A DNA stretch of 64,000 nt. It comes from Candidatus Lloydbacteria bacterium RIFCSPHIGHO2_02_FULL_50_18 (GTDB taxonomy: Bacteria; Patescibacteriota; Minisyncoccia; Phycocordibacterales; UBA6899). The notes below the pieces were generated by a model. The model was not told the origin of the DNA and made no database searches. It was given only the letters and a program-made list of their open reading frames with translations. This document shows, in pieces, positions 1-64,000 of the stretch. Numbering within the stretch: the first letter of the stretch is position 1; every line of letters begins with the position of its first letter. The stretch spans positions 1 to 64,000 of the forward strand of contig MHLM01000001.1 of assembly GCA_001821395.1 (NCBI GenBank), given 5' to 3'. A program made the position numbers and the translations under genes.

Positions 1-850
1 GTCCTCGCTTGATCCGGAAATAGCAAAGATCGCCTTCGTGTTCGTGCTCATCGGCTACGGTACAAAGATCGGTCTTGCTCCGATGCATACGTGGCTTCCT
101 GACGCTCACGGGAAGGCCCCTGTTCCCGTGAGCGCATTGCTTTCCGGGGTTTTATTGAACGTGGCACTCTTCACGCTCTTGCGATTCAAGGTGGTCACCG
201 ACGCAAGTGCGGACCCGTCTTTTACCGCAGGTCTCCTCATCTCATTCGGAGTATTTTCTATCGTTATTTCTGCGTTAATAATGTTGAATGCAACAAACTA
301 TAAACGGCTTATCGCATATTCAAGCGTTGAAAACATGGGCGTGCTACTTATAGGTTTTGGGTTTGGCGGTATCGGCGTATTCGCGTCGACGTTACATCTG
401 ATGTATAACGCACTGATCAAGTCATCGTTGTTCATGATGGCGGGCATCATTTTTTTGAAATATAGTTCAACGAAGATAGCAAAGGTTTATGGTGCATTGA
501 AGGTCTTGCCCGTCACGAGTATCTTATTTTTTGTTGCCTTTTTGGCGATTACCGGGCTACCGCCATTTGGCGTATTTATGACGAAGATGTTGATACTCTC
601 TTCTGCGATAACCGCATATCCATATCTCACTTCGATCGCACTGCTCTTCATGACACTTTTATTCGTGGGTTTTCTTAAGCATGTCGCTGCAATGGTCTTT
701 GGGAAAAAACCCGATGATATTCCCGTAGGGGAAGTGAGTGTCTGGCTTATTGCACCACCAATGGTGTTGCTCTTCCTTGCACTTATTTTGAGTTTTTATC
801 TCCCACCAATTCTTTCTTCGCTTGTAAATGCCGTGGTGTTGCATTACTAG
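1..850 (+). CDS. Proton-translocating antiporter-like membrane subunit (NuoL/M/N - MrpD/HyfB family), 3' portion; the gene starts upstream of the window
   Basis: ORF 38..850 carries the family signature GLAPMHTWLPDAHGKAPVPVSALL and then several hydrophobic helices. That signature normally sits mid-protein, so the N-terminus is cut off by the window edge. Confidence 0.6.
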   Translation, partial: SSLDPEIAKIAFVFVLIGYGTKIGLAPMHTWLPDAHGKAPVPVSALLSGVLLNVALFTLLRFKVVTDASADPSFTAGLLISFGVFSIVISALIMLNATNYKRLIAYSSVENMGVLLIGFGFGGIGVFASTLHLMYNALIKSSLFMMAGIIFLKYSSTKIAKVYGALKVLPVTSILFFVAFLAITGLPPFGVFMTKMLILSSAITAYPYLTSIALLFMTLLFVGFLKHVAAMVFGKKPDDIPVGEVSVWLIAPPMVLLFLALILSFYLPPILSSLVNAVVLHY

Positions 851-884
851 ATCTTTTGCGACTAATGCAGGTTTTGTATTTGCA

Positions 885-915
885 TAAAAAAGCACACCAG
901 TGATAGTGTGCTTTT
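885..915. terminator. Rho-independent terminator, bidirectional, between convergent genes
   Basis: GCACAC-N8-GTGTGC stem (892-911) flanked by an A-run upstream and TTTT downstream. Confidence 0.5.
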
Positions 916-1009
916 GATATATCGGACTAACGCGAAGTCCCTGCTTTGCGGTGACAGTCTTTGTGGTTGAAAGAGCGCAGAGTAGGAATTATATGCATAC
1001 GAGGAGTGC

Positions 1010-1675
1010 CTATCCCAATACGAGGAGTTTCTTGACTCCTTCCGTGTACTCGAGCCACTCTTCGTGTATCTTCGTAAAGCGTGGATCACTCCTGATCATA
1101 TTTAAGTAGGGTTCTTTTTTGATGAGCTCAGTCGTGTGATTACCCTCGCCCCAATCGCAGAAAAGATCTATTCCTACTTTGAGGCTGGGTATCTGGTGCT
1201 TGATACGAAGTTTGCCGCGGATCACCAGATCAATGGATTCGGCAAAATCAATATTTCGTGAAAGTGCCGCCTTGCATGGCCAGTGATGGACAAGACGATG
1301 CTGTTCCACAAGCACATCGAGCTTATGTGCCCACCCTAGGACTTCGTTGACCTCATTTGTTTTCAGTCGCCCCCACACGTCAGGGTCACCATAAAGTGAG
1401 ACATCCAGAGAGAGTGGAGAGTTAAGGGCAAAACGCATTGCCTCACCATTTCCTTTGAATTGGTGAAAAAATGTTTCTTCCCCTCCGTTGTCGCGACAAC
1501 GTTGGAACACGCCTTCGGTCATATGAAAGCGAAAGCCGTCTGAACAACACGAGCAAGTCTGTTTGCCGGCAACTTTTTCTGAATTATGGGGAACTATGAC
1601 CCCCGCCTCACTGAACAGCGCATGTGTAATGCGGTCTTCGCAAGACGCGTAAAGTTTCTTTTCGTGCAAAAGCAT
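1010..1675 (-). CDS. Hypothetical protein with two H-x-T-x motifs (HMTE, HTTE); possible 2H-phosphoesterase-like enzyme
   Basis: ORF 1010..1777. Start moved to the ATG at 1675, which is preceded by AAAGGAG on the minus strand. Translation has FHMTEG and NHTTEL plus a CSCCSDG cysteine cluster. I recognise no confident family. Confidence 0.5.
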   Translation of the reverse strand: MLLHEKKLYASCEDRITHALFSEAGVIVPHNSEKVAGKQTCSCCSDGFRFHMTEGVFQRCRDNGGEETFFHQFKGNGEAMRFALNSPLSLDVSLYGDPDVWGRLKTNEVNEVLGWAHKLDVLVEQHRLVHHWPCKAALSRNIDFAESIDLVIRGKLRIKHQIPSLKVGIDLFCDWGEGNHTTELIKKEPYLNMIRSDPRFTKIHEEWLEYTEGVKKLLVLG

Positions 1676-1831
1676 TCTCCGACTCCTTTGGGTTGGGGTT
1701 GATCTTTCCTCACTTGTTTTAAAGAACAAGGGGTTACGATACTCTATCTCAAAATGGTTGTCAATAGGTCGCTGCACGGTGTCGTTGTCAACATTGGATT
1801 TTTGTTATGGATATGCTACGGTGTAGCAATT

Positions 1832-2575
1832 ATGGAGGAAGGATTTCATGTATCGATCAAGGCAGAGGAGCTGACCCAGTGGATGGGGGTGCCTATTACC
1901 AACTCATTACTCATGAGCTGGGTGGTCGTATTTCTCCTTATTTTTCTTGCGTTTCTGATCAAGCGTAATACCAAGCTCGTACCCGGAAAATTTCAGATCG
2001 TAATAGAAACACTCATTGGGGGTGTGCAGAAATTTGTCGCCGAGTCGCTCGAAAGCGAGGTGCTCGCAACGCGATTTACGCCATTTTTCATATCACTTTT
2101 TTTGTTCATCTTGATCGGTAATTGGCTTGAATTTATCCCGGGTGTTGAAAGTATTGTGTTCCACACAGCTGAGGGTGAGACCGTGTCCCTTCTTCGTGCC
2201 ATCAATACCGATCTCAATATCCCGCTCGCGCTCGCGATCATTGCGTTCATTACGATCGAGGTGACCGGCATCACCGTGCTTGGCTTCTGGGGCTACGCGG
2301 GCAAATTCTTCAATTTTCATTCACCAGTCAATCTTTTTGTCGGACTGCTTGAACTCTTATCTGAAACGATCAGGCTTATCTCGTTCTCTTTCCGTCTTTT
2401 TGGTAATATTTTCGCCGGAAGCGTCCTTGTCGGTATCATTACCTTTCTTGCCCCCTATGCCATCCCGGCTCCATTCATGCTCTTTGAGGTGTTCGTTGGC
2501 TTGATACAAGCGGCAGTGTTTGCTCTGCTTACACTGTTCTTCATCAAGCTTGCGATCATGAAGACCGGCCACTAG
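1832..2575 (+). CDS. atpB: ATP synthase Fo subunit a
   Basis: Multi-pass membrane protein with the diagnostic SFSFRLFGNIFAG (arginine) motif. It is the first gene of the atp cluster. An alternative start at 1754 is possible. Confidence 0.85.
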   Translation: MEEGFHVSIKAEELTQWMGVPITNSLLMSWVVVFLLIFLAFLIKRNTKLVPGKFQIVIETLIGGVQKFVAESLESEVLATRFTPFFISLFLFILIGNWLEFIPGVESIVFHTAEGETVSLLRAINTDLNIPLALAIIAFITIEVTGITVLGFWGYAGKFFNFHSPVNLFVGLLELLSETIRLISFSFRLFGNIFAGSVLVGIITFLAPYAIPAPFMLFEVFVGLIQAAVFALLTLFFIKLAIMKTGH

Positions 2576-2616
2576 GGCATGCAATATTATCAGTTATTAT
2601 TTTAATTTATCATCAT

Positions 2617-2844
2617 ATGGAACTCGAATCAGCAAAGTTGTTCGCAATGGCATTCGCAGCAGCAATAGGAGTCATCGGTCCCGGGATCGGACTCGGTATT
2701 CTCGTCGGTAAGAGCGTCGAGGCGATCGGACGTAATCCCGATGCATACGGCAAGATCTTCTCAACGATGATCGTTGGCGCGGCGCTTACCGAAGCACTCG
2801 GTATCATTGCGCTTGTTGCGGCCTTTCTTATCAGATTCCTTTAA
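2617..2844 (+). CDS. atpE: ATP synthase Fo subunit c
   Basis: 75-aa hairpin proteolipid with glycine-rich helix 1 (GVIGPGIGLGILVG) and the conserved carboxylate (TEALGI) in helix 2. Confidence 0.95.
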   Translation: MELESAKLFAMAFAAAIGVIGPGIGLGILVGKSVEAIGRNPDAYGKIFSTMIVGAALTEALGIIALVAAFLIRFL

Positions 2845-2862
2845 TCAGCCAGAGAGCGCGCT

Positions 2863-3315
2863 ATGGAAATCTTTCACGCATTCGGCATCGAGTGGAAACT
2901 ACTCGTTATTCAGATGATCAATTTCGGGATCGCGTTCTTTGTCTTGCGACAGTTCGCCTATAAACCGATCATCGCGATCCTCGCAAAACGAGAAAAAGAG
3001 ATCGCTCTTGGAGTTGCCGCAGCCGATAGCGCAAAGAAAGAGAAGGAGGCTATTCTTGAAGAAAAGGATGGCATCTTGCGAGCGGCTCGTGAAGAGGGGG
3101 GCAAGATCGTCGAAGGGTTGCGCAAAGAAGGTTCGCTTCAGGAGCGGGCGATGGTACGCGAAGCAGGAGAGCAGAGTGCTGCAATACTCGCTGATGCAAA
3201 AGCAAAAGCGGAGGAAGAGCGGGCCTACATCCTGCGCGAAAGCGAGAAAGACGTTGCAAAGGCGGCAATCCTCGCTGCGGAAAAGATATTACGAACAAGC
3301 GTTCACACCGCTTAA
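2863..3315 (+). CDS. atpF: ATP synthase Fo subunit b
   Basis: N-terminal TM helix followed by a long charged Ala/Glu/Lys-rich helix. Position lies between atpE and atpH. Confidence 0.85.
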   Translation: MEIFHAFGIEWKLLVIQMINFGIAFFVLRQFAYKPIIAILAKREKEIALGVAAADSAKKEKEAILEEKDGILRAAREEGGKIVEGLRKEGSLQERAMVREAGEQSAAILADAKAKAEEERAYILRESEKDVAKAAILAAEKILRTSVHTA

Positions 3316-3318
3316 TAT

Positions 3319-3717
3319 ATGCGCGCTTCCTATTATGCACGCGCCCTGCATTCCGCGCTCAAAGAACATCCGGAGATGGAAGAAAAGCTGCTCAAGCAGT
3401 TTGCGGAAACAGTAAAGGCTAACGGTCATACCTACCTGCTTCCCAAGATCGTTCGTTCTTTTGGGAAGCTGAGAGAAAAAGAAGAAAAGGGAAACACCAT
3501 TCAGGTCACCAGCGCAGTTTCACTGTCCGAACAGCAAACCCAGGAATTGCTCAAGAAGGAACCGTTCAAGCATGCGCTGTCGACGTCCCACAAGAAGGTC
3601 ATCCGCACGGTAGACAGCTCATTAGTAGGAGGAGTCATCGTAAAGACCGGCAACGAGAGGATCGATGCAAGTTATAAACGAGCACTTCTTGATCTTTATC
3701 AACACATCACCGAATAA
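3319..3717 (+). CDS. atpH: ATP synthase F1 subunit delta (short, 132 aa)
   Basis: C-terminal LVGGVIVKTGNERIDASYKRAL is typical of delta/OSCP. Position lies between atpF and atpA. It is about 45 aa shorter than canonical delta. Confidence 0.8.
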   Translation: MRASYYARALHSALKEHPEMEEKLLKQFAETVKANGHTYLLPKIVRSFGKLREKEEKGNTIQVTSAVSLSEQQTQELLKKEPFKHALSTSHKKVIRTVDSSLVGGVIVKTGNERIDASYKRALLDLYQHITE

Positions 3718-3738
3718 TTATTCAACTCATCACACACC

Positions 3739-5304
3739 ATGGAACATATCGTAGAAAAACTGAAAAAGCAGATCGTGGATTTCACCCCCAAAGCGCGCTC
3801 CGAGAAGATCGGGGTCGTGGTCACTGCGGCTGACGGTATTGCCGAAGTTGACGGTCTCGACGGCGTGATGATGGGTGAAATGGTGATGTTCGATACCGGT
3901 GAGGGAGAGTCTCTTGAGGAGAACCTGAGCGGTGAGAACGCACTCCTCGGCATGGCGCTCAATCTTGAAGAGGACACGGTGAAGGTAGTTGTCCTCGGTG
4001 ATGCCGTGAAGGTCAAGGAAGGAATGACGGTGAAGGCTATGGGGAGTATTCTCTCTATCCCCGTAGGACCTGAGCTTGTCGGACGAGTGGTGAATTCACT
4101 TGGTGAAGTGCTTGATGGCGGAATCCCGCTCAACACGAAGCAGCGCAATCCTATCGAACGGAAGGCGTACGGCGTCATTGAGCGCAAGTCGGTTTCAACG
4201 CCTCTCCATACCGGCATCAAGGCGATCGACGGCATGGTGCCTATCGGTCGCGGTCAACGTGAGCTTATCATCGGTGACCGTCAGACTGGGAAGACCGTTG
4301 TCGCCATCGACACGATCATCAATCAATTGAACGAACCCGTTAAGGATCGCCCTATCTGCATCTATGTAGCGATTGGACAGAAGGAGTCCAAGGTCGCACG
4401 TATCGTACAGCAGCTTCGGGATCGCGGTGCAATGGATTACACCATTATCGTGTCTGCCTCTTCTTCGTCGTCCGCGGCACTCCAATTTTTAGCACCGTTT
4501 GCCGGGGCGGCCATAGGAGAATATTTTATGGACGCCGGTAAGGATGCCCTTGTTGTTTATGACGACCTGTCAAAGCACGCCATTGCCTATCGCCAAATGT
4601 CACTCCTGCTTCGCCGTCCGCCCGGACGCGAAGCATATCCCGGAGATATTTTTTATCTTCACTCACGTCTGCTTGAACGCGCGGCACGTCTCTCCGACAA
4701 GATGGGGGGAGGATCACTCACGGCACTTCCTATCATCGAAACACAAGAGAACGACGTCTCTGCGTATATTCCGACTAATGTCATCTCAATTACTGACGGA
4801 CAGATCTATCTTGAGACCGACCTCTTCAACAAGGGCATCCGCCCTGCCATCAATGTCGGCGTGTCAGTCTCGCGTGTCGGTTCATCTGCGCAGACAAAGG
4901 CAATGAAGAAAGTTGCAGGCAAACTTCGCCTTGAGCTCGCCCAGTTCCGCGAGCTTGAAGCATTCGTGCAATTCTCTTCAGACCTTGACGAAGATACAAA
5001 GCGCCGCATCGAGAAGGGCAAGCTCATGGTGGAGATTCTCAAGCAGGACAAAAATGTTCCGTTGTCTTTTGAAAAGGAGGTGGCCATCATTTTCATTGCT
5101 GGCTCTGGCCTGTTCGACAATGCAGACAAATCAAAAGTTGCAGAAATTGAAAAAGGATTTTTTGCACTCTGTGAATCTCAGTACGCAGAAGTACTCCGTA
5201 CGATTGCTGAATCAAAAGATCTTTCGGAGGATTCACAGAAGATATTAAAAGAAGCTGCAGCAGCATTTAAGGCAGCTTCAAAAGAATTGTTTGTCACTGC
5301 ATAA
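3739..5304 (+). CDS. atpA: ATP synthase F1 subunit alpha
   Basis: Walker A GDRQTGKT and full-length similarity to F1 alpha. Confidence 0.97.
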
Positions 5305-5306
5305 CC

Positions 5307-6242
5307 ATGTCACTCAAGGCTGTTAAAAACAAAATAAAAAGTATCGACAAGACCCGCCAAGTTACGAAGGCGATGGAGGCGGTTTCTGCCGTGAAGATGC
5401 GTAAAAGTCAGGCGAGCGCGATCAGCGTCCGCCCCTACGCACTTTCCGCGCTCAAAATACTCCGTAGCATCTCGGGATCGATCGAAGTGACCAATCATCC
5501 GCTGACCGTTGTGCGACCGATCGCGCGCACTTGCCTCATCATCATTTCGGGTGATAAGGGACTGGCAGGGAGCTATGGTTCATCGCTGTTGAAGCAGGTC
5601 TATAAATTCATGGTCGAAAAAGATCTTACGAGTACTAACACAAGTCTTATTTGTGTCGGAAAGAAAGCATATGAGCATTTCAATAAGCGCGGCTTCGAGA
5701 TCATCGCACATTACGAAAAATGGAGCGATACGATCAATTTTGGTAATGTTGAACCGCTCGCACGGAAAGCGAAGGACCAGTTTGAAAGTGGTCGCGTCGA
5801 CCAGGTATTCATCGTCTACACGAATTTTGTTTCCACATTGAATCAGCTTGTCTACGCGCGACAGTTGCTTCCCGTGACATGGAAAGGTGTTGAAGAAGTG
5901 GTGCGCGGGATAACGCCGACAAAGGGAAAGTTTTCCGAGATCGGACGTGATATTGATAAAAAAGATCCGGTACGAGAATACTCCTTTGAACCGAACGCAG
6001 AATCTGTGCTCACGGGCTTGATTCCTACGCTATTTAATGTACAAATATATCACTCCGTACTTGAGGCAAATGCATCCGAACATTCCGCCCGCATGATCGC
6101 CATGAAGAATGCTTCGGATAATGCAAAGGAGATATCGCGAAGTCTAAAATTACATTTCAATAAAGTCCGCCAAGCTGCGATCACGAGAGAGGTCTCTGAG
6201 ATCGTTGGAGGCATGGAATCAATGAAAGTCGTTGACGCATAA
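5307..6242 (+). CDS. atpG: ATP synthase F1 subunit gamma
   Basis: N-terminal MSLKAVKNKIKSI..TKAMEAVSAVKMRK and the C-terminal helix are typical of gamma. Confidence 0.95.
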   Translation: MSLKAVKNKIKSIDKTRQVTKAMEAVSAVKMRKSQASAISVRPYALSALKILRSISGSIEVTNHPLTVVRPIARTCLIIISGDKGLAGSYGSSLLKQVYKFMVEKDLTSTNTSLICVGKKAYEHFNKRGFEIIAHYEKWSDTINFGNVEPLARKAKDQFESGRVDQVFIVYTNFVSTLNQLVYARQLLPVTWKGVEEVVRGITPTKGKFSEIGRDIDKKDPVREYSFEPNAESVLTGLIPTLFNVQIYHSVLEANASEHSARMIAMKNASDNAKEISRSLKLHFNKVRQAAITREVSEIVGGMESMKVVDA

Positions 6243-6267
6243 ATTAATTAATCATCAATATTTACGT

Positions 6268-8069
<1,802 letters not shown>

Positions 8070-8204
8070 TGTCTAATTTTGAGAATAACTTTGTTGACTT
8101 CGACGAGTGGTTCGGTGAACTTACTCAAAGTAAGTCCTCTCGAACACACTCATCTCGTCGCCTCGTTCTTCATCAAAATTATTCCACTAAGTCTGAATTA
8201 AAAT

Positions 8205-8438
8205 ATGAAACTTACTATCGCAAAAATAGACAAGATACTCTGGTCCGGTGAGGCTGAGTCTGTTTCGGTACCCGGGACCGAGGGGGTGATGACCATCTTG
8301 AGCCATCACATGCCGCTTATCACTACGCTCGAAAAAGGGGAGTTACGCATCAAAACAAAAGACGGCGGCATGGAGTTGATCGCGATCGAACAGGGTATGC
8401 TCGAGGTTAATAAAGAAGAAACCGTTATCCTCGTCTAG
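8205..8438 (+). CDS. atpC: ATP synthase F1 subunit epsilon, N-terminal beta-sandwich domain only (77 aa)
   Basis: MKLTIAKIDKILWSGEAESVSVPGTEGVMTIL matches the epsilon N-domain. There is no C-terminal helical hairpin, and a terminator follows directly. Confidence 0.85.
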   Translation: MKLTIAKIDKILWSGEAESVSVPGTEGVMTILSHHMPLITTLEKGELRIKTKDGGMELIAIEQGMLEVNKEETVILV

Positions 8439-8454
8439 TGTTTTGTAAAATCGT

Positions 8455-8490
8455 AAAAACCCCAAAGGCCTTAAGGTCTTTGGGGTTTTT
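8455..8490 (+). terminator. Rho-independent terminator of the atp operon
   Basis: AAAAACCCCAAAGGCC-TTAA-GGTCTTTGGGGTTTTT, a near-perfect hairpin followed by a T-run. Confidence 0.75.
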
Positions 8491-8694
8491 CGATGAGCGA
8501 TTTGTCGGCTCTGAAATGAGTTTTTCGACCGTGAACACTTGTATGATGGTTGCCCACTGTTTTTTCACCGCGACCTTATTGTTAGATCTTGTCGATCTGA
8601 TGCAGACATATCGTAAAACCTTTCCCCGTGAAGGGTTTTATAAAGAGGGTTGCTTTCTGTTGTGCTGTTGCTAAATCTGTGATATAATTGTGCT

Positions 8695-9747
8695 ATGTTT
8701 GAGTGGGTCAAAAGACATTTTATCCCAACGAGAGAAAATGGATACCAACCACACTTTTTGCGGCTTCGCGCCGCGTTAGGCATTTTTCTTCTTGTTGTTG
8801 TCCTTGAGGGAACTTACCTCCTTGCTACAACGATCATTTTACCGCGGAGCGCACAATTCGCAGCAATCTTTGCTGCTGTGCTTATCGATCAGACGAATGA
8901 GCAGCGACACTCGGTTAGCTTGAGCACTCTTCATGTCAACGCAAAACTAGAGACTGCCGCACGCATGAAGGCGCAAGATATGGCTGCAAAGGGCTACTTC
9001 GCGCATAATGCTCCGGACGGTAAGAATCCATGGTATTGGTTCGATCAAGCGGGATACGATTATGCCGCAGCGGGTGAGAACTTGGCGGTCAATTTTACCG
9101 ACTCAAAAGATGTGACGGAGGCATGGATGCGCTCACCGGGGCATCGTGCAAATATCATGAGCGGGAATTATACCGAGATCGGTATCGCTACTGTTGAGGG
9201 TACATATAAGGGCAAACCCGCGATCTTTGTCGTTCAGGAATTTGGGCGACCGTCGATCATTGCTCGGCAGCTTGAGCAGGCATCATCGACCGTTGCATCT
9301 TTGTCTACAATGATCTCGGGCAATAGGGCCGAATCGGTAAAAACAGTACAGAAGACTCCCGTACCGATAGTCGCTCGCCCCACCATGGCACCCTCAATGA
9401 GTAGTGTTGTTGCTACAATTTCGGCAGCACCAACCTCCACACCAGTAGTCGCAGGAGCGGATACGACGAAGCTCGACACGGGAGATACGGACTTTTCATC
9501 CACTGCACCTCAAGAGGTGGTACGACCATCGGCGGCCGCACAGCTGCTTGCTTCTCCGCGTAACATGACAACGACCATCTATCTCATCCTCGGAGCTATC
9601 TTGTCGCTTGTGCTTGGTCTCGCGTTCTTCATCAAGATTCGTGTCCAACATCCGCACATTCTTGCGAACGGTATCTTGCTGATTGCTATCATATGCTCGG
9701 TCACCATGCTGAACGTCGTGCTCACGGCAACCAAGGGTGCCATCTAG
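8695..9747 (+). CDS. Membrane-anchored CAP/SCP (PR-1-like, YkwD-type) domain protein with Ser/Thr/Ala/Pro-rich linker and C-terminal TM helix
   Basis: HNAPDGKNPWYWFDQAGYDY...AWMRSPGHRANIMSGNYTEIGI matches the CAP domain. Has an N-terminal TM helix, a low-complexity STAP region and a C-terminal hydrophobic helix. Confidence 0.8.
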   Translation: MFEWVKRHFIPTRENGYQPHFLRLRAALGIFLLVVVLEGTYLLATTIILPRSAQFAAIFAAVLIDQTNEQRHSVSLSTLHVNAKLETAARMKAQDMAAKGYFAHNAPDGKNPWYWFDQAGYDYAAAGENLAVNFTDSKDVTEAWMRSPGHRANIMSGNYTEIGIATVEGTYKGKPAIFVVQEFGRPSIIARQLEQASSTVASLSTMISGNRAESVKTVQKTPVPIVARPTMAPSMSSVVATISAAPTSTPVVAGADTTKLDTGDTDFSSTAPQEVVRPSAAAQLLASPRNMTTTIYLILGAILSLVLGLAFFIKIRVQHPHILANGILLIAIICSVTMLNVVLTATKGAI

Positions 9748-9800
9748 TTTCAAAAAAGAAGAACCTTTCTTGTTCGCAGATATTTTTATATAATTGAGCG

Positions 9801-10352
9801 ATGATAAACGAAACTTTACTGACCTATGTCACAGCGGAGCGCGCACGAGGAGTTGCTGACGATGCGATCAGATCAGCGTTGCAGGCGCAAGGGTGGAAGC
9901 CGGAGGATGTCGCAGTGGTTCTCGGTGGTGTCGGTGCAATTACGGGTGCCCCAAGGGAATTATCGTTCGCTAATTTATTCCAAGGACGACTTTCGCGTTG
10001 GCAGTATTTTTTGACGTCTATTCTGCTTAGTCTATCCATCTTGGCCGTATTGTTTGTGTCGGGGCTTGTCCTCAGTTTAAGTCTTGGGACAACTACTCAT
10101 TCCACTGGTCCGGTGATGTTTTTCGTCTTTATCTTGAGCTATGCGATAGCGATACCGCTCAGCATCTCACTCGTGGTGCGCCGCGCGCATGACCTTAATT
10201 GGAGTGGATGGTATGCGCTTTTCTTTCTTATTCCTTTCGTTAACGCCGTGTTTGCCCTCCTCTTTTTGTTTAAAAAGGGAACAGACGGACCAAACGAGTA
10301 CGGCATCCCACAAGTTGATCGCAGCTTCGTAAATACGTTGATAAATCGGTGA
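9801..10352 (+). CDS. DUF805-family inner-membrane protein with extra N-terminal soluble domain
   Basis: RRAHDLNWSGWYALFFLIPFVNAVFALLFLFKKGTDGPNEYG is the DUF805 (YhaH-like) signature. Confidence 0.75.
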   Translation: MINETLLTYVTAERARGVADDAIRSALQAQGWKPEDVAVVLGGVGAITGAPRELSFANLFQGRLSRWQYFLTSILLSLSILAVLFVSGLVLSLSLGTTTHSTGPVMFFVFILSYAIAIPLSISLVVRRAHDLNWSGWYALFFLIPFVNAVFALLFLFKKGTDGPNEYGIPQVDRSFVNTLINR

Positions 10353-10419
10353 TTTTCGATGCGCGTGGCTCCCTTTCTGTGTTCTTATACACAGATTATG
10401 AACAAGCTTATGCACTTTT

Positions 10420-10461
10420 GTATAGGGTCTTGCTACTATTTTTTTATCGCATTGTTATAAT
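10420..10461 (+). promoter_or_regulatory. Putative sigma-70-type promoter driving the SAM riboswitch/metK leader
   Basis: TTGCTA ... TATAAT (10456-10461) about 20 nt upstream of the riboswitch P1 stem. Spacer is slightly long (19 nt). Confidence 0.35.
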
Positions 10462-10477
10462 TGCCGTACAACCAAAT

Positions 10478-10602
10478 AGTGCTTTTATCGAGAGTGTGGA
10501 GTAGGGAATTGGCCCGATGATACCACCAGCAACCACCTTTGGAGAGGACAGGTGCTAAATCCAAACCCCTATGGGGAAGATGAATGTGGTTGGAGGAATA
10601 AT
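10478..10602 (+). promoter_or_regulatory. SAM-I (S-box) riboswitch aptamer in the metK leader
   Basis: GCTTTTATCGAGAGTGTGGAGTAGGGAATTGGCCCGATGATACCACCAGCAACC...AGGTGCTAAATCC...GGGGAAGATGAATG matches the SAM-I consensus (UUAUCaAGAGnGGnGGAGGGAnuGGCCCgAUGA..CC.GCAACC...GGUGCuAAnUCC...AGAUGA). It lies directly upstream of metK. Confidence 0.7.
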
Positions 10603-10605
10603 GGC

Positions 10606-10652
10606 AACCAAAAAAGTCTTTCTGCAAAGGAAGGCTTTTTTGTTTACCGATA
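10606..10652 (+). terminator. Putative riboswitch expression-platform terminator
   Basis: AAAAAAGTC...GGCTTTTTTG imperfect hairpin ending in a U-run between the aptamer and metK. Confidence 0.4.
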
Positions 10653-10781
10653 TATAATCTTTCACCTGTCTTCATAAAATTATCTTAGCCTATGCTATCG
10701 CACAAGTTAAGATAATTCACTCAGGGGCCGTGAGTTTCATCGATCATATTTGTTTGTACGTTATTTATAATAGTTTAATAT

Positions 10782-11834
10782 ATGTCGAATCTTCAGAATA
10801 TTTATACCGTCGAAAGCGTCACGGAGGGACATCCCGACAAAATGTGCGATCAGATATCCGATGCGATACTCGATGCCTGTCTGGCACAGGACCCCAAGAG
10901 TCGTGTTGCGATCGAAAGTTTCGGCGCACACGGACTGCTCGTAATCGGCGGTGAGCTTACGACGGACGCGTCGATCGATGCCAAAGCGATTGCAGAAGAA
11001 GTATATCGCGATATCGGCTACACCGATGAATTAGAAATTATCACGCGCATTGTGCAGCAGTCTCCCGATATTGCGATGGGAGTCGATCAGGATGGTGCGG
11101 GTGATCAGGGGATCATGTATGGTTATGCGACGAATGAGACCGAGGAATATCTACCGAGCGGCATCACGCTGGTGCACAAGCTGACAAGCGGGTTAAGCGC
11201 ACTCCGAAAGAGCGGCGAACTTGAGTGGCTCCGACCCGACGGAAAAGCACAGGTGACCATTGAGAACGGTAGAGTGCGCACGGTTCTCGTTTCCACACAG
11301 CATGCCGATACACTCACGCAGCAAGAGATCAGGGCGTCGATCATCGACCGTTTGATCCGACCGCTCGTCGGCGATGTTGGGCATATCGAAATATTGGTCA
11401 ATCCGACAGGACGGTTCGTGCAGGGCGGTTTTGAGGCGGATACCGGTCTTACCGGCAGGAAGCTCATGGTTGATACGTATGGGGGCCTTGTGGCGCACGG
11501 AGGGGGTGCATTTTCCGGAAAGGACGCTACCAAGGTTGATCGTTCTGCCGCTTATATGGCACGATACGTCGCAAAAAATCTTGTTGCCAATAAGTTCGCA
11601 AATGAGGCAACAGTGTCGGTGGCCTATGCGATCGGACACCCGGAACCGCTTATGGTCTCGGCGCGTAATGAGCGCGGTGAAGATTTGAGCGATGCGGTCA
11701 AAAAACGATTTGATTTTCGTCCGAAAGCGATTATTCAACAATTGAACTTGCGACGTCCGATCTATCGGCAAACTGCATCATACGGGCACTTCGGAAAGGC
11801 TGGGCTCCCGTGGGAAGACGTCATCGTAATGTAA
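10782..11834 (+). CDS. metK: S-adenosylmethionine synthetase (compact, 350 aa)
   Basis: GHPDKMCDQISDA, GAGDQG and GGGAFSGKDATKVDRS motifs. Confidence 0.95.
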   Translation: MSNLQNIYTVESVTEGHPDKMCDQISDAILDACLAQDPKSRVAIESFGAHGLLVIGGELTTDASIDAKAIAEEVYRDIGYTDELEIITRIVQQSPDIAMGVDQDGAGDQGIMYGYATNETEEYLPSGITLVHKLTSGLSALRKSGELEWLRPDGKAQVTIENGRVRTVLVSTQHADTLTQQEIRASIIDRLIRPLVGDVGHIEILVNPTGRFVQGGFEADTGLTGRKLMVDTYGGLVAHGGGAFSGKDATKVDRSAAYMARYVAKNLVANKFANEATVSVAYAIGHPEPLMVSARNERGEDLSDAVKKRFDFRPKAIIQQLNLRRPIYRQTASYGHFGKAGLPWEDVIVM

Positions 11835-11975
11835 AATGACCAAGTAAACTCTTTAACTGAATTCAGGGGATGGCCGTTTCTTAATCGGAACCAGCCCCGC
11901 CCAGATCGCCTTGTCTGCAAGACTAGACACTTTGGAAAGGCCGGGCTCCCGTGGGAAGAGATCATCAGTTTATAG
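11781..11975. repeat. Direct duplication (~60 nt, ~85% identical) of the metK 3' end, about 100 nt downstream of the stop
   Basis: 11775-11834 (..ctgcatcatacgggcacttcggaaaggctgggctcccgtgggaagacgtcatcgtaatgtaa) recurs at 11918-11975 (..ctgcaagactagacactttggaaaggccgggctcccgtgggaagagatcatcagtttatag). Confidence 0.6.
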
Positions 11976-12010
11976 GATTATTACAACGGACCGTCCTTTG
12001 CATGTGTATC

Positions 12011-12037
12011 AAAAAACACTCCGCTTCATGCGGAGTG
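12011..12037 (-). terminator. Rho-independent terminator for the minus-strand membrane gene; its stop codon sits in the loop
   Basis: CACTCCGC-ttcat-GCGGAGTG with AAAAAA on the plus side, i.e. a T-run on the minus strand. Confidence 0.6.
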
Positions 12038-12550
12038 TGCTGTTTGGGGAAGCGGGTCACATGCATCAAGCATGAGGCATGCCCAGATAAGAATGGCGGT
12101 CACACTTGAAACTGCCATGTAGATAAGTACGATGATGTCGCCTATATGCTCGGGGAAACTCAGTGCAAGAAGACCAAATGATGCAAAAAGGAAAAGGATA
12201 CATACTGACATGGAGATCCGGATCCGGATGAAAATGCAATTTTCACGAGACGGGTTAGGTTCTTCGTACTCCATTCTTTCCCTCGCTTGCTCGAGCGCAT
12301 TGTTGCAATAGAAAAACGAAAGATAAAAACAATAACAACCGACTGCGAAGAGGATGACATTGCGAAACGTTTCCGTCGAAATGTGATGCGTCTCATCTAC
12401 GAACACGACGGCTGCGAACAGTACTGCAAGGAACCCCGTCAACAGCTTCAGCAAAAAATAATTTGTCAGACCCGTCACTCGTTCGATCCGTCGGCAGAAT
12501 TTTTCGATTGTCAGAATGCACAGCAGGTCAAAATTTACGAGCGTTTGCAT
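12026..12550 (-). CDS. Hypothetical polytopic membrane protein
   Basis: ORF 12026..12739. Start moved to the ATG at 12550 (MQTLVNF), which has a GGAG upstream and does not overlap phoH2. Four or five hydrophobic helices. Confidence 0.6.
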   Translation of the reverse strand: MQTLVNFDLLCILTIEKFCRRIERVTGLTNYFLLKLLTGFLAVLFAAVVFVDETHHISTETFRNVILFAVGCYCFYLSFFYCNNALEQARERMEYEEPNPSRENCIFIRIRISMSVCILFLFASFGLLALSFPEHIGDIIVLIYMAVSSVTAILIWACLMLDACDPLPQTAHSA

Positions 12551-12581
12551 ATTGGCTTTCTCCGTGGAATGCTCTTTCCTC

Positions 12582-12610
12582 TTGATAGCACTTGGAGCAT
12601 CCTTGTCAAC
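12582..12610 (-). promoter_or_regulatory. Putative promoter for the membrane gene (minus strand)
   Basis: Minus-strand TTGACA - 17 nt - TATCAA, followed by GGAGAAAG and the ATG. Confidence 0.35.
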
Positions 12611-12623
12611 GTATGCATGGAAT

Positions 12624-12650
12624 AAAAAAAGCCGGATCAGGTGATCCGGC
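12624..12650 (-). terminator. Rho-independent terminator after the PIN-PhoH gene
   Basis: GCCGGATCA-GG-TGATCCGGC perfect palindrome with a run of seven A on the plus side, i.e. a T-run on the minus strand. Confidence 0.7.
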
Positions 12651-12660
12651 TTAATGCTGT

Positions 12661-14115
12661 TTAGAGCACTTGTTCCGCGAATGCCGCGAGCCGTGAGCGC
12701 TCGCAGTCCGGCAGCGTAATGTGCCCGCCGAACGGCCAACCTTTGAAACGATCAACCACATAGGTGAGACCCGAGCTGCCTTCCGTCAAATATGGCGTAT
12801 CGATCTGCGCCAGATTTCCGAGAAACACGATCTTCGTTCCGGGGCCGGCACGCGTGATAAGCGTTTTTGCCTGCTTCGGTGTGAGATTTTGCGCCTCATC
12901 GATGATGACGTATTTGTTGAGGAAGGTCCTGCCACGCATGAAGTTCATGGACTTGATCTTCACGCGGTCGCTCAGACTCTTGTTTGCGCGCACGTCAGTG
13001 GCGACACCCGATGCCTTCGCACTATGCATCTTGAGCAATGTCTCCGGATTTGAGTTCAGCACCTCCATATTGTCGGTGAGTGCACCCATCCACGGCCCCA
13101 TTTTTTCTTCTTCGGTGCCAGGGAGAAATCCGATATCTTCACCGACGGAAACGGTTGCCCGCGTCATGATGATGTCGTTTTTCCCTGCCAGCCCCGCTGC
13201 CAACGCGAGAAGTGTTTTCCCTGTGCCGGCAATACCAACTAGGCTGACGAAGTCGACGTCCGGATCCATGAGCAGATTGAACGCAAAATTCTGCTCACGA
13301 TTGCGTGCCAATATGCCCATCACCGCGTGTTCTTTTGATCCATAATCCGTCAGGACCCGAAGAGTTGCCGTGTCGTCAGAAGTCTCCGTCACGATCGCAT
13401 AAAAGGGCTGATCACCGCTCTCGTGGTAGACGAACTGATGCACCAGCATTTTTTCGCAGATCTTCCCTGTAATGGCACACTCGCGTCCTTTTTGGCTCCA
13501 CTCCACTTCGGTGGTATTCCAAAAATTTTTCGGCAATTCAAGCGCGCCGGTATGCAAGAGGTCGATGTCCTGAAGGACCTTGTCGTTTTTATAGTCTTCG
13601 ACCGGCAGGCCAAGAGCTCGAGCCTTCACGCGCATATTGATGTCATTAGACACCAAGACGACGTGGCGGTCGGGTTCGCGCTCACACAAAGCCTGCACTA
13701 CACCCAAGATCTGGTTATCGGCCTCTCCGTCCGGAAGTCCTTTTGGTAGCTTTACGTCAGCAAGATCTGTCTGGAAAAAAAGTTTTCCGGTCGCATCGAG
13801 ATGACCCGTGCTATTGAGAGGAAATCCCTTCGACATCGTAGCACTGTTGTGCTTAGCGATCTTTGACGACAAGGCATCAAGGTCGCGCATCACTCGGCGT
13901 ACGTTGCGTGCTTCTTCGGTCAGGCCGCGCTTGTGTCTGTCTAGTTCCTGAAGAATGATCATGGGGAGATAGACATCGTGTTCTTCAAAACGGAAGAGTG
14001 CTGACGGGTCATGCATGAGGACGTTCGTGTCGAGCACGAACAGACTCGTTTGCTTCAGCGCGGTGCGCTTAGGTGCAGCAGTGCGCTTTGTAGCCTTGCT
14101 TTTTTCTTCGGTCAT
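12661..14115 (-). CDS. PhoH2-type protein: N-terminal PIN domain fused to a PhoH-like P-loop ATPase
   Basis: LFVLDTNVLMHDP (PIN) followed by GIAGTGKTLLALAAG (Walker A) and YVIIDEAQNL (Walker B). Start at MTEEK is supported by GAGGAG 6 nt upstream; the ORF extends to 14154. Confidence 0.85.
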   Translation of the reverse strand: MTEEKSKATKRTAAPKRTALKQTSLFVLDTNVLMHDPSALFRFEEHDVYLPMIILQELDRHKRGLTEEARNVRRVMRDLDALSSKIAKHNSATMSKGFPLNSTGHLDATGKLFFQTDLADVKLPKGLPDGEADNQILGVVQALCEREPDRHVVLVSNDINMRVKARALGLPVEDYKNDKVLQDIDLLHTGALELPKNFWNTTEVEWSQKGRECAITGKICEKMLVHQFVYHESGDQPFYAIVTETSDDTATLRVLTDYGSKEHAVMGILARNREQNFAFNLLMDPDVDFVSLVGIAGTGKTLLALAAGLAGKNDIIMTRATVSVGEDIGFLPGTEEEKMGPWMGALTDNMEVLNSNPETLLKMHSAKASGVATDVRANKSLSDRVKIKSMNFMRGRTFLNKYVIIDEAQNLTPKQAKTLITRAGPGTKIVFLGNLAQIDTPYLTEGSSGLTYVVDRFKGWPFGGHITLPDCERSRLAAFAEQVL

Positions 14116-14231
14116 TTTGACTCCTCGATTGGTTGATGAAACGTACTTCCTCACTCAAACTACAACGATTTCATATTTACGCAAGCCCCATCTATGCTAC
14201 AATAGACGGGAAGTAGCATACTGCACTAATA

Positions 14232-16049
14232 ATGGAGCAAGAACCACTACAATCAGGGAAAAGCTTTCTTAAGGAGACAGGTCAGCCGCATGGTGGAACT
14301 GTTTTTCTGATCTTGACCCCGCTCATTCTTTGCGTCGGGGCGATCGGTACGGGTTGGCTTGTCTATTGGCTTCCGAAAACCGCTTATGCGGGTTCATCTT
14401 GGCAGATCATTAGCGCGGTCGTGGCAGTCCAAGCATTTCTTCTTACTTTCCTGCTTTTTTTGGTATTCCCCAAATATCGTGAATTTTCCGATCAGGCAAG
14501 CACCATTATAGAAGCGACCGCAGTCAAAGGGGAACGCTATGTGCGCGCACTCAGCGGATCGGGTCTTGGATATTGGGATCTCGATATTGAAACCGGTGAG
14601 GTGTTTATGTCCGCAAGTATGATGAGCATGCTCGGTTATTCCGACCGTGATCGACTGGATAATTTTCAGTTCTGGTTGAATAGCGTTCATCCTGATGACG
14701 CCGAAGGTCTTAAGCGTACGATGGAATATCATATCGACAAACGTACTCCCGACTATTCCATTGAGTACCGCATAAAAAGAGCGAACGGGGAATATGTTTG
14801 GGTCGCCGATAAGGGGAGGGCGATAACCGATGTTACGACCGGAAAGACGATCAAGCTTGCAGGTGTCACTCAAGATGTTTCTAATGTGAAACGCGTCCAG
14901 GAGGTGCTTGAAAGCCGAACACTCGAACTCGAAGAAGCGCAGAACAAGATCGAGCAGGAGATGCAAAATGTACGAAAGTTTCAGAAGGCCGTTGACTCAT
15001 CGACGGAGGCGGTATCGATCACCACACCGGACGGAGCGATCGTTTATGTTAATCCTGCTTGGTCGGCATTGAACGGGTTCACTGAAGCTGAAGCGTTAGG
15101 AAGAAATCCGCGGTTGCTGAAAAGCGAAGATACCAAAACGGACATTTTTGTCGCCATGTGGGAGAAGATTGCTGCGGGTGTTCCATTTCATACCGAAGAT
15201 GTCATGAATCGTCGGAAGGATGGATCGGTCTATCAGGCAGAATTGTCTATTTTTCCGATCCGTGAGGGAGCACAGACGTTGTTTTATGTCGCGCTTACTC
15301 AGGACATCACCTTACGCAAAGACGTCGATCGCGCGAAGACTGAATTCGTATCGCTTGCTTCGCATCAGTTGCGCACGCCGCTTTCCGCCATTCGTTGGTA
15401 TTCGGAAATGTTGCTGTCCAAATATGTTGGAGAGCTGAACGAAAAACAGCGTCAGTATGTGAAGGAGATCTACTCGGGGAACCTGCGAATGGTTGAGCTC
15501 GTCAATGCGTTGCTCAACGTATCACGCATCGACCTCGGTACGTTTGCCGTTGAGCCTGAGCCGGTCAATCTCGTGGAGATCTGCGACAGCGTCATCATGG
15601 AACTTACCCCCGGGATCAATGAACGTAAGCAGACCATCGAGCGGATCTATGCGAGCGCCCCCGGAACATATATTGCTGATCCGAAGCTGATCCGTATTGT
15701 ATTTCAAAATTTCCTTTCCAATGCGGTCAAGTATACGCAGCCGGAAGGTCACGTTGCAGTGGAGATCGCGACAAAGGAAAATAACCTCTACATCCGCGTA
15801 ACCGACAACGGATACGGTATTCCTAAGGCGCAACACTCAAAAATCTTTGAAAAACTCTTCCGGGCTGACAATGTTCGGCAAAAGGATACGGAAGGGACAG
15901 GACTCGGAATGTATATCGTGAAAGCAATCGTCGAATCGTCGGGAGGTAAGATATGGTTCGATTCGGAGGAAAATCAGGGTACGACATTCCATGTTTTGTT
16001 GCCGATGAGCGGTATGACCAAAAAGTCAGGAATGAAGGGACTTTCGTAG
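14232..16049 (+). CDS. Membrane-anchored PAS-domain sensor histidine kinase (two PAS, HisKA, HATPase_c)
   Basis: Two N-terminal TM helices, PAS-like repeats, H-box ASHQLRTPLSAIRWYSEML, N-box NAVKYT and G-boxes DNGYGIP / GTGLGMYIV. Confidence 0.9.
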   Translation: MEQEPLQSGKSFLKETGQPHGGTVFLILTPLILCVGAIGTGWLVYWLPKTAYAGSSWQIISAVVAVQAFLLTFLLFLVFPKYREFSDQASTIIEATAVKGERYVRALSGSGLGYWDLDIETGEVFMSASMMSMLGYSDRDRLDNFQFWLNSVHPDDAEGLKRTMEYHIDKRTPDYSIEYRIKRANGEYVWVADKGRAITDVTTGKTIKLAGVTQDVSNVKRVQEVLESRTLELEEAQNKIEQEMQNVRKFQKAVDSSTEAVSITTPDGAIVYVNPAWSALNGFTEAEALGRNPRLLKSEDTKTDIFVAMWEKIAAGVPFHTEDVMNRRKDGSVYQAELSIFPIREGAQTLFYVALTQDITLRKDVDRAKTEFVSLASHQLRTPLSAIRWYSEMLLSKYVGELNEKQRQYVKEIYSGNLRMVELVNALLNVSRIDLGTFAVEPEPVNLVEICDSVIMELTPGINERKQTIERIYASAPGTYIADPKLIRIVFQNFLSNAVKYTQPEGHVAVEIATKENNLYIRVTDNGYGIPKAQHSKIFEKLFRADNVRQKDTEGTGLGMYIVKAIVESSGGKIWFDSEENQGTTFHVLLPMSGMTKKSGMKGLS

Positions 16050-16117
16050 CGCGGATACGCACTGTTCGCATAAAAAGGAACATGGTAGGATAAGTATGTA
16101 TGGAAGAAGAAAAAAAA

Positions 16118-16507
16118 ATGAGAATATTGATACTTGAGGATGAACGCCAGCTTGCGAAAGCGGTGCGTGACGCTTTCACCGATCGTGGATTTGAAGCGAT
16201 CGTCGTTGCAACGGTGGGTGACGGTATCAAGCAACTGGAAAATCTTAAAATGGTCGACATTATTTGGCTGGATCACTACCTTCTCGGTGCGGAGAATGGC
16301 CTCGATTTTGTCGTACAACTCAAAAACCATTCGTCCTGGAAGAATATCCCGATCTTTGTTGTATCGAATAATGCAACAACGACCAATATCCGTTCCTATA
16401 TTCAGCTCGGTGTCACAAACTATTATACGAAAGCAGACTATGACATCAGTCAGATCATCAATGATATCAAGTATGCCCTTGCTCAAAAGGCATCGGCGCA
16501 GGCATAA
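16118..16507 (+). CDS. Single-domain response regulator (CheY-like receiver), copy 1
   Basis: ILILEDE acidic pocket, phospho-acceptor Asp in IIWLDHY, VVSNN and YYTKAD (conserved Ser/Lys). No output domain. ORF could start at 16100. Confidence 0.85.
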   Translation: MRILILEDERQLAKAVRDAFTDRGFEAIVVATVGDGIKQLENLKMVDIIWLDHYLLGAENGLDFVVQLKNHSSWKNIPIFVVSNNATTTNIRSYIQLGVTNYYTKADYDISQIINDIKYALAQKASAQA

Positions 16508-16516
16508 CATTACACC

Positions 16517-16915
16517 ATGAGTGAACTACTTAATAAAAAAATACTGATCGTTGAAGATGAAGCGCCGCTCCGCAACGCGGTTACCGATATCCTCACGTTT
16601 GAGGGGTTTACAGTCTTTCAAGGAAAAAACGGGCAAGAGGGTCTCGACATCGCGCTCCGTGAACATCCCGACCTGATCCTTCTTGATCTCATGATGCCTG
16701 TCATGGACGGCCTCACGATGCTTGAGAAATTACGGCTCGATCCCGACTACGGAAAATCCGCAGCGGTTATCCTGCTCACCAATATCAACGATCCTGAAAA
16801 GGTCGCTCAGGCGACAGAAGCCGGTTCGTATGATTTTTTGGTGAAGTCTGACTGGAATATTGAAGATGTGGTGAAAAAAATAAAAGGCAGACTGAGCATT
16901 GGTATTGCCGAGTGA
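16517..16915 (+). CDS. Single-domain response regulator (CheY-like receiver), copy 2
   Basis: ILIVEDE, LILLDLMMPVMDG, LLTN and LVKSD receiver motifs. Confidence 0.9.
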   Translation: MSELLNKKILIVEDEAPLRNAVTDILTFEGFTVFQGKNGQEGLDIALREHPDLILLDLMMPVMDGLTMLEKLRLDPDYGKSAAVILLTNINDPEKVAQATEAGSYDFLVKSDWNIEDVVKKIKGRLSIGIAE

Positions 16916-16961
16916 TCACCGTCGATCACTTACTTTTTTTCTCATCAAGAGAACGAATGAT

Positions 16962-17339
16962 ATGAGTAAAAAACACATTCTAATTGTTGACGATGAAGCG
17001 GCGCTCCGGCAGGTGCTTGAGGACAGGCTTCTCGATGAGGGTTTTATTGTCACAAAGGCCGTCAACGGGAAGGAGGGATTAAGTCTCGCGCTCGAAAAAC
17101 GTCCCGATCTTATCTTGCTTGATATCATGATGCCGATCATGGATGGATTGACCATGCTTGAAGACCTGAGGAGGGATAATGAATACGGAAACTCTGTACC
17201 CGTTATACTGCTCACGAACATCAACGATCATGATAAAGTTGAACGGGCTAGAGCGGCGGGCTCACACGACTGCCTGATGAAATCCGATTGGGACCTGTCG
17301 GACGTGTTAAAGAAGATCAGAGCGATTCTCACCGTGTAG
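16962..17339 (+). CDS. Single-domain response regulator (CheY-like receiver), copy 3 (paralog of copy 2)
   Basis: ILIVDDE, LILLDIMMPIMDG, LLTN and LMKSD. About 60% identical to copy 2. Confidence 0.9.
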   Translation: MSKKHILIVDDEAALRQVLEDRLLDEGFIVTKAVNGKEGLSLALEKRPDLILLDIMMPIMDGLTMLEDLRRDNEYGNSVPVILLTNINDHDKVERARAAGSHDCLMKSDWDLSDVLKKIRAILTV

Positions 17340-17380
17340 TTTTTACCAATAGAAAATTAACAGATTATATCCACCCTACT

Positions 17381-17614
17381 ATGTTCAAAGAATTCTTGAT
17401 GAAAAAGCTCATCGCATCGAAGCTCGGAAATATGCCGAAGGAGCAGCAAGAAAAGATCATTGGTCTTGTCACAAAGAATCCGAAACTGTTCGAGGAGATC
17501 GCACTCAAGATCAAAAAGAAGACCGATGCCGGTGCGAACCAGATGATGGCAACCACAACGGTCATGAAAGAATACGCTCCGCAGATCCAGAAGCTGATGG
17601 CAGGATCGGATTAG
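17381..17614 (+). CDS. Small lysine-rich helical hypothetical protein (no His, so not an Hpt)
   Basis: ORF 17288..17614 trimmed to the ATG at 17381 after the upstream receiver gene. No SD and no family recognised. Confidence 0.4.
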   Translation: MFKEFLMKKLIASKLGNMPKEQQEKIIGLVTKNPKLFEEIALKIKKKTDAGANQMMATTTVMKEYAPQIQKLMAGSD

Positions 17615-17646
17615 CCTTTTTCACATAATAGAGAATCTGCAAAATA

Positions 17647-17675
17647 AAAACCCCTCATAGAGGGGTTTTGTTTTG
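17647..17675. terminator. Bidirectional rho-independent terminator between convergent genes
   Basis: AAAAACCCCTC-ATA-GAGGGGTTTTGTTTT. Confidence 0.7.
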
Positions 17676-17684
17676 ACGGTTGTC

Positions 17685-18515
17685 TTATGAAGCGAAAAAA
17701 TATACGCACGCATAAATTATTGTCGAAATGACACCTGAGATTAATATATCAACCGGTGTTATTGGGTACATATATTCATGACGATACGAAGGAGATTTGC
17801 ACATGCGACCCTCAAAAAGGTTCGCCTGTGACACTATTGCACACATCCATTGCTCTGTGCGTCGTTCTTCAAAAAACATTTTTTCCTCTTCGTACTGTGT
17901 CAATTCCTTTTCGCATTCAGTTTTAAAACGCTCGACACTCAAGCCTTTAGATATCCACATTTCACGCTGCTTATGTGCATACCGATCACCTGCCCGTTTA
18001 ATTTTCTGATCAGCGAAAAGCTTTTCACGATCTCCACGTTGGCGAAGCACGGGTACAAGAAGAAGTGCGACAAGCATTGGAGACAATACGAGTAGCATAA
18101 AGACAAACCCAAGTATTGTTAGCATGAACATGATAAGCTCAACGTCGACCCCCGAATTCACCCCAGTGCCTTCATCATTGTCACTCCTTGATGATTTGTA
18201 GCTACTTGCACTGCCCCCACTACTACTTGAGGTGGTGCTGCTTTCCGAATTTTTTGGAGAAGGGGAATTCCATCCACTATTGAAACCCGACTTATATTGC
18301 TCACTTCCGAGTAGGTCTCCAAAAAATTGATGATCTGCCCCGTCCTTCTGACCTCGCGCATTGTCATATCCATTGTTATAGGTTTCGACTCTGGATTTCC
18401 ATTCCTGGGTTGATTCTCCCGGAATCGGCCACGGCTCATGTCGATCGGAACCACTTGCGCCGTCCTTCTCGCCGTTGTTGTGACTCGTCTGTTTCGGATT
18501 GTCAAAGAATCCCAT
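17685..18515 (-). CDS. Hypothetical membrane protein with a Gly/Ser/Asn-rich low-complexity N-terminal region
   Basis: AGGAGG lies 7 nt upstream of the ATG on the minus strand. About 120 aa of G/S/N-rich sequence are followed by a TM helix (LIMFMLTILGFVFMLLVLSPMLVALLLV), a charged domain and a C-terminal hydrophobic helix. Confidence 0.65.
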   Translation of the reverse strand: MGFFDNPKQTSHNNGEKDGASGSDRHEPWPIPGESTQEWKSRVETYNNGYDNARGQKDGADHQFFGDLLGSEQYKSGFNSGWNSPSPKNSESSTTSSSSGGSASSYKSSRSDNDEGTGVNSGVDVELIMFMLTILGFVFMLLVLSPMLVALLLVPVLRQRGDREKLFADQKIKRAGDRYAHKQREMWISKGLSVERFKTECEKELTQYEEEKMFFEERRTEQWMCAIVSQANLFEGRMCKSPSYRHEYMYPITPVDILISGVISTIIYACVYFFAS

Positions 18516-18585
18516 GGCACACCTCCTTTAAAAAATTACGTCTAAATTCATAATAACACGCATGTGGTAATCACGCAAGGGTTCA

Positions 18586-18618
18586 ATAAAAAGACCCGAA
18601 CTATAATGGCTCGGGTCT
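18586..18618 (-). terminator. Rho-independent terminator after the Pat-like gene
   Basis: AGACCCGA-N11-TCGGGTCT with AAAAA on the plus side, i.e. a T-run on the minus strand. Confidence 0.55.
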
Positions 18619-18625
18619 ATAACTG

Positions 18626-21349
18626 CTATTTACAAGACAAGTCCTTTTCAAACAGCACCATGGAATGATCTTCCGGATCAGGAGATTCACTGAATCCTGC
18701 TCCCTTAAACACTTTACGCATTTGCGCATTTGCTCGTTCCGTAATGCCGGTCAATTTCACAATCTGATTCTTCATAGCCCAATCGACGCTCGCTTCCATA
18801 AGGTAGCTCGCGAGATGCTGCCCTTTGTGGTCAGTACGTGTAAAGAACGCAATTTCAAATTCGCCTGCATCGTTTGCACGAACAATGCGCGTCACGCTGA
18901 CTATTTCTCCCTTCTCGTTTTCAGCAACAAATGCCATATGATTGCGATAGTCGATATTGCAGCGCGGCGCGAGACGTTTATGGCTCTTGCGTGTTTCTAA
19001 AGATATCGCCGTATAGTAACGGTGATAGACATCCTCCTTGCTTACCTGTTCGTGAAAGAACGACATCTTACCTTCATCAGATGCATCTATCGGTCGAATG
19101 GTAATTGCGTCGCCATTTGCAAGATGCACGATATGCACAAATGCACCGGGGTAGGGGCGTATTGCAGGATTTCTCCCGACTTCATCAGGAGCAAATAACT
19201 CAATGCGCGCATCGATCGCACATACATCCTCTGGGCTTGCGAGTAATGGATTCATTTCGATTGACCGAACGAGCCCCGAAAGACTTGTCGCAACCTCAGA
19301 GAGTCGTACCCCTGCTTCTACAATGGCATCAATATTTGCTGCTTTAGCACCGCGTACACCTTTAAGAATTTTGAATATTCTTGTCTGCTCCATCAATTGA
19401 AGCATTTGCGCACTTGAGTGTTGATTGATACCCATTGCGGTGTCACCAAAATACTCAACGTGCGTGCCGCCCCGACCGAAGATCATAATCGGTCCAAAGT
19501 CCGGATCATTGGTAGTTCCAAGAAATATTTCATGAGCATCTTTGGTTTTCACCATCGATTGGATCGTTACACCACAGAATGAGTGTGCGCCGAGTTTGTC
19601 AGTGACCGACTTTTTGATCTCATGAAACGCTTTTCCAACGTCGAATGGATTGCGAAGATTTAGGTGTACACCAAATTCACTTTTGTGCGAAAGGGCGGCG
19701 TTCACACCGGGATATATTTCCGCATGTGCTTTCACCACAACAGGGTAACCGATATGACGCGAAGCTTCCATTGCTACTGCTTCAGAACGCGCAACACGAA
19801 TAACGTTTGTGGGTATCTGCGCCATACGCAGTATCTCTTTTGCCTCGTCCTCTGCGAGCAGCGTGCGACCTCCGTCACGAATTTCAAGGAGGAGTCGTCG
19901 CATTTCTTTGAGTGTTGCATCGCTAATGCGAGGGATAGCACGAGGAGTTTGATAGAGCACTTCATGTCTACGACGATACTCAGCAAGATGCCCGAGAATA
20001 CGTGCAGCAGTGTCTGGGTTTTGAAGCACAGGGATACTGGCTTCTTGAAGTAGTTTTTCTCCACCGCCGATAGACCATCCACCTGTCCAGACGACAAAGA
20101 CCGGTTTGCGAAATCCAACCGCACGTTGTTCGCTTACTGCCTGAATAATTCCTTTCGCAACTTCTTCAGGAGGTGACATGGCGGTAGGAACATACATGAT
20201 GATCACGGACTCAACGTTTTTGTCTGCGAGTACTGTCCGTACTGATTGGTAATACCGTTCACGCCCCGCATCACCAATGATGTCTACGGGATTCCCGTGT
20301 GACCAATTTGACGGCAAAAAAGCATCAAGTGCGGTCAGTGTTTCTGTGGTGAGTGCTACGGGTAAGAGTCCCGAAAGTGCAGCACGATCAGCTGCGATCA
20401 CCCCTGGTCCACCACCATTCGTGATGAAGGTATAACGATCAGATCTGGGGAGTTCCTGGTTAGCAACGATAGCAGTAGAAAACATTTCATCAAGCGAATC
20501 GACTCTGATCGCTTGTGTTCTGCGCAACGCCGCATCAAAGACTTTGTCGTTACCCGCAAGTGAGCCCGTATGTGTTGCCGCTGCTTTTGCAGCAGCCTCA
20601 CTTCGGCCCGGCTTGAAGACGACAACGAGCTTGTGTTCCGATACTTCGCGGAGTGCAGAAAGAAAACCTTCCGCATCAGCTCCAATACCTTCAACATACA
20701 AAAGAATCGCGTGGGTCTTGGGGTCAGACCCGAGATAGGAAAGATATTCTTTCCACGACAGATCAAAGGCATTGCCCATCGTGATCACTTTGTTGAGACC
20801 AACGCCAAGTCCACGTGCACGATCGACGAGCGCGACGGCTACGCCACCGCTCTGCGAAATGATTGAAACATGTCCAGGCGACGATATGCCCGTCAGTCCG
20901 AATGTAAGGTCAAGACCATTTTCCATGTTCATGAGCCCAAAGCAGTTCGGTCCAACAATGCGCGTATTACTCCCTGCGACCGCATCTTCAAGTTCTTTTT
21001 GAAGCTGATCGCCTTCTTTCGTGTGCACTTCACCAAAACCGGCGCTGATGATGAGCAAATATTTCACTCCACGCGTTGCGCATGATCGTGCAATATTTGG
21101 TACATATTGTGCCGCCGTCGTGATGACGACGAGCTCTGGAACATCGTCAAGTTCTTCTATCGAATGAACCGTACGCAATCCCACAATCGGCTGTGTTGCA
21201 TTGGGGTTGATCGCAATAATGCGATTGATAGGAAATCCTCCACGTGCCGCTCGTTGTGCAAGAACATTACCGAGTTTTCCGGGAGTGTCACTTGCGCCGA
21301 TAATGGCGACCGAGGATGGGTGAAATAACCCATACAATTTTGATCTCAT
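18626..21349 (-). CDS. Pat/YfiQ-type protein acetyltransferase: NDP-forming acyl-CoA synthetase (CoA-binding, ligase-CoA and ATP-grasp domains) fused to a C-terminal GNAT
   Basis: N-terminal CoA-binding Rossmann domain (VAIIGASDTPGKLGNV...ISAGFGE), central succinyl-CoA-synthetase-like and ATP-grasp regions, and a C-terminal ~130-aa GNAT-like domain. Start at MRSKLYG has AAGGAG 7 nt upstream. Confidence 0.85.
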   Translation of the reverse strand: MRSKLYGLFHPSSVAIIGASDTPGKLGNVLAQRAARGGFPINRIIAINPNATQPIVGLRTVHSIEELDDVPELVVITTAAQYVPNIARSCATRGVKYLLIISAGFGEVHTKEGDQLQKELEDAVAGSNTRIVGPNCFGLMNMENGLDLTFGLTGISSPGHVSIISQSGGVAVALVDRARGLGVGLNKVITMGNAFDLSWKEYLSYLGSDPKTHAILLYVEGIGADAEGFLSALREVSEHKLVVVFKPGRSEAAAKAAATHTGSLAGNDKVFDAALRRTQAIRVDSLDEMFSTAIVANQELPRSDRYTFITNGGGPGVIAADRAALSGLLPVALTTETLTALDAFLPSNWSHGNPVDIIGDAGRERYYQSVRTVLADKNVESVIIMYVPTAMSPPEEVAKGIIQAVSEQRAVGFRKPVFVVWTGGWSIGGGEKLLQEASIPVLQNPDTAARILGHLAEYRRRHEVLYQTPRAIPRISDATLKEMRRLLLEIRDGGRTLLAEDEAKEILRMAQIPTNVIRVARSEAVAMEASRHIGYPVVVKAHAEIYPGVNAALSHKSEFGVHLNLRNPFDVGKAFHEIKKSVTDKLGAHSFCGVTIQSMVKTKDAHEIFLGTTNDPDFGPIMIFGRGGTHVEYFGDTAMGINQHSSAQMLQLMEQTRIFKILKGVRGAKAANIDAIVEAGVRLSEVATSLSGLVRSIEMNPLLASPEDVCAIDARIELFAPDEVGRNPAIRPYPGAFVHIVHLANGDAITIRPIDASDEGKMSFFHEQVSKEDVYHRYYTAISLETRKSHKRLAPRCNIDYRNHMAFVAENEKGEIVSVTRIVRANDAGEFEIAFFTRTDHKGQHLASYLMEASVDWAMKNQIVKLTGITERANAQMRKVFKGAGFSESPDPEDHSMVLFEKDLSCK

Positions 21350-21591
21350 ACTATTCTCCTTGTGGTGCCCCAAAGTACAAAAGGGCTAGTTACAAAGTAC
21401 TTCTTGCTTCGATTTACCATATTTTTTAAAAAAAGCAACTGGCTATTTTTTAGTATTTAATTTCCTCTCCGAATAGGAATGCTCGTCCTTTGGCCTTCAA
21501 AAAACCGTGCGACACGATCATTATGAGGTCCGTCGATTCAATGTGGTTGTCGCGTTGTTAATAAGACCCATGATTGTTATAGTTACATGAC

Positions 21592-24500
21592 ATGTTCAGA
21601 ACACGTAAAGGTCGCTCTTCGTCACGTGGGATCGAGAGTCTTGCAAAAGAGCTCACGTTGACCGCACAACTTTCTTTCGACGAACGTCGGGCTACGATCT
21701 TCGCCCAACGATCAAGAAAAACACTCATTCGTACTCGCGCTGCATATCGCGACCTGTTGCAGCATCTTAATGAACGAGTACAGGCAACTCAGGGTATCGA
21801 ACTGCTTCTGGATAATTTCTATATCATTGAGAGTGCGTTGACCGAGCTGCTCTCGAGCTGGAAGGAAAAGATGACACTTCGTGTCCCTCAATCGCAGGAC
21901 GTCGACGGGGAAAAACAGCCACGTGTATATACGATCGCGCGCGCATTAACAAAGGAGGTGGATGCAAGATTTGACCGTGAAACGATTATTGAATTTCTCA
22001 GATCCTATCAAAAGAATACTCCTCTTTCGTTGCGGGAACTTGATATTTTTCCGGATATGTTGCGATTCGTGCTCATTGAAGAGGTGCTTCGGATCATCGA
22101 TGCGAGTCTTGCGGTGCTAAAGGAAAAGGCTGATGCGAATCGTTGGTACGAGCGCATCGTTGATGCAAGTCGACACAAAAATACTTCGGCTCGCTTGAGA
22201 AAGCTTACGGGTCTTCTTGCTGCAGAATATACCATCATTCCACAAATATTCGGTTTGCATCTGCTCCACCGCTTAGATCAGGCGGGAAAGGAGGGCGATA
22301 TCCGTATGGTAAGCAAGTGGCTTAAACTTTCGCTTTCAAAACAAGGAGTAAGCTATGCTCAGCTTTCAACGCTGAAATCCCATACGGAAAAAGTGCAGGC
22401 AGCCACGATGAGAAATGCGGTGACGAGTCTTCGTTATCTGTCTCAAGTACGATGGGATAAGGTCTCTCTGGAATTGAATATGGTCGATGCTGTCCTCTCC
22501 AAAGATCCTGTTGGCGCATTCGCGATGCTCACTGATGACGCGCGCTCTTTGTATCGCAGGACCATTGCGCGTATTAGTGACGGGACGGGAACACACGACA
22601 TCGAGGTCGCACGTGAAGCAGTACGTCTTGCGCGACAAGCAGTCGAAGTGGGAAATGACAAGACCATGCGTTCGCATCATGTGGGATATTATCTGCTTGA
22701 TAAGGGCGTCTTGGAGCTTGAACAGATGCTTGGATACGTACCGACATTCATGGAGAGTGTGCGCATGATCGTCTTGAAGCACAATACGAATGCGTACCTC
22801 GGATTCATTTGTGTTGTCACGCTTCTCTCGACCGGTGTATTTCTTGCACAGAGTGGCGCGTTCGCGTTCTCCGCACTTCTTTTTTTTGCGATGTTCATGC
22901 TGGGACTACTGTTGATGTCAGAAGTGGCAACGGTATTCGCTCACTTTATGTTTACAAGGATACTTATTCCGAAACAATTGCCCGCACTCGATCTTGCGCT
23001 CGGTATTGGTGACGCTCGTCGAACGGTGGTTGTCGTGCCTTCGATGTTTCGGAGTGCCGCCTCTGCACAGAAGATACTTCGAAGAATGGAGACGAATTTT
23101 GTGGGGAATAGTGACACAAATATTTTTTATGCTTTTTTGATGGATTTCCGTGATGCGAAGTCTGAAGAAGTGCCGCAAGACAACAAGCGTGTCACCGAGA
23201 TGAGGGAGGGGATCATGCTGCTCAATGCAAAGTATCCGTCAGCCATACCTCGTTTTGCATTGTTCTATCGCAAACGAAAATGGAATACCGCCGAAGGTAC
23301 ATTTATGGGCTGGGAAAGGAAGCGTGGGAAACTCAAGGAATTCAATGATCTATTGCGTGGTAAGGAAACATCGTACATCGATGACGCACAAAAGTGTGCA
23401 GCAGCTTATGGAACCGTCCGTTACGTGATCACGCTCGACGAAGACACGGAGCTCGTAAGAGATTCAGCGCGATCGCTTATTGGAACGATCGACCATCCGC
23501 TCAATCGCCCCGTAGTAGATCCGGTCAAAATGGTCGTTACAGAGGGCTATGGAATTGTTCAACCGCGAAGCGCTTTAAGATTCGAGGAAGGAGGAGCATC
23601 ACTCTTTTCTCGATTATTTGGCAGTTACCCGGGTATTGAGTCCTACTCATCGTTTGTTTCTGACCTGCATCAGGACCTGTTCGGAGAGGGTATATTTCAC
23701 GGAAAAGGTATTTACGATATCGATGCGTTTAATACAACGATGTCGGAACGTATCCCGGAGAACACCGTGCTTTCGCATGACCTGCTCGAAGGCTTGTACG
23801 CTCGAGTCGGCATCGCAAGTAGTGCGCACATTTTTGAGGGTTTTCCGTCAAATTATCGGGAGTATATACAGCGGTCTCATCGCTGGATACGTGGAGACTG
23901 GCAGATTATTACATGGCTATTTGACCGTGGTGCGGTATTTTCACGGATCGGTCGATATCGTATCTTTGATAATCTTCGACGGAGTTTGATCCCCATAGCC
24001 GCAGTGCTTGCGGTGATCTTTTCTTTATTTTCTGCGGCGGAGCTATCATCGTGGAGCATTGTCGCACTGCTTGCGATCGGTTCGGGTCAATTGATATCCG
24101 CAGTATTGCGCATCACCGAACGAACTACGAATTGGAAACGGCCGGTAAGTATCGTCGCGAGATTCGAATCAATGATCACTAGCTCGGTTGTGGCGCTCGT
24201 TAAAACATTATTTCTTGGCGCATTCGCACTCCATAGCGCAATGATCACTATTGATGCGATCGTGAGAAGTATGTGGCGACTCTTTTTTTCAAAAAGGCAT
24301 CTTCTTGAGTGGCAGACCGCATATGAAGCAGCTCTTGAGCGGAAAGATTCGATCAAGGGCTTCATACGATTCATGTGGCGCAGTGTGTGCCTCTCTCTCG
24401 CGCTCGTTTATCTCTTGTTCCACGGTGGAGGCATACAGGACCCCGTCGTGGTCATGTGGGTTCTTGCATGGCTCTTTGCTCCGTATTGCGCGGCGAGGAT

Positions 24501-27500
24501 CAGTGCAGAGCTGAAGAACAGGTATGTGCTTTCGGATACCGAACGTTTATATCTGCGTAAGGTTGCAGCACGGACATACTGGTTCTTTATTGACCTTGCA
24601 ACAAAGGAAGATAGCTGGCTTGTGCCGGATCATCTTCAGGAAGAACCACCAAGTAAGCGCCATTCCCATGGGCTCGGTATCTCCCCGACAAATCTTGGTA
24701 TGTACCTTTTGTCACTTTCGGGAGGACGAGCATTGGGACTCTCGTCGCTTTCAGCATACACAGATCGGATAACGCGCGCCTTTGCAAGTATGGAACGCAT
24801 GGTGCGTTACAACGGGCATTTTTATAATTGGTATGAACTGAAGCAGCTCACACCGCTTGCTCCCCGCTACGTATCAAGTGTTGATAGTGCAAATCTTGCA
24901 TTGTCACTACTCGCAGTGAAGGGTGCCCTCATTGATGCCACCGATGCACCGATTATTAGCGATGCCATGTTTCAAGGGCTCGATGCGCAACTCCACGTAC
25001 TCCTCGAGTCATGCGAACAAGCGATCACAATCAAGACGTCCGAACGTCACGAACGAAAATTACTTGGGGAGATCAGGTCGGCTGCTACAGAATCGATCAT
25101 GCTGATCCAGAAAGTGGCGAACGAAGCATTGACGCCTCGAGGAAGTGATCTTGTTTGGACTGGGGTCATTCATCATGCGGTACGTACGAGGAATGCACTC
25201 GAGGAATTGCGTCTCGAGGGGAAAAGCGAGCGTTTTGAGGAAATATTCCTCGCTGCGAGACATATTGAATCTGTCGCTGATGCCTATCGGGATAATGTTG
25301 CGCGATATCTCGGACACGCGGTCATTTCTGCGGTTTCCGCTTTAGCTCATGACCCCAAGCTTCATGCGCTGTATCTCCAGCTTTCGTTACTGTTGCAGCG
25401 GATACCAAGTGTGAATGATCTTGCTGATGGAGTAGTTCGGCGGGAGATCGAATCAGTCGGAATTCTTGATGCGGTTCTGCTTTCTCAGCTTGAAACAGAA
25501 GAAAAAAAGCGAGTTCGTGCGTGGTACGCACAGATCTTAGAAAGACTTGCCGAATCTGAAAAAAGAGCATCCGAGGCGCAGTCTTCATTGATCGGGTCTG
25601 CAAAGAGCGCGGCTGCTTATGTAGAGGAAATGAATTTTGAATTTCTTTATAATAAAGAGCGCGGTCTATTCCATATCGGATATAATTGCTCTACCGAAAA
25701 ACTCGATGAAGCATTTTATGATCTGCTCGCTTCAGAAGCGAATTCGACAAGTATCATCGGAATTGCTAAGCGTGATGTCCCTCAGGCACATTGGGCATAT
25801 CTCGGCAGAAAGTTGATCCAGAGCGGGAACGGCGACGTACTCGTTGCTTCATGGGCGGGATCGTTATTTGAGTATTTGGGAACGCTATTGTATTTCAACG
25901 TCCCGAGGGAAAGTTTTTGGGGTGTCTCTGCTCAGCGGGCTATTGCGGCACATCAGGCTTTTGCGCAGAAATATCATATACCGTGGGGGATGGGTGAGTC
26001 TGCCTCTTCGCGGCAAGATGTTGCACGGAATTATCATTACCAAGCATTCGGAGAACCATCCCTTGGTTTTAAGCGTGATCTTTCCGAATCGATCGTTGTC
26101 GCTCCGTATACAAGTGCTCTCGCACTTTCGATGGCACCAAAAGAAGCACTCGCAAATTTTCAACAGCTTGAGCGCGCCGGGGCATTTGGTCGCTACGGTT
26201 TCTATGATGCGATTGATTTTACGAAGAAAAGGGCAAAAGAATACCGTGAATCTTCGGGGGTACCTGCACGAATATATTATGCGCATCATCAGGGATTCAT
26301 ACTTTCATCGATCATCAATGTGCTCAATGATGGTTGGGTTCGTACGATGGTTGCTAAGGATCCTCAAATGGAAGTGTCAACACAGTTGTTTGAGGAGAAG
26401 ATGCCGGAAGACGTTCGCGGTGAGAAGATCAGCCCTATCGTCCCCGAAATACCTGTTGCTCAAACAGTATCAACGTTTGCAGCATCTCCTCGTCGGTATC
26501 TTCCGTGGCGTACCAAAGAAGCAACCTCAATGTTTCTTTCAAATGAAGATTATTTTACCCGAATCACCGCGACGGGTGCCGGAGAGAGCTCCATCGGCGA
26601 TGTATTGATCACTCGAGCATCAAGCGATATGTTGCGCGAGTCTGTCGGCACCTTCTTCTATGTCTTTGATGCGGCACGAGACAAGATGTGGTCACCAACG
26701 TACATGCCGACGCGAGTCGCGGGTGATAAGCATACTGTTTCCTTCGGTGAACAGATCATTCAATTCAAGAAAACGCATGAGGAGATCGACTCATCGTTGA
26801 TCGTGACCCCCCTTATTCAAGATCATGGAGAGTTGCGCGAGCTTTCACTTACCAACACAAGAGAAAAAGAGACCGTGCTTACCTTCGGAGTATGCGCAGA
26901 ACTGTCACTTTCGCGAAGACAGGATGAATCATCACACCCGAACTATGAGCAGCTCTTCGTTTCTACTGAAACGCATTGGGGGGGGCGTGCCATCATTGCT
27001 TCGCGCCCCGACCCGCATGATCGTAATCACCATATTGTAGCCGGTTTTCTTCTCGTCGGAGACGGTATGCTTGATGACGTACATGCGATAAGAGAGAAAA
27101 GCCTTTTCTTGGGTTCCCCGGAGCAAAAAGATGATCCGCCAATATTGCGTGACCTCTCACGTGCGAACAAGGAGGGTCCTGCTCACACGCTCGACAGTGT
27201 CGCCGCATTCGTCGGTCGTGTTCGATTGCGGCCGAAAGCAACCACCCGTGTCACATTGGTGACAATCGTAGGGAAGTCAAAAGAAGAGGTATTTGCACGT
27301 CTAAAGATCTATCGCAATTACAAGTCTGTACTGGGTGTCATAGGTGGCGCCGACCGTGCAGGGGGGCAACTGCTGAGCGAGCTCAGCATCACGGCACTTC
27401 AGGCTGAAGCCTACGGTACCCTGGCTTCAATTGCTATCGCTCGTGAAGTAAAAAGCGGAAAGGAATCAAACTCCAATGCTCGTCCTTGGGTCTCAGCTCT

Positions 27501-30363
27501 TTGGAAAATGAGCATATCAGGAAGTCGTCCTATCATTTTGTGCCCGGTGACGGGAGCAACGGATATTCCTATGGTACGACAGCTACTTAGCTGCCATTCG
27601 TATTTCGTCAAAAAAGGCATCGTGGTCGACCTCGTGATCTTTAATGAACATTCCGGCGGATATCTGAAGACCTTTGAAGATGAAATAGACTTTTTACTTA
27701 ATATGCATCACGCGCAGAATGGAAATACTCTATCTACGGTATTTCACGTGCATGCAGAGCAATTAAGTGACCTTGAGCAAGATGCCGTCATGAGTGCGGC
27801 AAGCGTGTGCATAGACACGAAAAAGGGTTCGATCGTGGATGCAACCGTTTCATTGCGACGAAGCGCGACGCGAAAATATCCCCAGAAACTCAGCATACGA
27901 TCCAAGCGCACCGAGAGTATTCCCACACAGCCGCAACAGGGGAATACAAACGCCTTGCAGTTCTTTAACGGGATCGGTGGTTATGATGAAGCAAAAAAGG
28001 AGTATGTTGTCTTCCGCACGAAAGAAACACGCCCGGTTCGCCCGTGGTCGCACATTGTTGCAAACGCGCATGTCGGTTTTCTTGCGACCGACAGGGGGAC
28101 ATCTTTTACGTGGTCACGAAATAGTTACGATAACAAACTGACCATACCGTATAATGACCCTCTTTCTGCGCATACCGGCGAAGCGATATATCTCCGAGAT
28201 GAGGACACTGGCGCATGGATCAGTCCGTTCCCGGTCGTGAACAAAGAGGCGCTCGACTGTGAGGTGCGCTTTGGTGAAGGGTATTGCACGTATATTACAC
28301 ATGCACCCGGCATCACGATCAACATGACCATGTATGTGGGGGTAGACGAATCAGTTAAATATTACCGCGTTGAAATGACCAATACGAGCAAGCGTCAGAA
28401 GTCATTTGCGCTTTTTGGATATTTCGAACTGTTAATGGGAAGTCTTGAACGGGAAACAAAAAAACATCTTTCTTTCCGCGTCACCCCAGAAAATATTTTG
28501 GTGGCAACACAAAACTATCGTCATCAATTTTTGGACAGCAGGATCTTTGTCGGGATCGTGGGGGGCGCAGATGAATTTACCGTCAGTCGGGAGGAATTTC
28601 TGGGAAGATATGGAATGATCAGTGCGCCTGCAGCGCTGACACGAAAGGGGCTTTCAAGTGAGATCCATGGTGACGAAGAATCAGCTACTGCGCTGAAGAA
28701 AGATATCACGATTGCTCCGGGGGAACAAAAGGTGGAAGTATTCTTTCTGGGAGAGACGGATGAGGAGAAGCTGCCGAACCTGCTCCAGCGATTACAGGAT
28801 TCCAGTCACTCCGAACAAGCATTCACGATGACGAAACAAAAGTGGAACGCACTTCCATTACCGAAATTCACGCTACCGGACGCGACACTTTCTGCGCTTG
28901 CCAATCAGTTTCTTCCATACCAAACACTTTCCTCGCGTATCTATGCACGGCTTGGATTCTACCAAATTGGCGGTGCGATCGGCTTTCGCGATCAGTTGCA
29001 GGATGCGCTATCGATACTCTGGTATGATCCATCGTGGGTACGTGAGCACATTCTCGTTTCTGCCGCGCATCAGTTCCGAGAGGGTGACGTGCTTTCGTGG
29101 TGGCAGCCGCATAATAATTTCGGTGCTCGGACGCGACTTTCCGACCCGCATCTTTGGTTGCCGCATGTCACACTTCGCTATGTGCGATTTACCGGCGACG
29201 AAGCGATCCTCGACGAAATGGTGCCATATTTGTCAGGAGAAATTCCCGATAAAGCTGATCGACCGAATGTCGTGGGTATTTTTGAGTCCAGCAACGAAGC
29301 AACCACGCTTTATGAGCACCTGATACGTGCAGTCGAGCGTTCACTGACCGCAGGAGTCCACGGATTGCCGCTCATGTGCGCAGCAGACTGGAATGATGGG
29401 ATGAACCGGGTTGGCTCAGAGGGTGAAGGAGAGAGCGTGTGGCTTGCGTGGTTTCTCGTTTCCGTGCTCGATGAGATGAGCCTACTTACTGAAAAGCGCG
29501 GTGACCCATCGCGCGCAGAGCGTTACCGCGCTCACTCAAGAGGCTATCGGGACGCATTGAAAAAATTTGGGTGGGGTGGAAAATGGTATCGACGAGCGTA
29601 CACCGACAGCGGTGCAATGGTTGGAGCGAGCAGCGCAAAGGAGTCCCGCCTTGATTCAATAACGCAGTCGTGGGCATATTTTGCAGACGGAGATACCAAA
29701 GAAAGCAGAGAAGCATTGCGCTCCGCAAAACAGGAGCTCTCTATACATGATGGCCATGTGCCTCTTTTTTGGCCTCCATCCTCGCGGGCCGTCCTCGACT
29801 TGGGCACTGTTTCAGACTACCCACCCGGCGTGCGGGAGAACGCCGCGCAGTATAATCATGCTGCTCTTTGGCTTGCACAAGCACTTTTTGCCTCAGGAGA
29901 CCCCGATGCGGGAATGATGGTTGTTGATGCGGTGAATCCGTTCAAGCGAAGTGAGACAAAAGAAAAAGCGCTGGTTTATCAGGGAGAACCTTACGTGGTT
30001 GCCGCTGAAGTGTATTCTTCCCCCACGTACCCCGGACAAGCTGGTTGGACCTGGTATACCGCATCTGCAGGGGTGCTTTACCGTACGATACTAGAATATA
30101 TGCTCGGTGTGAAACACGAAGGAAACACACTGACATTCTCCCCGTCATTCCCAACGTCGTGGCACAACGCTTCGTTGGCATTACCGTACGGTGGGTCACT
30201 CTATAGCATAACATTTGAGGTGAAGGGTAGAGATGCGCCCAAGGAAGTTCTCGTTGACGGAATTCATGTGAAAAACAACGCGGTTACGCTTGTCGATGAT
30301 AAGACAGCGCATAAGGTCCATGTTTCTTTTGGAAGGACCTCGGGGAAAGACTCGTCGTCATAG
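21592..30363 (+). CDS. cgs: Cyclic beta-1,2-glucan synthase (Cgs/NdvB/ChvB-type): membrane GT84 glycosyltransferase domain plus C-terminal GH94 glucan phosphorylase-like domain, 2923 aa
   Basis: TM-flanked GT domain containing YVITLDEDTEL...QRSHRWIRGDWQII (D-x-D and QxxRW-like motifs), and a large C-terminal alpha-barrel region with CAADWNDGMNRVG (GH94 catalytic signature). Length and architecture match cyclic glucan synthases. Confidence 0.88.
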   Translation: MFRTRKGRSSSRGIESLAKELTLTAQLSFDERRATIFAQRSRKTLIRTRAAYRDLLQHLNERVQATQGIELLLDNFYIIESALTELLSSWKEKMTLRVPQSQDVDGEKQPRVYTIARALTKEVDARFDRETIIEFLRSYQKNTPLSLRELDIFPDMLRFVLIEEVLRIIDASLAVLKEKADANRWYERIVDASRHKNTSARLRKLTGLLAAEYTIIPQIFGLHLLHRLDQAGKEGDIRMVSKWLKLSLSKQGVSYAQLSTLKSHTEKVQAATMRNAVTSLRYLSQVRWDKVSLELNMVDAVLSKDPVGAFAMLTDDARSLYRRTIARISDGTGTHDIEVAREAVRLARQAVEVGNDKTMRSHHVGYYLLDKGVLELEQMLGYVPTFMESVRMIVLKHNTNAYLGFICVVTLLSTGVFLAQSGAFAFSALLFFAMFMLGLLLMSEVATVFAHFMFTRILIPKQLPALDLALGIGDARRTVVVVPSMFRSAASAQKILRRMETNFVGNSDTNIFYAFLMDFRDAKSEEVPQDNKRVTEMREGIMLLNAKYPSAIPRFALFYRKRKWNTAEGTFMGWERKRGKLKEFNDLLRGKETSYIDDAQKCAAAYGTVRYVITLDEDTELVRDSARSLIGTIDHPLNRPVVDPVKMVVTEGYGIVQPRSALRFEEGGASLFSRLFGSYPGIESYSSFVSDLHQDLFGEGIFHGKGIYDIDAFNTTMSERIPENTVLSHDLLEGLYARVGIASSAHIFEGFPSNYREYIQRSHRWIRGDWQIITWLFDRGAVFSRIGRYRIFDNLRRSLIPIAAVLAVIFSLFSAAELSSWSIVALLAIGSGQLISAVLRITERTTNWKRPVSIVARFESMITSSVVALVKTLFLGAFALHSAMITIDAIVRSMWRLFFSKRHLLEWQTAYEAALERKDSIKGFIRFMWRSVCLSLALVYLLFHGGGIQDPVVVMWVLAWLFAPYCAARISAELKNRYVLSDTERLYLRKVAARTYWFFIDLATKEDSWLVPDHLQEEPPSKRHSHGLGISPTNLGMYLLSLSGGRALGLSSLSAYTDRITRAFASMERMVRYNGHFYNWYELKQLTPLAPRYVSSVDSANLALSLLAVKGALIDATDAPIISDAMFQGLDAQLHVLLESCEQAITIKTSERHERKLLGEIRSAATESIMLIQKVANEALTPRGSDLVWTGVIHHAVRTRNALEELRLEGKSERFEEIFLAARHIESVADAYRDNVARYLGHAVISAVSALAHDPKLHALYLQLSLLLQRIPSVNDLADGVVRREIESVGILDAVLLSQLETEEKKRVRAWYAQILERLAESEKRASEAQSSLIGSAKSAAAYVEEMNFEFLYNKERGLFHIGYNCSTEKLDEAFYDLLASEANSTSIIGIAKRDVPQAHWAYLGRKLIQSGNGDVLVASWAGSLFEYLGTLLYFNVPRESFWGVSAQRAIAAHQAFAQKYHIPWGMGESASSRQDVARNYHYQAFGEPSLGFKRDLSESIVVAPYTSALALSMAPKEALANFQQLERAGAFGRYGFYDAIDFTKKRAKEYRESSGVPARIYYAHHQGFILSSIINVLNDGWVRTMVAKDPQMEVSTQLFEEKMPEDVRGEKISPIVPEIPVAQTVSTFAASPRRYLPWRTKEATSMFLSNEDYFTRITATGAGESSIGDVLITRASSDMLRESVGTFFYVFDAARDKMWSPTYMPTRVAGDKHTVSFGEQIIQFKKTHEEIDSSLIVTPLIQDHGELRELSLTNTREKETVLTFGVCAELSLSRRQDESSHPNYEQLFVSTETHWGGRAIIASRPDPHDRNHHIVAGFLLVGDGMLDDVHAIREKSLFLGSPEQKDDPPILRDLSRANKEGPAHTLDSVAAFVGRVRLRPKATTRVTLVTIVGKSKEEVFARLKIYRNYKSVLGVIGGADRAGGQLLSELSITALQAEAYGTLASIAIAREVKSGKESNSNARPWVSALWKMSISGSRPIILCPVTGATDIPMVRQLLSCHSYFVKKGIVVDLVIFNEHSGGYLKTFEDEIDFLLNMHHAQNGNTLSTVFHVHAEQLSDLEQDAVMSAASVCIDTKKGSIVDATVSLRRSATRKYPQKLSIRSKRTESIPTQPQQGNTNALQFFNGIGGYDEAKKEYVVFRTKETRPVRPWSHIVANAHVGFLATDRGTSFTWSRNSYDNKLTIPYNDPLSAHTGEAIYLRDEDTGAWISPFPVVNKEALDCEVRFGEGYCTYITHAPGITINMTMYVGVDESVKYYRVEMTNTSKRQKSFALFGYFELLMGSLERETKKHLSFRVTPENILVATQNYRHQFLDSRIFVGIVGGADEFTVSREEFLGRYGMISAPAALTRKGLSSEIHGDEESATALKKDITIAPGEQKVEVFFLGETDEEKLPNLLQRLQDSSHSEQAFTMTKQKWNALPLPKFTLPDATLSALANQFLPYQTLSSRIYARLGFYQIGGAIGFRDQLQDALSILWYDPSWVREHILVSAAHQFREGDVLSWWQPHNNFGARTRLSDPHLWLPHVTLRYVRFTGDEAILDEMVPYLSGEIPDKADRPNVVGIFESSNEATTLYEHLIRAVERSLTAGVHGLPLMCAADWNDGMNRVGSEGEGESVWLAWFLVSVLDEMSLLTEKRGDPSRAERYRAHSRGYRDALKKFGWGGKWYRRAYTDSGAMVGASSAKESRLDSITQSWAYFADGDTKESREALRSAKQELSIHDGHVPLFWPPSSRAVLDLGTVSDYPPGVRENAAQYNHAALWLAQALFASGDPDAGMMVVDAVNPFKRSETKEKALVYQGEPYVVAAEVYSSPTYPGQAGWTWYTASAGVLYRTILEYMLGVKHEGNTLTFSPSFPTSWHNASLALPYGGSLYSITFEVKGRDAPKEVLVDGIHVKNNAVTLVDDKTAHKVHVSFGRTSGKDSSS

Positions 30364-30519
30364 CGGTCAGAAACGGTCCTTCTTGGTGTTTGAACCCTCC
30401 TACATAGCCATCATGGCCCTCCGAGTCTTTGTTGTTTTAAGAGAAACCTTACTAATATTTTTTGATCAAAAGTATTGTGAGACCTAATAAGTAGCGTAAA
30501 AAGGGATGTCGAATTTATT

Positions 30520-30552
30520 TTAAAAGAAGAGCCGCACCTTTTCTGGCGCGGC
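30520..30552 (-). terminator. Possible terminator after the secreted HExxH protein gene
   Basis: Minus-strand GCCGCGCC-AGAAAAG-GTGCGGC followed by a T-rich run. Imperfect. Confidence 0.35.
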
Positions 30553-30562
30553 GAGTATCTCA

Positions 30563-31105
30563 TTATTTATCGATGGGGCTCCTGCATGGGAGCGAAAGGA
30601 GTTTTACGAAGATCGGATTTGTTTCGTCATTCAGACCAAACTCTTTCGCATAAAGCAGCTCCGTTTTGTATGCCTCATGCTCTATGTGCTGCATACAGGC
30701 GAACGAGACCTTGGTCGGTGATTGCTCCTGCAGGTGATGCACAAGCTCGTGCACAAACGTGATTTTGTCTTCTTCAACGAGCATCGGATCAAACCCCAGA
30801 CCGACCCACATCACGCCCTTGTCATACGCTGCGCGCACATTGAGCGTACATTCGGATGTTTCGATGCCTTTGTCGCGGCAGATCATGTTTTTAAGGAATT
30901 CCTTGTCGACAAATCGCATTTCTGGATGCCCGACTTCCTTAATGCTGTATCGGGTATTTATCCCGAGCCAGTTCACGATGTCATCGTAAAGCGCGGTAAA
31001 GCGGGGTTCATCGAAGCCATACCTTACGGTTTCTTTCGCGAATGCCGGTGCCCCCAAAAAAAGACTGAGGGTAACGATCAACGCCATGATATTTCGGATT
31101 TTCAT
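30563..31105 (-). CDS. Secreted small protein with HExxH motif (putative zinc metallopeptidase-like)
   Basis: Signal peptide MKIRNIMALIVTLSLFLGAPAFA and FVHELVHHLQE (HExxH). No family recognised. Confidence 0.6.
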   Translation of the reverse strand: MKIRNIMALIVTLSLFLGAPAFAKETVRYGFDEPRFTALYDDIVNWLGINTRYSIKEVGHPEMRFVDKEFLKNMICRDKGIETSECTLNVRAAYDKGVMWVGLGFDPMLVEEDKITFVHELVHHLQEQSPTKVSFACMQHIEHEAYKTELLYAKEFGLNDETNPIFVKLLSLPCRSPIDK

Positions 31106-31277
31106 GCTACCTCCTTAATAAAAAGTTCAAAATCTTTGCTAGCTTCATAATACACATATTTATGAAAATGTCAAGTTTTGAATTTACTTCTTTTCGTAAT
31201 TGAGGAGCTGTATTTGCAAAGAAAATGAAGCACCTGGTGGTCTAGGTGGTAGAGCAAAAATACTCTATACTCTTATT

Positions 31278-32384
31278 ATGTCCAGCACCAAACTATCCGT
31301 AGGTATCGTCGGGCTTCCTAACGTCGGTAAATCGACGCTTTTTAATGCCCTCACTAAAAGGGGAGCAGAGACCGCTAATTATCCGTTCTGTACCATCGAT
31401 CCCGCGGTCGGAGTAGTCATTGTTCCCGATGCGCGACTCGGTCAGCTTTCGGAATTTTCGCATTCAAAAAAGACGATCCCCGCCGTCGTTGAGTTCGTCG
31501 ATATCGCAGGACTGGTAAAGGGCGCTTCTGAAGGGGAGGGTCTTGGAAACAAATTTCTTGCAAATATCCGCGAGACTGACGCGATCGCCGAGGTTGTCCG
31601 TATATTCGATGAGAGTGACATCATCCACGTGGAAGGAAGGATCGATCCGCTTTCCGATGTCATTACGATCAATCTCGAACTGATCATCGCGGACCTTCAG
31701 ACGGTCACGAAACGCATCGATGCGATCGCAAAGGACGTTCAGCGCGGCGATAAGGTGCTTGCGAAGGAGCATGCTGCGCTCGTGAAGGTCTTTGCCATGC
31801 TTGAGAAGGGAGAAATGGCGAAGAGCGCGGACCTTGATGAGGAGGAGGTACAGATTGTAAAATTAGCGAACCTGCTCACGATAAAGCCGATCCTCTACAT
31901 TCTCAATAAGATGGCCGGCGGAAAGAATCTGGATGAAATGAATGACGAGCGCTTCAAAAAACTCATTGCATATTTCACGGAGCGCAAAGACCAATTCGTT
32001 ATCGTGGATGCGAAGATCGAGGAGGAATTGGGTGCGTTTGAAGGCGAAGAAAAGAAACTCTTCGCAACGGAGCTTGGGGTGAAGGGGGATGGTGTTGACG
32101 AGCTTATCGTTGCGGCATACAAGCTGCTCGGTCTGATGACCTATCTCACGACAGGAGAGGATGAAACACGAGCATGGACGATTGTAGCCGGTTCGACTGC
32201 GCCCGTCGCAGGAATGGCCATTCACACTGATTTCAAGGAGAAATTCATCCGTGCCGAAGTAATCAATTGGAAAGAACTTCTTGATTCAGGCTCATATGCC
32301 GGTGCGCGTGAAAAGGGGCTTGTAAAAACAGTGGGGAAGGATTACATCGTGAATGACGGAGATGTCATCGAGTTTAAGATCTAA
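31278..32384 (+). CDS. ychF: Ribosome-binding ATPase YchF (Obg-family GTPase)
   Basis: [19 protein letters not shown]1 motif, NKFL/TDAI motifs and the C-terminal TGS-like domain. The ORF extends to 31200; start is taken at MSSTK. Confidence 0.9.
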
Positions 32385-32407
32385 AAATTTCATTGCGGCA
32401 AAAAAAT

Positions 32408-32437
32408 AACCCACGCTGTTGGCGTGGGTTGATTTTG
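32408..32437. terminator. Bidirectional rho-independent terminator between ychF and a convergent small gene
   Basis: AACCCACGC-tgttg-GCGTGGGTT flanked by an A-run and a T-run. Confidence 0.7.
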
Positions 32438-32445
32438 CGATTCGA

Positions 32446-32670
32446 TCATTTGTCGGATGAATGATTGTCGTCGGCACAGTCCTGGCAGATAGCCCCCGAG
32501 GTGAGATAGTTGGTCTTGCTATTGCAGGCGGTGCAAATTTTGTCCGGTTTGGGCGATCCCACTACGCTCATTGCCTTTTTTAGTGCACGGATTGGATTGA
32601 TCCGTAACGCGACGAGCGCGAGCCCGATAACGAGCAGCGGCACGAACGCCGCGAGATTTTCCAGTGTCAT
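32446..32670 (-). CDS. Small membrane-anchored protein with C-terminal CxxC...CxxC zinc-ribbon
   Basis: MTLENLAAFVPLLVIGLALVAL TM helix, then CTACNSK...CQDCADD. ORF 32446..32697 trimmed to the second ATG. Confidence 0.45.
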   Translation of the reverse strand: MTLENLAAFVPLLVIGLALVALRINPIRALKKAMSVVGSPKPDKICTACNSKTNYLTSGAICQDCADDNHSSDK

Positions 32671-32775
32671 GGCAGATCCTTTAAAAGTAACGAACAATTA
32701 CAGCCTCCATTATATCACGATATCTTATTTATGTAAAGTACCATTGCCGAATAGGCCCCCCGTGGCTTATCATGT

Positions 32776-35265
32776 ATGTCTATGCGTGAGTATGATCATA
32801 AAAAAATTGAGGAGAAATGGCGAAAAGAATGGAAGCAGTCACGTCTGTACCGGACAGAAGACGGGGGGGGCAAGCCGAAGTGTTATGTACTCGATGAATT
32901 TCCTTATCCATCGGGAGAGGGTCTGCATACCGGGCACACGCGTATTTACACTGCGAGCGATATTTATGCGCGCATGAAGCGTATGCAGGGTTTTAACGTC
33001 CTGCATCCGAGTGGCTGGGATGCCTTCGGACTTCCTGCTGAACAATATGCGATCAAGAACAAGATCCATCCGTCGATCTCGGTGAAGAAGAATACTGAGC
33101 GATATAAAGAGCAAATGGATCGCGTTGGTCTGTCGTATGATTGGGATCGTGAGATCAATACCTCCGAACCGGAATTCTATCGTTGGACACAATGGATATT
33201 CTTGAAGCTTTATGAGAAAGGGCTTGCATTCGAATCGTTCGAGCCGATCAATTGGTGTCCATCGTGTCAAACAGGATTAGCCAATGAGGACCTTGAGGCC
33301 GGACTGTGTGAGCGGTGCGGTACTGCTATTGAGAAAAAGCCGATGCGGCAGTGGATCCTCAAGATCACCGACTATGCCGAACGATTACTGAATGACCTCA
33401 ATACGCTTGATTGGCCCGAGTCGATGAAGGATGCGCAGCGCAATTGGATCGGGAAAAGCGAGGGTGCCTTGATCCATTTCCGTATCAACAACTTCGACGG
33501 CCACGTGATGGTCTTCACGACTCGCCCCGACACCCTCTGTGGTGCGACATATCTTGTGGTTTCACCCGAGCACGCGCTCGTTGATGCGCTTTCCCCGCTC
33601 ATCACCAACATGAAAGATGTCATAGCGTATCGCACATTCACCGCTCAGAAAACGGAGATCGACCGCACTGCTGATGGAAAGGAGAAGACGGGGGTGCAGC
33701 TGCTTGGGGTCACTGCGATCAACCCCGCCACCAACGAAGAGATGCCGGTATTCATCGCGGATTATGTGCTTGGCCATGTCGGTGTCGGAGCGATCATGGC
33801 CGTCCCGGCGCACGACACACGTGATTATGATTTTGCAAAAAAGTTTGATCTTCCCATAAAGGCGGTCATATGGAACGGAGATACTGCCACTAAAGAGGTG
33901 GTTGCCGCATTGAAGGCAGGTCACACCTCTGTTGCTATTGAAAGTGTGATTCATGCTTATGAAGACGGGATCAAACAGCATGGTCCGTACATGGGGAGCG
34001 GGCTCCTCATCAATTCAGGCGAGTATAACGGGATGAATTCTGTTGACGTAAAAATGCGGATCATTGCTGATGTGGGTGGGCGACCAAAGGTCACGTACAA
34101 ACTTCGGGATTGGGTATTTTCTCGTCAGCGTTATTGGGGGGATCCGATACCGCTTATTCACTGTAAAAAGTGTGGTGTCGTTCCTGTTCCGGAAAATATG
34201 CTGCCGGTTCTTCTTCCAAATGTTACGTCGTATGCTCCAACTGATACCGGCGAATCTCCGCTCGCAGAGATAGCTGAGTGGGTGAATACTGTCTGTCCGA
34301 AATGCGAGGGCCCCGGAAAACGGGAGACCAATACTATGCCGCAATGGGCAGGTTCTTCTTGGTATTATTTGCGTTTTATGGATCCGCATAATACAGAAAG
34401 TCTTGTCAGTCCGGAAAAGGAAAAATACTGGGCGCCTGTTGATATATATGTTGGAGGTGCGGAGCATGTCACGAGACATCTCATTTATGCACGATTTTGG
34501 CATAAATTCCTTTTTGATATCGGCGTGGTTTCGACGAGTGAGCCATTCAAGCGACGATGTGGCGTCGGATTGGTGCTTGGAGAAGGAGGAGTAAAGATGA
34601 GCAAGCGACTCGGTAACGTGATCAATCCTGATGACGTGGTCGAGCGTTTTGGGGCGGACACGTTGCGGATCTACGAAATGTTCATGGGTCCGTTTGGGCA
34701 GGCTATTCCGTGGTCAACCGAAAATCTTATCGGTGCGCGGCGTTTTGTCGAGCGCATTTGGCGATTGCAGGAAAAGCGCAGTGATGTTGCGGTTGAAGAT
34801 AAGGCCACCCTAATCCTGCGTCATCAGACGATCAAGAAGGTTACCGCAGATATTGAAGATTTTGCGTTCAATACCGCGATCTCCCAATTGATGATCTACG
34901 CGAACCATCTCGAAAAACTTTCTTCGATCAATTCGGACACATTCAAGGAATTTGTTGTGCTATTAGCACCTTTCGCTCCTTACGTAGCTGAGGAGATTTG
35001 GCATACACTCGGGGAGTCAGACTCAGTCCACAAAGAATTGTGGCCCATCTTTGATGAAACAAAGACGCTCTCGGAGGCACTCGCTATAGCGGTTCAGGTC
35101 AATGGAAAACTGCGGGATACATTTTCCATCGCCCGAGGAGCGGGAGAGGATGAGATTGTTGCATTAGCCGGGCGGCGTGAGGGAGTACTCAAGTGGCTGG
35201 AAGGGAAAGAGATAAAAAAAGTCATATACGTGAAGGACAAACTTGTGAACATCGTACTTGGCTGA
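32776..35265 (+). CDS. leuS: Leucyl-tRNA synthetase
   Basis: HTGH (HIGH) and KMSKRLGN (KMSKS) motifs and full-length class-I LeuRS similarity. Confidence 0.97.
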   Translation: MSMREYDHKKIEEKWRKEWKQSRLYRTEDGGGKPKCYVLDEFPYPSGEGLHTGHTRIYTASDIYARMKRMQGFNVLHPSGWDAFGLPAEQYAIKNKIHPSISVKKNTERYKEQMDRVGLSYDWDREINTSEPEFYRWTQWIFLKLYEKGLAFESFEPINWCPSCQTGLANEDLEAGLCERCGTAIEKKPMRQWILKITDYAERLLNDLNTLDWPESMKDAQRNWIGKSEGALIHFRINNFDGHVMVFTTRPDTLCGATYLVVSPEHALVDALSPLITNMKDVIAYRTFTAQKTEIDRTADGKEKTGVQLLGVTAINPATNEEMPVFIADYVLGHVGVGAIMAVPAHDTRDYDFAKKFDLPIKAVIWNGDTATKEVVAALKAGHTSVAIESVIHAYEDGIKQHGPYMGSGLLINSGEYNGMNSVDVKMRIIADVGGRPKVTYKLRDWVFSRQRYWGDPIPLIHCKKCGVVPVPENMLPVLLPNVTSYAPTDTGESPLAEIAEWVNTVCPKCEGPGKRETNTMPQWAGSSWYYLRFMDPHNTESLVSPEKEKYWAPVDIYVGGAEHVTRHLIYARFWHKFLFDIGVVSTSEPFKRRCGVGLVLGEGGVKMSKRLGNVINPDDVVERFGADTLRIYEMFMGPFGQAIPWSTENLIGARRFVERIWRLQEKRSDVAVEDKATLILRHQTIKKVTADIEDFAFNTAISQLMIYANHLEKLSSINSDTFKEFVVLLAPFAPYVAEEIWHTLGESDSVHKELWPIFDETKTLSEALAIAVQVNGKLRDTFSIARGAGEDEIVALAGRREGVLKWLEGKEIKKVIYVKDKLVNIVLG

Positions 35266-35449
35266 AAAGATTCGATACAGAACACCGAAAGTAAGCCAAT
35301 GGGCTTGAGTGATTAGGATGGGCACACGGTGCGCAGCTACCCCTTGACAAGAATCTTTGGGGTGCTAAAACTATAAACAACCGAGTATTGGAACGAAACT
35401 GTCAATACCGAAGAAGTCATTATTTTTTGTTTCATTTATTTTTTATTTT

Positions 35450-36484
35450 ATGGGCAACGTCAGCATATCGTTCAAACCAAAAGTGGTCACAAAGCATTTC
35501 CTCGGAGTGTTGCCTCGCCGTGCCCAGGACGTTATCACCAAACGCTACGGTCTTGGTGCTGAAACAAAGAAAATGACACTCGAATCTATCGGTGAGAATT
35601 ACGGCATCACTCGTGAGCGTGTTCGTCAGATCGAAAATTTTGCATTGACGACGATCCGTAAATCCGACGCATTTAAGGAGGAGATGCCAACCTTCGATGA
35701 ATTGCGCAAAACCATGCTTTCAATGGGCTCCATCGTTCCCGAATCTGATTTTTTGGCGAGCGTGTCGAGTGATAAGTCAAATCAAAATCATATTCATTTC
35801 CTCCTGGTCTTGGGTGAACTTTTCACGAAACACAAGGAAGATGATGATTTCTCTCATCGCTGGAGCACAGACCCTGAGACTGCGGTCAAGGTTCATGATT
35901 CGTTGCGCAAGCTTTATGCTTCTCTTTCTGACGATGATCTTATCGAAGAATCAAAGATGATTGAGCGTTTCTTGAGCCATCTTAAGGAGGTTTCAGAAGA
36001 GTACAAGAACGAAGAGATATTGCGCCGTTGGCTCTCGCTGTCAAAGAAGATGGGCAAGAACCCGCTTGGTGAATGGGGTATGGCTTCATCGCCGAATGTT
36101 TCGGCGCGCGGAGTTCGCGATTACGCATTTCTGGTGTTACGAAAAAATGGTTCACCGATGCATTTCACTGAAGTGGCAAAAGCGATCGGTGCGCACTTTG
36201 ATAAGCAGGCACACATCGCAACGACACACAACGAACTAATCAAAGATAAGCGTTTCGTGCTTGTCGGGCGTGGACTCTATGCACTCTCTGAGTGGGGATA
36301 CTCGACCGGTGTTGTCCGTGATGTGATCGGTGAGATCATCAAGAAGAGCGGTCCGCTCACTCGCGAAGAGGTTGTCGACAAAGTGATGCGCGAACGTTAT
36401 GTGAAGCCCAACACCATTCTCGTGAATCTGCAGAATCCGAAATATTTCAAAAAGAATAAAGAAGGGAAGTACTCGCTTGTGTAG
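35450..36484 (+). CDS. Sigma-70 region-4-like HTH protein fused to a C-terminal HARE-HTH (RNAP delta-like) domain
   Basis: N-terminal LPRRAQDVITKRYGLGAETKKMTLESIGENYGITRERVRQIENFAL is a region-4-like HTH. C-terminal MHFTEVAKAIGA...HNELIKDKRFVLVGRGLYALSEWGY is HARE-HTH-like. Confidence 0.75.
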   Translation: MGNVSISFKPKVVTKHFLGVLPRRAQDVITKRYGLGAETKKMTLESIGENYGITRERVRQIENFALTTIRKSDAFKEEMPTFDELRKTMLSMGSIVPESDFLASVSSDKSNQNHIHFLLVLGELFTKHKEDDDFSHRWSTDPETAVKVHDSLRKLYASLSDDDLIEESKMIERFLSHLKEVSEEYKNEEILRRWLSLSKKMGKNPLGEWGMASSPNVSARGVRDYAFLVLRKNGSPMHFTEVAKAIGAHFDKQAHIATTHNELIKDKRFVLVGRGLYALSEWGYSTGVVRDVIGEIIKKSGPLTREEVVDKVMRERYVKPNTILVNLQNPKYFKKNKEGKYSLV

Positions 36485-36487
36485 TCT

Positions 36488-36515
36488 AAATGCCGTCCGA
36501 ATGGACGGCATTTTC
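36488..36515 (+). terminator. Rho-independent terminator
   Basis: TGCCGTCC-gaat-GGACGGCATTTT perfect hairpin followed by a T-run. Confidence 0.75.
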
Positions 36516-36552
36516 GTTCCACAAATAGCAGATTTACGATATACTCAGTCTT

Positions 36553-37779
36553 ATGTTTGATGTGATGAGCGCGTTTTTCGATAAGCCTTTTTTCCATCTC
36601 TTGGGGCAGATGTATGACATTGCTGCAGTTTTGGCATTCATATGGGGGCCGCTCGTTGCTGTTTGGCTCGCGCAAAAACTTTGGCTTGATTATGTTCGAC
36701 TGGATTTCATTCGAAAGAATTACGAATTCATTCTTCTTGAGATCAAGCTGCCGCGTACGATCGACAAAACCCCAATGGCGATGGAACTCGTACTACAGGC
36801 GCTCCATCAGGGTGGTACGTACAATTGGTACGACAAATGGTGGCTCGGAAAAGTAAGACCATGGTTTTCTCTCGAGATCGTTTCGATCGAGGGGGAAGTA
36901 AGGCTCTTGGTGCGCACACCCTCAAAATTCAAAAAATTGATCGAGAGTCATATCTATGCGCAATATCCGGATATTGAGGTCGTTGAGGTGCAGGACTACA
37001 TTTCGCTTGCACCGTATCTTCATGAAAAGAACGAGTGGAGTATGTGGGGCTGTGAGTTTGCGTTGACGAAACCCGACCCTTATCCGATAAAGACCTATGT
37101 TGATTACGGGCTCGATAAGGCCGGAACAAAAGAAGAATTTAAGAGTGATCCGATTACCTCAATGATCGAATTTCTCGGTAGCATTGGACGAGGTCAGCAG
37201 ATCTGGATGCAGATACTCGTACAGGCAAACGGTGATCGATATGCAACGCCGGGAAAATGGTTCAAGAAGCACAATTGGAAAGAGGAGGGGGGGAGACTCA
37301 TCAAGGAGTTGCAGGCAAAATATTCCGGCATCGATGGTGCGAAACCCTCAAAGTCGGAACAGGAAGCGATAGCGGCCATTGAGCGCTCACTGTCAAAGAT
37401 AGGATTCGATTGCGGAATTCGCACTATCTATATTGCGCAGAAGGAACATTTTGACCCATCAAACATTGCGGGGATTACCGGTGCATTTCGACAATATAGT
37501 TCTCCGACCTTGAATGGCTTCAGGCCGAGTAACACTCCCGGATTTAGCTATCCGTGGCAAGATATCAATGAATGGCGGGAATCGAAGCAGAAAAGAAAAT
37601 TATTCGACGCATACGTTCGTCGCTCGTACTTTTACGCTCCATACAAGAAGACGCCGTTCGTGCTCAATGCTGAGGAGCTCGCAACGATCTATCACTTCCC
37701 CGGTGGTGTCGCGGAGACACCGACATTCTCGCGCGTCGAATCAAGAAAGGGTGAACCCCCGTCTAATCTCCCTATATAA
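36553..37779 (+). CDS. Conserved hypothetical membrane-anchored protein (N-terminal TM, ~360-aa soluble domain ending ..EELATIYHFPGG)
   Basis: Clean 408-aa ORF 4 nt upstream of mltG. No Walker motifs and no family recognised. Confidence 0.7.
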   Translation: MFDVMSAFFDKPFFHLLGQMYDIAAVLAFIWGPLVAVWLAQKLWLDYVRLDFIRKNYEFILLEIKLPRTIDKTPMAMELVLQALHQGGTYNWYDKWWLGKVRPWFSLEIVSIEGEVRLLVRTPSKFKKLIESHIYAQYPDIEVVEVQDYISLAPYLHEKNEWSMWGCEFALTKPDPYPIKTYVDYGLDKAGTKEEFKSDPITSMIEFLGSIGRGQQIWMQILVQANGDRYATPGKWFKKHNWKEEGGRLIKELQAKYSGIDGAKPSKSEQEAIAAIERSLSKIGFDCGIRTIYIAQKEHFDPSNIAGITGAFRQYSSPTLNGFRPSNTPGFSYPWQDINEWRESKQKRKLFDAYVRRSYFYAPYKKTPFVLNAEELATIYHFPGGVAETPTFSRVESRKGEPPSNLPI

Positions 37780-37782
37780 TCC

Positions 37783-38814
37783 ATGATCGTAACACTCGAA
37801 AAGAAAGAGGAATTTGAGAATGGCGGAACGGCCATTCTTCCTCATTTGCCGGAAAAACGCACGCATCGGTTGTGGAAGATGGTCGGAGTTTTCATCGTAC
37901 TCCTCTGCGTAATCACCGTTGCTGCTGCTTGGTTCCTTGCTCTTTCACCGAGCGCTGAACGTAAAACGGTCACCGTGGAAATAGCGAGTGGAAGCGGCGT
38001 GAGGGGTATCGCATCCTTGCTTCACGATGAGGGTATCATCCGGTCTCCTCTTTTGTTTACGTTCCTTGCTCGCTATACGAAGGCAGATACGATGCTTGGC
38101 TCGGGAGTCTTTCAGTTTCAAATGCCTATGGATGTGTTTTCAGTGCTGACACAGGTGCGCTTGCATCGCTATGGAATAACGCGCTCGAAAATAACGATCC
38201 CTGAAGGGACACCGCTTTCGATTATGGCCGGGCTGTTTTCAGCATCCTTGCCTAATTTTGATAAGAGTAAGTTCCTTGACGAGACCGAGGGTATGGAGGG
38301 TTATCTATTCCCCGATACCTATTTTTTCTTTGTAAATGCCACCAGTGGACCCGTCATCGCAGTATTGTCGGACAATTTTATAAAAAAAACGGCGGTATTG
38401 AAGAGCGAGGCGGAGATCACTCATGGGAATTGGAATGAGGTGATAGTCATGGCGTCGCTTATCGAAGAGGAGGCGGTTACCGACATGGACCGAAAGATCA
38501 TTTCGGGTATCCTCTGGGCCCGGATCGCTCGAGGAATGAGGCTGCAAGTTGATGCGCCGTTCGTTTATTTTCTTGGAAAAGCTTCTTCCGAGATCACCAT
38601 CGATGATCTTTCTTATGATTCACCTTGGAACACCTATCGTTACAAGGGTCTTCCTCCCACACCCATCAGCAATCCCGGTCTTCTTGCTATCGACGCTGCA
38701 CTCCATCCGACTAAGACAAATTACCTGTTCTATCTGTCCGACAAAGAGGGCGTGATGCATTATGCAAAGACTTTTGAAGAGCACAAGTTGAATAAAGCGA
38801 AGTATCTATATTAA
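37783..38814 (+). CDS. mltG: Endolytic murein transglycosylase MltG (YceG family)
   Basis: N-terminal TM helix and the GLPPTPISNPG signature. Confidence 0.85.
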   Translation: MIVTLEKKEEFENGGTAILPHLPEKRTHRLWKMVGVFIVLLCVITVAAAWFLALSPSAERKTVTVEIASGSGVRGIASLLHDEGIIRSPLLFTFLARYTKADTMLGSGVFQFQMPMDVFSVLTQVRLHRYGITRSKITIPEGTPLSIMAGLFSASLPNFDKSKFLDETEGMEGYLFPDTYFFFVNATSGPVIAVLSDNFIKKTAVLKSEAEITHGNWNEVIVMASLIEEEAVTDMDRKIISGILWARIARGMRLQVDAPFVYFLGKASSEITIDDLSYDSPWNTYRYKGLPPTPISNPGLLAIDAALHPTKTNYLFYLSDKEGVMHYAKTFEEHKLNKAKYLY

Positions 38815-38824
38815 GATAGGCCAA

Positions 38825-40189
38825 ATGAATATCAACGCAATCACAAAGGCATATTTTATCGGAGTGGGAGGGATTGGTGTTTCCGCGATCGTGAGGCTTT
38901 TTGCGGGCAGGGGAATCATCGTTGCTGGATCGGACGGAACGTTTCCCGGTGCCGGCGCTCTTCCTTCAGGGCAGTATTTCGAGGGAGCAGACAGCAGTCA
39001 TGTTCCGTTTGACGCATCGGTTGTCATCTATTCGCCGGCGGTTCCTCCGACCAATGTTGAACGCATGCGCGCGGAAGAACTGGGGATTCCCACATTGTCA
39101 TATCCTGAGGCATTGGCGCTTGTGACGTCAGGCAGCGATACGATCGCGGTATCGGGAACGCACGGCAAGTCAACCACGACCGCACTGCTTGGAAAACTTT
39201 TTGAAGAAGGCGGCATGGATGCGTCAGTGATCGTTGGTGCGGAGGTTCCCGGCTGGGATCGCAATTATCACAAAGGTCGAGGAGATATGTTCATTGTGGA
39301 GGCATGCGAATACCGAAGGAATATGATGCACCTTTCGCCTCAGGCTATTCTGCTTACGAATCTTGAGCTCGACCACCCTGATTACTATCTTGATCTTGCC
39401 GATGTAAAGAGCGCATTCCGCGACTATATTAAAAAACTTTCCGGGGAAGATCTGCTTATTGTGAATAATGATGATGCAAATATTCGCGACGTGGTAAAAG
39501 GCTCAGATGCGATCATGGTGAGTTTCGGTGTGGGTGGCGGTGCAGATCTTATAGCGAGGAACATAAGAGAAGACGCGGCTGAACAATCATTCGAACTTAT
39601 ATGGAAAGGTACTTCAATAGGTGAGTTCTCAACGCCGCTCCCCGGTCTCTACAACGTCTACAACATTCTTGCAGCGACCGCAGTGTACCTTGCCTATGGA
39701 GGAAGTCGGGATCATATTCAGCCCGTGTTGACGACGTTCGTGGGCGTCGGAAGAAGATTTGAAGTCGTTGGCGAACTTGGTGCTGCTATCATCGTGTCTG
39801 ATTATGCGCACCATCCTACTGCGCTTACGGCGGTCGTTGATGCTGCGCTTTCACGCTACAGAGGAAAGAGTATCCTTACTGTTTTCCGTCCTCACCATCG
39901 CGAGCGTACGATCAAGCTGATGGACGAGTTTGTCGAAACCATGCTCGGTATTCCGCACTGTGTGCTTATCGAGATCTATGATGTCCCCGGGCGTGAAGAA
40001 AATACTCAGGTGAGTTCTCATGACATCATTGACCGCGTCTTCGCGCACGACCCGCAAAAAGATATTGTGTATGCAAAAGACCTTTCCGAAGCGGAAGGGG
40101 TCGTGAGGGGCAAAGCATCCCTGTTTGACGTCATTCTTATCGTCGGTGCGGGAGATGCAGATCAGCTTGCGAAGCGTCTTGTGTCGTAA
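38825..40189 (+). CDS. murC: UDP-N-acetylmuramate--L-alanine ligase
   Basis: FIGVGGIGVSAI N-terminus, Mur-ligase P-loop GTHGKSTTT and a C-terminal Mur ligase domain. Confidence 0.9.
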   Translation: MNINAITKAYFIGVGGIGVSAIVRLFAGRGIIVAGSDGTFPGAGALPSGQYFEGADSSHVPFDASVVIYSPAVPPTNVERMRAEELGIPTLSYPEALALVTSGSDTIAVSGTHGKSTTTALLGKLFEEGGMDASVIVGAEVPGWDRNYHKGRGDMFIVEACEYRRNMMHLSPQAILLTNLELDHPDYYLDLADVKSAFRDYIKKLSGEDLLIVNNDDANIRDVVKGSDAIMVSFGVGGGADLIARNIREDAAEQSFELIWKGTSIGEFSTPLPGLYNVYNILAATAVYLAYGGSRDHIQPVLTTFVGVGRRFEVVGELGAAIIVSDYAHHPTALTAVVDAALSRYRGKSILTVFRPHHRERTIKLMDEFVETMLGIPHCVLIEIYDVPGREENTQVSSHDIIDRVFAHDPQKDIVYAKDLSEAEGVVRGKASLFDVILIVGAGDADQLAKRLVS

Positions 40190-40207
40190 ATTCAGCTATT
40201 ACCTTGT

Positions 40208-40765
40208 ATGAAAAATGATCGTCTTGCATTTGTTGACCTTGAAATGACCGGGCTTGATCCGTTCCGCCATGAGATCATAGAGATCGGGATCATACTCGCA
40301 AAACAAAAGCAGGGGGAGGACGGAAGGCGGACATTAGAACTGATATCCGAACACAATATTCAGCTCATTCCGCTCTATATTGAACATGCCGACCCAAAGG
40401 GGCTTGAGGTGAACAAGTATCACTCGCGCGATTGGAGCCTTGCCGTTCCGCAAAAGGATGGACTGTCGCACGCTGCCGAACTCCTGGACGGTACGGTCTT
40501 CGTTGCGCAGAACGTCGCGCTCGATTGGGCATTCTTGCATTATGCGGGCGATAAGGTTGGTATCAATTTTGATAAGCTCGTACATTATCACAAGCTCGAT
40601 CTTGCTTCTATGGCATTTGGAAAATTGTACCATGACCCAAAGCTCTTTAAATTCAGCCTGCGTGAAATGACGGAATATTTTCACGTAGTCAATCAAGACG
40701 CACACACGGCGCTCGCCGATGCGCGAGCAACGTTCGAAGTGTGTAAAAAATTGCTTGCACAATGA
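40208..40765 (+). CDS. Stand-alone DnaQ-like 3'-5' exonuclease (DEDDh)
   Basis: FVDLEMTGLDP (Exo I), VAQNVALDWAFL (Exo II) and HTALADARAT (Exo III, DEDDh histidine). Confidence 0.8.
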   Translation: MKNDRLAFVDLEMTGLDPFRHEIIEIGIILAKQKQGEDGRRTLELISEHNIQLIPLYIEHADPKGLEVNKYHSRDWSLAVPQKDGLSHAAELLDGTVFVAQNVALDWAFLHYAGDKVGINFDKLVHYHKLDLASMAFGKLYHDPKLFKFSLREMTEYFHVVNQDAHTALADARATFEVCKKLLAQ

Positions 40766-40833
40766 TCTCACCACGGTTCGCTCCCGCCGAACGTTATACT
40801 TGAACGACACGCACGGTATGTTACTGTATCGTT

Positions 40834-41922
40834 ATGGCGCAGAAGATCCGAAAAGTCTTTGTGGGGATGAGCGGAGGAGTTGATTCCTCTGTGTCTGCTG
40901 CTCTGCTGCAAAGAGAAGGTTACGAGGTCGTTGGTGTTTTTATCAAGGTATGGCAAGCGGATTTTTTGCCGTGCACATGGAGAGAAGAGCGGCGTGATGC
41001 GATGCGCGCAGCCGCGCACCTTGGTATACCTTTGCTGACACTTGATTTGGAAAAGGAATACAAAGAGGGAGTTGTTGATTACATGATAAGGGAATACGGG
41101 GAGGGTCGTGTTCCTAATCCCGACGTCATGTGTAACAAACATGTGAAGTTCGGAGCATTTCTTGATTTTGCAAAAAAGAACGGCGCAGATGCTGTTGCGA
41201 CCGGACATTACGCTCGTGTAGAGCAAGACGACGTTGGGATGTTCCGCTTGTATAAGGGGGTTGACCAAGAAAAAGATCAATCATATTTCTTATGGACGCT
41301 CGATCAGGAGCAGCTTGCTCATGTCTTGTTTCCCATAGGGCATTTGGAGAAAAGTGAAGTACGACGACGAGCTCGAGAATTCGGTCTCTTGAATGCGCAA
41401 AAGAAAGATAGTCAGGGCCTCTGTTTTATGGGTACGATCGATATGAAGGATTTTCTCAAGCACTACCTGCATGCCGCTTCCGGTGCGGTTCTCGATACGA
41501 ACGGCGAGATCATCGGTACGCATGAAGGTGCGATGCTGTACACGATCGGGCAACGGCATGGATTTTTTACGACGAAACAGAGTGCGCATGAGTCGCCGTT
41601 ATTTGTTGTGGAGAAAGACATACAAAAAAACACCATCACTGTTGCTGCTGAGATGAACGTCGACTCAACACCGAATCATAGAGGCATCATACTATTGAAA
41701 GATCATAATTGGATCCCTGTTTCTCCCGACGTAGGGACACAAGTCGCTTGCGTTGCGCGTATTCGCTACAGAGGGGCGCTTCAACCCGCGGTCGTTCAAC
41801 GGGTCTCTATCGATCGGGTTTCGGTCACTCTATCGGTAAACGATGAATTTATCGCTGCGGGTCAGTCGATGGTATTTTACGAGGAGGATAGGTGTTTGGG
41901 AGGAGGGGTCATTGAGCGGTAG
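40834..41922 (+). CDS. mnmA: tRNA-specific 2-thiouridylase MnmA
   Basis: PP-loop SGGVDSSV and the NPDVMCN catalytic cysteine motif. Confidence 0.95.
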   Translation: MAQKIRKVFVGMSGGVDSSVSAALLQREGYEVVGVFIKVWQADFLPCTWREERRDAMRAAAHLGIPLLTLDLEKEYKEGVVDYMIREYGEGRVPNPDVMCNKHVKFGAFLDFAKKNGADAVATGHYARVEQDDVGMFRLYKGVDQEKDQSYFLWTLDQEQLAHVLFPIGHLEKSEVRRRAREFGLLNAQKKDSQGLCFMGTIDMKDFLKHYLHAASGAVLDTNGEIIGTHEGAMLYTIGQRHGFFTTKQSAHESPLFVVEKDIQKNTITVAAEMNVDSTPNHRGIILLKDHNWIPVSPDVGTQVACVARIRYRGALQPAVVQRVSIDRVSVTLSVNDEFIAAGQSMVFYEEDRCLGGGVIER

Positions 41923-41962
41923 GTTCTTGCGGAAGAGGTTGCGCGTGCGGTATCATTCACCA

Positions 41963-42442
41963 ATGAACAGAACAAATATTGCTCTTTTTGCATTGCTCGG
42001 GCTTATTTTTTGCTTTGCATTTTTGATTATCAGCGATCGCGATGTGCGATCTGAAGGAGGGCAGGCGGACGATAATTTAATAGTAGCTACTGATACAACA
42101 AATATGAACACAGCGATCGAGGGATTACAGATAGACATTCTTACTCCGGGTACCGGAGCCGGAGCGGAAAGCGGGCAGACGCTGATCGTTGATTATACCG
42201 GTATGTTGACCGATGGAACTATATTTGATTCAAGTATTCCTCGGGGGCAACCGTTCCCCGTGAATCTCGGCAGAGGTGAAGTGATCAGGGGCTGGGATCT
42301 TGGTCTTGTTGGTATGAAGGTCGGTGAAAAGCGGAAACTCACCATTTCTTCCGAGCTTGCGTACGGAAAAGAAGGATTTTCCGGGGTGATACCTCCGAAT
42401 GCAACACTCGTTTTCGAAATTACACTAAAAGCGATACAATAG
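41963..42442 (+). CDS. Membrane-anchored FKBP-type peptidyl-prolyl cis-trans isomerase
   Basis: N-terminal TM anchor, then FDSS..G.PF.V.LG.GEVIRGWDLGLVGMKVGEKRKL and LVFEI FKBP motifs. ORF 41843 trimmed to MNRTN. Confidence 0.85.
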   Translation: MNRTNIALFALLGLIFCFAFLIISDRDVRSEGGQADDNLIVATDTTNMNTAIEGLQIDILTPGTGAGAESGQTLIVDYTGMLTDGTIFDSSIPRGQPFPVNLGRGEVIRGWDLGLVGMKVGEKRKLTISSELAYGKEGFSGVIPPNATLVFEITLKAIQ

Positions 42443-42447
42443 GGCAT

Positions 42448-42897
42448 ATGATGAAATGGCCATTCTTTATCGTACTTGCTATCTCCGGGGGAATTCTTTG
42501 GTATCTGTACACGAACCTCGATAATTCCGCTCTTACGTCGAACGGCACCGCTACGAGCGGAATACAGAGCGTTATCGCGGTCACACATTCGTACCAGGAC
42601 GGCGTGCATCGTTTTTCGGGAGAGATCAAGCTTTCTCATTCGTGCTATTCGATCGATACTCAGACGGTTTCGGATCCCAAGTCGGAAGATCGATTGGTCA
42701 TAAAGATCACGACGACCGATCATTTCCTTGAACGCTCTACCTGCGCGAAATTTTCAACGCGCTACGAGTTCCAGGTTATCGCAGAAGCTCCTAAGGATGT
42801 CGCTTACACGTTACAGGTCGATGGCAAAGAGCTTCCGATACGCACGAGCAACGTGGATTGGAATAATCCGAACGCATTTTTTGTGAACCCGCGCTAA
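42448..42897 (+). CDS. Hypothetical membrane-anchored (secreted-side) protein
   Basis: N-terminal TM helix and a ~120-aa soluble domain. No family recognised. Confidence 0.55.
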   Translation: MMKWPFFIVLAISGGILWYLYTNLDNSALTSNGTATSGIQSVIAVTHSYQDGVHRFSGEIKLSHSCYSIDTQTVSDPKSEDRLVIKITTTDHFLERSTCAKFSTRYEFQVIAEAPKDVAYTLQVDGKELPIRTSNVDWNNPNAFFVNPR

Positions 42898-42898
42898 C

Positions 42899-43750
42899 AT
42901 GTACACTCCTTCGCATCCACCAATTTCGGTCATAAAAATGACCGGAGAGCGTGAAAATTGGGATAGAACCAAGCTTGAACGCTCGCTGCGTTTTGCAAAG
43001 GCATCGGACGAACTCATCAGAGAGATCGTTCTTCATATTGAAAAAGATCTTCATGACGGCATGCGCACGGTTGATATCTATGAACATGCATTCAATCTCT
43101 TAAAAAAATATCATCGGCCTGCGGCGGCTGAGTATAGTATCAAGCGCGCGATATTGCAGCTTGGTCCGTCCGGTTTCCCGTTCGAGCGCTTTGTTGCGCA
43201 CATTCTTGAAGCACAAGGATACAGTACACGCGTCGGGGTGATGGTGAGCGGCGTGTGTGTTACGCATGAAGTCGATGTCGTCGCGGAGAAGAAAGACGAA
43301 CGCATCCTCGTTGAGGCGAAATTTCACAACTCCGCTTCCATCAAGTCCGACGTAAAGGTCGCGCTCTATGTGCATGCGCGATTTCAGGATATTCAAAAGA
43401 GACTCGACCTTGAAGAGCAAACGGAGCGTTACACGCATGCATGGCTTATCACAAATACGGAATTTACCTCTCAGGCGATCCAGTACGGCAGTTGTGTGGG
43501 GCTTGCGATGACCGGGTGGAATTATCCGAAAGGGCATACGCTTCAAGACCTTATTCAGGCGACCCAAACCCATCCTGTTACCTGTATGACCACGCTCTCC
43601 GATAAGCAAAAAATCGATCTGCTCAATCATGGCACAGTGCTGGTCCGTGAGGTCGTAGATGATTCTTCTCGTTTGGCGAAAATCGGTATCGGGAAGCAGC
43701 AGATCGCCTCCATCGTGAGCGAGGGCAAAGCATTGTTCAAAGCTGCATAG
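42899..43750 (+). CDS. ATP-cone domain fused to PD-(D/E)xK (Mrr-like restriction-endonuclease fold) domain protein
   Basis: N-terminal VIKMTGERENWDRTKLERSLRFA is ATP-cone-like. Central GYSTRVGVMVSGVCVTHEVDVVAEKKDERILVEAKFHN carries the D...EAK nuclease motif. Confidence 0.75.
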   Translation: MYTPSHPPISVIKMTGERENWDRTKLERSLRFAKASDELIREIVLHIEKDLHDGMRTVDIYEHAFNLLKKYHRPAAAEYSIKRAILQLGPSGFPFERFVAHILEAQGYSTRVGVMVSGVCVTHEVDVVAEKKDERILVEAKFHNSASIKSDVKVALYVHARFQDIQKRLDLEEQTERYTHAWLITNTEFTSQAIQYGSCVGLAMTGWNYPKGHTLQDLIQATQTHPVTCMTTLSDKQKIDLLNHGTVLVREVVDDSSRLAKIGIGKQQIASIVSEGKALFKAA

Positions 43751-43823
43751 CACAGACCACTTTTGTCTGCGGTGTATTTCCTGATGTGTTGTATTCATTA
43801 TGGGGAGAGGTATAATGGCAAGC

Positions 43824-44341
43824 ATATGGAATTATTTGCAGTATCGCAGTGGGAGATCATTCTTCGCCTCACTGTTGCGGTTGTGCTTGGGCTTGCGGTG
43901 GGTGCTGAACGTTCACGCGTCGGAAAACGAGCAGGGATGCGCACCTATGCGCTCGTATGTCTTGGGGCCGCACTCTTTATTGTTATTGCGGGGATGGTTT
44001 CGTTCCAGTATGCGAATACCTTTGTGTTCGACCCGCTGCGCGTCGCTTCCCAGGTCGTCGTTGGTATCGGGTTTCTGGGTGCAGGGATCATTTATGTTCA
44101 GCGTCAGGTTCTTACCGGACTTACGACAGCGGCAGGTCTTTGGGTAGTTGCGGGAGTCGGTGCGGCATGCGGATACGGACTTTATGTTGTCGCAGCCTAC
44201 GTCACATTTCTGACATTAGTGATCTTTGAGGGTCTCTGGTATGTCGAGGAGCGTTTTATTCGTATCGCTCGAACAGATGTGGAAGAGGATTTTATTCAAA
44301 GTGCTACGCATAATCGGCCTCACCATGAAGAAGAAAGTTAG
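43824..44341 (+). CDS. mgtC: MgtC/SapB-family membrane protein
   Basis: LTTAAGLWVVAGVGAACGYG signature and 4-5 TM helices. ORF 43763 trimmed to MELFAV. Confidence 0.8.
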
Positions 44342-45191
44342 AAAAGCGGTCATTGCGGTTGCCGGAAGCGGCACGCGTTTTCTGCCGGCGACAAAAGCTC
44401 AGCCAAAGGAGATGCTTCCTATCGTCGACAAACCGATCGTTCAATATGTTGTTGAAGAATTGGTCAGCGCGGGTATCACGGATATCATTCTTGTTACAAA
44501 GTGGGACAAAAAAACGCTTGAGGACCACTTTGATCGCTCGATCGAGCTTGAGCATTCACTTGAAGAGGCGGGAAAGTTAAAGTTGCTCCATGACATTCGC
44601 AAGATCTCATCAATGGCGAACTTCATTTATGTTCGTCAAAAAGGTCCCTATGGGAATGGTACGCCCATTCTCTCCGCCGCGAGCTTGTTGAACGATGAGC
44701 CGTTCGTATTCGCTTGGGGTGACGACCTTGTTCTGTCGAAAACTTCATTCACAAAACAGCTTATCGAAAATTATGAGATCAATGCGTGCCCCGTTATCGG
44801 AGTGCAGAAAGTTGCAAAGGATCATGTGAATCGATACGGTATCGTCAAATTGAAGAAGGGTACTCGTGAGATGGAGGATGTGATAGAAAAACCAAAGATC
44901 GAGGATGCGCCGTCCCAGTTGGCTCAGTTCGGGAGAATGATCCTTACTCCGGAGATCATACACATCTTACAAAAGACCAAACTCGGAAAAGGCGGTGAGC
45001 TATGGGTTACCGACGCCATCAGCGAATATATCAAGCAGGGGGGTAAGTTCATGGTCGAAGAGGTGAAAGATGGAAAGTGGCTTACGACCGGAGACCCGCT
45101 TAACTATCTAAAGGCCATGGTGGAGTATGCGATCGTTCGTGATGATATCGGTGATGAATTCAAGGCATTTCTGAGGGACCTTCATCTCTAG
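44324..45191 (+). CDS. galU: UTP--glucose-1-phosphate uridylyltransferase
   Basis: KAVIAVAGSGTRFLPATKAQPKEMLPIVDKP N-terminal signature. ORF 44226 trimmed to MKKKVRK. Confidence 0.9.
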
Positions 45192-45294
45192 TTTATCCTC
45201 ACCCATTCACCTTGTCACGAGCCGAACCCCCTGTCTTCGTTCCTCGGCATAACGGTGCTCGGTCAGCGCGATCCCAATCAGCTATACATTTTTT

Positions 45295-46311
45295 GTGATA
45301 ACTCATACAACAAAACCCATAGTCGGACTGCTTCCTGTCGCGCTTGCACTCATGGGAAATATTTTTGTTGCCATTATTAAATTTTTTGGTTTTACAATAT
45401 CTGGTTCTGGTGCGATGTTCTCAGAATCAGTACATAGCGTCGCGGATACAGTGAACCAATCACTTCTCCTGTTCGGAATTCGTCGCTCAAGACGTCGCCC
45501 AGATGAAGGATTTTCATACGGATATGGAAAGGAGCGTTTCTTTTGGGCGCTCATATCCGCTTGTGGAATATTTTTTCTTGGAGCCGGTGTGACCGTCTAT
45601 CATGGAATAGAACTGCTCATCACGAAGGAAATGCCCGAGCTGTCCCCGATGGTATTCATCATTCTGTTTGTCTCTTTTGTCGTTGAGTCGTTCACACTAT
45701 TCATTGCATGGCGTGAGTTAAAACGGAGTAACGTCGACCGTACATTTGCCGAGGCACTACTGCATGGTGATCCGAGTACCATTGCCGTTTTGTATGAGGA
45801 TGGAGTCGCCGTTCTTGGAGTGCTCGTTGCGCTCGTGAGTTTGACCCTGACGGTACTCACTGGCAATGCGATCTGGGATGCCGTTGGCTCCATTCTTGTT
45901 GGCTTATTGCTTGGCGTCGTGGCCATAATTCTTATTCAAAAAAATCACAAGTATCTGATCGGTATGAATATTCCCGATGAGATTAGGATGCGCATCATTG
46001 AAATACTGGAAGCGGATCCGACCATCGATCGCGTACTTGATTTCAAGTCGTCAGTGCTTGATGTTGGGATTTACCACATAAAATGTGAAATAGAATTCAA
46101 CGGGTCTGCACTCATGTACGAGGTCGCCAAGAGGGGTGAGTTACGCGATGAATATGATTCAATTCGCGATGATTATTCCGAGTTTTTAAAACTCGTTGTT
46201 GGATATTTTGGTCGGGTCCCAAGACTCATGGGTTCTCACATCGATAGGCTTGAAAAGATCGTTCAAAAAGAGATACCTGAGATCAGGCATATCGATATTG
46301 AGATCAACTAG
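45295..46311 (+). CDS. Cation diffusion facilitator (CDF) family metal efflux transporter
   Basis: Six TM helices with the HSVADT metal-binding motif, plus a C-terminal cytoplasmic domain. Confidence 0.85.
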   Translation: MITHTTKPIVGLLPVALALMGNIFVAIIKFFGFTISGSGAMFSESVHSVADTVNQSLLLFGIRRSRRRPDEGFSYGYGKERFFWALISACGIFFLGAGVTVYHGIELLITKEMPELSPMVFIILFVSFVVESFTLFIAWRELKRSNVDRTFAEALLHGDPSTIAVLYEDGVAVLGVLVALVSLTLTVLTGNAIWDAVGSILVGLLLGVVAIILIQKNHKYLIGMNIPDEIRMRIIEILEADPTIDRVLDFKSSVLDVGIYHIKCEIEFNGSALMYEVAKRGELRDEYDSIRDDYSEFLKLVVGYFGRVPRLMGSHIDRLEKIVQKEIPEIRHIDIEIN

Positions 46312-46385
46312 GATGGCGACACGCGAGGGTTGCGGGGCCGAACTTTTTCGCTTTTAGTAAGATATTTTCGTATACTAACAGTGTT

Positions 46386-47855
46386 ATGACACGACTTTTT
46401 TTGGGGGCATTGAAATTCATTCTCGTCGTTATGGTATTTACCGCATCGTATCAGTGGTGGAGACCTCTACCCGATACGCTATTGCCGTTTTCGAATGAAT
46501 ACAATGTTCCGGATTCTAGCGTAAAATTTTTTGCAGACTATACCTACGTTGACAAGAATGGAGAACGAAAGACCGAACAAGAGATCTGGGATCGGGCATT
46601 TACGCTTATCGGCGGCGCCTCTCATTATATGCTGTTTGATCTTTCCCTTTTTAATGATTTCCAGTCTCAGGTGCCGGAAACAACGAGGGCTCTCTCTTAT
46701 GAACTTGCACAGAAGATAAGCGATAAGCTTTCCGTCGATCGACACATCGCCGTAGCACTCATTGCGGATCCTGTTAATACGCTGTATGGCGGAATGCTTT
46801 CGGCACAGCAAACAATATTAAGAAAGGCGGGTGTCGTGATCATTGAACCGGATCTCACCGTGTTTCGTGATCCAAACCTTTTGTTCTCATCGCTGTGGAG
46901 ACCATTCTTTTCATGGTGGGGGAATTCGACTACTGGCGGATGGCTTCCTCATCCCTACCAATCCGTGGGGAGTAAAATTACATTGCGCACCTGGCTTCAC
47001 GTACTTAACCTGAAGGCAGACGAACGCAATCTGTTTGTCGTTGATCAAACGGTGGGAAAAGGAGTGAAAACATCATCTCAAAAAATGGTCAGTTTCATAA
47101 CGTCCGCTGTTCTGGCTGACGGCGCAAGTGCCGATGGAAATGTCGCACTCGAGGTCCGTGACGGTATCTGGAAAAACGTCGTAGAAAATGAACGACGCCT
47201 CGCTCAAGTGTCCGGCAGAGCGATTGTGAGCTATGATTCTGCGTTGACACTTGATGAAACAGGCCCCGTTCGGGTTCAGCTTATCTCGGAAACTATGATC
47301 AAAGATGCGATACTACGACTGCTTGCGGGGGCAAAGCACGGTGACATGCTGCAGCTTGTGCTGCATCATTTAAGTGAGCGTGATATCATCGCGGCGATCA
47401 TCGACGCTTCCAATCGGGGGGCGATCATCCGCATCATCCTCGATCCCGGACTATCGGAAGCAAGATTTGACGTGTACGGTTTGCCTAATCGTCCCGTCGC
47501 CAAAGAGTTGGTCAACAAGTCTCTGTCGGGTATCACGATACGTTGGTGCGATACGCACCGTGAGCAGTGTCGGGCGAACTTTTTTTCCGGTCATTCCGCA
47601 TCGTCAACGTTTATGATGCTTGGTTCGGCAGATTTTACCAGAAGAGATTTGGACGGCTTCAATCTTACGACCGATATCCTCGCGTCTGCTGACGCTCCCT
47701 TCACTGCATGGAACGATGGAGCAAAATATTTTAACCGTATGTGGGACAATGAGGATGGATCATTTACGACTTCATACGATGTATATGCCGACAATACGCT
47801 CTGGAGATCTTCCGTGTATCGAATGATGGAGCGCACGGGCCTGAATACCTTTTAG
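46386..47855 (+). CDS. Membrane-anchored hypothetical protein with degenerate PLD/HKD-like motif
   Basis: N-terminal TM helix. C-terminal HSASSTFMMLGSADFTRRD resembles the second HKD motif (HxKx4Dx6GSxNF..R) but lacks the lysine. Confidence 0.6.
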   Translation: MTRLFLGALKFILVVMVFTASYQWWRPLPDTLLPFSNEYNVPDSSVKFFADYTYVDKNGERKTEQEIWDRAFTLIGGASHYMLFDLSLFNDFQSQVPETTRALSYELAQKISDKLSVDRHIAVALIADPVNTLYGGMLSAQQTILRKAGVVIIEPDLTVFRDPNLLFSSLWRPFFSWWGNSTTGGWLPHPYQSVGSKITLRTWLHVLNLKADERNLFVVDQTVGKGVKTSSQKMVSFITSAVLADGASADGNVALEVRDGIWKNVVENERRLAQVSGRAIVSYDSALTLDETGPVRVQLISETMIKDAILRLLAGAKHGDMLQLVLHHLSERDIIAAIIDASNRGAIIRIILDPGLSEARFDVYGLPNRPVAKELVNKSLSGITIRWCDTHREQCRANFFSGHSASSTFMMLGSADFTRRDLDGFNLTTDILASADAPFTAWNDGAKYFNRMWDNEDGSFTTSYDVYADNTLWRSSVYRMMERTGLNTF

Positions 47856-47883
47856 TCACTCGTGCTATAATCGCAACAACAAT

Positions 47884-48588
47884 ATGAAGATACTCATTAA
47901 GCTGTCCGGGGAAAGTTTGAGCGGATCAAACAAAGAAGGAGATAGGCAGTTCAGCGAACCAACGCTTGGTAGTATTGTCCTGCACATTAAGATGCTTCAG
48001 GGTGACGGGCATGAGGTAGCGCTCGTCGTCGGTGGGGGTAATCTGTTCCGCGGACATGAACTGACGGGTAAGCTCGCCATTGAACGACCGACCGCAGACT
48101 ACATTGGCATGCTCGCAACAGTGCAGAATGCGTTGATCCTTCGTGATTATTTCGAATCAAAAGGCGTTGAGACGCGGGTCTCGTCGGCCATCACAATGCC
48201 TCAGATCTGTGAGGGGTACATCCCCAAGCGCGTCGAAAGGCACATGAAAAAGGGACGCGTTGTTATTTTTGCTGCAGGTCTTGGTGCTCCATATTTTACG
48301 ACCGATTCAACGTCCGTGCAGCGCGCGCTTGAGATGAAGGCTGACATGCTTATCATGGCGAAGAACGGCGTCGACGGTCTCTATACCGCAGACCCGGATA
48401 CTGATAAATCTGCGGTATTCATAAAAGAAACTACGGCGAGTGAAGTGCTTGAGCGAGACCTAAAGGCTGCCGATCAGTCAGCTATCGCGCTTGCGAAAGA
48501 ACATGGACTTTTGATCAAGGTGATCGGAGTTCCCGATATCGCACGAGCGCTTGATCCGGAAGTCGGTTCATTGATAAGACCCATATAA
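47884..48588 (+). CDS. pyrH: Uridylate (UMP) kinase
   Basis: MKILIKLSGESL N-terminus and an amino-acid-kinase fold with GGGN..RG motifs. Confidence 0.9.
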   Translation: MKILIKLSGESLSGSNKEGDRQFSEPTLGSIVLHIKMLQGDGHEVALVVGGGNLFRGHELTGKLAIERPTADYIGMLATVQNALILRDYFESKGVETRVSSAITMPQICEGYIPKRVERHMKKGRVVIFAAGLGAPYFTTDSTSVQRALEMKADMLIMAKNGVDGLYTADPDTDKSAVFIKETTASEVLERDLKAADQSAIALAKEHGLLIKVIGVPDIARALDPEVGSLIRPI

Positions 48589-48592
48589 ATGA

Positions 48593-49153
48593 TTGCATCA
48601 CATGGAAACAGATATTGATCAAGCAATAGCAATGATCGAGGGAGGGGGCGTAGGAGTGCTTCCAACAGACACGCTCTACGGGCTCGTCGGTTCGGCATTC
48701 AGTGCGGATGCCGTGGATCGCATTTATGACTTGAAGCAGCGCGACCCGGAGAAGCCGCTCATCGTGCTTATTTCGGATATTCTCCAACTCGAGCAATTCG
48801 GTGTCATTGTTTCTGATGCACTGATCGCGCAGCTTGAAACGTATTGGCCGGGACCATACTCGATCATACTCCCGACGGCGGATGAGCAGTTTGAATATCT
48901 TCATCGTGGAACGAATGCAATCGCATTTCGTTTGCCCGACGATGAGCAGCTTGTAGCGGTAATCACCCAAGCTGGACCGATTGTTGCCCCATCAGCGAAT
49001 GTTGAAGACATGCCTCCTTCAGGAACCATCGAAGAGGCACGCTCATATTTCGGTACAGACGTAGACTTTTATGTCGACGGTGGTGAATTACGCGGTAAAC
49101 CGTCAACGATCATTTTTTTTGACGGAGACGAGGTCGTCGTCGAGCGAGAGTAA
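48593..49153 (+). CDS. tsaC: L-threonylcarbamoyladenylate synthase (YrdC/TsaC family)
   Basis: VLPTDTLYGL and PSANV motifs of the YrdC/Sua5 family. Confidence 0.85.
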   Translation: MHHMETDIDQAIAMIEGGGVGVLPTDTLYGLVGSAFSADAVDRIYDLKQRDPEKPLIVLISDILQLEQFGVIVSDALIAQLETYWPGPYSIILPTADEQFEYLHRGTNAIAFRLPDDEQLVAVITQAGPIVAPSANVEDMPPSGTIEEARSYFGTDVDFYVDGGELRGKPSTIIFFDGDEVVVERE

Positions 49154-49239
49154 CGTTTACGGTTTTACCTATCATTTCCGGCAAAGAAAAATTGTCGGGT
49201 AAGTTGGCAACACGGACCAATCTGGTTATAATCCTATCC

Positions 49240-51090
49240 ATGCAAACTATGCTTTCGTCATCGGAGATCCGCTCTCGGTTTCTTCATTTTTTTAAACAGC
49301 GGGGTCATGCGATCATATCGAGTGCACCGCTCGTTCCGCTCAATGATCCGTCCGTGCTTTTTAATACCGCGGGAATGCAGCCATTGGTACCATATCTTTT
49401 GGGTGAGCCGCATCCGGCTGGGGTACGCATTGTCGACTCACAGAAATGTGTACGCACGGTTGATATTGATGAGATCGGAGATAATACACACGCAACTTTT
49501 TTTGAGATGCTCGGAAATTGGTCCCTCGGTGACTACTTTAAAAAAGAAGCGATCAATTGGAGCTATGAATTTCTCACCTCAAAGGAGGATGGTTTAGGAC
49601 TTGATCCGAACAGGCTTTACGTAACCGTCTTTGGTGGTAACCAGGATGCGCCGAAGGATACGGATGCGCATGCGACCTGGACGGAGCTATTTGCACGGGC
49701 CGGAATTAAGGGTGAACGCATCTACTATATGACCGCCGATGCAAGAGGCAAGGAGCCTAACTGGTGGAGCGCCGGGGATTCTGGCCCCTGCGGGCCGGAT
49801 AGTGAGATGTTCTACGACGTGACCGGAACGTTAGATCTTGGCATGACAAAAGAAGAATATATGGCCGCCGATGATAGGCAAGACATCGTCGAGATCTGGA
49901 ACGATGTCTTCATGGAATATCTGAAAAAAGACGGGAGTGTGGTAGGGAAATTGGAAAAACAAAACGTAGATACCGGAAGCGGTCTCGAGCGCGTAACAAT
50001 GGTCGCTCAGGGAAAGAACAACATCTTTGCAACGGATATGTTTTCAGATGTGATGGAATTCCTTAACGGCAGATCTCCGGAGGGAGTCATGAGAACAAAA
50101 CGTATCGTTGCCGATCATATTCGCACCGCGGTTTTCTTGATAGGGGACGGTGTCACTCCTTCAAATACGGACCAGGGCTATATTTTGCGTCGCCTTATTC
50201 GTAGGGCGGTACGCTTTGCCGACGACCTTGGTTTGGCTCAAAAAAAAGGTGAAACGCGAAGTGATCTTTCTGCCGTTGCCGACATGTTCATCAAAAAATA
50301 TTGCGACGTATATCCTGTGCTGCTCGAACATTCGCAGGCGATATTCACGGAGTTGGAAGAAGAGGAGAAGCGATTTCGTGAAACGCTCTCACGCGGGATG
50401 CGGGAATTTGAAAAGTTGGCGACAAAGGATATTTCCGGGGATGACGCGTTCACCTTATTTTCTTCGTATGGATTTCCGTTCGAGCTGACAAAAGAACTTG
50501 CCGATGAAAAGGGTGTCGTCGTCGATGAGCTCGGTTTTTCCGAGAACATGAAAAAACACCAATCGCTCTCGCGTGCAGGTTCTGAGCAAAAATTCAAAGG
50601 AGGACTTGCCGATGACTCTGTCGCAACCATTCGACTTCATACCGCTCATCACCTGCTTCTGCGCGCACTGCAGCTTGTTTTGGGCCCCGATGTGCATCAG
50701 CGCGGGTCAAATATCACTCAGGAACGCCTACGCATTGATTTCGCACACGGAACAAAGATGACTGACGAACAAAAAAAAGCAGTTGAAGATCTCGTGAATG
50801 AGAAGATTGTTGAAAACCTGCCGGTCATCAGAACCGAAATGAATCTTGGCGACGCTGAGCTGCTCGGAGCCGAACATGAGTTCGGAGCAAAATACCCTGA
50901 TCGAGTCTCAGTGTATTCCGTAGGACCAAAAGGTGCGACGCGTGAAGATCCTCAGTTTGACAAAAGATTTTCAATAGAATTCTGCGGAGGCCCACACGTG
51001 AATCGCACCGGAGAGTTGGGGAGGTTTAAAATATTAAAGGAGGAGGCCTCAAGTCAGGGCGTACGTAGAATAAAGGCAATACTCGAATAG
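49240..51090 (+). CDS. alaS: Alanyl-tRNA synthetase, compact form lacking the C-terminal C-Ala domain (~617 aa)
   Basis: N-terminal FLHFFKQRGHAIISSAPLVP..DPSVLFNTAGM, the editing-domain HxxxH (HTAHHLL) and ..CGGPHV. The ORF extends to 49192. Confidence 0.95.
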   Translation: MQTMLSSSEIRSRFLHFFKQRGHAIISSAPLVPLNDPSVLFNTAGMQPLVPYLLGEPHPAGVRIVDSQKCVRTVDIDEIGDNTHATFFEMLGNWSLGDYFKKEAINWSYEFLTSKEDGLGLDPNRLYVTVFGGNQDAPKDTDAHATWTELFARAGIKGERIYYMTADARGKEPNWWSAGDSGPCGPDSEMFYDVTGTLDLGMTKEEYMAADDRQDIVEIWNDVFMEYLKKDGSVVGKLEKQNVDTGSGLERVTMVAQGKNNIFATDMFSDVMEFLNGRSPEGVMRTKRIVADHIRTAVFLIGDGVTPSNTDQGYILRRLIRRAVRFADDLGLAQKKGETRSDLSAVADMFIKKYCDVYPVLLEHSQAIFTELEEEEKRFRETLSRGMREFEKLATKDISGDDAFTLFSSYGFPFELTKELADEKGVVVDELGFSENMKKHQSLSRAGSEQKFKGGLADDSVATIRLHTAHHLLLRALQLVLGPDVHQRGSNITQERLRIDFAHGTKMTDEQKKAVEDLVNEKIVENLPVIRTEMNLGDAELLGAEHEFGAKYPDRVSVYSVGPKGATREDPQFDKRFSIEFCGGPHVNRTGELGRFKILKEEASSQGVRRIKAILE

Positions 51091-51200
51091 AAAGTTGCGC
51101 GCGAAGCGCTTGCGTGAAGTTCATTCCCATGAACTTTTTGAGCCAGAGAGAAGAGGCAAGTAGTCAGGGTGTACGCAGAATAAAGGCCATACTCGAATAA
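51033..51200. repeat. Direct duplication (~60 nt) of the alaS 3' end downstream of an intervening hairpin
   Basis: 51033-51090 (gaggaggcctcaagtcagggcgtacgtagaataaaggcaatactcgaatag) recurs at 51143-51200 (agaagaggcaagtagtcagggtgtacgcagaataaaggccatactcgaataa). A GAAGTTCAT-tccc-ATGAACTTTTTG hairpin lies between them (51117-51145). Confidence 0.6.
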
Positions 51201-51270
51201 AAGCTAGCGAACCAAAGTCGGCGCGTGAGGTAAATACCCACAGTAGTACGAGTATTCTTTGTGTCAGGCG

Positions 51271-51285
51271 TGGTATAATTTTCTC
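51271..51285 (+). promoter_or_regulatory. Extended -10 promoter element abutting the start codon (leaderless-type)
   Basis: TGgTATAAT at 51271-51279, then 6 nt to the ATG at 51286. Confidence 0.4.
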
Positions 51286-52482
51286 ATGTCGCTATTTCGC
51301 AGTAATAACAAAAACGGGCAGCACTTCATCATTATTTTCGACATTGGAAGCGCTTCGATTGGCGGTGCATTTGTAAGTATCGATTCGACTCGCACACCCG
51401 AGATCATTTTTTCTATACGTAAAGATATCCCATTTCAGGAAAAACTGAGTTTTGAGCGTTTTTTGGCCTCGATGATAACAACGTTAAAAGAGATGTTTGA
51501 GGTCATGCAAAAGGCTGGTGGGGGAGTAAAAGTAGATCAGGCATTCTGCATCCTTGCGTCGCCTTGGTATGCCTCTCAAACAAGACTCGTGCACTACAAT
51601 CAACCGACTCCATTCTTGGTCACCGAGAAGGGTCTCTCAAAGCTCATTCAAAAAGAGATCAGGCTGTTCAGGGACTCAAAGTTGTTTGAACACGCAAGTA
51701 TCGACAATGTGCTCCCCGAGATCATGGAATCAAAAAGTATCCAGATCAAACTTAACGGATATGAAGTGAGCGATCCCTACGGCAAGCGCGCATCGGAGCT
51801 GGAGATCGCTTTGTACATCAGCATGATCCCTTCAAATATCTTTTCATCGATCAGGGGTGCCATCACGAAATTTTGGCATTTACCCGATGTGCATTTTTCA
51901 TCATTTTCTTTGACTGCTTTTGATACCATTCGCGGCATCTTCGTCGACGAATCAAGTTTTTTGTTCATGGATATCTCAGGAGAAGTGACCGACATTTCGC
52001 TTGCGAGGGACAATGTGCTGCTCGAATCCATTTCGTTCCCCGCAGGAAAGAACATGCTTATTCGCGGGATCATCAAGGGGATGCACTCGACACCGACGGC
52101 GGCGGCTTCTGAAATGAAACTTTATTTGGAGGGAAAGTCCACACACGAGCATGCGAAGCAGATCGAGGAGATCCTCAGTGCGGAAACAAAAGAATGGAGG
52201 ATATTCTTTGAAGACGCCCTTGCTCAATTCGCATCAGAATTTCCAATTCCGAGAACAATCTTTTATACTGCTGATGATGATGTCACAAAGTGGTTCGAGG
52301 GTGCGATCCGTGAGGCAAATTTTATGCGTTTTTCACAAGAGGAAGGGCAATTCTTGGTACGTTCGCTCGGCAATGCATTCTTAAGCAAGTTCATTCAAGT
52401 GCTTGAACCTGACTTTCAAGACCCATTTTTGGCGATCGAGACGATATTTGCGAATAAGGTTACTACATTATCAAAAAAATAA
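51286..52482 (+). CDS. Actin-fold (ASKHA) ATPase, FtsA/PilM/MreB-like, divergent
   Basis: Phosphate-1-like FIIIFDIGSASIGGAFV and phosphate-2/connect-like FLFMDISGEVTDISL (compare DIGGGTTD). ORF 51259 trimmed to MSLFRS. Confidence 0.7.
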   Translation: MSLFRSNNKNGQHFIIIFDIGSASIGGAFVSIDSTRTPEIIFSIRKDIPFQEKLSFERFLASMITTLKEMFEVMQKAGGGVKVDQAFCILASPWYASQTRLVHYNQPTPFLVTEKGLSKLIQKEIRLFRDSKLFEHASIDNVLPEIMESKSIQIKLNGYEVSDPYGKRASELEIALYISMIPSNIFSSIRGAITKFWHLPDVHFSSFSLTAFDTIRGIFVDESSFLFMDISGEVTDISLARDNVLLESISFPAGKNMLIRGIIKGMHSTPTAAASEMKLYLEGKSTHEHAKQIEEILSAETKEWRIFFEDALAQFASEFPIPRTIFYTADDDVTKWFEGAIREANFMRFSQEEGQFLVRSLGNAFLSKFIQVLEPDFQDPFLAIETIFANKVTTLSKK

Positions 52483-52491
52483 TTCATCAGT

Positions 52492-54096
52492 ATGGCGAAA
52501 TATTTAATTCAAGACATTATTCCTCCGGAAAAGCATACCCATAGAGGTGATGGCGATAATACAATTCATCACAAAGCCCCGGAGAAACCGCGTGCCCATA
52601 CGACACATAAGGCGGTCATGCATACTGCAACACATCCTGGAAAAAAGGAGGTCCATGAGTCGGTACATGAGGAGGAAATGCCAACTGAAAACCATGAGCC
52701 AGTGGTGGTCGAGGATCCAAAGGAGATGCTCATTGAGCAATTGAATTCTCCGGAAATCGAAGAAAGAGCGGTCGAAGATGAGGTTCCTCATTCGCAAAAT
52801 TATTTCTCGAGCGTGAAGGACACAGTAACCCCTGCTGCGACTTGGCCGTACGGGCAGAGCAGAGAAAGCACCGGGGCATACGTTCCGCCACGGTCTAGCG
52901 TGAATTTTGGCGGTGGAAGAGGGGGGTCTGGCGAGCGATCTTCTTGGAAGAGAGGGTGGATACCATGGATACTTGGCATCGCACTTGTTTCCGTTGTGTT
53001 TGTGCTCGGGATGAATTATTTTTCGGGTGCTACTGTTACCGTATTGCCAAAGCAGGACAGCATACCAATGGACCAGAAGATAACTATCCTCAAAAATCCG
53101 CTGAATAGCGAATTGCCGTACTCGGTCATGAAGGTCTTTCTGGAAGAGACGCGTGAAGTTCCCGCAACAGGAGAAAAAACGGTCACCGCGAAAGCTTCGG
53201 GGAAGATCATTGTGTACAATACGCAGACAGTTTCACAGCGTCTTATAAAGAATACGCGTTTTCAGAGTCCTGCAGGTAAGATCTATCGTATCAGCGATTC
53301 GATCAATGTTCCAAAGGCCGTTACGTTGAATGGAAAGACGACACCCGGCAGTTTGGAGGTCACCGTATATGCCGATGAAGCGGGCCCCGATTTCAATACC
53401 GAGCCGGTTGACTTCACTGTTCCCGGCCTCAAGGGGTCGCCGACGTTCACTAAGGTTTACGCACGCTCAAAAGGACCCATAACCGGAGGAGCATCCGGTA
53501 CGATAAAAAGTGTCTCTGATCTTGACCTTAAGCAGGCGAGCGATGATCTCCGCATCCAACTTGAGACAAAGCTGCGCACCAAAGCACGCGGCGATCTTGC
53601 GCCTAATCAGATAGGATATGATCGCGGTATGCTTGTGCAGCTCGAAGACGCAGCGCTCTCGAAGGCTCAATCTTCAAGCCCCGATAAGGCAGTTGTCTCC
53701 CAAACTGGGAACGCGTATTTCCTTGTATTTGATAGAACTGAATTAACACGAGCTATCGTTCGGTCTCTAATTCCAACATACAACAACGAGGAGGTCACGA
53801 TAGGTAATCTTGAGAGCCTCGAACTTGAATTAGCGGAAATGAGTGGCGCCGACCTCTGGAAGAGTGAAAAACTAGATATTGTCCTGCGGGGAACCCCTTC
53901 TCTCGATTGGAAGGTCGACGAGGTCGCGATCAAAACGCTAATACTGGGAAAACCAAAAGAGAATTTCAATGCGCTACTCTCTCAATTTCCGACAATAGAC
54001 CGTGCGAGCGCTACGATCCACCCTGTTTGGAAGCGTTCATTCCCAACGGATGAAAAGGATATCACGATCAAAGTAGTCACAGAAATGCCAAAATAG
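52492..54096 (+). CDS. Bitopic membrane protein with His-rich acidic cytoplasmic tail and large extracytoplasmic domain
   Basis: ~155-aa His/Glu/Pro-rich N-terminal region, a single TM helix (WIPWILGIALVSVVFVLGM) and a ~360-aa outside domain. Begins 10 nt after the actin-like gene. Confidence 0.7.
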   Translation: MAKYLIQDIIPPEKHTHRGDGDNTIHHKAPEKPRAHTTHKAVMHTATHPGKKEVHESVHEEEMPTENHEPVVVEDPKEMLIEQLNSPEIEERAVEDEVPHSQNYFSSVKDTVTPAATWPYGQSRESTGAYVPPRSSVNFGGGRGGSGERSSWKRGWIPWILGIALVSVVFVLGMNYFSGATVTVLPKQDSIPMDQKITILKNPLNSELPYSVMKVFLEETREVPATGEKTVTAKASGKIIVYNTQTVSQRLIKNTRFQSPAGKIYRISDSINVPKAVTLNGKTTPGSLEVTVYADEAGPDFNTEPVDFTVPGLKGSPTFTKVYARSKGPITGGASGTIKSVSDLDLKQASDDLRIQLETKLRTKARGDLAPNQIGYDRGMLVQLEDAALSKAQSSSPDKAVVSQTGNAYFLVFDRTELTRAIVRSLIPTYNNEEVTIGNLESLELELAEMSGADLWKSEKLDIVLRGTPSLDWKVDEVAIKTLILGKPKENFNALLSQFPTIDRASATIHPVWKRSFPTDEKDITIKVVTEMPK

Positions 54097-54170
54097 CAGA
54101 TGAATATTTCATTAATTTCACAAAAATAGTGAAAAAGTGTCGATTATGCACAGATTAATTGAAGCATGGG

Positions 54171-54199
54171 CTTGACCGAAGTTAGCGCCTCTGCTAGTA
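54171..54199 (+). promoter_or_regulatory. Putative sigma-70 promoter of the infA-rpmJ-rpsM... operon
   Basis: TTGACC - 17 nt - TAGTAT, about 20 nt upstream of the infA ATG. Confidence 0.45.
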
Positions 54200-54219
54200 T
54201 CTGGACACCCATTTTTGAC

Positions 54220-54438
54220 ATGAGTGACGACAAGCAAAAGGAGTCGACGATCATCGGTACGGTCATCGAAGCTCTCCCAAACACAATGTTTCGTGTCCAG
54301 ACAGAACCTGGACTTGAAGTGCTTGCGTACCTTTCCGGCAAAATGCGTATTCATCGCATAAAGGTTCTCGTAGGTGACAAGGTGTCACTCGAAGATAATC
54401 CTTATGGTGGGAAGTTGAGAATCGTTAAACGAATGTAA
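54220..54438 (+). CDS. infA: Translation initiation factor IF-1
   Basis: [15 protein letters not shown]...[17 protein letters not shown]1-like fold. ORF 54166 trimmed to MSDDKQ. Confidence 0.9.
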
Positions 54439-54506
54439 TTTGCATCAAAAGGACCGGTCTTGTACGACGATTATGTCGTATTGAGATTTGTTTTTATCAC
54501 AATAAT

Positions 54507-54620
54507 ATGCGCGTAAGAGCTTCAGTTAAAAAAATTTGTGCGAAATGTAAATCCGTCAAACGCCGGGGGACTATTTACGTCATCTGTGAGAATCCCCGAC
54601 ATAAGCAAAAGCAAGGCTAA
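54507..54620 (+). CDS. rpmJ: 50S ribosomal protein L36
   Basis: Unlisted 37-aa [40 protein letters not shown] with a C-x2-C-x12-C-x4-H zinc ribbon, between infA and rpsM. Confidence 0.85.
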
Positions 54621-54632
54621 TTATTTTATTAT

Positions 54633-55013
54633 ATGCGTATCCTTGGTATCACCGTTCCGGAGAATAAACAATTGTGGGTAGGACTCACCGTCTTTTACGG
54701 TATTGGATTTATGACGGCGAAGAAAATTTTAAAAGAGGCCGGTGTTCCTGAGACAAAAAAGCCTGCGGACATATCGACAGAAGAAGAAGCAAAGATCCGT
54801 AAGCAGATTGAAGGAATGACAATCGAGGGTGATCTCAAGCGCGAGAAGGCTGCGAACATTAAGCGCCTTAAAGATATCAAATCATACAGAGGTTCACGTC
54901 ACACGCGCGGACTTCCGTCACGAGGACAGCGCACAAAGACCAATTCCCGTACCGTAAGAGGAAATGTACGAAAGACGATGGGCAGCGGTCGACGCAAGCT
55001 CGAAAAGAAATAA
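54633..55013 (+). CDS. rpsM: 30S ribosomal protein S13
   Basis: MRILGITVPENKQLWVGLTVFYGIG and a basic C-terminus. Confidence 0.97.
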   Translation: MRILGITVPENKQLWVGLTVFYGIGFMTAKKILKEAGVPETKKPADISTEEEAKIRKQIEGMTIEGDLKREKAANIKRLKDIKSYRGSRHTRGLPSRGQRTKTNSRTVRGNVRKTMGSGRRKLEKK

Positions 55014-55044
55014 TCAATGACATTAACAGCGTAAGCAACGAACA

Positions 55045-55479
55045 ATGGGTAAGAAACGAATAGTCAAAAAGGCGGGAGGCAGCGTAGATCAAGGTCTGAA
55101 AGCGCGGTCACTTTCGCGTGTGCCGAAAAAGAAGATCTCGCATGCGATCCTCAATATCCAGTCAACCTACAACAATACCATCGTCTCGCTTGCGGATTCG
55201 GAAGGAAAGGTGCTTATGTGGTCAACTTCCGGCTCACTCGGATTCAACGGGGCAAAGAAGGGGACTCCGTTCGCAGCCGCAAAGATTGGAGAGCTCCTCG
55301 CAGAAAAGGCGCAATTGATGGGACTGAAGTCTGTAGATGCGATCGTGAAGGGGGTCGGCAGTGGTCGCGAGTCTGCGATCCGCGCGTTCATCGCGAAGGG
55401 GGTTGAGATTACCTCCATCAAGGATAAGACCCCCGTGCCGCATAACGGACCCCGAGCAAAGAAACCCCGCCGCATTTAA
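55045..55479 (+). CDS. rpsK: 30S ribosomal protein S11
   Basis: AILNIQSTYNNTIVSLADSEGKVLMWSTSG...GFNGAKKGTPFAA. Confidence 0.97.
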   Translation: MGKKRIVKKAGGSVDQGLKARSLSRVPKKKISHAILNIQSTYNNTIVSLADSEGKVLMWSTSGSLGFNGAKKGTPFAAAKIGELLAEKAQLMGLKSVDAIVKGVGSGRESAIRAFIAKGVEITSIKDKTPVPHNGPRAKKPRRI

Positions 55480-55500
55480 TCCTCACCAATCAAAGAACAT

Positions 55501-56127
55501 ATGTCTGATGCAAAATGTAAAATATGCCGACGTGCAGGAGAAAAACTTTTTTTGAAGGGTGATAAGTGCTTTACCGCAAAATGTATTTTTGAAAAACGTC
55601 CTACCCCTCCCGGAAAACCGATCAGTGAGCGCAAGCACCGCAGTATGGTGACCGAATACGGCACACAGCTGAAAGAGAAGCAGAAGATTCGCAATACCTA
55701 TGGTGTTTCGGAAAAGCAATTCCGTACCTATGTTATCAACTCGACCAGCGAGAAGGGTTCCCCGGTTGACCATTTATTTGAGAACCTAGAACGTCGTCTT
55801 GATAATGTCGTCTACCGACTTGGCTATGCCGTTAATCGTACTCAGGCCCGCCAAATGGTCTCTCACGGTCATTTCGTTATCGGAAAAAGGAAGATTACCA
55901 TCCCGTCATATCGCGTATCCACCGGAGAGGTGATCGTCGTTCGTGAGGGAAGTAGGAAATCTCCACTTTTCACTGGTGCATCCGAGAAATTATCGAAGCA
56001 TTCCGCACCCGCGTGGCTTTCAACCGATCCTGTCAAACTCACTGCTGAAGTTAAGGGTGTACCAAAGTACAGTAAAGACGCACTCAGCTTTAACGTTCAA
56101 TCCGTAATTGAGTTCTACAGTCGCTAG
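55501..56127 (+). CDS. rpsD: 30S ribosomal protein S4 (with N-terminal zinc ribbon)
   Basis: CKICRRAGEKLFLKGDKCFTAKC and the S4 RNA-binding domain. Confidence 0.97.
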   Translation: MSDAKCKICRRAGEKLFLKGDKCFTAKCIFEKRPTPPGKPISERKHRSMVTEYGTQLKEKQKIRNTYGVSEKQFRTYVINSTSEKGSPVDHLFENLERRLDNVVYRLGYAVNRTQARQMVSHGHFVIGKRKITIPSYRVSTGEVIVVREGSRKSPLFTGASEKLSKHSAPAWLSTDPVKLTAEVKGVPKYSKDALSFNVQSVIEFYSR

Positions 56128-56209
56128 TCGTTGAAGTAGAAGTATTGTATAATGTTTTGTCGAGGATCTATCAAAAGCTATCGTTATTAAGCCATAATCG
56201 CCAATTGCC

Positions 56210-57184
56210 ATGCCTGACTACAATGTCGCGTTGCCATCGAAGCCAAAACCTATCCGCGAGGAGGGTTCTATGGGAGTGTACGAGATAGAGGGACTTTACC
56301 CGGGTTACGGTCATACGCTCGGAAACTCTCTGCGCCGTATCATCCTTTCTTCGCTTCCCGGTGCTGCGCTTACATCACTGAAGATTGATGGCGTTTTGCA
56401 CGAATTTTCCACGATCGAAGGGATCAAGGAGGACGTCATAACGTTGATCCTTAATCTGAAAAAAGTACGCATCAAGATGCTTACCGATGAGCCCCAGACC
56501 ATCACGCTTTCGCTCAAGGGCGCAAAGAAGGTGACCGCCGGAGATATCACGATCAACGGTCAGGTGGAGATATTGAATCCTGAGCAATACATCTGTGAAA
56601 TGACCGATAAGAATGCGGTTGTGAATGCAGAGATGAAAGTTGAAAAAGGACTCGGCTATCTTGCAAAGGAGTCGATTCAGAAGGAGAAGGTTGAGATCGG
56701 AACGATCGCGCTTGATGCGGCATTTACCCCTATTCGACGAGTCAATTACGAAGTGGAGACGATGCGTGTTGGAGATCGCACTGATTACAATCGTCTGAAG
56801 ATCACAATCGAGACCGATGGAACACTCACTCCGCGCTCGGCTGTTGAGAACGCTATTGAGATCATGATTCATCAGTTGAAAGCGATCATCGGATTCAAGG
56901 AAGAGGAACTGATCAAGGAAGAGGTTCACGAGGTCACGGAGGAGTCCCATGAATCGACGGAGGGTGAGGGTGGAGTGGATACGGAGTTCTTGAAAACTCG
57001 CATCGACTCGCTTGATCTTTCTGCCCGAACCCAGAACGCACTCACCGGAGCAAATATCCGTACCGTAGGAGGGCTTGTTCGTAAAAAGGAAGAGGATCTC
57101 ATGGACCTCGACGGACTCGGAGAGAAAGGAGTCCAGGAGATCAAGCGCGCCCTATCGAACTTCGGCGTCACCCTAAAACAATAA
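56210..57184 (+). CDS. rpoA: DNA-directed RNA polymerase subunit alpha
   Basis: [22 protein letters not shown] N-terminal domain signature and a C-terminal domain. Start could be the ATG at ~56270. Confidence 0.95.
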   Translation: [324 protein letters not shown]

Positions 57185-57219
57185 TAGCGATTAACCAGTA
57201 GTCATTACCAAACACGCGT

Positions 57220-57579
57220 ATGAGACATCACAACAAAAACAAGAAATTCGGACGACAGGCAGGAGTACGTGAGGCACTCATGCGCTCTTTGGTGCTTTCG
57301 CTCTTGACGCATGAGAAGATAATGACTTCAGAGGCAAAGGCTAAGGCGCTTCGACCAATGGTTGAAAAGATGATCACCAAGGCTCGTGAGGGCGGAATAC
57401 CGGTGGTTCGTCTCATCAAGTCACGTCTGTACAACAACACCGATATCACCAACAAGCTCGTGAAGGAGATCGCCCCAAGATACAAAGACCGAAAGGGAGG
57501 ATATACGCGTATCACGAAGATCGGTTCACGAAGCGGCCGTGGTGATGCAAGTCCGCTTGCGACGATCGAACTTATTTAA
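57220..57579 (+). CDS. rplQ: 50S ribosomal protein L17
   Basis: MRHHNKNKKFGRQAGVREALMRSL N-terminus. Confidence 0.95.
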   Translation: MRHHNKNKKFGRQAGVREALMRSLVLSLLTHEKIMTSEAKAKALRPMVEKMITKAREGGIPVVRLIKSRLYNNTDITNKLVKEIAPRYKDRKGGYTRITKIGSRSGRGDASPLATIELI

Positions 57580-57604
57580 TATTTCTTACCAAAAGAACAC
57601 CATC

Positions 57605-57949
57605 ATGGAACATGTCATAGACGCAACAGGAAGAGCTCTCGGACGAGTCGCAAGTGAAGCGGCGTCGGTACTTTTGGCTAAGAACACCACTTCTGGCGCG
57701 AAGAACGTCGTTGCAAACGTCACCGTGCGAGTGAAGAACGCAAGCGCGCTCTCGATCTCAGACAAAAAGATGAAGCAAAAGACCTATCATAGCCATAGTG
57801 GCTACCTTGGTAGTGATCGGGCACTTACGCTTAGTCATATCATTGAAAAAAAGGGTCACGGAGAAGCGATCATTCGCGCAGTGAAAGGAATGCTCCCAAC
57901 AAATACACTACGGGACAAGAGGCTTAAACATTTAATTATTGAAGACTAA
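57605..57949 (+). CDS. rplM: 50S ribosomal protein L13 (short, ~115 aa)
   Basis: AIDATGRALGRVASEAA...KTYHSHSGYLG...GMLPTN. ORF 57539 trimmed to MEHVID. Confidence 0.9.
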   Translation: MEHVIDATGRALGRVASEAASVLLAKNTTSGAKNVVANVTVRVKNASALSISDKKMKQKTYHSHSGYLGSDRALTLSHIIEKKGHGEAIIRAVKGMLPTNTLRDKRLKHLIIED

Positions 57950-57953
57950 ACGT

Positions 57954-58415
57954 ATGCCAACAGCAGCAACACCAAAACCAAAGGCAGCAGCAAAGCCCGC
58001 AACGAAGGCGGCTGCGAAGGGTACCGCAAGATACATTGAAGCAGTGGGTCGCCGAAAGACCGCTATCGCTCGTGTTCGGGCAACGGAATCTTCAAAGAAC
58101 TCATTCAAGATCAATGACCGTACTCTTGAGAGCTATTTTGGCACAATGGAACTTCAGTCAATTGTGAACGCGCCGCTTGATCGCGAAGGATTCGTCGTGA
58201 AGTATGCGGTGACCGTCAAGGTCGTCGGAGGGGGAACACACGCTCAGGCAGAGGCAATCCGCCACGGTCTTTCCCGTATCATCGTTATGGAGGATGCGGA
58301 ACAGAAGGCAGAGCTCAAGAAACTCGGATTCATCAGACGCGACCCTCGTAAGGCAGAGCGCAAGCATTTCGGGCTCAAGAAGGCTCGCAAGGCGTCACAG
58401 TGGAGTAAGCGTTAA
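57954..58415 (+). CDS. rpsI: 30S ribosomal protein S9 (with Lys/Ala/Pro-rich N-terminal extension)
   Basis: GRRKTAIARVR...GGGTHAQAEAIRHGLSR...KKARKASQWSKR. Confidence 0.95.
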   Translation: MPTAATPKPKAAAKPATKAAAKGTARYIEAVGRRKTAIARVRATESSKNSFKINDRTLESYFGTMELQSIVNAPLDREGFVVKYAVTVKVVGGGTHAQAEAIRHGLSRIIVMEDAEQKAELKKLGFIRRDPRKAERKHFGLKKARKASQWSKR

Positions 58416-58439
58416 TACACAGCGTATTTTATCGAAGAA

Positions 58440-58465
58440 CTCCTCAAAAAGGAGTTTTTTGATTT
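58440..58465 (+). terminator. Rho-independent terminator after rpsI
   Basis: GAACTCCT-caaaa-AGGAGTTTTTTG. Confidence 0.7.
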
Positions 58466-58496
58466 TCATTATTTTTTTTGCTACACTCAACACATT

Positions 58497-59135
58497 ATGG
58501 ACGATAAACAACAAACTGGTTCTGACGACCGCACGACGCAAGACTTTCCATTAGGTGGAGGGGTAGATATCGTCGGAAGCGATGACGTTGCCGACGATGT
58601 ACAGATAGAATCATACAATGACGACGTAGACGGAGGCGGAGAAATGACTCCTCGTGATCACATCAAGCTGTTGCGCGAGAAACTGCGCGAGTCGAACGCG
58701 TTAAAACAAGAGTACCTCGACGGATGGCAGCGGCTAAAAGCGGACTGCGTCAATTACAAAAAGCGTGAAGAAGAGGGGAAGGGAGAATTCCTCAAATTCG
58801 CCCGCGAAGGAATCATTACCGACCTGCTTCCGGTGTTAGAGAGTTTTCATATGGCATTTTCGAACAAGGAAGCATGGGGTAAAGTTGACCCCTCCTGGAG
58901 GACTGGCGTTGAGTACATTCACACCCAATTGCTGCAAGTGCTTGCGGGGCACGGCCTCACTCAAGTGGACCCTATCGGTGCCGTATTTGACCCAAATGAG
59001 CATACTTCTATCGGAACGGTGCCGACAGATGATTCGTCGCTTGATCACAAGGTGGCGGAGGTAGCACAGTTGGGGTACCGACTTTCCGGCAAGCTGATCC
59101 GATCTCCAAGAGTGAAAATTTATACCCAAGGATAA
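58497..59135 (+). CDS. grpE: Nucleotide exchange factor GrpE
   Basis: Long N-terminal helix, then the GrpE core (DLLPVLESFHMAF...DPNEH). Confidence 0.95.
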   Translation: MDDKQQTGSDDRTTQDFPLGGGVDIVGSDDVADDVQIESYNDDVDGGGEMTPRDHIKLLREKLRESNALKQEYLDGWQRLKADCVNYKKREEEGKGEFLKFAREGIITDLLPVLESFHMAFSNKEAWGKVDPSWRTGVEYIHTQLLQVLAGHGLTQVDPIGAVFDPNEHTSIGTVPTDDSSLDHKVAEVAQLGYRLSGKLIRSPRVKIYTQG

Positions 59136-59237
59136 CATCATGCAACCTTTTGGAGAAAGCGCAAGTAACAGTGTGTACTCAACGTAATGTTCAAGTTTAT
59201 TTAGCAATACTATTCATAAGCTCACATTCAAACATAT

Positions 59238-61127
59238 ATGGCAAAAGTACTCGGAATTGACTTAGGAACGACAAATTCAGCAATGGCGATCGTCGAAGCG
59301 GGAGAGCCGAAGATCGTCGAAAATATCGAAGGTGTACGAACGACGCCGTCTATTGTCGCACTCTCGAAAACAGGGGAGCGCTTGGTCGGTTTGACCGCAA
59401 AACGTCAGGCGGTAACAAATCCTGAGAACACGCTTTATGAGATAAAGCGCTTGATCGGACATAGCTTCGAAGAGGAGTCTGTGCAGCGTGATCAAAAAGT
59501 AGTCCCGTTCAAGATCGAACAGGGAGACAACAATGGTGTAAAGGTAAAGATGGGCGACAAGTCTTTCCGCCCTGAAGAGATCTCTGCAATGGTGCTTTCG
59601 AAATTGAAGGCTGACGCGGAAGCAAAGCTCGGCGAAACGATCACCGATGCCGTCATTACTGTTCCGGCATACTTCAACGATGCACAGCGTCAGGCGACCA
59701 AAGATGCCGGTACGATTGCGGGCTTCAATGTCCTTCGTATCATCAATGAACCCACTGCGGCGGCACTTGCATACGGCTTTGATAAGAAAAAGAACGAGAA
59801 GATCGTTGTGTACGATTTTGGCGGCGGAACGTTCGACGTTTCGGTACTTGAGGTTGGTGACGATGTGATCGAGGTCAAATCGACCGACGGTGATAGTCAC
59901 ATGGGTGGAGGTGATATCGACCAAAAGATCATGGCGTGGATCGTTTCAGAGTTTAAGAAGGAATCCGGGATCGACGTATCAAAAGACATGCTTGCGACAC
60001 AGCGCCTGAAGGAGGCTGCGGAGAAGACGAAACACGAGCTATCAAATATTCCGGAATCAGAGATCAATATCCCGTTCATTACCTCAAACGCCGACGGGCC
60101 AAAGCATTTGTTGCTGAAGATGTCGCGTGCCAAACTCGAAGAACTCGCGATGGAGTATGTCGATCGATCGATCGAGATCACCAAGCGTGCGCTTGATGCG
60201 TCCGGACTCAAGGTGGGGGACATCAATGAGATACTTCTTGTCGGTGGACAGACGCGCATGCCGCTCATGATCGCACGAGTAAAGGAGCTCTTCGGAAAGG
60301 AGCCAAATCGTACGATCAATCCGGACGAAGTCGTCGCTGTTGGCGCAGCGATCCAAGGAGGGATATTGAAGGGTGACGTGAAAGATATACTTTTGCTTGA
60401 TGTCATTCCACTTTCATTCGGAATCGAAACCATGGGTGGCATTGCTACGAAGCTGATCGAACGAAACACAACGATTCCCGCGTCGCGCTCTCAGATATTT
60501 TCAACGGCAGCAGATAATCAAACTTCAGTCGAAGTGCACGTCTACCAAGGTGAGCGCGGAATGGCCGCAGACAATAAGTCGCTTGGCCGGTTCATTCTTG
60601 ATGGTATTCCACCCGCACCGCGCGGAATGCCTCAGGTTGAGGTGACCTTTGACGTGGACGTTAACGGAATTCTCTCAGTGAAGGCTAAAGATAAAACATC
60701 AGGAAAGGAACAATCGATCCGTATCGAAGCACGCTCATCATTGTCCAAAGATGATATCGAACGCATGAAGAAAGAAGCTGAGGTTCATGCTGATGATGAC
60801 AAAAAGAAACAGGAGGCGGTTGAAGTAAAAAATATCGCTGAGACCCTCGTCTACACTGCAGAAAAAGCACTCAAAGATAACGGGGATAAAATTCCCGCTG
60901 ACATTAAGGCTGACGTCGAGGTAAAGATCGCTGAAGTCAAAAATGTCAAAGATGGTACCGATGTGGAGGCGACAAAGAAGGCAACCGAAGAGCTTTCCTC
61001 GCATATGCAGAAGATCGGCGAAGCAATGGCAAAACAAGCCAGTACCACGGAAGGTGCACCGCAGACACCACCGGAGGGCGGCGAGGCGGCGGGAACTGCA
61101 CCCGAAGGCACCGTGCACGACGTCTAG
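59238..61127 (+). CDS. dnaK: Chaperone DnaK (Hsp70)
   Basis: [19 protein letters not shown] and VGGQTRMP Hsp70 signatures. Confidence 0.98.
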
Positions 61128-61164
61128 GAGGAAGGAACGGTTAGGGAATAATATCCCTGAAAAG

Positions 61165-61192
61165 AAAAGTCGGACGCATGTCCGGCTTTTTG
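61165..61192 (+). terminator. Rho-independent terminator after dnaK
   Basis: AGTCGGAC-gcat-GTCCGGCTTTTT. Confidence 0.65.
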
Positions 61193-61225
61193 TGCTACAA
61201 AAAACGTCAGCATGAATAATATAGC

Positions 61226-61254
61226 TTGTCAAACATCGTCGATATCTGTATAAT
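61226..61254 (+). promoter_or_regulatory. Putative sigma-70 promoter for dnaJ, leaderless-type spacing
   Basis: TTGTCA - 17 nt - TATAAT, then 8 nt to the ATG at 61263. Confidence 0.5.
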
Positions 61255-61262
61255 GCTCCCGT

Positions 61263-62339
61263 ATGGCAAAAGACTATTACGAAATATTGGGTGTAGGGAA
61301 GACCGCCACGAAGGAAGAGCTGAAAAAGGCTTTTCACAAACTCGCGCATAAATATCATCCCGATAAAGCCGGTGGCAATGAAGCAAAGTTCAAAGAAATG
61401 AACGAGGCATATCAAGTGCTCTCCGACGAGTCAAAACGCAGTCAGTACGATCAGTATGGGAGCGCATCTTTCGATGGCGGAGGCCCACCTCCAGGAAGCG
61501 GATTTAGCGGGCAAGGGTACGGAGGCGGCGGATTCGAGGGGGTTGATCTCGGTGATATCTTCAATGACTTCTTCGGTGCGGGGTTCAACGGAGGTAGCGG
61601 GCAGCGCGTCGAACGCGGTCGGGATATTTCTGTTGATATAGAGATCTCATTTGAAGAAAGTATTTTTGGCACTAAACGCAAAGTGCTTCTCGGTAAAACC
61701 TCAACATGCGACATGTGCCATGGATCGGGCGCAAAACCAGGTACGAAGCTTAAGAAATGCGTAACGTGCAGCGGAAAAGGACGCGTCAATGAATTGCGAA
61801 AATCATTTCTTGGTACGTTCTCTACCGTAACAACCTGCAATGTCTGTAAAGGTATTGGAGAGATTCCCGAGGAGAAGTGTAAGTCATGCTCCGGATTGGG
61901 CGTGGTAAAAAAACAGGAAGAGATCGAGATCAATGTCCCCGTCGGTATCAATGCCGGCGAAATGCTTCGCATGAGCGGAAAGGGTGAGGCGGTCTCACGT
62001 GGAATTGCCGGGGACCTCTACATCAAAGTACACGTGAAGCCGCATGCACTCTATCATCGTGAAGGGAATAATTTGGTGATGGATCTTGATGTGAAACTCT
62101 CGGATGCACTTCTTGGTGCAACATACAAGATCACGGCGCTTGACGGGAAGCAGCTTGATGTGAAAATTCCGGAGGGCGTGAAATTCGGTGACACACTTCG
62201 GCTTAAGGAAAAAGGGATAGCGAATTCCGGCCGCGGCAGAACGGGCGATATTCTCATTCACGTGAACATCAAGACCCCCACCCGCCTTTCAAGTAAAGCA
62301 AAGAAACTCATTGAAGAATTGAAACAAGAGGGGGTATAA
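61263..62339 (+). CDS. dnaJ: Chaperone DnaJ (Hsp40)
   Basis: J-domain HPD (KYHPDKA), Gly/Phe-rich linker and four CxxCxGxG zinc-finger repeats. Confidence 0.97.
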   Translation: MAKDYYEILGVGKTATKEELKKAFHKLAHKYHPDKAGGNEAKFKEMNEAYQVLSDESKRSQYDQYGSASFDGGGPPPGSGFSGQGYGGGGFEGVDLGDIFNDFFGAGFNGGSGQRVERGRDISVDIEISFEESIFGTKRKVLLGKTSTCDMCHGSGAKPGTKLKKCVTCSGKGRVNELRKSFLGTFSTVTTCNVCKGIGEIPEEKCKSCSGLGVVKKQEEIEINVPVGINAGEMLRMSGKGEAVSRGIAGDLYIKVHVKPHALYHREGNNLVMDLDVKLSDALLGATYKITALDGKQLDVKIPEGVKFGDTLRLKEKGIANSGRGRTGDILIHVNIKTPTRLSSKAKKLIEELKQEGV

Positions 62340-62372
62340 TTGGTGTCTCTCAGTTGCATGCCCAGAAAGATC

Positions 62373-63434
62373 ATGACTACAAATATTCAAATCCTTCGCG
62401 ACGAAAATCTATCGGTATATCCTGAGTTCGATCAACATCGAAGAGTGGTCCGTTTTGAAGATTCGACATCCGGTCTTGTGGGATTCATTGCTATTCATCG
62501 CGAGCGTGGACCGCTTTCGACGGGCGGAACGCGATATGTGTCATATCCGAATGAGGCAGATGCGATCCGTGATGCCTTACGCCTCTCTCGTGCGATGACC
62601 GCAAAATGTGTCGTATCGGGATTACCCTATGGGGGTGCAAAGGGGGTGATCATGGCAAGACAGGGTGGAATACAGAAATCCAAAGAGCTCCTTGCTGCAT
62701 ACGCCGGCGTCGTTGAATCCTTAGGCGGAGCATTTCGTACGGGTGAAGATGTGGGAATGACCGAGCAAGACGTACAGATCCTGCTTTCCCATTCGAATTT
62801 TTTCAATGGAAAAAGCGATATCGCCGGAGACCCGTCTCCGTTTGCAGCTGAAAGCGTCGCCCTTGTGATGGATCGTATCTCCCAACTGCATCTCGGCGTA
62901 TCGCCCGAAAAGCTTCGCATAGCGGTGAAAGGGATCGGTAAGGTCGGCGGGGCGCTCGTGAAGATTCTTGCCGCTCAGGGTGCGAATGTCAGCATTGCCG
63001 ATGTGAACAAGGATGCGCTAGAGCAGGTCCGAGGTCTCTATCCCGCTATTGCTGAGATCTCTCCGGAAGAGATTGCGTTCACTGATTCAGATATTTATGC
63101 GCCGTGCGCGCTCGGAAATGAGGTGAATGAAGGAACCATCGATCGTTTTCAAGCGAAGATGCTCTGTGGCGGAGCGAATAATCAGCTGGCCGATCCGCGA
63201 TTCGCAAAGATCCTTGAGTCACACAACATCCTATATGTTCCCGATTATCTTGCAAATGCCGGCGGGCTGATCAACGTTTCGGACGAGCTTGAGCCTGACG
63301 GCTATCATCGCAACCGCGTTACGGAACGTATAAACGCGATCGGCACACTCGCCGAAAAGCTCTATCTCTCTTCTCGTAACAATACGCGGACATTCCTCGA
63401 AGAGGTTGAAGAATATGTACGCGCAAATGTATAA
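62373..63434 (+). CDS. Glu/Leu/Phe/Val-family amino-acid dehydrogenase (leucine/valine dehydrogenase-like, ~353 aa)
   Basis: Catalytic-lysine motif GLPYGGAKGV and Rossmann GIGKVGGALVKIL. ORF 62340 trimmed to MTTNIQ. Confidence 0.85.
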   Translation: MTTNIQILRDENLSVYPEFDQHRRVVRFEDSTSGLVGFIAIHRERGPLSTGGTRYVSYPNEADAIRDALRLSRAMTAKCVVSGLPYGGAKGVIMARQGGIQKSKELLAAYAGVVESLGGAFRTGEDVGMTEQDVQILLSHSNFFNGKSDIAGDPSPFAAESVALVMDRISQLHLGVSPEKLRIAVKGIGKVGGALVKILAAQGANVSIADVNKDALEQVRGLYPAIAEISPEEIAFTDSDIYAPCALGNEVNEGTIDRFQAKMLCGGANNQLADPRFAKILESHNILYVPDYLANAGGLINVSDELEPDGYHRNRVTERINAIGTLAEKLYLSSRNNTRTFLEEVEEYVRANV

Positions 63435-63450
63435 GAGATGAATTTTCATA

Positions 63451-64000
63451 TGGCACAAAAGATGAACACCGCGGAATTCCCCGATCTCGGCACATTGGAA
63501 GAGCAGGTACTGTTTGCATCGCATTATGCCGTTCGCGCTCCATCGACTCACAATTCGCAACCCTGGCTTTTCCGGATCGGGGCTAATACCGTCGAGGTCC
63601 ACGCAGACTGGGCAAAGAAATTACCCTATGGCGACAAGGACGGCAGAGATATGTGCATCAGCGTCGGCGCATGCATTGAACATACAAGGGTGGCATTCTC
63701 ATATTTTGGGATGCTTGAGGGTCTTGTCGTAAATGAAGCGGTCGTGCTTTCGGATAAAAAGCCGATCGCGATATTCATGGTCCATCGCTCGACGGGGACA
63801 GACGAGACATTGCTTCAGACCATATGTGCGATCGAAGGTCGCTTCAACGCACGAGGACCATTCCTCAAAAAAGAGATCCCCCACGCATTGTTACGCGGCA
63901 TTGAGGAGGCGAGCGAGCCGGGTATATCTTTTGCGATACTTACCGAACATGCGGACATAATGAGATTCGCAGACCTTACTGGAGAGGGAATGCGGGTGGC
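63451..64000 (+). CDS. Nitroreductase-family protein, 5' portion (runs off the window end)
   Basis: Unlisted open frame from the ATG at 63451 translating MAQKMNTAEFPDLGTLEEQVLFASHYAVRAPSTHNSQPWLFRI..., which matches the nitroreductase N-terminal S-x-N-x-QPW motif. No stop before 64000. Confidence 0.7.

Follow-up and report, generated by a model that had tools for sequence, protein, structure and literature searches.

A conserved sensor kinase and stand-alone receiver cassette of Patescibacteria in a Candidatus Lloydbacteria genome

What can a sensor kinase regulate when none of the receivers encoded after it carries an output domain? The genomes of Patescibacteria are tiny and encode few regulators, and the cells depend on pili for attachment to their hosts. 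In a window of 64 kb (the whole stretch of DNA analysed) from Candidatus Lloydbacteria, a tiny-genome groundwater bacterium, an operon at positions 14232-17614 of the plus strand encodes one sensor kinase, three output-less receivers (RR1, RR2 and RR3) and a small helical protein (small77). The five genes lie on the plus strand where a sequence-only reading of this DNA had placed them; the position of the last (17381-17614) also stands, and its product has 77 amino acids instead of the 78 claimed. The genes and the candidate regulatory sites around them are as follows.

14176..14203, plus strand: candidate promoter-like site (TTTACG, 16 nt, TG-TACAAT), from a consensus scan
14232..16049, plus strand: sensor histidine kinase, 605 aa, from Pfam, hydropathy and motifs
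16100..16507, plus strand: RR1, 135-aa stand-alone receiver of the 'WLDHYLLG' family, from Pfam Response_reg
16517..16915, plus strand: RR2, 132-aa stand-alone receiver of the 'D[LI]xMP ... TNIN ... KSD' type, from Pfam
16910..16931, plus strand: weak terminator-like hairpin and T-run at the RR2 stop codon, before RR3
16962..17339, plus strand: RR3, 125 aa from its ATG, lineage-specific paralogue of RR2 with intact catalytic residues
17381..17614, plus strand: small77, conserved 77-aa four-helix protein
17647..17669, no strand assigned: two-way terminator hairpin, G+C-rich, 10-bp stem, T-runs on both strands

The intergenic gaps in the operon are, in order, 50, 9, 46 and 41 nt. The RR1 start at 16100 is backed by orthologues that open with MEE..KK, and for RR3, whose mechanical open reading frame begins at a TTG (16899) within the 3' end of RR2, the ATG at 16962 was adopted. 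Among the promoter and terminator candidates only the strong hairpin at 17647-17669, which separates the operon from a convergent gene of 276 aa, is convincing, the scans being no richer in sites than shuffled sequence. The promoter-like site falls in the 77-nt gap between the divergent PIN-PhoH2 gene and the kinase gene and is a candidate only, with 9 of 12 consensus positions matched and such sites no commoner in the region than expected from shuffling. The hairpin at 16910-16931 has only three G-C pairs, belongs to a class of sites whose count does not exceed the shuffled expectation, and is possibly a remnant of an operon end that predates the duplication of RR2. Rfam and tRNA scans gave no match inside the operon.

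As had been proposed, all three receivers are intact, stand-alone proteins. Each scores above the Pfam Response_reg cut-off of 30.2 bits (RR1 46.6, RR2 81.0 and RR3 87.3 bits), and in an alignment with CheY each keeps the acidic pair, the Thr/Ser, the Lys and the phospho-accepting Asp, the residue on which that proposal turned. Across loci, 73 RR1-type receivers and most of 84 others also keep the catalytic residues. Response_reg is the sole Pfam match of RR2 and RR3. RR1 matches models of the receiver clan only, including cREC_REC (PF20274) above its cut-off and OKR_DC_1_N below its own; the former was taken as overlap within the clan and not as the identity of RR1, Response_reg scoring higher (46.6 versus 34.6 bits). 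No output domain was found on any of the three, and none can be recovered by frameshift correction, a possibility that the earlier reading had raised, because the gaps that follow the receivers are so short (9, 46 and 41 nt); each receiver gene also ends in a clean stop codon.

RR2 and RR3 are paralogues, but they are not the recent copies that they had been taken for: they share 61% protein and 65% DNA identity, and their synonymous sites are saturated (dS = 2.67). An RR3 orthologue is present in a second species (locus L010), with synonymous sites between the two genomes again saturated; RR3 groups with the third receiver of that locus, and this third receiver was seen only there and in the window. 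Against L010, dN is 0.244 for RR3, 0.052 for RR1 and 0.070 for RR2. Judged from these sequence comparisons, RR3 is an old, fast-evolving and lineage-specific duplicate of RR2. For RR1 and RR2, dN/dS is about 0.03, which points to strong purifying selection, though with dS saturated. RR2 is 83-91% identical in its best 120 homologue clusters, and no other protein of the operon is as conserved. Within the clade its conservation exceeds that of RR1, and it is therefore a poor fit as a mere phosphate sink.

Three receivers after one kinase had been regarded as unusual for a small genome. The combination of kinase, RR1 and zero to four further receivers instead recurs across Patescibacteria, and the arrangement is no oddity of one genome. 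The kinase and RR1 (signature WLDHYLLG) were found together in 170 species genomes from many candidate phyla of Patescibacteria (CPR), and RR1 homologues make up at least 432 clusters at E <= 1e-5. The kinase gene lies directly upstream of RR1 in 67 of 74 loci, and RR2-like receivers are present downstream of RR1 in most loci (0-4 copies), giving up to five receivers in tandem at L052. P0183, P0188 and P0195 are fusions of an RR1-like with an RR2-like domain, arranged as the genes are, and a hybrid kinase (P0252) carries four receivers; among the fusions seen, receivers are joined only to receivers and no RR1-like domain to an output domain. We conclude that the locus is the Lloydbacteria version of a Patescibacteria-wide two-component cassette. 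Throughout the Lloydbacteria clade its neighbourhood is fixed, with PIN-PhoH2 divergent upstream and small77, YchF and LeuRS downstream.

The kinase has the architecture claimed for it. Two hydrophobic segments (approximately residues 19-45 and 56-82) are separated by a loop of about 10 residues in the hydropathy profile, and Pfam places PAS_3 at 124-212, PAS/PAS_9 at 249-360, HisKA at 368-435 (7e-18) and HATPase_c at 483-592 (5.6e-31). It had also been called an orphan, a term that in its usual meaning does not apply, since the receivers that are its likely partners lie directly downstream. Among structures, the second PAS domain matches the FAD-PAS of MmoS (3ewk, 9.5e-23) and the PAS of NifL (2gj3, 1.2e-14), and the NCBIfam model of NifL PAS1 matches the kinase at 2e-33. 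This domain resembles its FAD-binding counterparts in NifL and MmoS, appears to be of the flavin type and may bind a flavin. Although its fold family matches LOV, NifL and MmoS domains alike, an identity as a LOV photoreceptor kinase was rejected: at the position of the LOV motif GxNCRFLQ the kinase reads GRNPRLLKS, in which Pro replaces the photoactive Cys. Separately, we observed kinase-less sensors that end in a 'GRELKMxELK' helix.

PhoR, too, has two transmembrane helices joined by a minimal loop and followed by PAS, HisKA and HATPase, and PnpS, WalK and PhoR are the best NCBIfam matches of the kinase. These resemblances, together with a divergent neighbour that bears the name PhoH, could be taken to indicate a PhoR-like sensor of phosphate starvation with a PhoB partner that no longer has a DNA-binding domain. 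All three scores nevertheless fall far under the family cut-offs (PnpS 219.6 versus 400 bits, PhoR 189 versus 334.2, WalK 200.4 versus 725), and with partner receivers that carry no DNA-binding domain the kinase was rejected as an equivalog of any of them. The window showed neither pst nor phoU genes, the link of PhoH2, a PIN-domain RNA helicase, to phosphate is here one of name only, and relatives of the cassette adjoin pilus genes. We consider phosphate sensing of this kind highly improbable.

The H-box of the kinase reads S-H378-Q-L-R-T-P, with H378 inside HisKA at the phospho-accepting position and Gln379 at H+1 in place of the consensus acidic Glu or Asp. SHQLRTP is common to 67 of 69 cassette kinases, whereas unrelated kinases in the same loci retain H-E. 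An acidic residue at H+1 is described as needed for autokinase activity; CrdS E372Q loses this activity in vitro and keeps its phosphatase activity, and NtrB E140Q has a kinase-negative phenotype, reported without in vitro data (PMC3510030). Since the kinase carries at H+1 the Gln that abolishes autokinase activity in CrdS, the direction of phosphoryl flow is uncertain. The protein could be mainly a signal-regulated phosphatase: the family-wide Gln would cripple autophosphorylation, acetyl phosphate or another kinase would charge the receivers, and the cassette kinase would set the rate of their dephosphorylation. The distribution of SHQLRTP, the mutant phenotypes and a phosphatase residue at H+4 (T382) all agree with this account, which we nonetheless judge improbable. 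The ATP-binding boxes are intact and conserved (N, NAVKYT 497; G1, DNGYGI 525; F, FEKLF 539; G2, GTGLGM 555), which would be unexpected if ATP were never used; neighbouring residues may compensate for the natural Gln, and the window showed neither pta nor ackA. We read Gln379 as a departure from consensus and not in itself as proof of inactivity.

How, then, would a signal leave the system? Pfam scans of the operon and of the window genes (to about 54 kb of the 64 kb) found no Hpt domain, no response regulator that carries an output domain, and none of the CheA, CheW or MCP families. The absence of DNA-binding output and Hpt from the locus, already noted from the sequence, is borne out by Pfam, by the gap lengths and by a small77 that has no His. 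With neither a receiver output domain nor an Hpt, output must be by protein-protein contact. We tentatively favour a branched phosphotransfer pathway that works through such contacts, probably on the pilus machinery. The membrane-anchored kinase, which has no extracellular sensor domain, would read a cytoplasmic signal, probably a redox signal perceived by the NifL/MmoS-like flavin-type PAS adjoining the DHp, and would set the phosphorylation state of the stand-alone receivers. RR1, the constant partner of the kinase, would likely be the main output, and RR2 and its old duplicate RR3 would be accessory receivers, acting either as competitors for phosphoryl flux (a sink or tuner) or as a second output. 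The likeliest target would be a component of the type IV pilus machinery such as the PilB ATPase, in a mode that would resemble PilG/PilH, PixG/PixH or the dual-receiver FrzZ. The earlier suggestion of a branched, phosphate-sink or chemotaxis-like output without che genes fits this pathway, including the pilus link in relatives.

Stand-alone receivers of the Spo0F type pass phosphoryl groups onward in known relays, and 64 kb of the genome is visible. The kinase could thus feed a multistep phosphorelay, from a receiver to an Hpt or Spo0B-like protein and on to a DNA-binding regulator encoded elsewhere, a scheme to which we give little credence. Against it stand the lack of Hpt in the operon and scanned window genes, the restriction of fusions to receivers, and the neighbours of the cassette, among which no other conserved gene family was found in 80 loci and hence no conserved Hpt candidate. 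small77 was considered for this role and rejected: it has no His in any of 35 aligned homologues, no Pfam, NCBIfam or PHROGs match, no relative by fold and no Hpt-like fold, and a PDB sequence search with its profile gave chance-level matches only.

The pilus machinery enters the favoured pathway through the surroundings of the cassette. To recognise type IV pilus (T4P) genes, we used BLAST matches to two example PilB and PilC proteins and a pilin N-terminal motif, with Pfam confirmation of T2SSE, T2SSF and N_methyl on example genes only. Of 54 distant loci, 29 have such genes (pilB, pilC, pilins) no more than 9 genes away from the cassette, a count that has no formal genome-wide background. 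They are mostly on the same strand, at gaps of 49-79 nt in the three loci measured, and the gene order is pilB-pilC-pilins-kinase-RR1 at L077 and kinase-RR1-RR2-RR2-pilB-pilC at L060. Embedding in pilus operons recurs in many separate candidate phyla. By the same method no T4P genes were detected near the cassette in any of 26 Lloydbacteria-clade loci, which suggests a low background rate of detection. Nor were pilus genes found among the genes scanned in the window (to about 54 kb) or in about 8 kb added upstream, where only complex-I-like (NADH-dehydrogenase/antiporter-type) and ATP synthase genes occur. The pilus link therefore rests on distant relatives, in which RR1 is only 41-54% identical.

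The same branched pathway could instead act on a target other than the pilus, such as RNA polymerase or a sigma factor, cell division or metabolism, with small77 as a possible adaptor or target in Lloydbacteria; pilus adjacency elsewhere would then reflect the history of genome organisation or lineage-specific use. We regard this as possible, if unlikely. In the Lloydbacteria clade the cassette is never near pilus genes and keeps its fixed PIN-PhoH2, small77, YchF and LeuRS neighbourhood, and about 27 loci place small77 immediately after RR2, throughout the clade and down to 42% identity. In other Paceibacterota, however, small77 lies immediately downstream of dnaX, and the 7 kb fetched to its left and right contain no two-component genes; the small protein is not the clear member of the module that it had seemed. 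The housekeeping genes YchF and LeuRS share its synteny, so adjacency in a single clade is weak evidence, and the recurrence of pilus-operon embedding in many candidate phyla also argues against a non-pilus target. The position after dnaX had suggested an analogue of YbaB/EbfC, a reading that found no support, small77 having no YbaB_DNA_bd Pfam match and an all-helical model. Within the Lloydbacteria clade the protein keeps synteny with the cassette, and it is a candidate signalling component at most.

In the literature searched, CheY-like genes in Patescibacteria are counted without analysis (PMC9938205), and nothing specific was found on a CPR kinase/stand-alone-receiver system or pilus regulator. 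Being conserved across Patescibacteria and often inside a pilus operon, the cassette is a testable candidate switch for attachment, and with the family-wide Gln beside its phospho-accepting His the kinase is a naturally occurring test case for the acidic-H+1 rule for autokinase. A more far-reaching version, speculative and as a whole improbable compared with the favoured pathway, would have one ancient, Patescibacteria-specific cassette control the host-attachment T4P, with the kinase a redox-gated phosphatase or a new catalytic arrangement, paired receivers that bind the pilus motor directly, and small77 and the kinase-less 'GRELKMxELK' sensors as new accessory parts.

Parts of the cassette recall several known systems. 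In LovK-LovR of Caulobacter and in EL368/EL346 with their LovR sink, which are tied to adhesion and stress control, a flavin-type PAS directly precedes the kinase core and a single-domain receiver is present. In the cassette, likewise, a putative flavin-type PAS domain immediately precedes the core of the kinase, and a stand-alone receiver would be the partner or sink. LovK, EL368 and EL346 are, however, photoactive kinases of the HWE/HisKA_2 type, whereas the cassette kinase is HisKA, has Pro for the LOV Cys (GRNPRLL) and bears a PAS domain whose best structural matches by sequence are the FAD-PAS domains of MmoS and NifL. Spo0F is a stand-alone receiver within the sporulation phosphorelay. 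The cassette shares with it, and with the CheY1/CheY2 sink of Sinorhizobium, the presence of several stand-alone receivers per kinase, and its variable number of extra receivers (0-4) suits a sink or tuning role, as for CheY1/CheY2; unlike these systems, it has no CheA, Hpt or Spo0B. PilS-PilR is also a two-component system encoded with pilus genes, which it controls, but PilR is an NtrC-type DNA-binding activator, whereas the cassette receivers have no output domain.

FrzZ of Myxococcus and DrdR of Xanthomonas are reported to be receiver-receiver proteins without an output domain that tune pilus-dependent motility, with control of PilB/PilT activity reported for DrdR (PMC13507683). The natural fusions P0183, P0188 and P0195 of RR1-like and RR2-like domains are similar, whereas the window receivers are three separate genes, and the homology seen is limited to the generic receiver fold. 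PilG/PilH of the Pseudomonas aeruginosa Pil-Chp system and PixG/PixH of Synechocystis Tax1 are reported to be pairs of different stand-alone CheY-like receivers served by one kinase that act on type IV pilus function by protein contacts (PMC10519157, PMC11181946). Both systems rely on a CheA-type kinase together with an MCP, CheW and methylation enzymes; the cassette kinase, in contrast, is a classical membrane HisKA kinase with PAS inputs, no che genes occur in the scanned window, and the similarity of its receivers to the CheY type is generic. Like PilG/PilH and PixG/PixH, the cassette has two receiver families after one kinase; it stands in pilus operons in many relatives but near no detected pilus genes in the Lloydbacteria-clade loci.

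The arrangement proposed in the sequence-only reading, an orphan kinase followed by receivers and a small ORF, was confirmed from the open reading frames, Pfam domains, alignment with CheY and intergenic gaps. The unit consists of five co-directional genes (14232-17614) and is laid out as follows.

First gene of the unit: histidine kinase, 605 aa, assigned by its Pfam domains
16100-16507: RR1, receiver only
16517-16915: RR2, receiver only
16910-16931, plus strand: weak hairpin resembling a terminator, with a T-run, placed right on the stop codon of RR2 and ahead of RR3
16962-17339, counted from ATG: RR3, receiver only
17381-17614: small77, an ORF of 77 aa
17647-17669: strong two-way hairpin terminator that closes the unit

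All three receivers exceed the Pfam Response_reg cut-off and, as had been supposed, each keeps the acidic pair, phospho-Asp, Thr/Ser and Lys when aligned with CheY. The spacing 3' of the three receiver genes is 9, 46 and 41 nt, and therefore no output domain is concealed by a frameshift behind any of them. Rifle-aquifer metagenome contigs carry an identical operon. At NCBI the small protein is listed under Candidatus Lloydbacteria bacterium RIFCSPHIGHO2_01_FULL, which belongs to the Paceibacterota/Parcubacteria within the Patescibacteria (CPR).

The kinase contains PAS_3 (residues 124-212), PAS/PAS_9 (249-360), HisKA (368-435) and HATPase_c (483-592) domains. Its two hydrophobic segments (about 19-45 and 56-82) are separated by approximately 10 residues, a spacing that leaves no extracellular sensor domain. 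The second PAS domain (PAS2) directly precedes the DHp domain, and its nearest matches are the FAD-binding PAS domains of MmoS (3ewk, 9.5e-23) and NifL (2gj3, 1.2e-14). It is also close to LOV domains, with Pro where LOV has cysteine, and the NCBIfam NifL PAS1 model matches the kinase too. Flavin-based redox input via PAS2 is plausible given these FAD-binding and LOV relatives. A PhoR-like phosphate sensor was considered as a rival, but the NCBIfam scores fall far under the cut-offs, and PhoR/WalK equivalog status fails on that account.

In all tested features but one, the locus is a classical HisKA two-component system. The exception is the residue beside the phospho-accepting His in the H-box (S-H378-Q-L-R-T-P; positions 15363-15383, kinase residues 378-384), where Gln replaces Glu/Asp. 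The same SHQLRTP heptad occurs in 67/69 cassette kinases (those encoded with RR1) across Patescibacteria, while unrelated kinases of the same loci retain H-E. An acidic residue at H+1 is required for autokinase activity; the E372Q variant of CrdS lost kinase activity in vitro and kept phosphatase activity, NtrB E140Q has a matching kinase-negative phenotype, and the phosphatase residue is a Thr or Asn at H+4 (Willett and Kirby; PMC3510030). Thr382 and every ATP-binding box are intact in the kinase studied here. Either another arrangement activates the His in this family, or its members are biased towards phosphatase action, up to the rival reading in which the kinase works as a phosphatase only.

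RR1 belongs to a family with sharply conserved signatures (ILEDERQLA, WLDHYLLG, IPIFVVSN and NYYTKADYDI) that comprises at least 432 clusters at E <= 1e-5. When one genome of each species was scanned for the pattern, relatives turned up in 170 genomes, whose labels include Lloyd-, Yonath-, Morani-, Falkow-, Buchanan-, Staskawicz-, Magasanik-, Doudna- and Berkelbacteria and Peribacteria. A few RR1-bearing records are labelled Nitrotoga, Gammaproteobacteria and others, with CPR-like neighbours; these are the loci L023 (Nitrotoga), L046, L065, L073, L077, L082 and L087 (Gammaproteobacteria) and L057 (Bacteriovorax). The RR2 of L023 is 86% identical to that of Lloydbacteria, and the non-CPR names are likely to reflect mis-binning or crude taxonomy labels. 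Across the 80 fetched loci, the gene immediately 5' of RR1 encodes a homologous kinase in 67 of the 74 cases. RR1 is followed by zero to four copies of RR2-like stand-alone receivers, with four receivers in a row in L050 and five in L052. Three receivers per kinase, first thought unusual for a small genome, are therefore within the normal range of the cassette. Receivers usually have a Pro after the conserved Lys; both families here have none, and they share an Asn at T+1.

When 1.84 billion representative proteins were searched with a profile, 1277 matched at E <= 1e-10, many of them 245-340 aa long with two receiver domains. P0183 and P0188 are RR1-like/RR2-like fusions with the domains in gene order, which argues that RR1 and RR2 work together. 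In a third such fusion, P0195, the RR1-like half has His for the phospho-Asp (VWLHHYLQ) and by sequence is a pseudo-receiver, with the RR2-like half intact. P0252, a hybrid kinase, carries four receivers, and none of the proteins examined from this search had another kind of output domain attached.

The gene neighbourhoods of relatives point to type IV pili. The more distant relatives are represented by 54 loci (L036-L089). In 29 of these, pilus genes lie no more than nine genes from the cassette, usually on its strand, and in three measured loci the gaps between pilus genes and cassette are 49-79 nt. Several gene orders were seen.

L077, L073, L074 and L087: pilB-pilC-pilins-kinase-RR1
L039: kinase-receiver-RR1-pilB-pilC-pilins
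L060: kinase-RR1-RR2-RR2-pilB-pilC

T2SSE, T2SSF and N_methyl domains were confirmed by Pfam on example genes; detection in the remaining loci relied on BLAST against two example PilB and PilC proteins together with a pilin N-terminal motif. The same method detected pilus genes in none of the 26 Lloydbacteria-clade loci, so the background, as judged from these loci, is low. No pilus, che or Hpt genes were found among the window genes scanned, up to about 54 kb, and the approximately 8 kb upstream of the window hold only complex-I-like (NADH-dehydrogenase/antiporter-type) genes. In the mechanism we propose, the kinase would sense a cytoplasmic signal and control how far RR1, its constant partner, and the accessory receivers RR2 and RR3 are phosphorylated. 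The receivers would act by contacting other proteins, with the pilus machinery as the most likely target. One rival explanation is a target other than the pilus; for the Lloydbacteria organism the pilus target is extrapolated from relatives.

A phosphorelay to an unseen Hpt was also weighed. The earlier statement that the locus lacks an Hpt holds for the genes scanned and for small77, which has no histidine. This protein is a genuine conserved gene (59 clusters, 55-88% identity among those aligned) with no match in Pfam, NCBIfam or PHROGs. Its four-helix model is predicted with confidence (pLDDT 87) and has no fold relative, which likewise rules it out as an Hpt. A candidate component of the module, it comes after RR2 in approximately 27 loci within the Lloydbacteria-Yonathbacteria clade, with identity falling as low as 42%, and YchF and LeuRS have the same synteny there. 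In other Paceibacterota it lies after dnaX, with no two-component genes within the 7 kb fetched on each side. A block of approximately 13 kb (17685-31105) breaks the small77-YchF synteny of relatives in the window.

RR2 and RR3 had been taken for recent paralogs, a dating that does not stand. They share 61% protein and 65% DNA identity, and their dS of 2.67 is saturated. Apart from the window, L010, from a second Lloydbacteria species, is the only fetched locus with a third receiver; the two third copies cluster together in a neighbour-joining tree, and dN between these loci is 0.244 for RR3, 0.052 for RR1 and 0.070 for RR2. On these comparisons RR3 is best described as an old, lineage-specific and fast-evolving duplicate of RR2 with intact catalytic residues. 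The hairpin at 16910-16931 is possibly a relic of an operon end that predates the duplication.

In other CPR lineages, kinase-less sensor proteins adjoin the cassette in L036, L038, L040, L042, L046 (for example 2289-3575 and 3634-4923), L048, L049, L051, L053, L054, L058, L062, L065, L068 and L069. They have multiple PAS domains, dCache with HAMP, or a PhnD-like binding domain with PAS as input, and most end in a shared helix motif of roughly EKhNxhMxGRELKMxELK (19 proteins; internal in L040). Other features of the window were also recorded.

38-8069, and 388-9097 of record L090: complex-I/Mrp-antiporter-domain gene set (Oxidored_q6, Complex1_30kDa/49kDa, NADHdh, three Proton_antipo_M), immediately 5' of a complete F-type ATP synthase operon
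10482-10586, plus strand: SAM riboswitch (Rfam RF00162, 58.3 bits), in front of the gene for S-adenosylmethionine synthetase (10782-11834)
18626-21373, minus strand: 915-aa fusion of CoA_binding, Succ_CoA_lig and ATP-grasp_5 with a C-terminal GNAT
21592-30363, plus strand: single ORF of 2923 aa with GH94, glycoamylase and GH94 beta-sandwich domains
35450-36484, plus strand: 344-aa protein, N-terminal Sigma70 region 4 and HARE-HTH (224-282)
42899-43750, plus strand: 283-aa protein, ATP-cone and Mrr_cat restriction-endonuclease domain

The complex-I/Mrp set may be a membrane-bound-hydrogenase-like module, which, if true, would be notable in a Parcubacteria genome. The 915-aa protein unites an ADP-forming acetyl-CoA synthetase with a GNAT acetyltransferase, in what looks like the architecture of Pat-type protein acetyltransferases. 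The 2923-aa ORF, very large for a CPR genome and inside the 17685-31105 block, is cyclic beta-1,2-glucan synthase- or cellobiose-phosphorylase-like. The 344-aa protein may be an unusual transcription factor; its synteny is kept in L006 and L007, and it lies close to the cassette in L046 and L059.

In conclusion, this is a locus of an ordinary kind; the cassette family, its pilus linkage and the unusual H-box deserve follow-up. We found no description of the kinase-receiver cassette in the literature searched; one paper gives no more than a count of the CheY-like genes in ultra-small bacteria (PMC9938205). Judged on the genes scanned, the cassette falls outside the Che/Chp class because CheA, CheW and MCP are absent, and it is not a phosphorelay member because Hpt is absent. 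In functional design it comes nearest to PilG/PilH and PixG/PixH, to the dual-receiver proteins FrzZ and DrdR, and to the LOV-kinase/LovR pairs.

Follow-up and report, generated by a model that had tools for sequence, protein, structure and literature searches.

A GNAT-fused protein of a Candidatus Lloydbacteria bacterium that retains the catalytic motifs of ADP-forming acetyl-CoA synthetases

E. coli PatZ (YfiQ) and S. enterica Pat (PDB 9it0, 9isq), lysine acetyltransferases of GNAT type I (class I-alpha), are proteins of about 900 amino acids in which CoA-binding, ligase-CoA, ATP-grasp and GNAT domains follow one another in this order. The synthetase-like domain of Pat, PatZ and SePat has been termed inactive because the catalytic histidine is absent (PMC3195501, PMC8556138, PMC12184503); in PatZ, L245 replaces H254 of ACD1 (PMC12184503). 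Reviews of protein acetylation in bacteria describe the large Pat-type N-terminal domain as an inactive relic of a synthetase, a statement drawn from the enterobacterial proteins.

[quoted passage not shown] ACD1 of Ca. Korarchaeum cryptofilum (4xyl, 4xym) and PH0766/PH1789 of P. horikoshii (2csu, 1wr2) assemble from separate chains into alpha2-beta2 heterotetramers and lack a GNAT domain. Nmar_0206 is a fused single chain with the subdomain order 1-2-5-4-3; it also has no GNAT domain, and it acts on 4-hydroxybutyrate in the direction of CoA-ester formation (PMC11494057). In a CPR (Parcubacteria) genome, an ACD is reported to be the enzyme that yields acetate and ATP (PMC5220378). Environmental proteins from Chloroflexota, Acidobacteriota, Nitrospira and others are annotated as bifunctional acetate--CoA ligase/GNAT proteins, and biochemical characterisation of them is apparently absent from the literature. 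Our literature search likewise gave no usable report of a characterised ACD-GNAT protein that retains the histidine, nor a statement on Pat of R. palustris.

We analysed a stretch of 64,000 nucleotides, here called the window, from a Candidatus Lloydbacteria bacterium. This organism is a CPR bacterium with a small genome from groundwater, and not a proteobacterium. On the minus strand of the window, a reading frame is open over 18626..21373 from a TTG codon. An ATG start at 21349 is preceded by the ribosome-binding site AAGGAGA and leads to a product of 907 amino acids, identical to the deposited protein OGZ05109.1. The coding sequence, stop codon included, occupies 18626..21349; the interval 18626-21592 given in the initial annotation comprises this gene plus the intergenic region upstream of it. 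Directly 3′ of the stop codon is a terminator-like hairpin followed by a T run (18592..18618, minus strand; a stem of 10 bp, 6 of them GC pairs, and the tail TTTTATT), identified by consensus match only, which suggests that the gene is transcribed on its own. The AT-rich region between the gene and its divergent neighbour, cgs, measures 242 bp (21350..21591), close to the 240 bp reported earlier. The one promoter-like match within it faces cgs (21555..21583, TTGTTA-17-TATAGT), and these 242 bp contain no promoter consensus match toward the ACD-GNAT gene.

The 907-aa protein had been described as a CoA-binding, ligase and ATP-grasp protein with a C-terminal GNAT domain, and Pfam bears this out: five domain types are present, all above gathering scores. 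A CoA-binding, Rossmann-like domain (CoA_binding_2, PF13380, E = 5.6e-16) corresponds to subdomain 1 (residues 13-141; 20927..21313, minus strand, as for all features of the protein) and holds AGFGE at residues 103-107. Subdomain 2, a succinyl-CoA-ligase-like flavodoxin domain (Succ_CoA_lig, PF13607, E = 3.7e-47; residues 158-293; 20471..20878), is also supported by alignments to 2csu, 4xyl_A and 8wzu. It contains SQSG and the swinging loop, while GPNC (residues 133-136) lies just ahead, inside subdomain 1. The ligase-CoA domain (Ligase_CoA_2, PF19045, E = 7.5e-15) is subdomain 5 (residues 308-439; 20033..20428), with an NGGGPG loop at residues 311-316, and subdomains 4 and 3 together match ATP-grasp_5 (PF13549, E = 5.9e-55; residues 491-718; 19196..19879). 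The C-terminal domain (residues 749-886; 18692..19105) passes the GNAT profiles that had been named as a check, both Acetyltransf_3 (PF13302, E = 2.6e-09) and Acetyltransf_1 (PF00583, E = 8.2e-08) exceeding their cut-offs. All five ACD subdomains are recovered by Pfam, by alignment and by fold, in the order 1-2-5-4-3 and followed by GNAT in a single chain, which is the architecture of PatZ and Pat. In the AlphaFold model, which is confident (pLDDT 86.6), the ACD parts superpose with a TM of 0.93 on ACD1 alpha and of 0.94 on ACD1 beta, and the GNAT domain matches the fold of the S. lividans PatA GNAT domain (TM 0.90).

A homologue search returned 5379 hits at E <= 1e-20. The best 120 of these are full-length ACD-GNAT proteins with 97-100% query coverage and both modules. 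Four of them (P0019, P0078, P0103 and P0107) bear the NCBI name [quoted passage not shown], and the protein studied here is a further member of this annotated family. The environmental members align over their full length with 37-40% identity. Together with P0002 and P0003, however, the Lloydbacteria protein forms an isolated branch, such that identity falls from 68% straight to about 39%. This clade of three has its own 7-residue insertion in the ATP-grasp domain, before H555. Compared with the 73% and 68% relatives, the protein is best conserved in subdomain 2 (83% and 85% identity) and least in the GNAT domain (58% and 60%). Collections of genome and metagenome contigs contributed only distant homologues (34-36% identity) and nothing on cgs pairing or on P-loop variation.

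The motifs of ACDs are all present in the protein: AGFGE, GPNC, SQSG, THTGSLAG (containing H260), NGGGPG, SHKSE (containing H555) and E-x-N (containing N700). We take E698-x-N700 to be a metal site, from what is generally known of ATP-grasp enzymes. A phosphorylatable histidine, H260 (codon CAT at 20570..20572), is present on the swinging loop of subdomain 2, KAAATHTGSLAGND (residues 255-268; 20546..20587), within which the stretch KAAATHTGSLAG is conserved. THTGSLAG aligns with SHTGSLAG of 2csu, SHTGSIAG of ACD1 (H254 of the alpha subunit) and SHTGALMG of Nmar_0206 (H256). H260, T261 and G262 are invariant in 119 of 119 homologues, a set picked by similarity to the query protein, and all of these homologues keep the ACD catalytic motifs that we examined as well as the GNAT glutamate. 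The AlphaFold model has a lower pLDDT in this loop (66-69), as expected of a mobile loop. The second conserved histidine of ACDs is also found, since H555 (codon 19685..19687) aligns with H535 of Nmar_0206 (PMC11494057), and K540, E632 and D636 of the ATP-grasp domain are family-invariant. The residue roles used here for ACDs and PatZ are those in PMC11494057 and PMC12184503.

Beyond these residues, the motifs align with those of the archaeal ACDs throughout, i.e. SHTGS(L/I)AG, GPN(C/I)xG, GF(G/K)E, (G/A)GG(P/A)G, the HKSD/E histidine and the D/E-x-N metal site, at an overall identity of about 30-33%. The archaeal proteins lack the insertion before H555. Nmar_0206, a single chain with the same subdomain order, matches the fold with a TM to target of 0.89-0.92 and has an identity of about 25%. 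For the N-terminal 460 residues, the bit scores are 267 with 2csu and 239 with 4xyl_A, both solved ACD alpha subunits, versus 190 with PatZ; for the ATP-grasp part, they are 119 with ACD1 beta versus 44 with PatZ. The initial annotation took the protein for Pat and not a metabolic enzyme. As far as the sequence can tell, this alignment of the N-terminal region with a catalytically competent ADP-forming acetyl-CoA synthetase argues against that view.

PatZ is nevertheless the top whole-chain match, both in sequence (9it0, E = 2e-100 over residues 5-888) and in fold (TM 0.87/0.90 to liganded PatZ), at an identity of only 28-29%. Both proteins have the second histidine of the ATP-grasp domain (H531 in PatZ). 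However, PatZ has no phosphohistidine and instead exhibits a 4-residue deletion at this place, whereas H260 is kept in the Lloydbacteria protein. Further features that are found here and are absent from PatZ are AGFxE, the GPNC cysteine, the GGG loop (NGAAPA in PatZ) and the E-x-N asparagine (H676 in PatZ). In total, 48 family-invariant residues are kept in our protein and lost in PatZ, including G104, F105, E107, C136, H260, T261, G262, G313, G314, E632, D636 and N700. In the opposite direction, 25 family-invariant residues kept by PatZ are gone from our protein, including PPL at residues 642-644 of the ATP-grasp domain. In most domains, the number of family-invariant residues kept is only modestly above that of PatZ. 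The NCBIfam model for the alpha subunit of acetate-CoA ligase (TIGR02717) gives 409.5 bits, below its equivalog cut-off of 567.15, compared with 378.9 for PatZ and 559 for the environmental homologue P0019. Because the TIGR02717 scores do not separate the protein from PatZ, contrary to expectation, and the invariant-residue counts do so only modestly, the case for an ACD rests on the named catalytic residues.

The GNAT domain gives a more mixed picture. Its catalytic glutamate, E832 (codon 18854..18856), aligns with E809 of PatZ and SePat and is invariant in 119 of 119 homologues. R777 aligns with R754 of PatZ, and N874 is also retained. In GNAT proteins, the motif A P-loop, Arg/Gln-x-x-Gly-x-Gly/Ala, touches the CoA phosphates (PMC8556138), and it includes G822-G824 in PatZ (PMC12184503). 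At the corresponding CoA pyrophosphate loop, where Q/R-x-x-G-x-G/A is expected, our protein has KGQHLA (residues 842-847; 18809..18826). This sequence does not fit the motif, and no alternative sequence register restores it. H845 stands where PatZ (G822) and 119 of 119 homologues have glycine, and A847 stands where 118 of 119 homologues have glycine; the environmental bifunctional proteins, by contrast, carry a canonical QGRGLG. In addition, G883 occupies the position of PatZ K860, which holds the CoA 3′-phosphate, and the PatZ residues that bind the allosteric acetyl-CoA, K23, R26 and R81, are replaced by T, K and Y.

This loop also varies between strains. A 99%-identical strain variant, P0001, has ten differences from our protein, five of which are within residues 840-848, a clustering with a chance of about 5e-6. 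The GNAT domain as a whole is enriched in these differences (6 in 173 residues versus 4 in 734 elsewhere, Fisher p = 0.005). On the other hand, the domain is in frame in all three members of the clade, which speaks for continued selection on it, and it may be active. From these sequence features, it is probably a lysine acetyltransferase that has been weakened or retuned, or else a structural or regulatory appendage.

Taken together, we lean towards a fusion in which the ACD part is a working enzyme, to which a probably weakened acetyltransferase is appended. An ATP-yielding metabolic enzyme is likelier than a regulator, given that the ACD catalytic residues lost in PatZ are kept and that the acetyl-CoA loop of the GNAT domain is damaged. 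Admittedly, retention of a histidine would not by itself prove turnover. By analogy to ACD1 and Nmar_0206, acetyl-CoA (or another short acyl-CoA) and phosphate would react at site I, to which one chain contributes subdomains 1 and 2 and its partner subdomain 5. The phosphoryl group would then move to H260, and the mobile loop would swing to the ATP-grasp domain, where H555 and the E698/N700 metal site would assist in phosphorylating ADP. ATP, acetate and CoA would be the products. The reaction is reversible, and the enzyme could make acetyl-CoA from acetate instead. In a fermentative CPR bacterium, such an ACD could provide a step of substrate-level phosphorylation. Because an ACD was already reported from another CPR genome (PMC5220378), the gene appears to fit a trimmed genome better than a large regulator would.

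This working-synthetase reading has a bolder form, which we offer tentatively: the protein might be a mirror image of PatZ, with a synthetase half that is active and ATP-yielding and a GNAT half that is turning into a pseudoenzyme, or into a strain-diversifying acetyltransferase with an altered acyl-donor site. More broadly, most natural ACD-GNAT fusions might be real synthetases. That the examined synthetase motifs are kept in our protein and in all 119 of its closest homologues suggests that the enterobacterial case may be the exception. If so, the textbook statement of an inactive synthetase in type I GNATs would be contradicted, and annotations of such genes as "Pat" or "protein acetyltransferase" may miss an energy-conserving enzyme. 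CPR bacteria have very few routes for making ATP, and their predicted energy metabolism changes once this gene is called an ACD. The CoA loop of the GNAT domain, which is glycine-less and varies between strains, moreover offers a testable example of decay or retuning in one half of a two-enzyme fusion.

The Pat reading of the initial annotation stands in part, on the architecture and the whole-chain match to PatZ. According to it, the protein is a classical type I protein lysine acetyltransferase whose GNAT domain acetylates Acs or other proteins, the ACD-like region being an acetyl-CoA sensor and tetramerisation scaffold with a histidine that is left over or binds a ligand. The conserved GNAT glutamate and PatZ R754 equivalent are compatible with this, as are the fold similarity to a PatA GNAT domain that binds Acs and the retention of GNAT throughout the clade. 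We nonetheless consider it rather unlikely. The loss of the catalytic histidine, the hallmark of an inactive Pat N-terminal domain, is not seen, and conservation is strict over the entire set of ACD motifs and at the ATP-grasp metal site, whereas the motif A glycine, the K860 match and the residues for allosteric acetyl-CoA are replaced. Nor did a target or partner for such an enzyme turn up among the nearby genes surveyed. As previously noted for the window, a Pfam survey of most of its larger ORFs found no AMP-forming Acs and no gene of the SIR2 or histone-deacetylase families. Called genes in the two flanks of the window (about 8 kb on its upstream and 10 kb on its downstream side, together about 18 kb) carried no Acs, SIR2 or HDAC mark in Pfam, and the neighbourhoods of four distant ACD-GNAT homologues showed no recurring Acs, sirtuin, PFOR or cgs. 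Upstream, those four neighbourhoods show only small ORFs that are unannotated, belong to two unrelated kinds and are absent from the window.

It is less probable still that the protein is truly bifunctional and coupled, either with ACD turnover or acetyl-CoA occupancy gating acetylation or with the ACD part making acetyl-CoA from acetate and ATP for the GNAT domain. Key residues do occur in both catalytic centres (H260, H555 and E832), the fusion is old and widespread to judge from the number of hits and the full length of the best 120, and the N-terminal region of PatZ controls its GNAT domain allosterically (PMC12184503). However, in this lineage the GNAT domain has a non-canonical CoA phosphate loop that differs between strains, and our literature search gave no experimental report of such a coupling.

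The divergent neighbour, described earlier as a giant glucan synthase, is indeed one: cgs (21592..30363, plus strand) encodes a cyclic beta-1,2-glucan synthase of 2923 amino acids with GH94 and glucoamylase domains that scores 1424 bits against 8rf9/8rf0, and it is mentioned here as context only. A functional link, whereby Cgs would be regulated by acetylation or acyl-CoA would be supplied for modification of the cyclic glucan, is very improbable and was rejected: the genes share an intergenic region in the window, but their pairing is not conserved, since cgs is absent beside the homologues in L003, L004 and L005, a SUF operon is upstream in the 73% relatives and other genes in the 68% relative, and the ACD-GNAT gene has its own terminator-like hairpin. 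Therefore, although the two genes are adjacent and divergent as first described, their adjacency looks incidental, a product of chance gene order in this lineage. L005 shares synteny with the window on the downstream side (a small ORF and response regulators) and in a trace of ychF, but different genes fill the interval that matches the position of cgs.

The stretch of the contig around the ACD-GNAT gene also encodes a complex-I-like cluster, an F-type ATPase operon and a glutamate dehydrogenase, a setting in keeping with the ACD reading. An apparent 3-kb difference from L012 was considered as a deletion and rejected; it corresponds to a repeated 120-nt stretch that is common to two antiporter paralogues.

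The open reading frame under study, an ACD-GNAT fusion (ACD, ADP-forming acetyl-CoA synthetase), spans positions 18626..21373 on the minus strand. Its ATG is at 21349, with AAGGAGA on the 5′ side, and the 907-aa protein read from that ATG (hereafter, the query) is identical to the deposited OGZ05109.1, whose sole annotation is "hypothetical protein". Pfam assigns CoA_binding_2 (residues 13-141), Succ_CoA_lig (158-293), Ligase_CoA_2 (308-439), ATP-grasp_5 (491-718) and GNAT (Acetyltransf_3 and Acetyltransf_1, 749-886), each above its gathering score. All domain types of the Pat-type architecture proposed in the initial annotation, including the C-terminal GNAT, are therefore present. Exact sequence matches to the query, and to the glucan synthase and LeuRS of the window, occur in Candidatus Lloydbacteria bacterium RIFCSPHIGHO2_01_FULL_49_22. 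Because the Candidatus Lloydbacteria host belongs to the Candidate Phyla Radiation (CPR; Parcubacteria, Rifle aquifer), the proteobacterial frame in which the gene had been placed is not directly applicable, although the architecture itself is found. The trimmed look of the housekeeping genes is likewise explained by the CPR genome.

The query is isolated in sequence. One strain variant (P0001, 99% identity) and two groundwater relatives (P0002, 73%; P0003, 68%) are followed, among the 120 best-listed homologues, by full-length ACD-GNAT proteins at ~39% identity. A few of these 120 are named by NCBI [quoted passage not shown]. The architecture and family are already known and annotated; the gene adds a divergent CPR member to the family. 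Among solved structures, the top match is PatZ of E. coli (9it0/9isq; E 2e-100, residues 5-888). An AlphaFold model with 55 homologues as input is confident (pLDDT 86.6, pTM 0.85) and superposes on liganded PatZ with a TM of 0.87/0.90, while its GNAT domain superposes on that of S. lividans PatA with a TM of 0.90. Given the sequence match and these superpositions, the query has the architecture of a type I GNAT.

The likeness to PatZ holds for sequence and fold, but not for the catalytic residues of the synthetase half, so that the proposed identity as Pat stands only in part. Searched alone, the N-terminal 460 aa score 267 bits against 2csu and 239 bits against ACD1 alpha (both ACD-type enzymes) versus 190 bits against PatZ, and the ATP-grasp part scores 119 bits against ACD1 beta versus 44 bits against PatZ. 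Both parts are closer to true ACD subunits than to PatZ. The query loop KAAATHTGSLAG aligns to SHTGSLAG, SHTGSIAG and SHTGALMG of solved enzymes, whereas PatZ has a 4-residue deletion at the position of this histidine loop. PatZ carries L245 in place of ACD1 H254, which removes ACD activity (PMC12184503), and the paper on S. enterica Pat and a major review agree that histidine replacement has this effect in Pat-type enzymes (PMC3195501, PMC8556138). The query also retains AGFGE, the GPNC cysteine, SQSG, NGGGPG and a second histidine, H555, which aligns with H535 of Nmar_0206, the proposed first phosphoryl acceptor of that ACD-type enzyme (PMC11494057). The ATP-grasp E-x-N is present in the query, while PatZ has H676 at that place.

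Of the residues that do not vary at all across 116 homologues of ~39% identity, the query has 48 that PatZ lacks, among them G104, F105, E107, C136, G168, H260, T261, G262, G313, G314, E632, D636, R666, G667 and N700; 25 family-invariant residues are missing from the query itself. The histidine loop is retained in 119/119 closest homologues. Within this sample, which was picked by similarity to a query that itself retains the histidine, retention is the rule and PatZ the derived form. Whole-profile scores against TIGR02717 (query 409.5 bits, PatZ 378.9, cut-off 567) do not part the two types. As a separate observation, a 7-residue insertion (HAEIYPG-type; residues 541-547, window 19670-19730) just ahead of H555 is common to the query, P0002 and P0003, and occurs in none of the 116 other homologues, PatZ or the solved ACDs.

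Of the readings weighed, the most likely, with a somewhat better than even chance on our estimate, has the synthetase half functioning as an ADP-forming acyl-CoA synthetase in which H260 on a swinging loop would serve as phosphoryl carrier, with the GNAT as a weakened or retuned appendage and the glucan synthase gene (cgs) as an unrelated neighbor. The retention of the full ACD catalytic set runs against review statements on type I GNATs, and our literature search turned up no biochemical work on an ACD-GNAT that keeps the histidine. A classical Pat role, in which the N-terminal region is purely regulatory, would suit the PatZ-like fold; set against the retained catalytic set, it is doubtful, but it is the strongest of the alternatives.

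The preferred reading of a working synthetase also concerns the GNAT half. The catalytic Glu is kept (PatZ E809, query E832), PatZ R754 corresponds to R777, and N874 is invariant in a 55-sequence alignment. The CoA pyrophosphate loop is non-canonical. Motif A, expected as Arg/Gln-x-x-Gly-x-Gly/Ala (PMC8556138), takes in G822-G824 in PatZ (PMC12184503). Its commonest form in the family is QGRGLG, and it reads KRRGIG in P0002, KGRGIA in P0003, KGQHLA in the query and KRHHLT in P0001. The first glycine, which is Gly in 119/119 homologues and PatZ, is H845 in the query, a P-loop glycine loss that is lineage-specific and strain-variable. In addition, PatZ K860, which holds the CoA 3′-phosphate, is replaced by G883. 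In acetyltransferases, placing a bulky residue at this first motif A glycine is a standard route to catalytically dead mutants. We expect acetyl-CoA binding by the query GNAT to be weakened.

The query and P0001 differ at 10 amino acids. Five of these (D840A, G843R, Q844H, A847T and S848T) lie within residues 840-848 (window 18800-18830), in the CoA-phosphate loop, and simulation puts the chance of such clustering at ~5e-6, which suggests relaxed or diversifying selection there. The GNAT domain makes up 19% of the length and holds 6/10 strain differences (Fisher p = 0.005), and, compared with the 73% and 68% relatives, the query is least conserved in the GNAT (58% and 60% identity) and most conserved in subdomain 2 (83% and 85%). 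This distribution points the same way as the loop defect. The domain is whole and in frame in every clade member, and therefore not abandoned. A truly coupled bifunctional enzyme is improbable, more so than a classical Pat role.

The divergent pairing with a giant glucan synthase was correctly noted: the 2923-aa neighbor, across a 242 bp gap, is a cyclic beta-1,2-glucan synthase (1424 bits vs 8rf9/8rf0). The intergenic region has one promoter-like site, directed at cgs, and a terminator-like hairpin with a T run (18618..18592, minus strand) follows the ACD-GNAT stop codon; both are consensus matches only. At the loci of 73% relatives (L003, L004), a 228-aa gene and a SUF operon lie upstream of the ACD-GNAT gene. 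The locus of the 68% relative (L005) is syntenic with the window in its downstream small ORF (77% identical to 17288-17614), response regulators and a trace of ychF, with ketoacyl synthase, YggT and other genes in the interval where the window has cgs. The pairing is not conserved in these relatives, and a functional link to cgs, for which the shared gap might speak, is very improbable. Since L005 has quite different genes between the ACD-GNAT gene and ychF, cgs may be a lineage-specific insertion. This full-length synthase (21592-30363, plus strand) is carried by a CPR genome; the observation also takes in 30563-31105 (minus strand). Directly downstream of the ACD-GNAT gene, a 276-aa ORF (17685-18515, minus strand) has no Pfam match at E <= 1e-5 and is missing there in L005. 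Farther on, 14232-17614 encodes a PAS-domain histidine kinase, then three receiver-only response regulators in a row (16100-16507, 16517-16915 and 16899-17339) and the small ORF (17288-17614). L005 shows synteny for the last regulators and for the small ORF.

The reported absence of Acs and sirtuin genes was borne out: Pfam found no AMP-forming Acs, sirtuin or HDAC-type deacetylase among the larger window ORFs surveyed, nor among the called genes of the contig flanks (~8 kb upstream, 10 kb downstream). Around four distant homologues, none of Acs, sirtuin or cgs recurs as a neighbor. Immediately 5′ of these homologues are unannotated 64-78 aa ORFs (L008 7816-8010, L011 7781-8017, L009 7576-7779, L010 7577-7780), which sometimes overlap the ACD-GNAT start, are of two unrelated types (MFRFDxLIRRDM... 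and MTSDWKxxYQLAM...) and have no counterpart in the window.

The same contig carries a complex-I-like membrane cluster, an F-type ATPase operon and glutamate dehydrogenase, which circumstantially fit an organism needing a substrate-level ATP source. For another Parcubacteria genome, the formation of acetate and ATP has been ascribed to ADP-forming acetyl-CoA synthetase (PMC5220378). The complex-I-like cluster (window 38-850 and 388-9097 of the same-contig flanking locus L012) lies directly upstream of the ATPase operon (window 1754-8069), and comprises NuoB-like, three antiporter-like, NuoH-like and fused NuoCD-like proteins. Because the NuoCD-like protein lacks a CxxC motif and only one Cys is present in the NuoB-like protein, the cluster resembles a hydrogenase-related complex devoid of metal sites, which is unusual in a CPR genome. 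An apparent 3-kb deletion in the window was rejected: a 120-nt stretch, 94% identical between L012 5175-5294 and 8248-8367 (= window 1-120), is common to two antiporter-like paralogues.

Elsewhere in the window, a SAM-I (S-box) riboswitch (10482-10586, plus strand; 58.3 bits, exceeding the gathering score) lies 5′ of the S-adenosylmethionine synthetase gene metK (10782-11834). Besides the 276-aa ORF, sizeable ORFs at 12026-12739 (minus strand), 36553-37779, 51259-52482 and 52492-54096 (plus strand) have no Pfam match at that threshold. A single ORF at 42899-43750 (plus strand) combines ATP-cone and Mrr-type restriction endonuclease domains, an uncommon pairing.

Follow-up and report, generated by a model that had tools for sequence, protein, structure and literature searches.

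A canonical synthase of cyclic beta-1,2-glucan predicted in a Candidatus Lloydbacteria genome

The cgs gene and its surroundings

The DNA that was analysed, referred to here as the window, is a stretch of 64,000 nt from Candidatus Lloydbacteria. On its plus strand exactly one ORF is present at 21592..30363, which starts with ATG and encodes a protein of 2,923 aa, the placement and size that had been given in a preliminary description of this DNA. With a length of 8,772 nt the ORF takes up 13.7% of the window, in agreement with the ~14% estimated there. Because 2,923 codons without a stop occur in DNA of ~49% GC, a chance origin of the ORF is impossible. [quoted passage not shown] The following features of the window bear on it:

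8695-9747: CAP-domain protein
18626-21373, minus strand: upstream gene, on the strand opposite to cgs and separated from it by a gap of 218 bp
21555..21583, plus strand: promoter-like site TTGTTA-17-TATAGT with TG (consensus scan), ending 8 nt before the ATG
21592..30363, plus strand: cgs, ATG start, 2,923 aa (ORF listing)
30563-31105, minus strand: HExxH protein of 180 aa, convergent downstream of cgs; its N-terminus resembles a signal peptide and the HExxH motif lies at residue 119
41843-42442: FKBP
44325..45191, plus strand: GalU-like UTP-glucose-1-phosphate uridylyltransferase (Pfam NTP_transferase; TIGR01099)

The cgs gene is a single-gene unit, located between a divergent upstream and a convergent downstream gene. 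The consensus promoter scan returned 9 sites where 11.6 were expected in shuffled sequence, and the site at 21555..21583 is not statistically meaningful. Promoter and terminator scans alike gave nothing above the shuffled expectation, and a clear Shine-Dalgarno sequence was not seen in the region upstream of the ATG. Housekeeping genes take up the rest of the window, namely those for ATP synthase, MetK (preceded by a SAM riboswitch), LeuRS, AlaRS, a MurC-like ligase, YceG, MnmA, S4, RpoA and GrpE-DnaK-DnaJ.

The CAP-domain protein, the secreted HExxH protein and the FKBP that had been listed in the preliminary description were all recovered. The galU gene mentioned there is represented by a GalU-like gene 14 kb from cgs, the start of which has to be shifted from 44324 to the in-frame ATG at 44325. 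The best NCBIfam match of its product was TIGR01099 galU with 291 bits, which is under the cut-off of 326.8. Judged by its sequence, this gene, which belongs to a separate operon, is likely to be the supplier of UDP-glucose for Cgs.

The neighbours of cgs were compared with those at related loci. When all 56 ORFs of the window were searched by tblastn against the three closest loci, cgs alone was matched. Recurrent partner genes were absent from the gene tables of seven further cgs contexts, and the other secreted proteins of the window had no conserved linkage to cgs in related loci. Genes for T4P, MFS and mechanosensitive-channel proteins were seen scattered near cgs loci, which was judged to be chance. 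Between different lineages no synteny around cgs was found. Two Wolfebacteria-type genomes, the Cgs proteins of which are 74% identical, have a common gene order around cgs, and this fits vertical descent within that lineage.

Domain organization, catalytic residues and proposed mechanism

In a PDB sequence search the Cgs ORF aligned end to end with the cryo-EM entries 8rf0 and 8rf9 of Agrobacterium tumefaciens Cgs (1,424 bits), the HMMER alignment being divided over two stretches that comprise query residues 44-1137 and 1346-2890. A single polypeptide thus carries the collinear order of NTD, TM, GT84, TM, cyclase and GH94 expected of a Cgs, for which a size of about 2,800-3,000 aa is typical. 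The regions were delimited as follows, all on the plus strand:

21592..22788, plus strand: N-terminal, presumably cytoplasmic scaffold domain (NTD), residues 1-399, aligning with the NTD of A. tumefaciens Cgs from residue 44
22789..22953, plus strand: TM helices 1-2, residues 400-454 (Kyte-Doolittle segments 400-424 and 415-454)
22954..23973, plus strand: GT84 domain, residues ~455-794 (residue-level alignment to 8rf0)
23974..24501, plus strand: second membrane region, TM3-6 and an interface stretch, residues 795-970 (hydropathy)
24517..26451, plus strand: cyclase (CY) domain, GH189, residues 976-1620 (Pfam PF10091; match to 8wy1)
25000-25629, plus strand: helical insert in CY, 209 aa, residues 1137-1346 (alignment lengths)
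26452..30360, plus strand: GH94 phosphorylase (GP) region, residues 1621-2923 (Pfam PF06165 and PF17167)

By hydropathy analysis GT84 is preceded by two hydrophobic segments and followed by another four to five (795-821, 821-842, 860-891, 924-943 and 952-970), where the six helices of A. tumefaciens Cgs predict them. The second membrane region is 181 aa long, the median for other phyla being 179, and the length of the NTD is conserved across clades. All domain lengths were normal when matched to those of 52 homologues from other phyla, and the family alignment contained no insertions or deletions of at least 8 columns that are specific to the clade of the Lloydbacteria protein. The same NTD-2 TM-GT84-4 TM-CY-GH94 order and sizes are found in A. 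tumefaciens Cgs/ChvB (8RF0, 8RF9, 8RFE) and, by extension, in Brucella Cgs and Rhizobium NdvB.

Pfam located Glycoamylase (PF10091) at residues 1376-1586, PF06165 with 289 bits over two stretches and PF17167 with 291 bits at 2428-2839. The GP region accordingly consists of beta-supersandwich domains (best match 2150-2387) followed by an (alpha/alpha)6 catalytic domain (2428-2839). For the glucosyltransferase, Glyco_trans_2_3 was matched at 611-827 with 25.6 bits, under the 27-bit gathering cut-off; nonetheless this region aligns without ambiguity to the GT84 domain of known structure. The domain annotation is GT84 by alignment to 8rf0 and GH94 by PF06165 and PF17167. The motifs named in the preliminary description were also located: TLDEDT at residues 614-619 (with D-E-D at 616-618), QRSHRW at 760-765 and DWNDGMN at 2599-2605. 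Its core assignment to the Cgs/NdvB/ChvB architecture is upheld by the full-length alignment. However, it had omitted the central GH189 cyclase domain, which, by analogy with the characterized enzymes, is predicted to be the domain that closes the ring.

Two other families of enzymes share part of this organization. A full-length alignment with cellobiose phosphorylases was obtained for the C-terminal 800 aa (E = 1e-65), which resemble the GH94 phosphorylases that stand alone (cellobiose, chitobiose and 1,2-beta-oligoglucan) and keep their catalytic Asp motif; the latter are soluble and catabolic, whereas in the Lloydbacteria protein GH94 is part of a membrane synthase of 2,923 aa. The domain searches assign the C-terminus to GH94 (PF17167), with the catalytic D2602 present. 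OpgH/MdoH, which makes linear or branched osmoregulated periplasmic glucans, is likewise a membrane GT2-type glucosyltransferase using UDP-glucose, but it is without a cyclase or GH94 domain. The Lloydbacteria protein is not a member of this family: an NCBIfam profile search of the ORF gave no match to a Cgs model and a meaningless MdoH match alone (NF003962, 17 bits against a cut-off of 328).

Residues that have been tested by experiment were taken from two structural papers and mapped to the query by segment alignments. The roles of the GT84 residues and the priming by tyrosine derive from the structure of A. tumefaciens Cgs (Sedzicki et al., 2024; PMC10901819), and the catalytic residues of GH189 were defined on the CGS of Thermoanaerobacter italicus (Tanaka et al., 2024; PMC10834661). 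The numbering offsets, 19 residues between 8rf9 and 8rf0 and 1,003 for 8wy1, were verified against the papers. The positions from A. tumefaciens were D527, R586, D624, D626, Y694, D739, R773, W774 and R776 and, in the cyclase and GH94 domains, S1101, D1104, E1300, D2393 and D2528; those from T. italicus were E1356 (equivalent to A. tumefaciens E1300), E1400, E1442 and H1536/H1537. By alignment to 8rf0, 8rf9 and 8wy1 all 18 tested residues are present in the query, so that every residue of A. tumefaciens GT84, CY and GP that was probed by mutagenesis is conserved, together with the Tyr primer site. The 18 positions are invariant in 26 sequences of the clade and 52 others (n = 78), bar one D-to-E change and one gap; the GT84 residues are conserved in 78/78 homologues except for one D-to-E change.

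In the query the GT84 domain contains the UDP-binding aspartates D518 and D616/D618 (DxD), the catalytic base D730 and further R576, R764-W765 and R767. The putative primer Y685, in the sequence GIESY, aligns with GIDPY694 of the A. tumefaciens enzyme (IF1-homology loop), and a Tyr occupies this position in 78/78 sequences. The cyclase residues are S1095, D1098, E1382 (acid/base), E1427, E1469 (nucleophile) and H1565/H1566. GH94 carries D2467 (GFRDQLQD) and the catalytic acid D2602 (DWNDGMN).

The sequence of CY matched the T. italicus cyclization domain (8wy1) with E = 1e-87. An AlphaFold model of residues 976-1620 (pLDDT 93, pTM 0.93) was compared by Foldseek, and 8wy1 was again the best match (TM 0.81/0.90, E = 3e-38, 29% structure-based identity), followed by the A. 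tumefaciens Cgs entries 8rfe, 8rf9 and 8rf0 and then by GH144 and GH162 beta-1,2-glucanases. CY hence has the same (alpha/alpha)6-type fold as the GH189 domain of T. italicus CGS, of which the nucleophile (E1442), the acid/base (E1356), E1400 and H1536/H1537 are conserved. For that protein the isolated domain only was characterized, and it forms rings by itself in vitro (PMC10834661).

Judged from its sequence, the ORF almost certainly encodes a functional Cgs of the canonical type. The best explanation of the findings as a whole, which we hold to be highly probable, is that this Lloydbacteria enzyme works by the mechanism of the A. tumefaciens and T. italicus enzymes, by analogy with which we infer its catalytic activity, the size of the ring and the fate of the product. 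About six helices would anchor the protein in the cell membrane with every catalytic domain in the cytoplasm, an orientation that is assumed from homology, and UDP-glucose would probably be delivered by the GalU-like enzyme. The GT84 domain, in which D518, D616 and D618 are expected to bind UDP and D730 to act as the base, would glucosylate Tyr685 and then lengthen a beta-1,2 chain. Over-long chains would be shortened with phosphate by the C-terminal GH94 domain (D2602), yielding glucose-1-phosphate. The GH189 cyclase, with E1469 as nucleophile and E1382 as acid/base, would transfer the chain onto itself, whereby a ring of roughly 17-25 glucoses is presumably released and the primer regenerated.

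In A. tumefaciens the synthase has no export channel and a separate ABC transporter, Cgt, is needed (PMC10901819). Since the membrane domain of Cgs is without a channel, the ring would either be exported by a separate transporter or be retained in the cell. In Rhizobiales the pathway comprises, besides Cgs, this dedicated exporter (Cgt/ChvA/NdvA) and a succinyltransferase (Cgm). Export and modification genes, for which the preliminary description had proposed a search, were looked for around cgs: a Cgt/ChvA/NdvA-type exporter or a modification gene was not found in the 64-kb window, nor within 10 kb of cgs at nine related loci, and the Lloydbacteria gene thus differs from that of A. tumefaciens in having no adjoining chvA-type exporter. 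A scan for Walker-A and LSGGQ motifs in the window and 89 loci likewise revealed no fused ABC exporter beside cgs in any phylum.

An active enzyme with an altered output has to be considered here, i.e. one that makes a linear beta-1,2-glucan, rings of other sizes or a cytoplasmic polymer, as would suit a cell without a periplasm. The absence of an exporter near cgs and the monoderm nature of the host could be taken in this sense, as could the divergence of the clade, which is ~33% identical at most to homologues outside it, and the helical insert in CY, which has 209 aa where the median elsewhere is 168 and A. tumefaciens Cgs has ~120. However, the length of the insert is within the range of 24-239 aa seen in other phyla, and exporters are not adjacent to cgs at some 80 loci from other phyla either, so that their absence near the query gene is uninformative. 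Moreover, the CY fold is that of an enzyme that forms rings unaided, and the nucleophile, the acid/base and the supporting residues of the cyclase, the Asp of GH94 and the primer Tyr are all invariant. An altered output is therefore decidedly unlikely.

Host, relatives and integrity of the gene

The Lloydbacteria Cgs is 100% identical to OGZ05110.1/OGZ10262.1 (UniRef100_A0A1G2CWN6) of Candidatus Lloydbacteria, a group that NCBI taxonomy places within the Parcubacteria group of Patescibacteria. The identical protein carries the NCBI label 'hypothetical protein A2845_02190' in a Candidatus Lloydbacteria MAG (RIFCSPHIGHO2_01_FULL...), an annotation that is now corrected to Cgs. It occurs on 11 contigs, the largest of which is 256 kb. 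An independently assembled ENA contig of 189,799 bp showed 100% DNA identity over cgs and 1 kb on each side, and the chimeric misassembly that the preliminary description had allowed for is thereby made very unlikely. The gene has a GC of 0.494 and a GC3 of 0.485, and no other gene of the window has a smaller codon-usage distance. Its composition is native, and recent horizontal transfer was rejected on these three measures. For the RpoA of the window, the named top matches were all Lloydbacteria, Parcubacteria or Paceibacterota.

The Cgs family is very large and spread across many phyla: the Cgs-specific segment from GT84 to the cyclase retrieved, at E <= 1e-30, 3,434 representatives of clusters at 50% identity, and roughly a dozen of these group with the Parcubacteria-affiliated clade. 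The closest genome matches, at 64-66% identity, were in MAGs, one of them again from Lloydbacteria, one from Patescibacteria and one unclassified. All matches named to phyla outside Patescibacteria were at 29-35% identity; these taxa include Chloroflexota, Bacteroidota, Bdellovibrionota, Clostridia, Paenibacillus, Pseudomonadota and Acidobacteriota. A collection of 5.8 billion proteins yielded a graded full-length series at 46-66% identity, with Wolfebacteria GW2011_GWC2_39_22 and a 'Patescibacteria group bacterium' among them, and four further proteins at 35-37%, one of whose clusters is named Candidatus Taylorbacteria.

A neighbour-joining tree was calculated from 78 sequences (26 of the clade and 52 others), using 2,713 columns and 100 bootstraps. 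The 22 closer sequences formed one clade (100%), which was joined by the other four (100%) to give the clade of 26. Its named members are all Parcubacteria/Patescibacteria (Lloyd-, Wolfe- and Taylorbacteria), while not all members are named; in the sister group (P0021-24) one 90% cluster is named (Taylorbacteria) and the others were called Parcubacteria by clustering with it alone. The protein, for which a phylogeny against Brucella Cgs and Rhizobium NdvB had been suggested, is placed in a Parcubacteria-affiliated clade. Compared with Rhizobium NdvB and other homologues from Proteobacteria it is only ~30-33% identical overall; by domain the values are 22% for the NTD and ~38-39% for the catalytic cores. 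Beyond the clade, the tree put a sequence from a Clostridia MAG nearest to it (100% bootstrap). This placement may be due to long-branch attraction, and no claim about origin is drawn from it.

More than 25 distinct intact full-length ORFs are present in the clade, 36-68% identical to the window protein, which implies long-term purifying selection. This bears on the idea that cgs is a relic, either in decay or without catalytic function, or that its product serves as a structural scaffold only. Genome reduction in CPR bacteria often leaves remnants, and one related MAG locus (L004, UBA6023) has a split gene with a longest ORF of 2,040 aa. That split was seen just once, in a draft MAG, however, and like breaks occur in MAGs of other phyla (L024 and L079), whereas the present ORF and those of more than 25 relatives run through without interruption and every catalytic residue is kept. 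A relic or mere scaffold is accordingly very improbable.

The identical independent assembly, the native composition, the match of RpoA and the clade together make misassembly, contamination and recent transfer very unlikely. We consequently give hardly any credence to a gene foreign to the CPR organism (a contaminant, a fragment put in the wrong bin or DNA transferred very recently from an ordinary bacterium): although Proteobacteria are the best-known carriers of Cgs, CPR genomes derive from metagenome bins and a biosynthetic gene of 8.8 kb is out of the ordinary where genomes are streamlined, this gene of native composition lies among housekeeping genes (ATP synthase, LeuRS, AlaRS, RpoA, S4, DnaK) in a window whose RpoA matches Lloydbacteria/Parcubacteria, its product occurs on contigs of up to 256 kb, its DNA recurs identically in the second assembly, and its relatives form a 100%-bootstrap clade with Parcubacteria/Patescibacteria as the named members and with conserved synteny in the Wolfebacteria-type lineage.

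Possible roles of the glucan in a monoderm host

In Brucella, Agrobacterium and Rhizobium, cyclic beta-1,2-glucans are established factors of osmoadaptation and of interaction with the host. Parcubacteria have genomes of roughly one megabase and are thought to be dependent on host cells. An intact, strongly conserved Cgs in several of their lineages is notable in view of these small genomes, the lack of a periplasm and the presumed host dependence.

The preliminary description had presented the enzyme in terms of periplasmic glucans of Proteobacteria. This framing does not apply, as the family occurs in many phyla and the host belongs to Lloydbacteria, i.e. to the Patescibacteria, which have been described as monoderm (PMC11665869). 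A classical role as periplasmic osmoprotectant is consequently without an obvious compartment in this CPR host, unlike in A. tumefaciens. We speculate that the glucan could be released or be associated with the wall, where it might aid life in groundwater of low osmolarity and/or contact with a host cell; osmoadaptation and host contact are equally possible. That it may be a polymer of the envelope or of host interaction, as had been suggested, is a reasonable conjecture, and Cgs is a concrete candidate source of such a molecule in bacteria with little-known cell biology.

A more specific proposal would be that the glucan is secreted and acts on the host cell as a factor of symbiosis, for example as a cyclodextrin-like carrier of host lipids or hydrophobic molecules. 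The cyclic glucan of Brucella is reported to act on cholesterol-rich lipid rafts. A carrier of this kind would obtain membrane lipids or hydrophobic molecules that CPR bacteria cannot synthesize. If true, a subset of Parcubacteria (Lloyd-, Wolfe- and Taylorbacteria) would depend for life on another cell on a molecular tool that Brucella, Agrobacterium and Rhizobium use as well. We consider this proposal rather unlikely.

Outside Proteobacteria, Cgs homologues are present in Clostridium, Paenibacillus and Thermoanaerobacter, which we take to be Gram-positive-type genera. Thermoanaerobacter italicus itself is presumably of the Gram-positive type (Bacillota) and would give a precedent for Cgs in single-membrane bacteria. 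We know of no role of the glucan in these three genera.

The mechanism of the synthase was first solved in 2024. The Lloydbacteria Cgs is no new type of enzyme: it belongs to a known family, and the value of the find lies in its CPR host and in the correction of the label, not in a new mechanism. A paper that pairs Parcubacteria with a glucan synthase was not found in the literature library that was searched, and a broader search likewise returned nothing that treats Cgs in this group. Cgs in Patescibacteria has been mentioned once already, in a glacier-MAG paper that lists it in passing as an osmotic-stress gene in a Patescibacteria MAG (g_UBA4729).

Genes adjacent to the glucan synthase gene in the window

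The gene for the synthase of cyclic beta-1,2-glucan (cgs, 21592-30363, plus strand) is bordered on each side by a gene of the opposite strand:

18626-21373, minus strand, 915-aa fusion protein, divergent from cgs
30563-31105, minus strand, 180-aa HExxH protein, convergent with cgs

In the domain search the 915-aa protein was composed of CoA-binding, Succ_CoA_lig and ATP-grasp domains, which together resemble an NDP-forming acetyl-CoA synthetase, followed by a GNAT domain at the C-terminus. This architecture is the same as that of the Pat/YfiQ-type protein lysine acetyltransferases. The 180-aa protein carries its HExxH motif at residue 119 and has an N-terminus that resembles a signal peptide. 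Searches of Pfam and NCBIfam yielded no match for it, and it was absent beside cgs in the related loci examined. A terminator-like hairpin (30552-30531) lies 3' of its gene.

Neighbourhoods of cgs homologues in related loci

In locus L086, which encodes homologue P0021 of the sister clade, cgs is flanked (7898-9948 and 18976-19680) by genes for a phosphatase or mutase of the PMM/HAD type, a glycosyltransferase of family GT2 and a glucose-6-phosphate isomerase of the cupin type. It is possible that these form a local sugar-activation cluster; a grouping of this type was not seen at the other cgs loci examined. The Wolfebacteria-type locus L087 (homologue P0019) differs from the otherwise syntenic L081 and L082 by an insertion downstream of cgs (19078-23213) that contains two genes resembling GH130 phosphorylases and one for a mannose-6-phosphate isomerase.

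Two of the related loci have a gene for a mechanosensitive channel downstream of cgs, less than 5 kb away (MscL, L083 22848-23249; MS_channel, L088 23142-23828). This placement is probably due to chance; alternatively, it could hint at an osmotic theme. In the Patescibacteria MAG UBA6023 the cgs homologue (L004, 9890-18795) is broken, its longest open reading frame being 2,040 aa; either the gene is a pseudogene or it was frameshifted in assembly.

Other features of the window

The domain, NCBIfam and Rfam searches also yielded the following:

8695-9747, plus strand, CAP-domain protein (cysteine-rich secretory protein family)
10482-10586, plus strand, SAM-I riboswitch
10782-11834, metK, S-adenosylmethionine synthetase
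12661-14154, minus strand, PIN-domain and PhoH fusion, PhoH2-like
35450-36484, plus strand, Sigma-70 region 4 and HARE-HTH protein, 344 aa
42899-43750, plus strand, ATP-cone and Mrr_cat (restriction-endonuclease-like) fusion
62340-63434, plus strand, amino-acid dehydrogenase

About four membrane segments were predicted for the CAP-domain protein. For the amino-acid dehydrogenase, the top NCBIfam match was the tryptophan dehydrogenase ScyB, with a score of 240 bits where the cut-off is 600. The joining of Sigma-70 region 4 with HARE-HTH in one protein is an unusual combination. In this CPR genome metK is immediately preceded by the SAM-I riboswitch, which scored 58.3 bits in Rfam, above the gathering score.

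What the first reader, a model, noticed from the sequence alone, without database searches (positions are those of the whole stretch)
51259..54096. Actin-fold ATPase immediately followed by a His-rich bitopic membrane protein: candidate PilM/PilN- or FtsA-like module
The 399-aa protein has ASKHA phosphate-1 and phosphate-2 motifs (DIGSASIGGAFV, MDISGEVTDISL) but is otherwise highly divergent. The 534-aa partner begins 10 nt downstream. It has a ~155-aa cytoplasmic tail that is acidic and histidine-rich (HTHRGDGDNTIHHKAPEKPRAHTTHKAVMHTATHPGKKEVHESVHEEE), one TM helix and a large external domain. Cytoplasmic actin-like ATPases bound by the N-terminal tail of a bitopic partner typify PilM-PilN and FtsA-FtsN/Q systems. 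This pair may be a lineage-specific divisome, pilus-alignment or surface-appendage coupling unit. It sits directly upstream of infA and the ribosomal operon, which suggests high, constitutive expression.
Basis: partly seen in the sequence, partly recalled or inferred. Interest (0 to 1): 0.6.

Follow-up and report, generated by a model that had tools for sequence, protein, structure and literature searches.

The report
Third FtsA/PilM-like protein with membrane partner
Two adjacent genes of an ultra-small (Paceibacteria/CPR) bacterium encode a cytoplasmic actin-like protein of the FtsA/PilM type and a single-pass membrane protein whose outer domain resembles a phage baseplate wedge; the pair is conserved across the class, is unnamed, and is separate from the cell-division FtsA and pilus PilM.

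Summary
ORF A (51286-52482, 398 aa) and ORF B (52492-54096, 534 aa) are real genes 9 nt apart, between alaS and infA.

A is a confident FtsA/PilM-class actin fold with the SHS2 (1C) insertion. It has no C-terminal membrane-targeting helix, and Asp residues replace the Gly-rich adenosine loop.

B is N-in bitopic. It has a near-invariant N-terminal peptide (K-x-x-I-Q-D-I-[VI]-P-P-E-K), a variable disordered tail, one TM helix, and an ectodomain related to Baseplate_J/gp47/gp6 wedge proteins and the GlxA barrel. The His-rich, acidic tail is specific to the Lloydbacteria clade.

The order alaS-[A]-B-infA-rpsM holds in about 85 loci. A sits directly upstream of B in 67 of the 83 loci scanned with the profiles, and in four more whose gene tables I read. 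I never saw A without B. One clade of 15 loci lacks A.

In Parcubacteria bacterium C7867-005 the A-family gene coexists with a canonical ftsA near ftsZ and a pilM. So A is a third paralogue.

Best reading (about 0.5): a PilM/PilN-like tether in which B's N-terminal peptide docks A at the membrane. The cellular process is unknown. The pair is an unnamed, class-wide family: a new variant of a known kind.

The parts
51286..52482 (+). Gene A: 398-aa cytoplasmic FtsA/PilM-class actin-fold protein. The alternative upstream TTG at 51259 is unlikely to be the start.
   Evidence: ORF. Homologues are 397-398 aa. AF2 pLDDT 89.9, pTM 0.89. Foldseek top hits are FtsA, then PilM. Profile against PDB sequences: PilM 2.6e-5, FtsA 7.7e-5.
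51340..51375 (+). Phosphate-1 motif DIGSASIGGAFV (residues 19-30).
   Evidence: D19 in 59/66, G21 in 62/66, S24 in 64/66 diverse family members. Aligns to DIGSTSIK of M. xanthus PilM.
51559..51828 (+). SHS2-type 1C insertion (residues ~92-181). Contains the family's most conserved non-nucleotide motifs, S-P-W-Y-x-S-Q-T-R (92-100) and L-N-G-Y (156-159).
   Evidence: Strand-helix-strand-strand order in the model: E96-111, H114-129, E145-156, E168-181. W94 in 65/66, N157 and Y159 in 66/66. Only FtsA and PilM structures align over the full length.
51967..52002 (+). Phosphate-2 motif MDISGEVTDISL (residues 228-239).
   Evidence: D229 in 63/66, G232 in 57/66, E233 in 64/66, T235 in 57/66, D236 in 56/66. 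Aligns to VDIGGGTMDIAV of E. coli FtsA.
52255..52284 (+). Adenosine-loop position TIFYTADDDV (residues 324-333): acidic, where E. coli FtsA has IVLTGGAAQ.
   Evidence: Strand E324-328 then helix H334-343 in the model. D330 in 55/66. E. coli FtsA sequence printed. The register is inferred from secondary structure, not from a structural alignment.
52492..54096 (+). Gene B: 534-aa N-in bitopic membrane protein.
   Evidence: ORF. 485 homologues. AF2 model. 483 GTDB species loci.
52492..52536 (+). Conserved N-terminal linear motif MAKYLIQDIIPPEKH (residues 1-15); proposed docking peptide.
   Evidence: In 66 non-redundant A+ loci: K 53, Q 49, D 65, I 58, P 48, P 38 at the respective positions. M1, K3, I6, D8 and I9 are invariant or nearly so in A2.
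52537..52956 (+). Disordered cytoplasmic linker (residues 16-155). In this clade it is acidic and His-rich.
   Evidence: pLDDT <50 for most of this stretch, with a short predicted helix at 76-84 scoring in the 60s. Tail length 41-223 aa and His fraction 0-12.5% across loci. Composition.
52957..53019 (+). Single transmembrane helix (residues 156-176).
   Evidence: Hydropathy maximum at residue 156. Helix 157-176 in the model. Basic residues (SWKRG) lie on the N-terminal side and there is no signal peptide, so the N-terminus is inside.
53020..54093 (+). Extracellular domain (residues 177-534), Baseplate_J/gp47-like. The conserved beta-barrel core is at residues 234-316 (nt 53191-53439).
51271..51279 (+). 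TGgTATAAT extended -10-like element ending 6 nt before the ATG of gene A. Possible promoter of a leaderless A-B transcript (weak).
   Evidence: Read directly from the sequence. It was not reported by the consensus scan because no -35 is present. No Shine-Dalgarno sequence lies upstream of either gene.

Best explanation
A and B form a two-gene, envelope-spanning module specific to Paceibacteria (Parcubacteria/OD1).

Shown:
- A is a soluble FtsA/PilM-class actin-fold protein with a 1C (SHS2) domain.
- A ends right after the last core helix, so it has no membrane anchor of its own.
- B is an N-in bitopic protein. It has a near-invariant ~15-residue N-terminal peptide on a long flexible tail and a folded ectodomain homologous to baseplate wedge (Baseplate_J/gp47/gp6) proteins.
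- The two genes are adjacent and co-oriented in all but one clade of the loci sampled.
- At least one genome also has separate ftsA and pilM genes.

Inferred:
- B's N-terminal peptide docks on A, probably at the conserved 1A/1C region. PilN's INLLP peptide docks on PilM in this way, and FtsN's N-terminus docks on FtsA.
- This holds A, or A oligomers, under the membrane and couples them to an oligomeric scaffold of B ectodomains in the wall zone.
- A probably acts as a scaffold or switch rather than a fast ATPase.

The process served (envelope growth, a surface or attachment structure, or an accessory role in division) is not determined.
For: Fold of A:
- Foldseek gives FtsA at E 2e-21 to 1e-17 (TM 0.58-0.70) and PilM at E 1e-16 to 1.6e-13 (TM 0.53-0.61). 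The next class scores E >= 4e-10 and TM <= 0.48.
- The profile hits PilM and FtsA PDB sequences.
- The last helix is 380-396 of 398 residues, leaving no room for a linker plus amphipathic helix.

Precedent: PDB entries 2ych and 5eou (PilM:PilN peptide) and 7q6i (FtsA:FtsN 1-29) are among the best structural matches.

B's peptide:
- The N-terminal peptide is conserved while the following tail varies from 41 to 223 aa.
- It resembles the E. coli HofN N-terminus MNPPINFLPWRQQRR in pattern: hydrophobic residues, then Pro, then basic residues.

Linkage:
- A lies directly upstream of B on the same strand in 67/83 loci. The median gap is 34 nt, and 55/67 gaps are <= 60 nt.
- Four further divergent A homologues are all followed directly by a 417-472-aa ORF in B's position (Pfam '-'; not scored with the B profile).
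- In the single clade that lost A, two near-invariant peptide positions change: Q to E/D and the first P to V.

Third paralogue: AB200_00965 (A family) versus ftsA AB200_00145, ftsZ AB200_00135 and pilM AB200_02925 in Nelson & Stegen 2015, Table S1 (PMC4508563).
Against:
- Gene order along this whole region (alaS-A-B-infA-rpsM...) is frozen across the class. Adjacency alone is therefore weak evidence of a functional link.
- A clade of 15 species keeps B, and keeps a conserved N-terminal peptide, without A in the locus. So B can work without an adjacent A, and the peptide may have another ligand.
- The change in the peptide in that clade is a single evolutionary event.
- There are no neighbouring genes that point to a process.
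Confidence: 0.5

Rival explanations
1. B is the core, autonomous component: a wall-zone scaffold or receptor protein. Its N-terminal peptide(s) recruit some other cytoplasmic partner, such as the canonical FtsA, PilM or FtsZ. A is a dispensable accessory or regulator that happens to sit upstream.
For: - 15 loci forming one clade have alaS abutting B with no A within 8 kb, yet retain a strongly conserved N-terminus M-P-K-x-I-[ED]-D-I-I-V-P-E-R-R-R-S-I-R-N-I-P-I-P.
- A second motif, RSIRNIPxP, is conserved in many lineages independently of A.
- The sister lineage L065 has a degenerate A scoring 137 bits.
Against: - A was never found without B, in 67 loci plus 4 contexts.
- A is more conserved than B: 59% versus 36% mean column identity.
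- The A family is large, with 4117 clusters, so it is under strong selection wherever it is present.
- A might still be encoded elsewhere in the A-less genomes; this was not testable here.
Confidence: 0.25
2. A is a metabolic ASKHA enzyme, for example a Ppx/GppA-like phosphatase or a kinase. It is functionally unrelated to B, and the adjacency reflects only the frozen synteny of streamlined CPR genomes.
For: - Sub-threshold Pfam Ppx-GppA hits in 12 of 45 members (best 3.9e-6) and in PDB profile hits.
- Gene order of unrelated housekeeping genes is equally conserved here.
- Nelson & Stegen report that over half of OD1 core genes keep conserved neighbours.
Against: - Structure matches to Ppx/GppA have TM 0.32-0.34, against 0.53-0.70 for FtsA and PilM.
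- A has the SHS2 1C insertion typical of FtsA/PilM.
- The adenosine loop is acidic rather than Gly-rich, which argues against an efficient nucleotide-dependent enzyme.
- The A-B gap is short, median 34 nt.
Confidence: 0.08
3. B is a remnant or domesticated piece of a prophage or contractile-injection-system baseplate, and the pair is a mobile or defence-related element.
Against: - No sheath, tube, spike or gp25-like genes lie in the window, and the related loci examined are housekeeping throughout.
- No relative was found in 2.9 million viral contigs.
- The chromosomal position next to infA is fixed across a whole class.
- GC content is uniform.
- The domain lies outside the membrane on a TM anchor, unlike any baseplate wedge.
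Confidence: 0.05

Closest known systems
PilM-PilN (type IVa pilus alignment subcomplex; PDB 2ych, 5eou)
   Same: A cytoplasmic FtsA-like actin-fold protein without its own membrane anchor is encoded immediately upstream of an N-in bitopic protein. The extreme N-terminus of that protein is a short conserved hydrophobic-Pro-basic peptide. Fold match E 1e-16 to 1.6e-13; sequence-profile match to M. xanthus PilM 2.6e-5.
   Different: - No Pfam PilM_2 or PilN hit.
- The partner has a 41-223-aa disordered linker before the TM helix, whereas the TM follows the peptide closely in PilN.
- The partner has a ~355-aa Baseplate_J-like ectodomain rather than PilN's small periplasmic domain.
- No pilO, pilB, pilC or pilT genes were detected in the window or in the related loci examined; two pilin-like (N_methyl) genes lie ~6-10 kb upstream of A in L001.
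- A separate pilM exists in the same genome.
FtsA (with FtsN N-terminal peptide; PDB 7q6i, 1e4g, 3wt0)
   Same: These are the best structural matches (TM 0.58-0.70), including the 1C domain. FtsA also binds the cytoplasmic N-terminal peptide of a bitopic protein. JGI's pipeline names a few family members 'cell division ATPase FtsA'.
   Different: - No C-terminal amphipathic membrane-targeting helix.
- Below the Pfam FtsA threshold: 14.2 bits against a cutoff of 31.8.
- Not next to ftsZ or in a dcw cluster in any locus.
- A canonical ftsA near ftsZ exists elsewhere in the genome.
- Acidic adenosine loop.
Baseplate_J / gp47 (Mu) / gp6 (T4) / TssF-class wedge proteins, and the GlxA beta-barrel domain (PF21110)
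   Different: - B is a chromosomal housekeeping-context gene with a TM anchor and a cytoplasmic tail.
- No other contractile-system genes accompany it.
- Pfam Baseplate_J itself is not hit.
Bitopic tether or marker proteins with a conserved N-terminal cytoplasmic element, a long disordered linker, a TM helix and an extracellular domain (RodZ with MreB; MapZ/LocZ with FtsZ)
   Same: The overall architecture and the logic of coupling a cytoskeletal protein inside to a wall-facing domain outside. This comparison rests on my own knowledge and was not tested here.
   Different: There is no sequence or fold relationship. RodZ uses a helix-turn-helix domain rather than a peptide, and the cytoskeletal partners belong to different families.

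Membership tests
FtsA (cell-division actin homologue) | Actin/ASKHA fold with the SHS2 1C subdomain in place of 1B | tested here: met
   AF2 model pLDDT 89.9. FtsA structures are the top Foldseek hits, with alignments of 385-428 columns.
FtsA (cell-division actin homologue) | Matches the curated FtsA sequence models above threshold | tested here: not met
   PF14450 at 14.2 bits against a cutoff of 31.8. No NCBIfam hit. Only 8/45 members give sub-threshold hits.
FtsA (cell-division actin homologue) | C-terminal linker plus amphipathic membrane-targeting helix | tested here: not met
   The protein ends 2 residues after the last core helix (H380-396 of 398). Family members are 372-449 aa with the same end.
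FtsA (cell-division actin homologue) | Encoded beside ftsZ in the dcw cluster and being the genome's FtsA orthologue | tested here: not met
   The gene always lies between alaS and B/infA. phmmer found no FtsZ hit and only a marginal E. coli FtsA hit (E 0.008), to gene A itself, in the window and 83 loci. Genome C7867-005 has a separate ftsA, AB200_00145, near ftsZ.
FtsA (cell-division actin homologue) | Binds the FtsZ C-terminal peptide via subdomain 2B | not testable with these tools
   This needs a complex prediction or biochemistry.
PilM (type IV pilus alignment protein) | FtsA-like actin fold lacking its own membrane anchor | tested here: met
   PilM structures match at E 1e-16 to 1.6e-13, TM 0.53-0.61. 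M. xanthus PilM is the best PDB sequence hit for the family profile, 2.6e-5. There is no C-terminal extension.
PilM (type IV pilus alignment protein) | Partner is PilN: N-terminal INLLP-type peptide, TM helix, then a PilN-type periplasmic domain | tested here: not met
   B has a conserved N-terminal peptide of similar character. However, it has no PilN Pfam hit, a long disordered linker, and a Baseplate_J-like ectodomain.
PilM (type IV pilus alignment protein) | Encoded in a pilus operon (pilMNO with pilB/C/T) and being the genome's PilM orthologue | tested here: not met
   No pilus assembly genes in the 64-kb window or in the gene tables read for related loci, apart from two pilin-like (N_methyl) genes ~6-10 kb upstream in L001/L002. 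A separate pilM, AB200_02925, exists in C7867-005.
PilM (type IV pilus alignment protein) | Binds the partner's N-terminal peptide in the 1A/1C groove | not testable with these tools
Only indirect evidence is available: conserved SPWYxSQTR and LNGY motifs in the 1C region.
Baseplate_J / gp47 / gp6 wedge proteins (for B's ectodomain) | Homologous core fold and sequence | tested here: met
Baseplate_J / gp47 / gp6 wedge proteins (for B's ectodomain) | Part of a contractile tail or injection-system gene cluster, or located on a virus | tested here: not met
   The neighbourhood is housekeeping in every locus examined. There are no relatives in IMG/VR.

The most novel reading that the evidence does not exclude
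Paceibacteria possess a third, so far unrecognised actin-based envelope machine besides the divisome (FtsA) and the type IV pilus (PilM). In it, a membrane-tethered FtsA/PilM paralogue inside the cell organises a ring or lattice of baseplate-wedge-like ectodomains outside. This could be a platform for host attachment or contact, or for a lineage-specific mode of wall growth. It would have been repurposed anciently from the same structural module that phages and contractile injection systems use for baseplates.
Probability: 0.2. Interest if true: 0.8.

Novelty: new variant of a known kind. Interest (0 to 1): 0.6.

Why it matters
Paceibacteria (Parcubacteria) are among the most abundant and least understood bacteria. 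They have tiny genomes, so genes kept across the class are likely to matter.

This pair is conserved across the class. The A profile alone finds about 4100 clusters at 50% identity, and B was found in 483 species genomes. Yet neither protein has a Pfam or NCBIfam family or a name. The pair's locus tags (AB200_00960/00965) do not appear in the published OD1 core-gene table, as far as that file is held as text.

The analysis shows that A is a third FtsA/PilM paralogue and that its partner has a baseplate-like outer domain. That turns two 'hypothetical proteins' into a specific, testable model: peptide-mediated tethering of an actin-like protein to a trans-envelope scaffold.

It also flags a probable mis-annotation. 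Automated pipelines call some family members 'FtsA', which could distort inferences about CPR cell division.

Tried and rejected
- hhalign of the first A alignment against E. coli FtsA aligned only the phosphate-2 segment (probability 3.5%). Against HofM it aligned nothing. A more diverse profile was needed to reach significance.
- Pfam and NCBIfam gave no assignments above threshold.
- The weak match of B to RSV fusion glycoprotein (E 2e-4) is an artefact of a construct with a duplicated domain. The per-domain i-Evalue is 0.47, so I rejected it as chance.
- I looked for ftsZ and ftsA by phmmer in about 1.3 Mb of related loci. The only hit was a marginal FtsA match (E 0.008) to gene A in L001/L002.
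- I searched for A copies outside the alaS-B context, using a profile of the A sequences closest to the A-less clade. All four contexts inspected were the standard locus. This does not prove that A is absent from the A-less genomes.
- A viral-contig scan for B found nothing.
- Literature searches for this pair, or for baseplate-like or actin-like proteins in CPR, found no description.
- The promoter/terminator scan was at background level.
- I first read the phosphate-2 Glu (E233) as evidence against nucleotide binding. I dropped that, because T. maritima FtsA and M. xanthus PilM are also non-canonical at this loop (alignments).
Full report
**1. Observation**

ORF listing confirms two co-oriented ORFs. 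The first runs 51259(TTG)/51286(ATG)-52482 and the second 52492-54096. Homologues of the first are 397-398 aa and start at the ATG-encoded MSLF, so gene A is 51286-52482 (398 aa). The intergenic gap is 9 nt.

The quoted motifs are present. The upstream gene is alaS (49192-51090). Downstream are infA, rpsM, rpsK, rpsD, rpoA and rplQ.

The window looks like a Patescibacteria (CPR) chromosome of about 48% GC with uniform composition and housekeeping content. It carries an ATP synthase operon, metK, leuS, a YceG/MltG gene, a Mur ligase gene, mnmA, pyrH, a sua5-family gene, and grpE-dnaK-dnaJ. No pilus, FtsZ or contractile-system genes occur in the 64 kb.

**2. Protein A**

No Pfam or NCBIfam model reaches threshold. 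FtsA PF14450 scores 14.2 bits against a cutoff of 31.8. Across 45 members there are only sub-threshold Ppx-GppA (12) and FtsA (8) hits.

An AF2 model built from a 45-sequence alignment is confident (pLDDT 89.9, pTM 0.89).
- Foldseek against the PDB returns FtsA from S. aureus, T. maritima, Vibrio and E. coli (E 2e-21 to 1e-17, TM 0.58-0.70).
- PilM from P. aeruginosa, M. xanthus and T. thermophilus follows (E 1e-16 to 1.6e-13, TM 0.53-0.61).
- All these alignments are full-length.
- The next tier (Ppx/GppA, EutJ, ParM, MreB) scores E >= 4e-10 and TM <= 0.48.

The model shows the strand-helix-strand-strand insertion (residues ~96-181) expected for the SHS2 1C subdomain. A more diverse 50-sequence profile then reaches sequence-level significance against M. 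xanthus PilM (2.6e-5) and T. maritima FtsA (7.7e-5) in the PDB. So A belongs to the FtsA/PilM branch of the actin superfamily.

Two features stand out.
- The chain ends two residues after the final core helix (H380-396 of 398). Family members are uniformly 372-449 aa. There is therefore no FtsA-type linker plus amphipathic membrane-targeting helix.
- Where E. coli FtsA has IVLTGGAAQ, A has IFYTADDDV, and D330 is conserved in 55/66 sequences. This register is inferred from secondary structure.

Phosphate-1 (D19, G21, S24) and phosphate-2 (D229, G232, E233, T235, D236) are conserved. Because PilM and T. maritima FtsA also deviate at phosphate-2, only the acidic adenosine loop is a real oddity. 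'ATPase' is therefore unproven.

**3. Protein B**

Residues 1-155 are predicted disordered. Residues 157-176 form the only TM helix, and residues 179-534 fold confidently. Basic residues precede the helix and there is no signal peptide, so the topology is N-in.

The ectodomain nearly reaches the Pfam GlxA beta-barrel threshold (26.5 against 27 bits). PF21110 is recorded for most homologues. PHROGs family 6, 'baseplate wedge subunit', is hit by 40 of 46 members (best 9.7e-7).
- Foldseek finds GlxA and baseplate wedge proteins of phages Pa193, A-1(L), phi812, Mu and XM1 (E 8e-7 to 1e-4).

The ectodomain is thus a member of the Baseplate_J/gp6/gp47 structural class, at least over its beta-barrel core.

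A weak hit to RSV F comes from a duplicated-domain construct and is not significant per domain. No relative occurs in 2.9 million viral contigs.

**4. The conserved peptide**

Across close and distant homologues the extreme N-terminus is near-invariant. In this clade it reads M-A-K-[YF]-L-I-Q-D-I-[IV]-P-P-E-K.

In 66 non-redundant loci that have A, the pattern is K-x-x-[IL]-Q-D-I-[VI]-P-P-[ED]-[KR]-[RK], with D in 65/66 and I in 58/66. In many lineages it is followed by R-S-I-R-N-I-P-x-P.

The segment between this peptide and the TM helix varies from 41 to 223 aa. Its His fraction ranges from 0 to 12.5%.

A short invariant peptide at the end of a variable, disordered tether is the signature of a docking motif. 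It resembles the PilN-type N-terminus (E. coli HofN begins MNPPINFLPWRQQRR) in pattern: hydrophobic residues, then Pro, then basic residues.

**5. Distribution and linkage**

A pattern scan of one genome per GTDB species found 483 loci encoding a B relative. The best 80 all come from records named as Patescibacteria or left unclassified ('bacterium'). Their titles include Lloyd-, Zambryski-, Nomura-, Kaiser- and Campbellbacteria, and two are complete chromosomes.

Profile searches of six-frame ORFs in 83 loci showed the following.
- A lies directly upstream of B on the same strand in 67 loci.
- The median A-B gap is 34 nt.
- The order alaS-[A]-B-infA-rpsM is almost universal.
- Fifteen loci with adequate upstream sequence lack A. 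In these, alaS abuts B.
- In a neighbour-joining tree of ectodomains these 15 form a single clade. Its sister, L065, has the most degenerate A. This indicates one loss.
- That clade keeps a conserved N-terminus, but two otherwise near-invariant positions change (Q to E/D and the first P to V), while RSIRNIPIP becomes strict.

A search seeded with the A sequences nearest to that clade found only A genes in the standard context. I never saw A without B. An exhaustive profile search finds 4117 clusters at 50% identity with E <= 1e-3, of which 1969 have E <= 1e-30. There are no fusions among the top 150.

Caveat: all neighbouring housekeeping genes are equally syntenic here, so adjacency by itself is weak evidence of a functional link.

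**6. Not FtsA, not PilM**

One A-family member, P0261, is AB200_00965 of Parcubacteria bacterium C7867-005. It lies in the standard alaS-A-B-infA locus.

Table S1 of Nelson & Stegen 2015 (PMC4508563) lists for the same genome ftsA AB200_00145 near ftsZ AB200_00135, pilM AB200_02925 and mreB AB200_00625. ftsA and ftsZ are adjacent in most of the 17 OD1 genomes they analysed. Their rpoA (AB200_00935) and dnaK (AB200_00910) tags fit the locus numbering.

A is therefore a third FtsA/PilM-class paralogue. Neither A's nor B's locus tag appears in that core table as held. JGI's pipeline labels a few family members 'cell division ATPase FtsA', which is probably a mis-annotation.

**7. Mechanism**

Shown:
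- the fold class of A and its lack of a membrane anchor;
- the architecture of B and its conserved terminal peptide;
- tight, class-wide linkage with one loss of A;
- independence from the divisome FtsA and the pilus PilM.

Inferred:
- B's peptide docks on A. PDB entries 2ych and 5eou (PilM:PilN peptide) and 7q6i (FtsA:FtsN 1-29) are precedents, and they are among A's best structural matches.
- The conserved SPWYxSQTR and LNGY motifs of the 1C region are candidate contact sites.
- The Baseplate_J-like ectodomains may oligomerise outside the membrane, as wedge proteins do.

I put about 0.5 on this tether model. The alternatives are:
- about 0.25 that B works mainly with another partner and A is accessory;
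- under 0.1 each for A being an unrelated enzyme and for the pair being a phage or CIS remnant.

The cellular process served remains open. The neighbours are uninformative, and I found no literature on the pair.

**8. Verdict**

It is a PilM/PilN-like design built from a new FtsA/PilM paralogue and a partner with an unprecedented ectodomain for such modules. It is conserved across a major CPR class and is unnamed in the protein-family databases checked. I rate it a new variant of a known kind, with interest 0.6.

Noticed in passing
window 51150-51209 (copy of 51040-51099): A 60-nt imperfect (80%) direct duplicate of the 3' end of alaS, including its last codons and stop. It lies in the alaS-A intergenic region, 110 nt downstream of the original. 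It may be a remnant of a rearrangement or a duplicated terminator region.
   Followed up: partly
window 51271-51288: TGgTATAAT (an extended -10-like element) ends 6 nt before the ATG of gene A, with no Shine-Dalgarno sequence. The A-B transcript could be leaderless. B also lacks an obvious SD.
   Followed up: no
window 21592-30363 (+): A 2,923-aa ORF combining GT2, glucoamylase-like and GH94 supersandwich and catalytic domains. This is the architecture of cyclic beta-1,2-glucan synthases (Cgs/NdvB-like), which is unexpected in a small CPR genome.
   Followed up: no
window 36553-37779 (+); L003 3688-4941: A 408-aa ORF without a Pfam hit in the window. It lies between a Sigma70_r4 + HARE-HTH gene and yceG/mltG. 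Its syntenic counterpart in a related genome carries DUF8128. This is another conserved unknown in the same frozen gene block.
   Followed up: no
window 18626-21373 (-): A 915-aa CoA-binding + succinyl-CoA-ligase-like + ATP-grasp + GNAT protein. It is either an ADP-forming acetyl-CoA synthetase or a Pat-type protein acetyltransferase.
   Followed up: no
window 53518-53820 (B residues 343-443): Weak sequence similarity of B's ectodomain to the RSV fusion glycoprotein F (E 2e-4 for one PDB construct). The apparent significance comes from a duplicated domain in that construct. The per-domain i-Evalue is 0.47, so I judged it chance.
   Followed up: yes
loci L003, L025, L032, L037, L040, L042, L044, L047, L056, L066, L067, L073, L074, L075, L078: A single Zambryskibacteria-like clade has alaS directly abutting B with no gene A. 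Its B N-terminus is M-P-K-x-I-[ED]-D-I-I-V-P-E-R-R-R-S-I-R-N-I-P-I-P-E. The strictly conserved RSIRNIPIP element suggests a second, A-independent ligand.
   Followed up: partly
P0244, P0252 (A-family members; L087 6001-7188): JGI's annotation calls these A-family proteins 'cell division ATPase FtsA', although they sit in the alaS-A-B-infA locus. This is likely a systematic mis-annotation of the paralogue in CPR metagenomes.
   Followed up: partly
loci L007, L026, L028, L033 and others: Many MAG records titled 'uncultured Candidatus Saccharibacteria bacterium' (the binchicken and SRP co-assemblies) carry the Paceibacteria-type alaS-A-B-infA locus. In the B tree they interleave with Lloyd- and Kaiserbacteria. 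The record titles are probably generic placeholders rather than true taxonomy.
   Followed up: no
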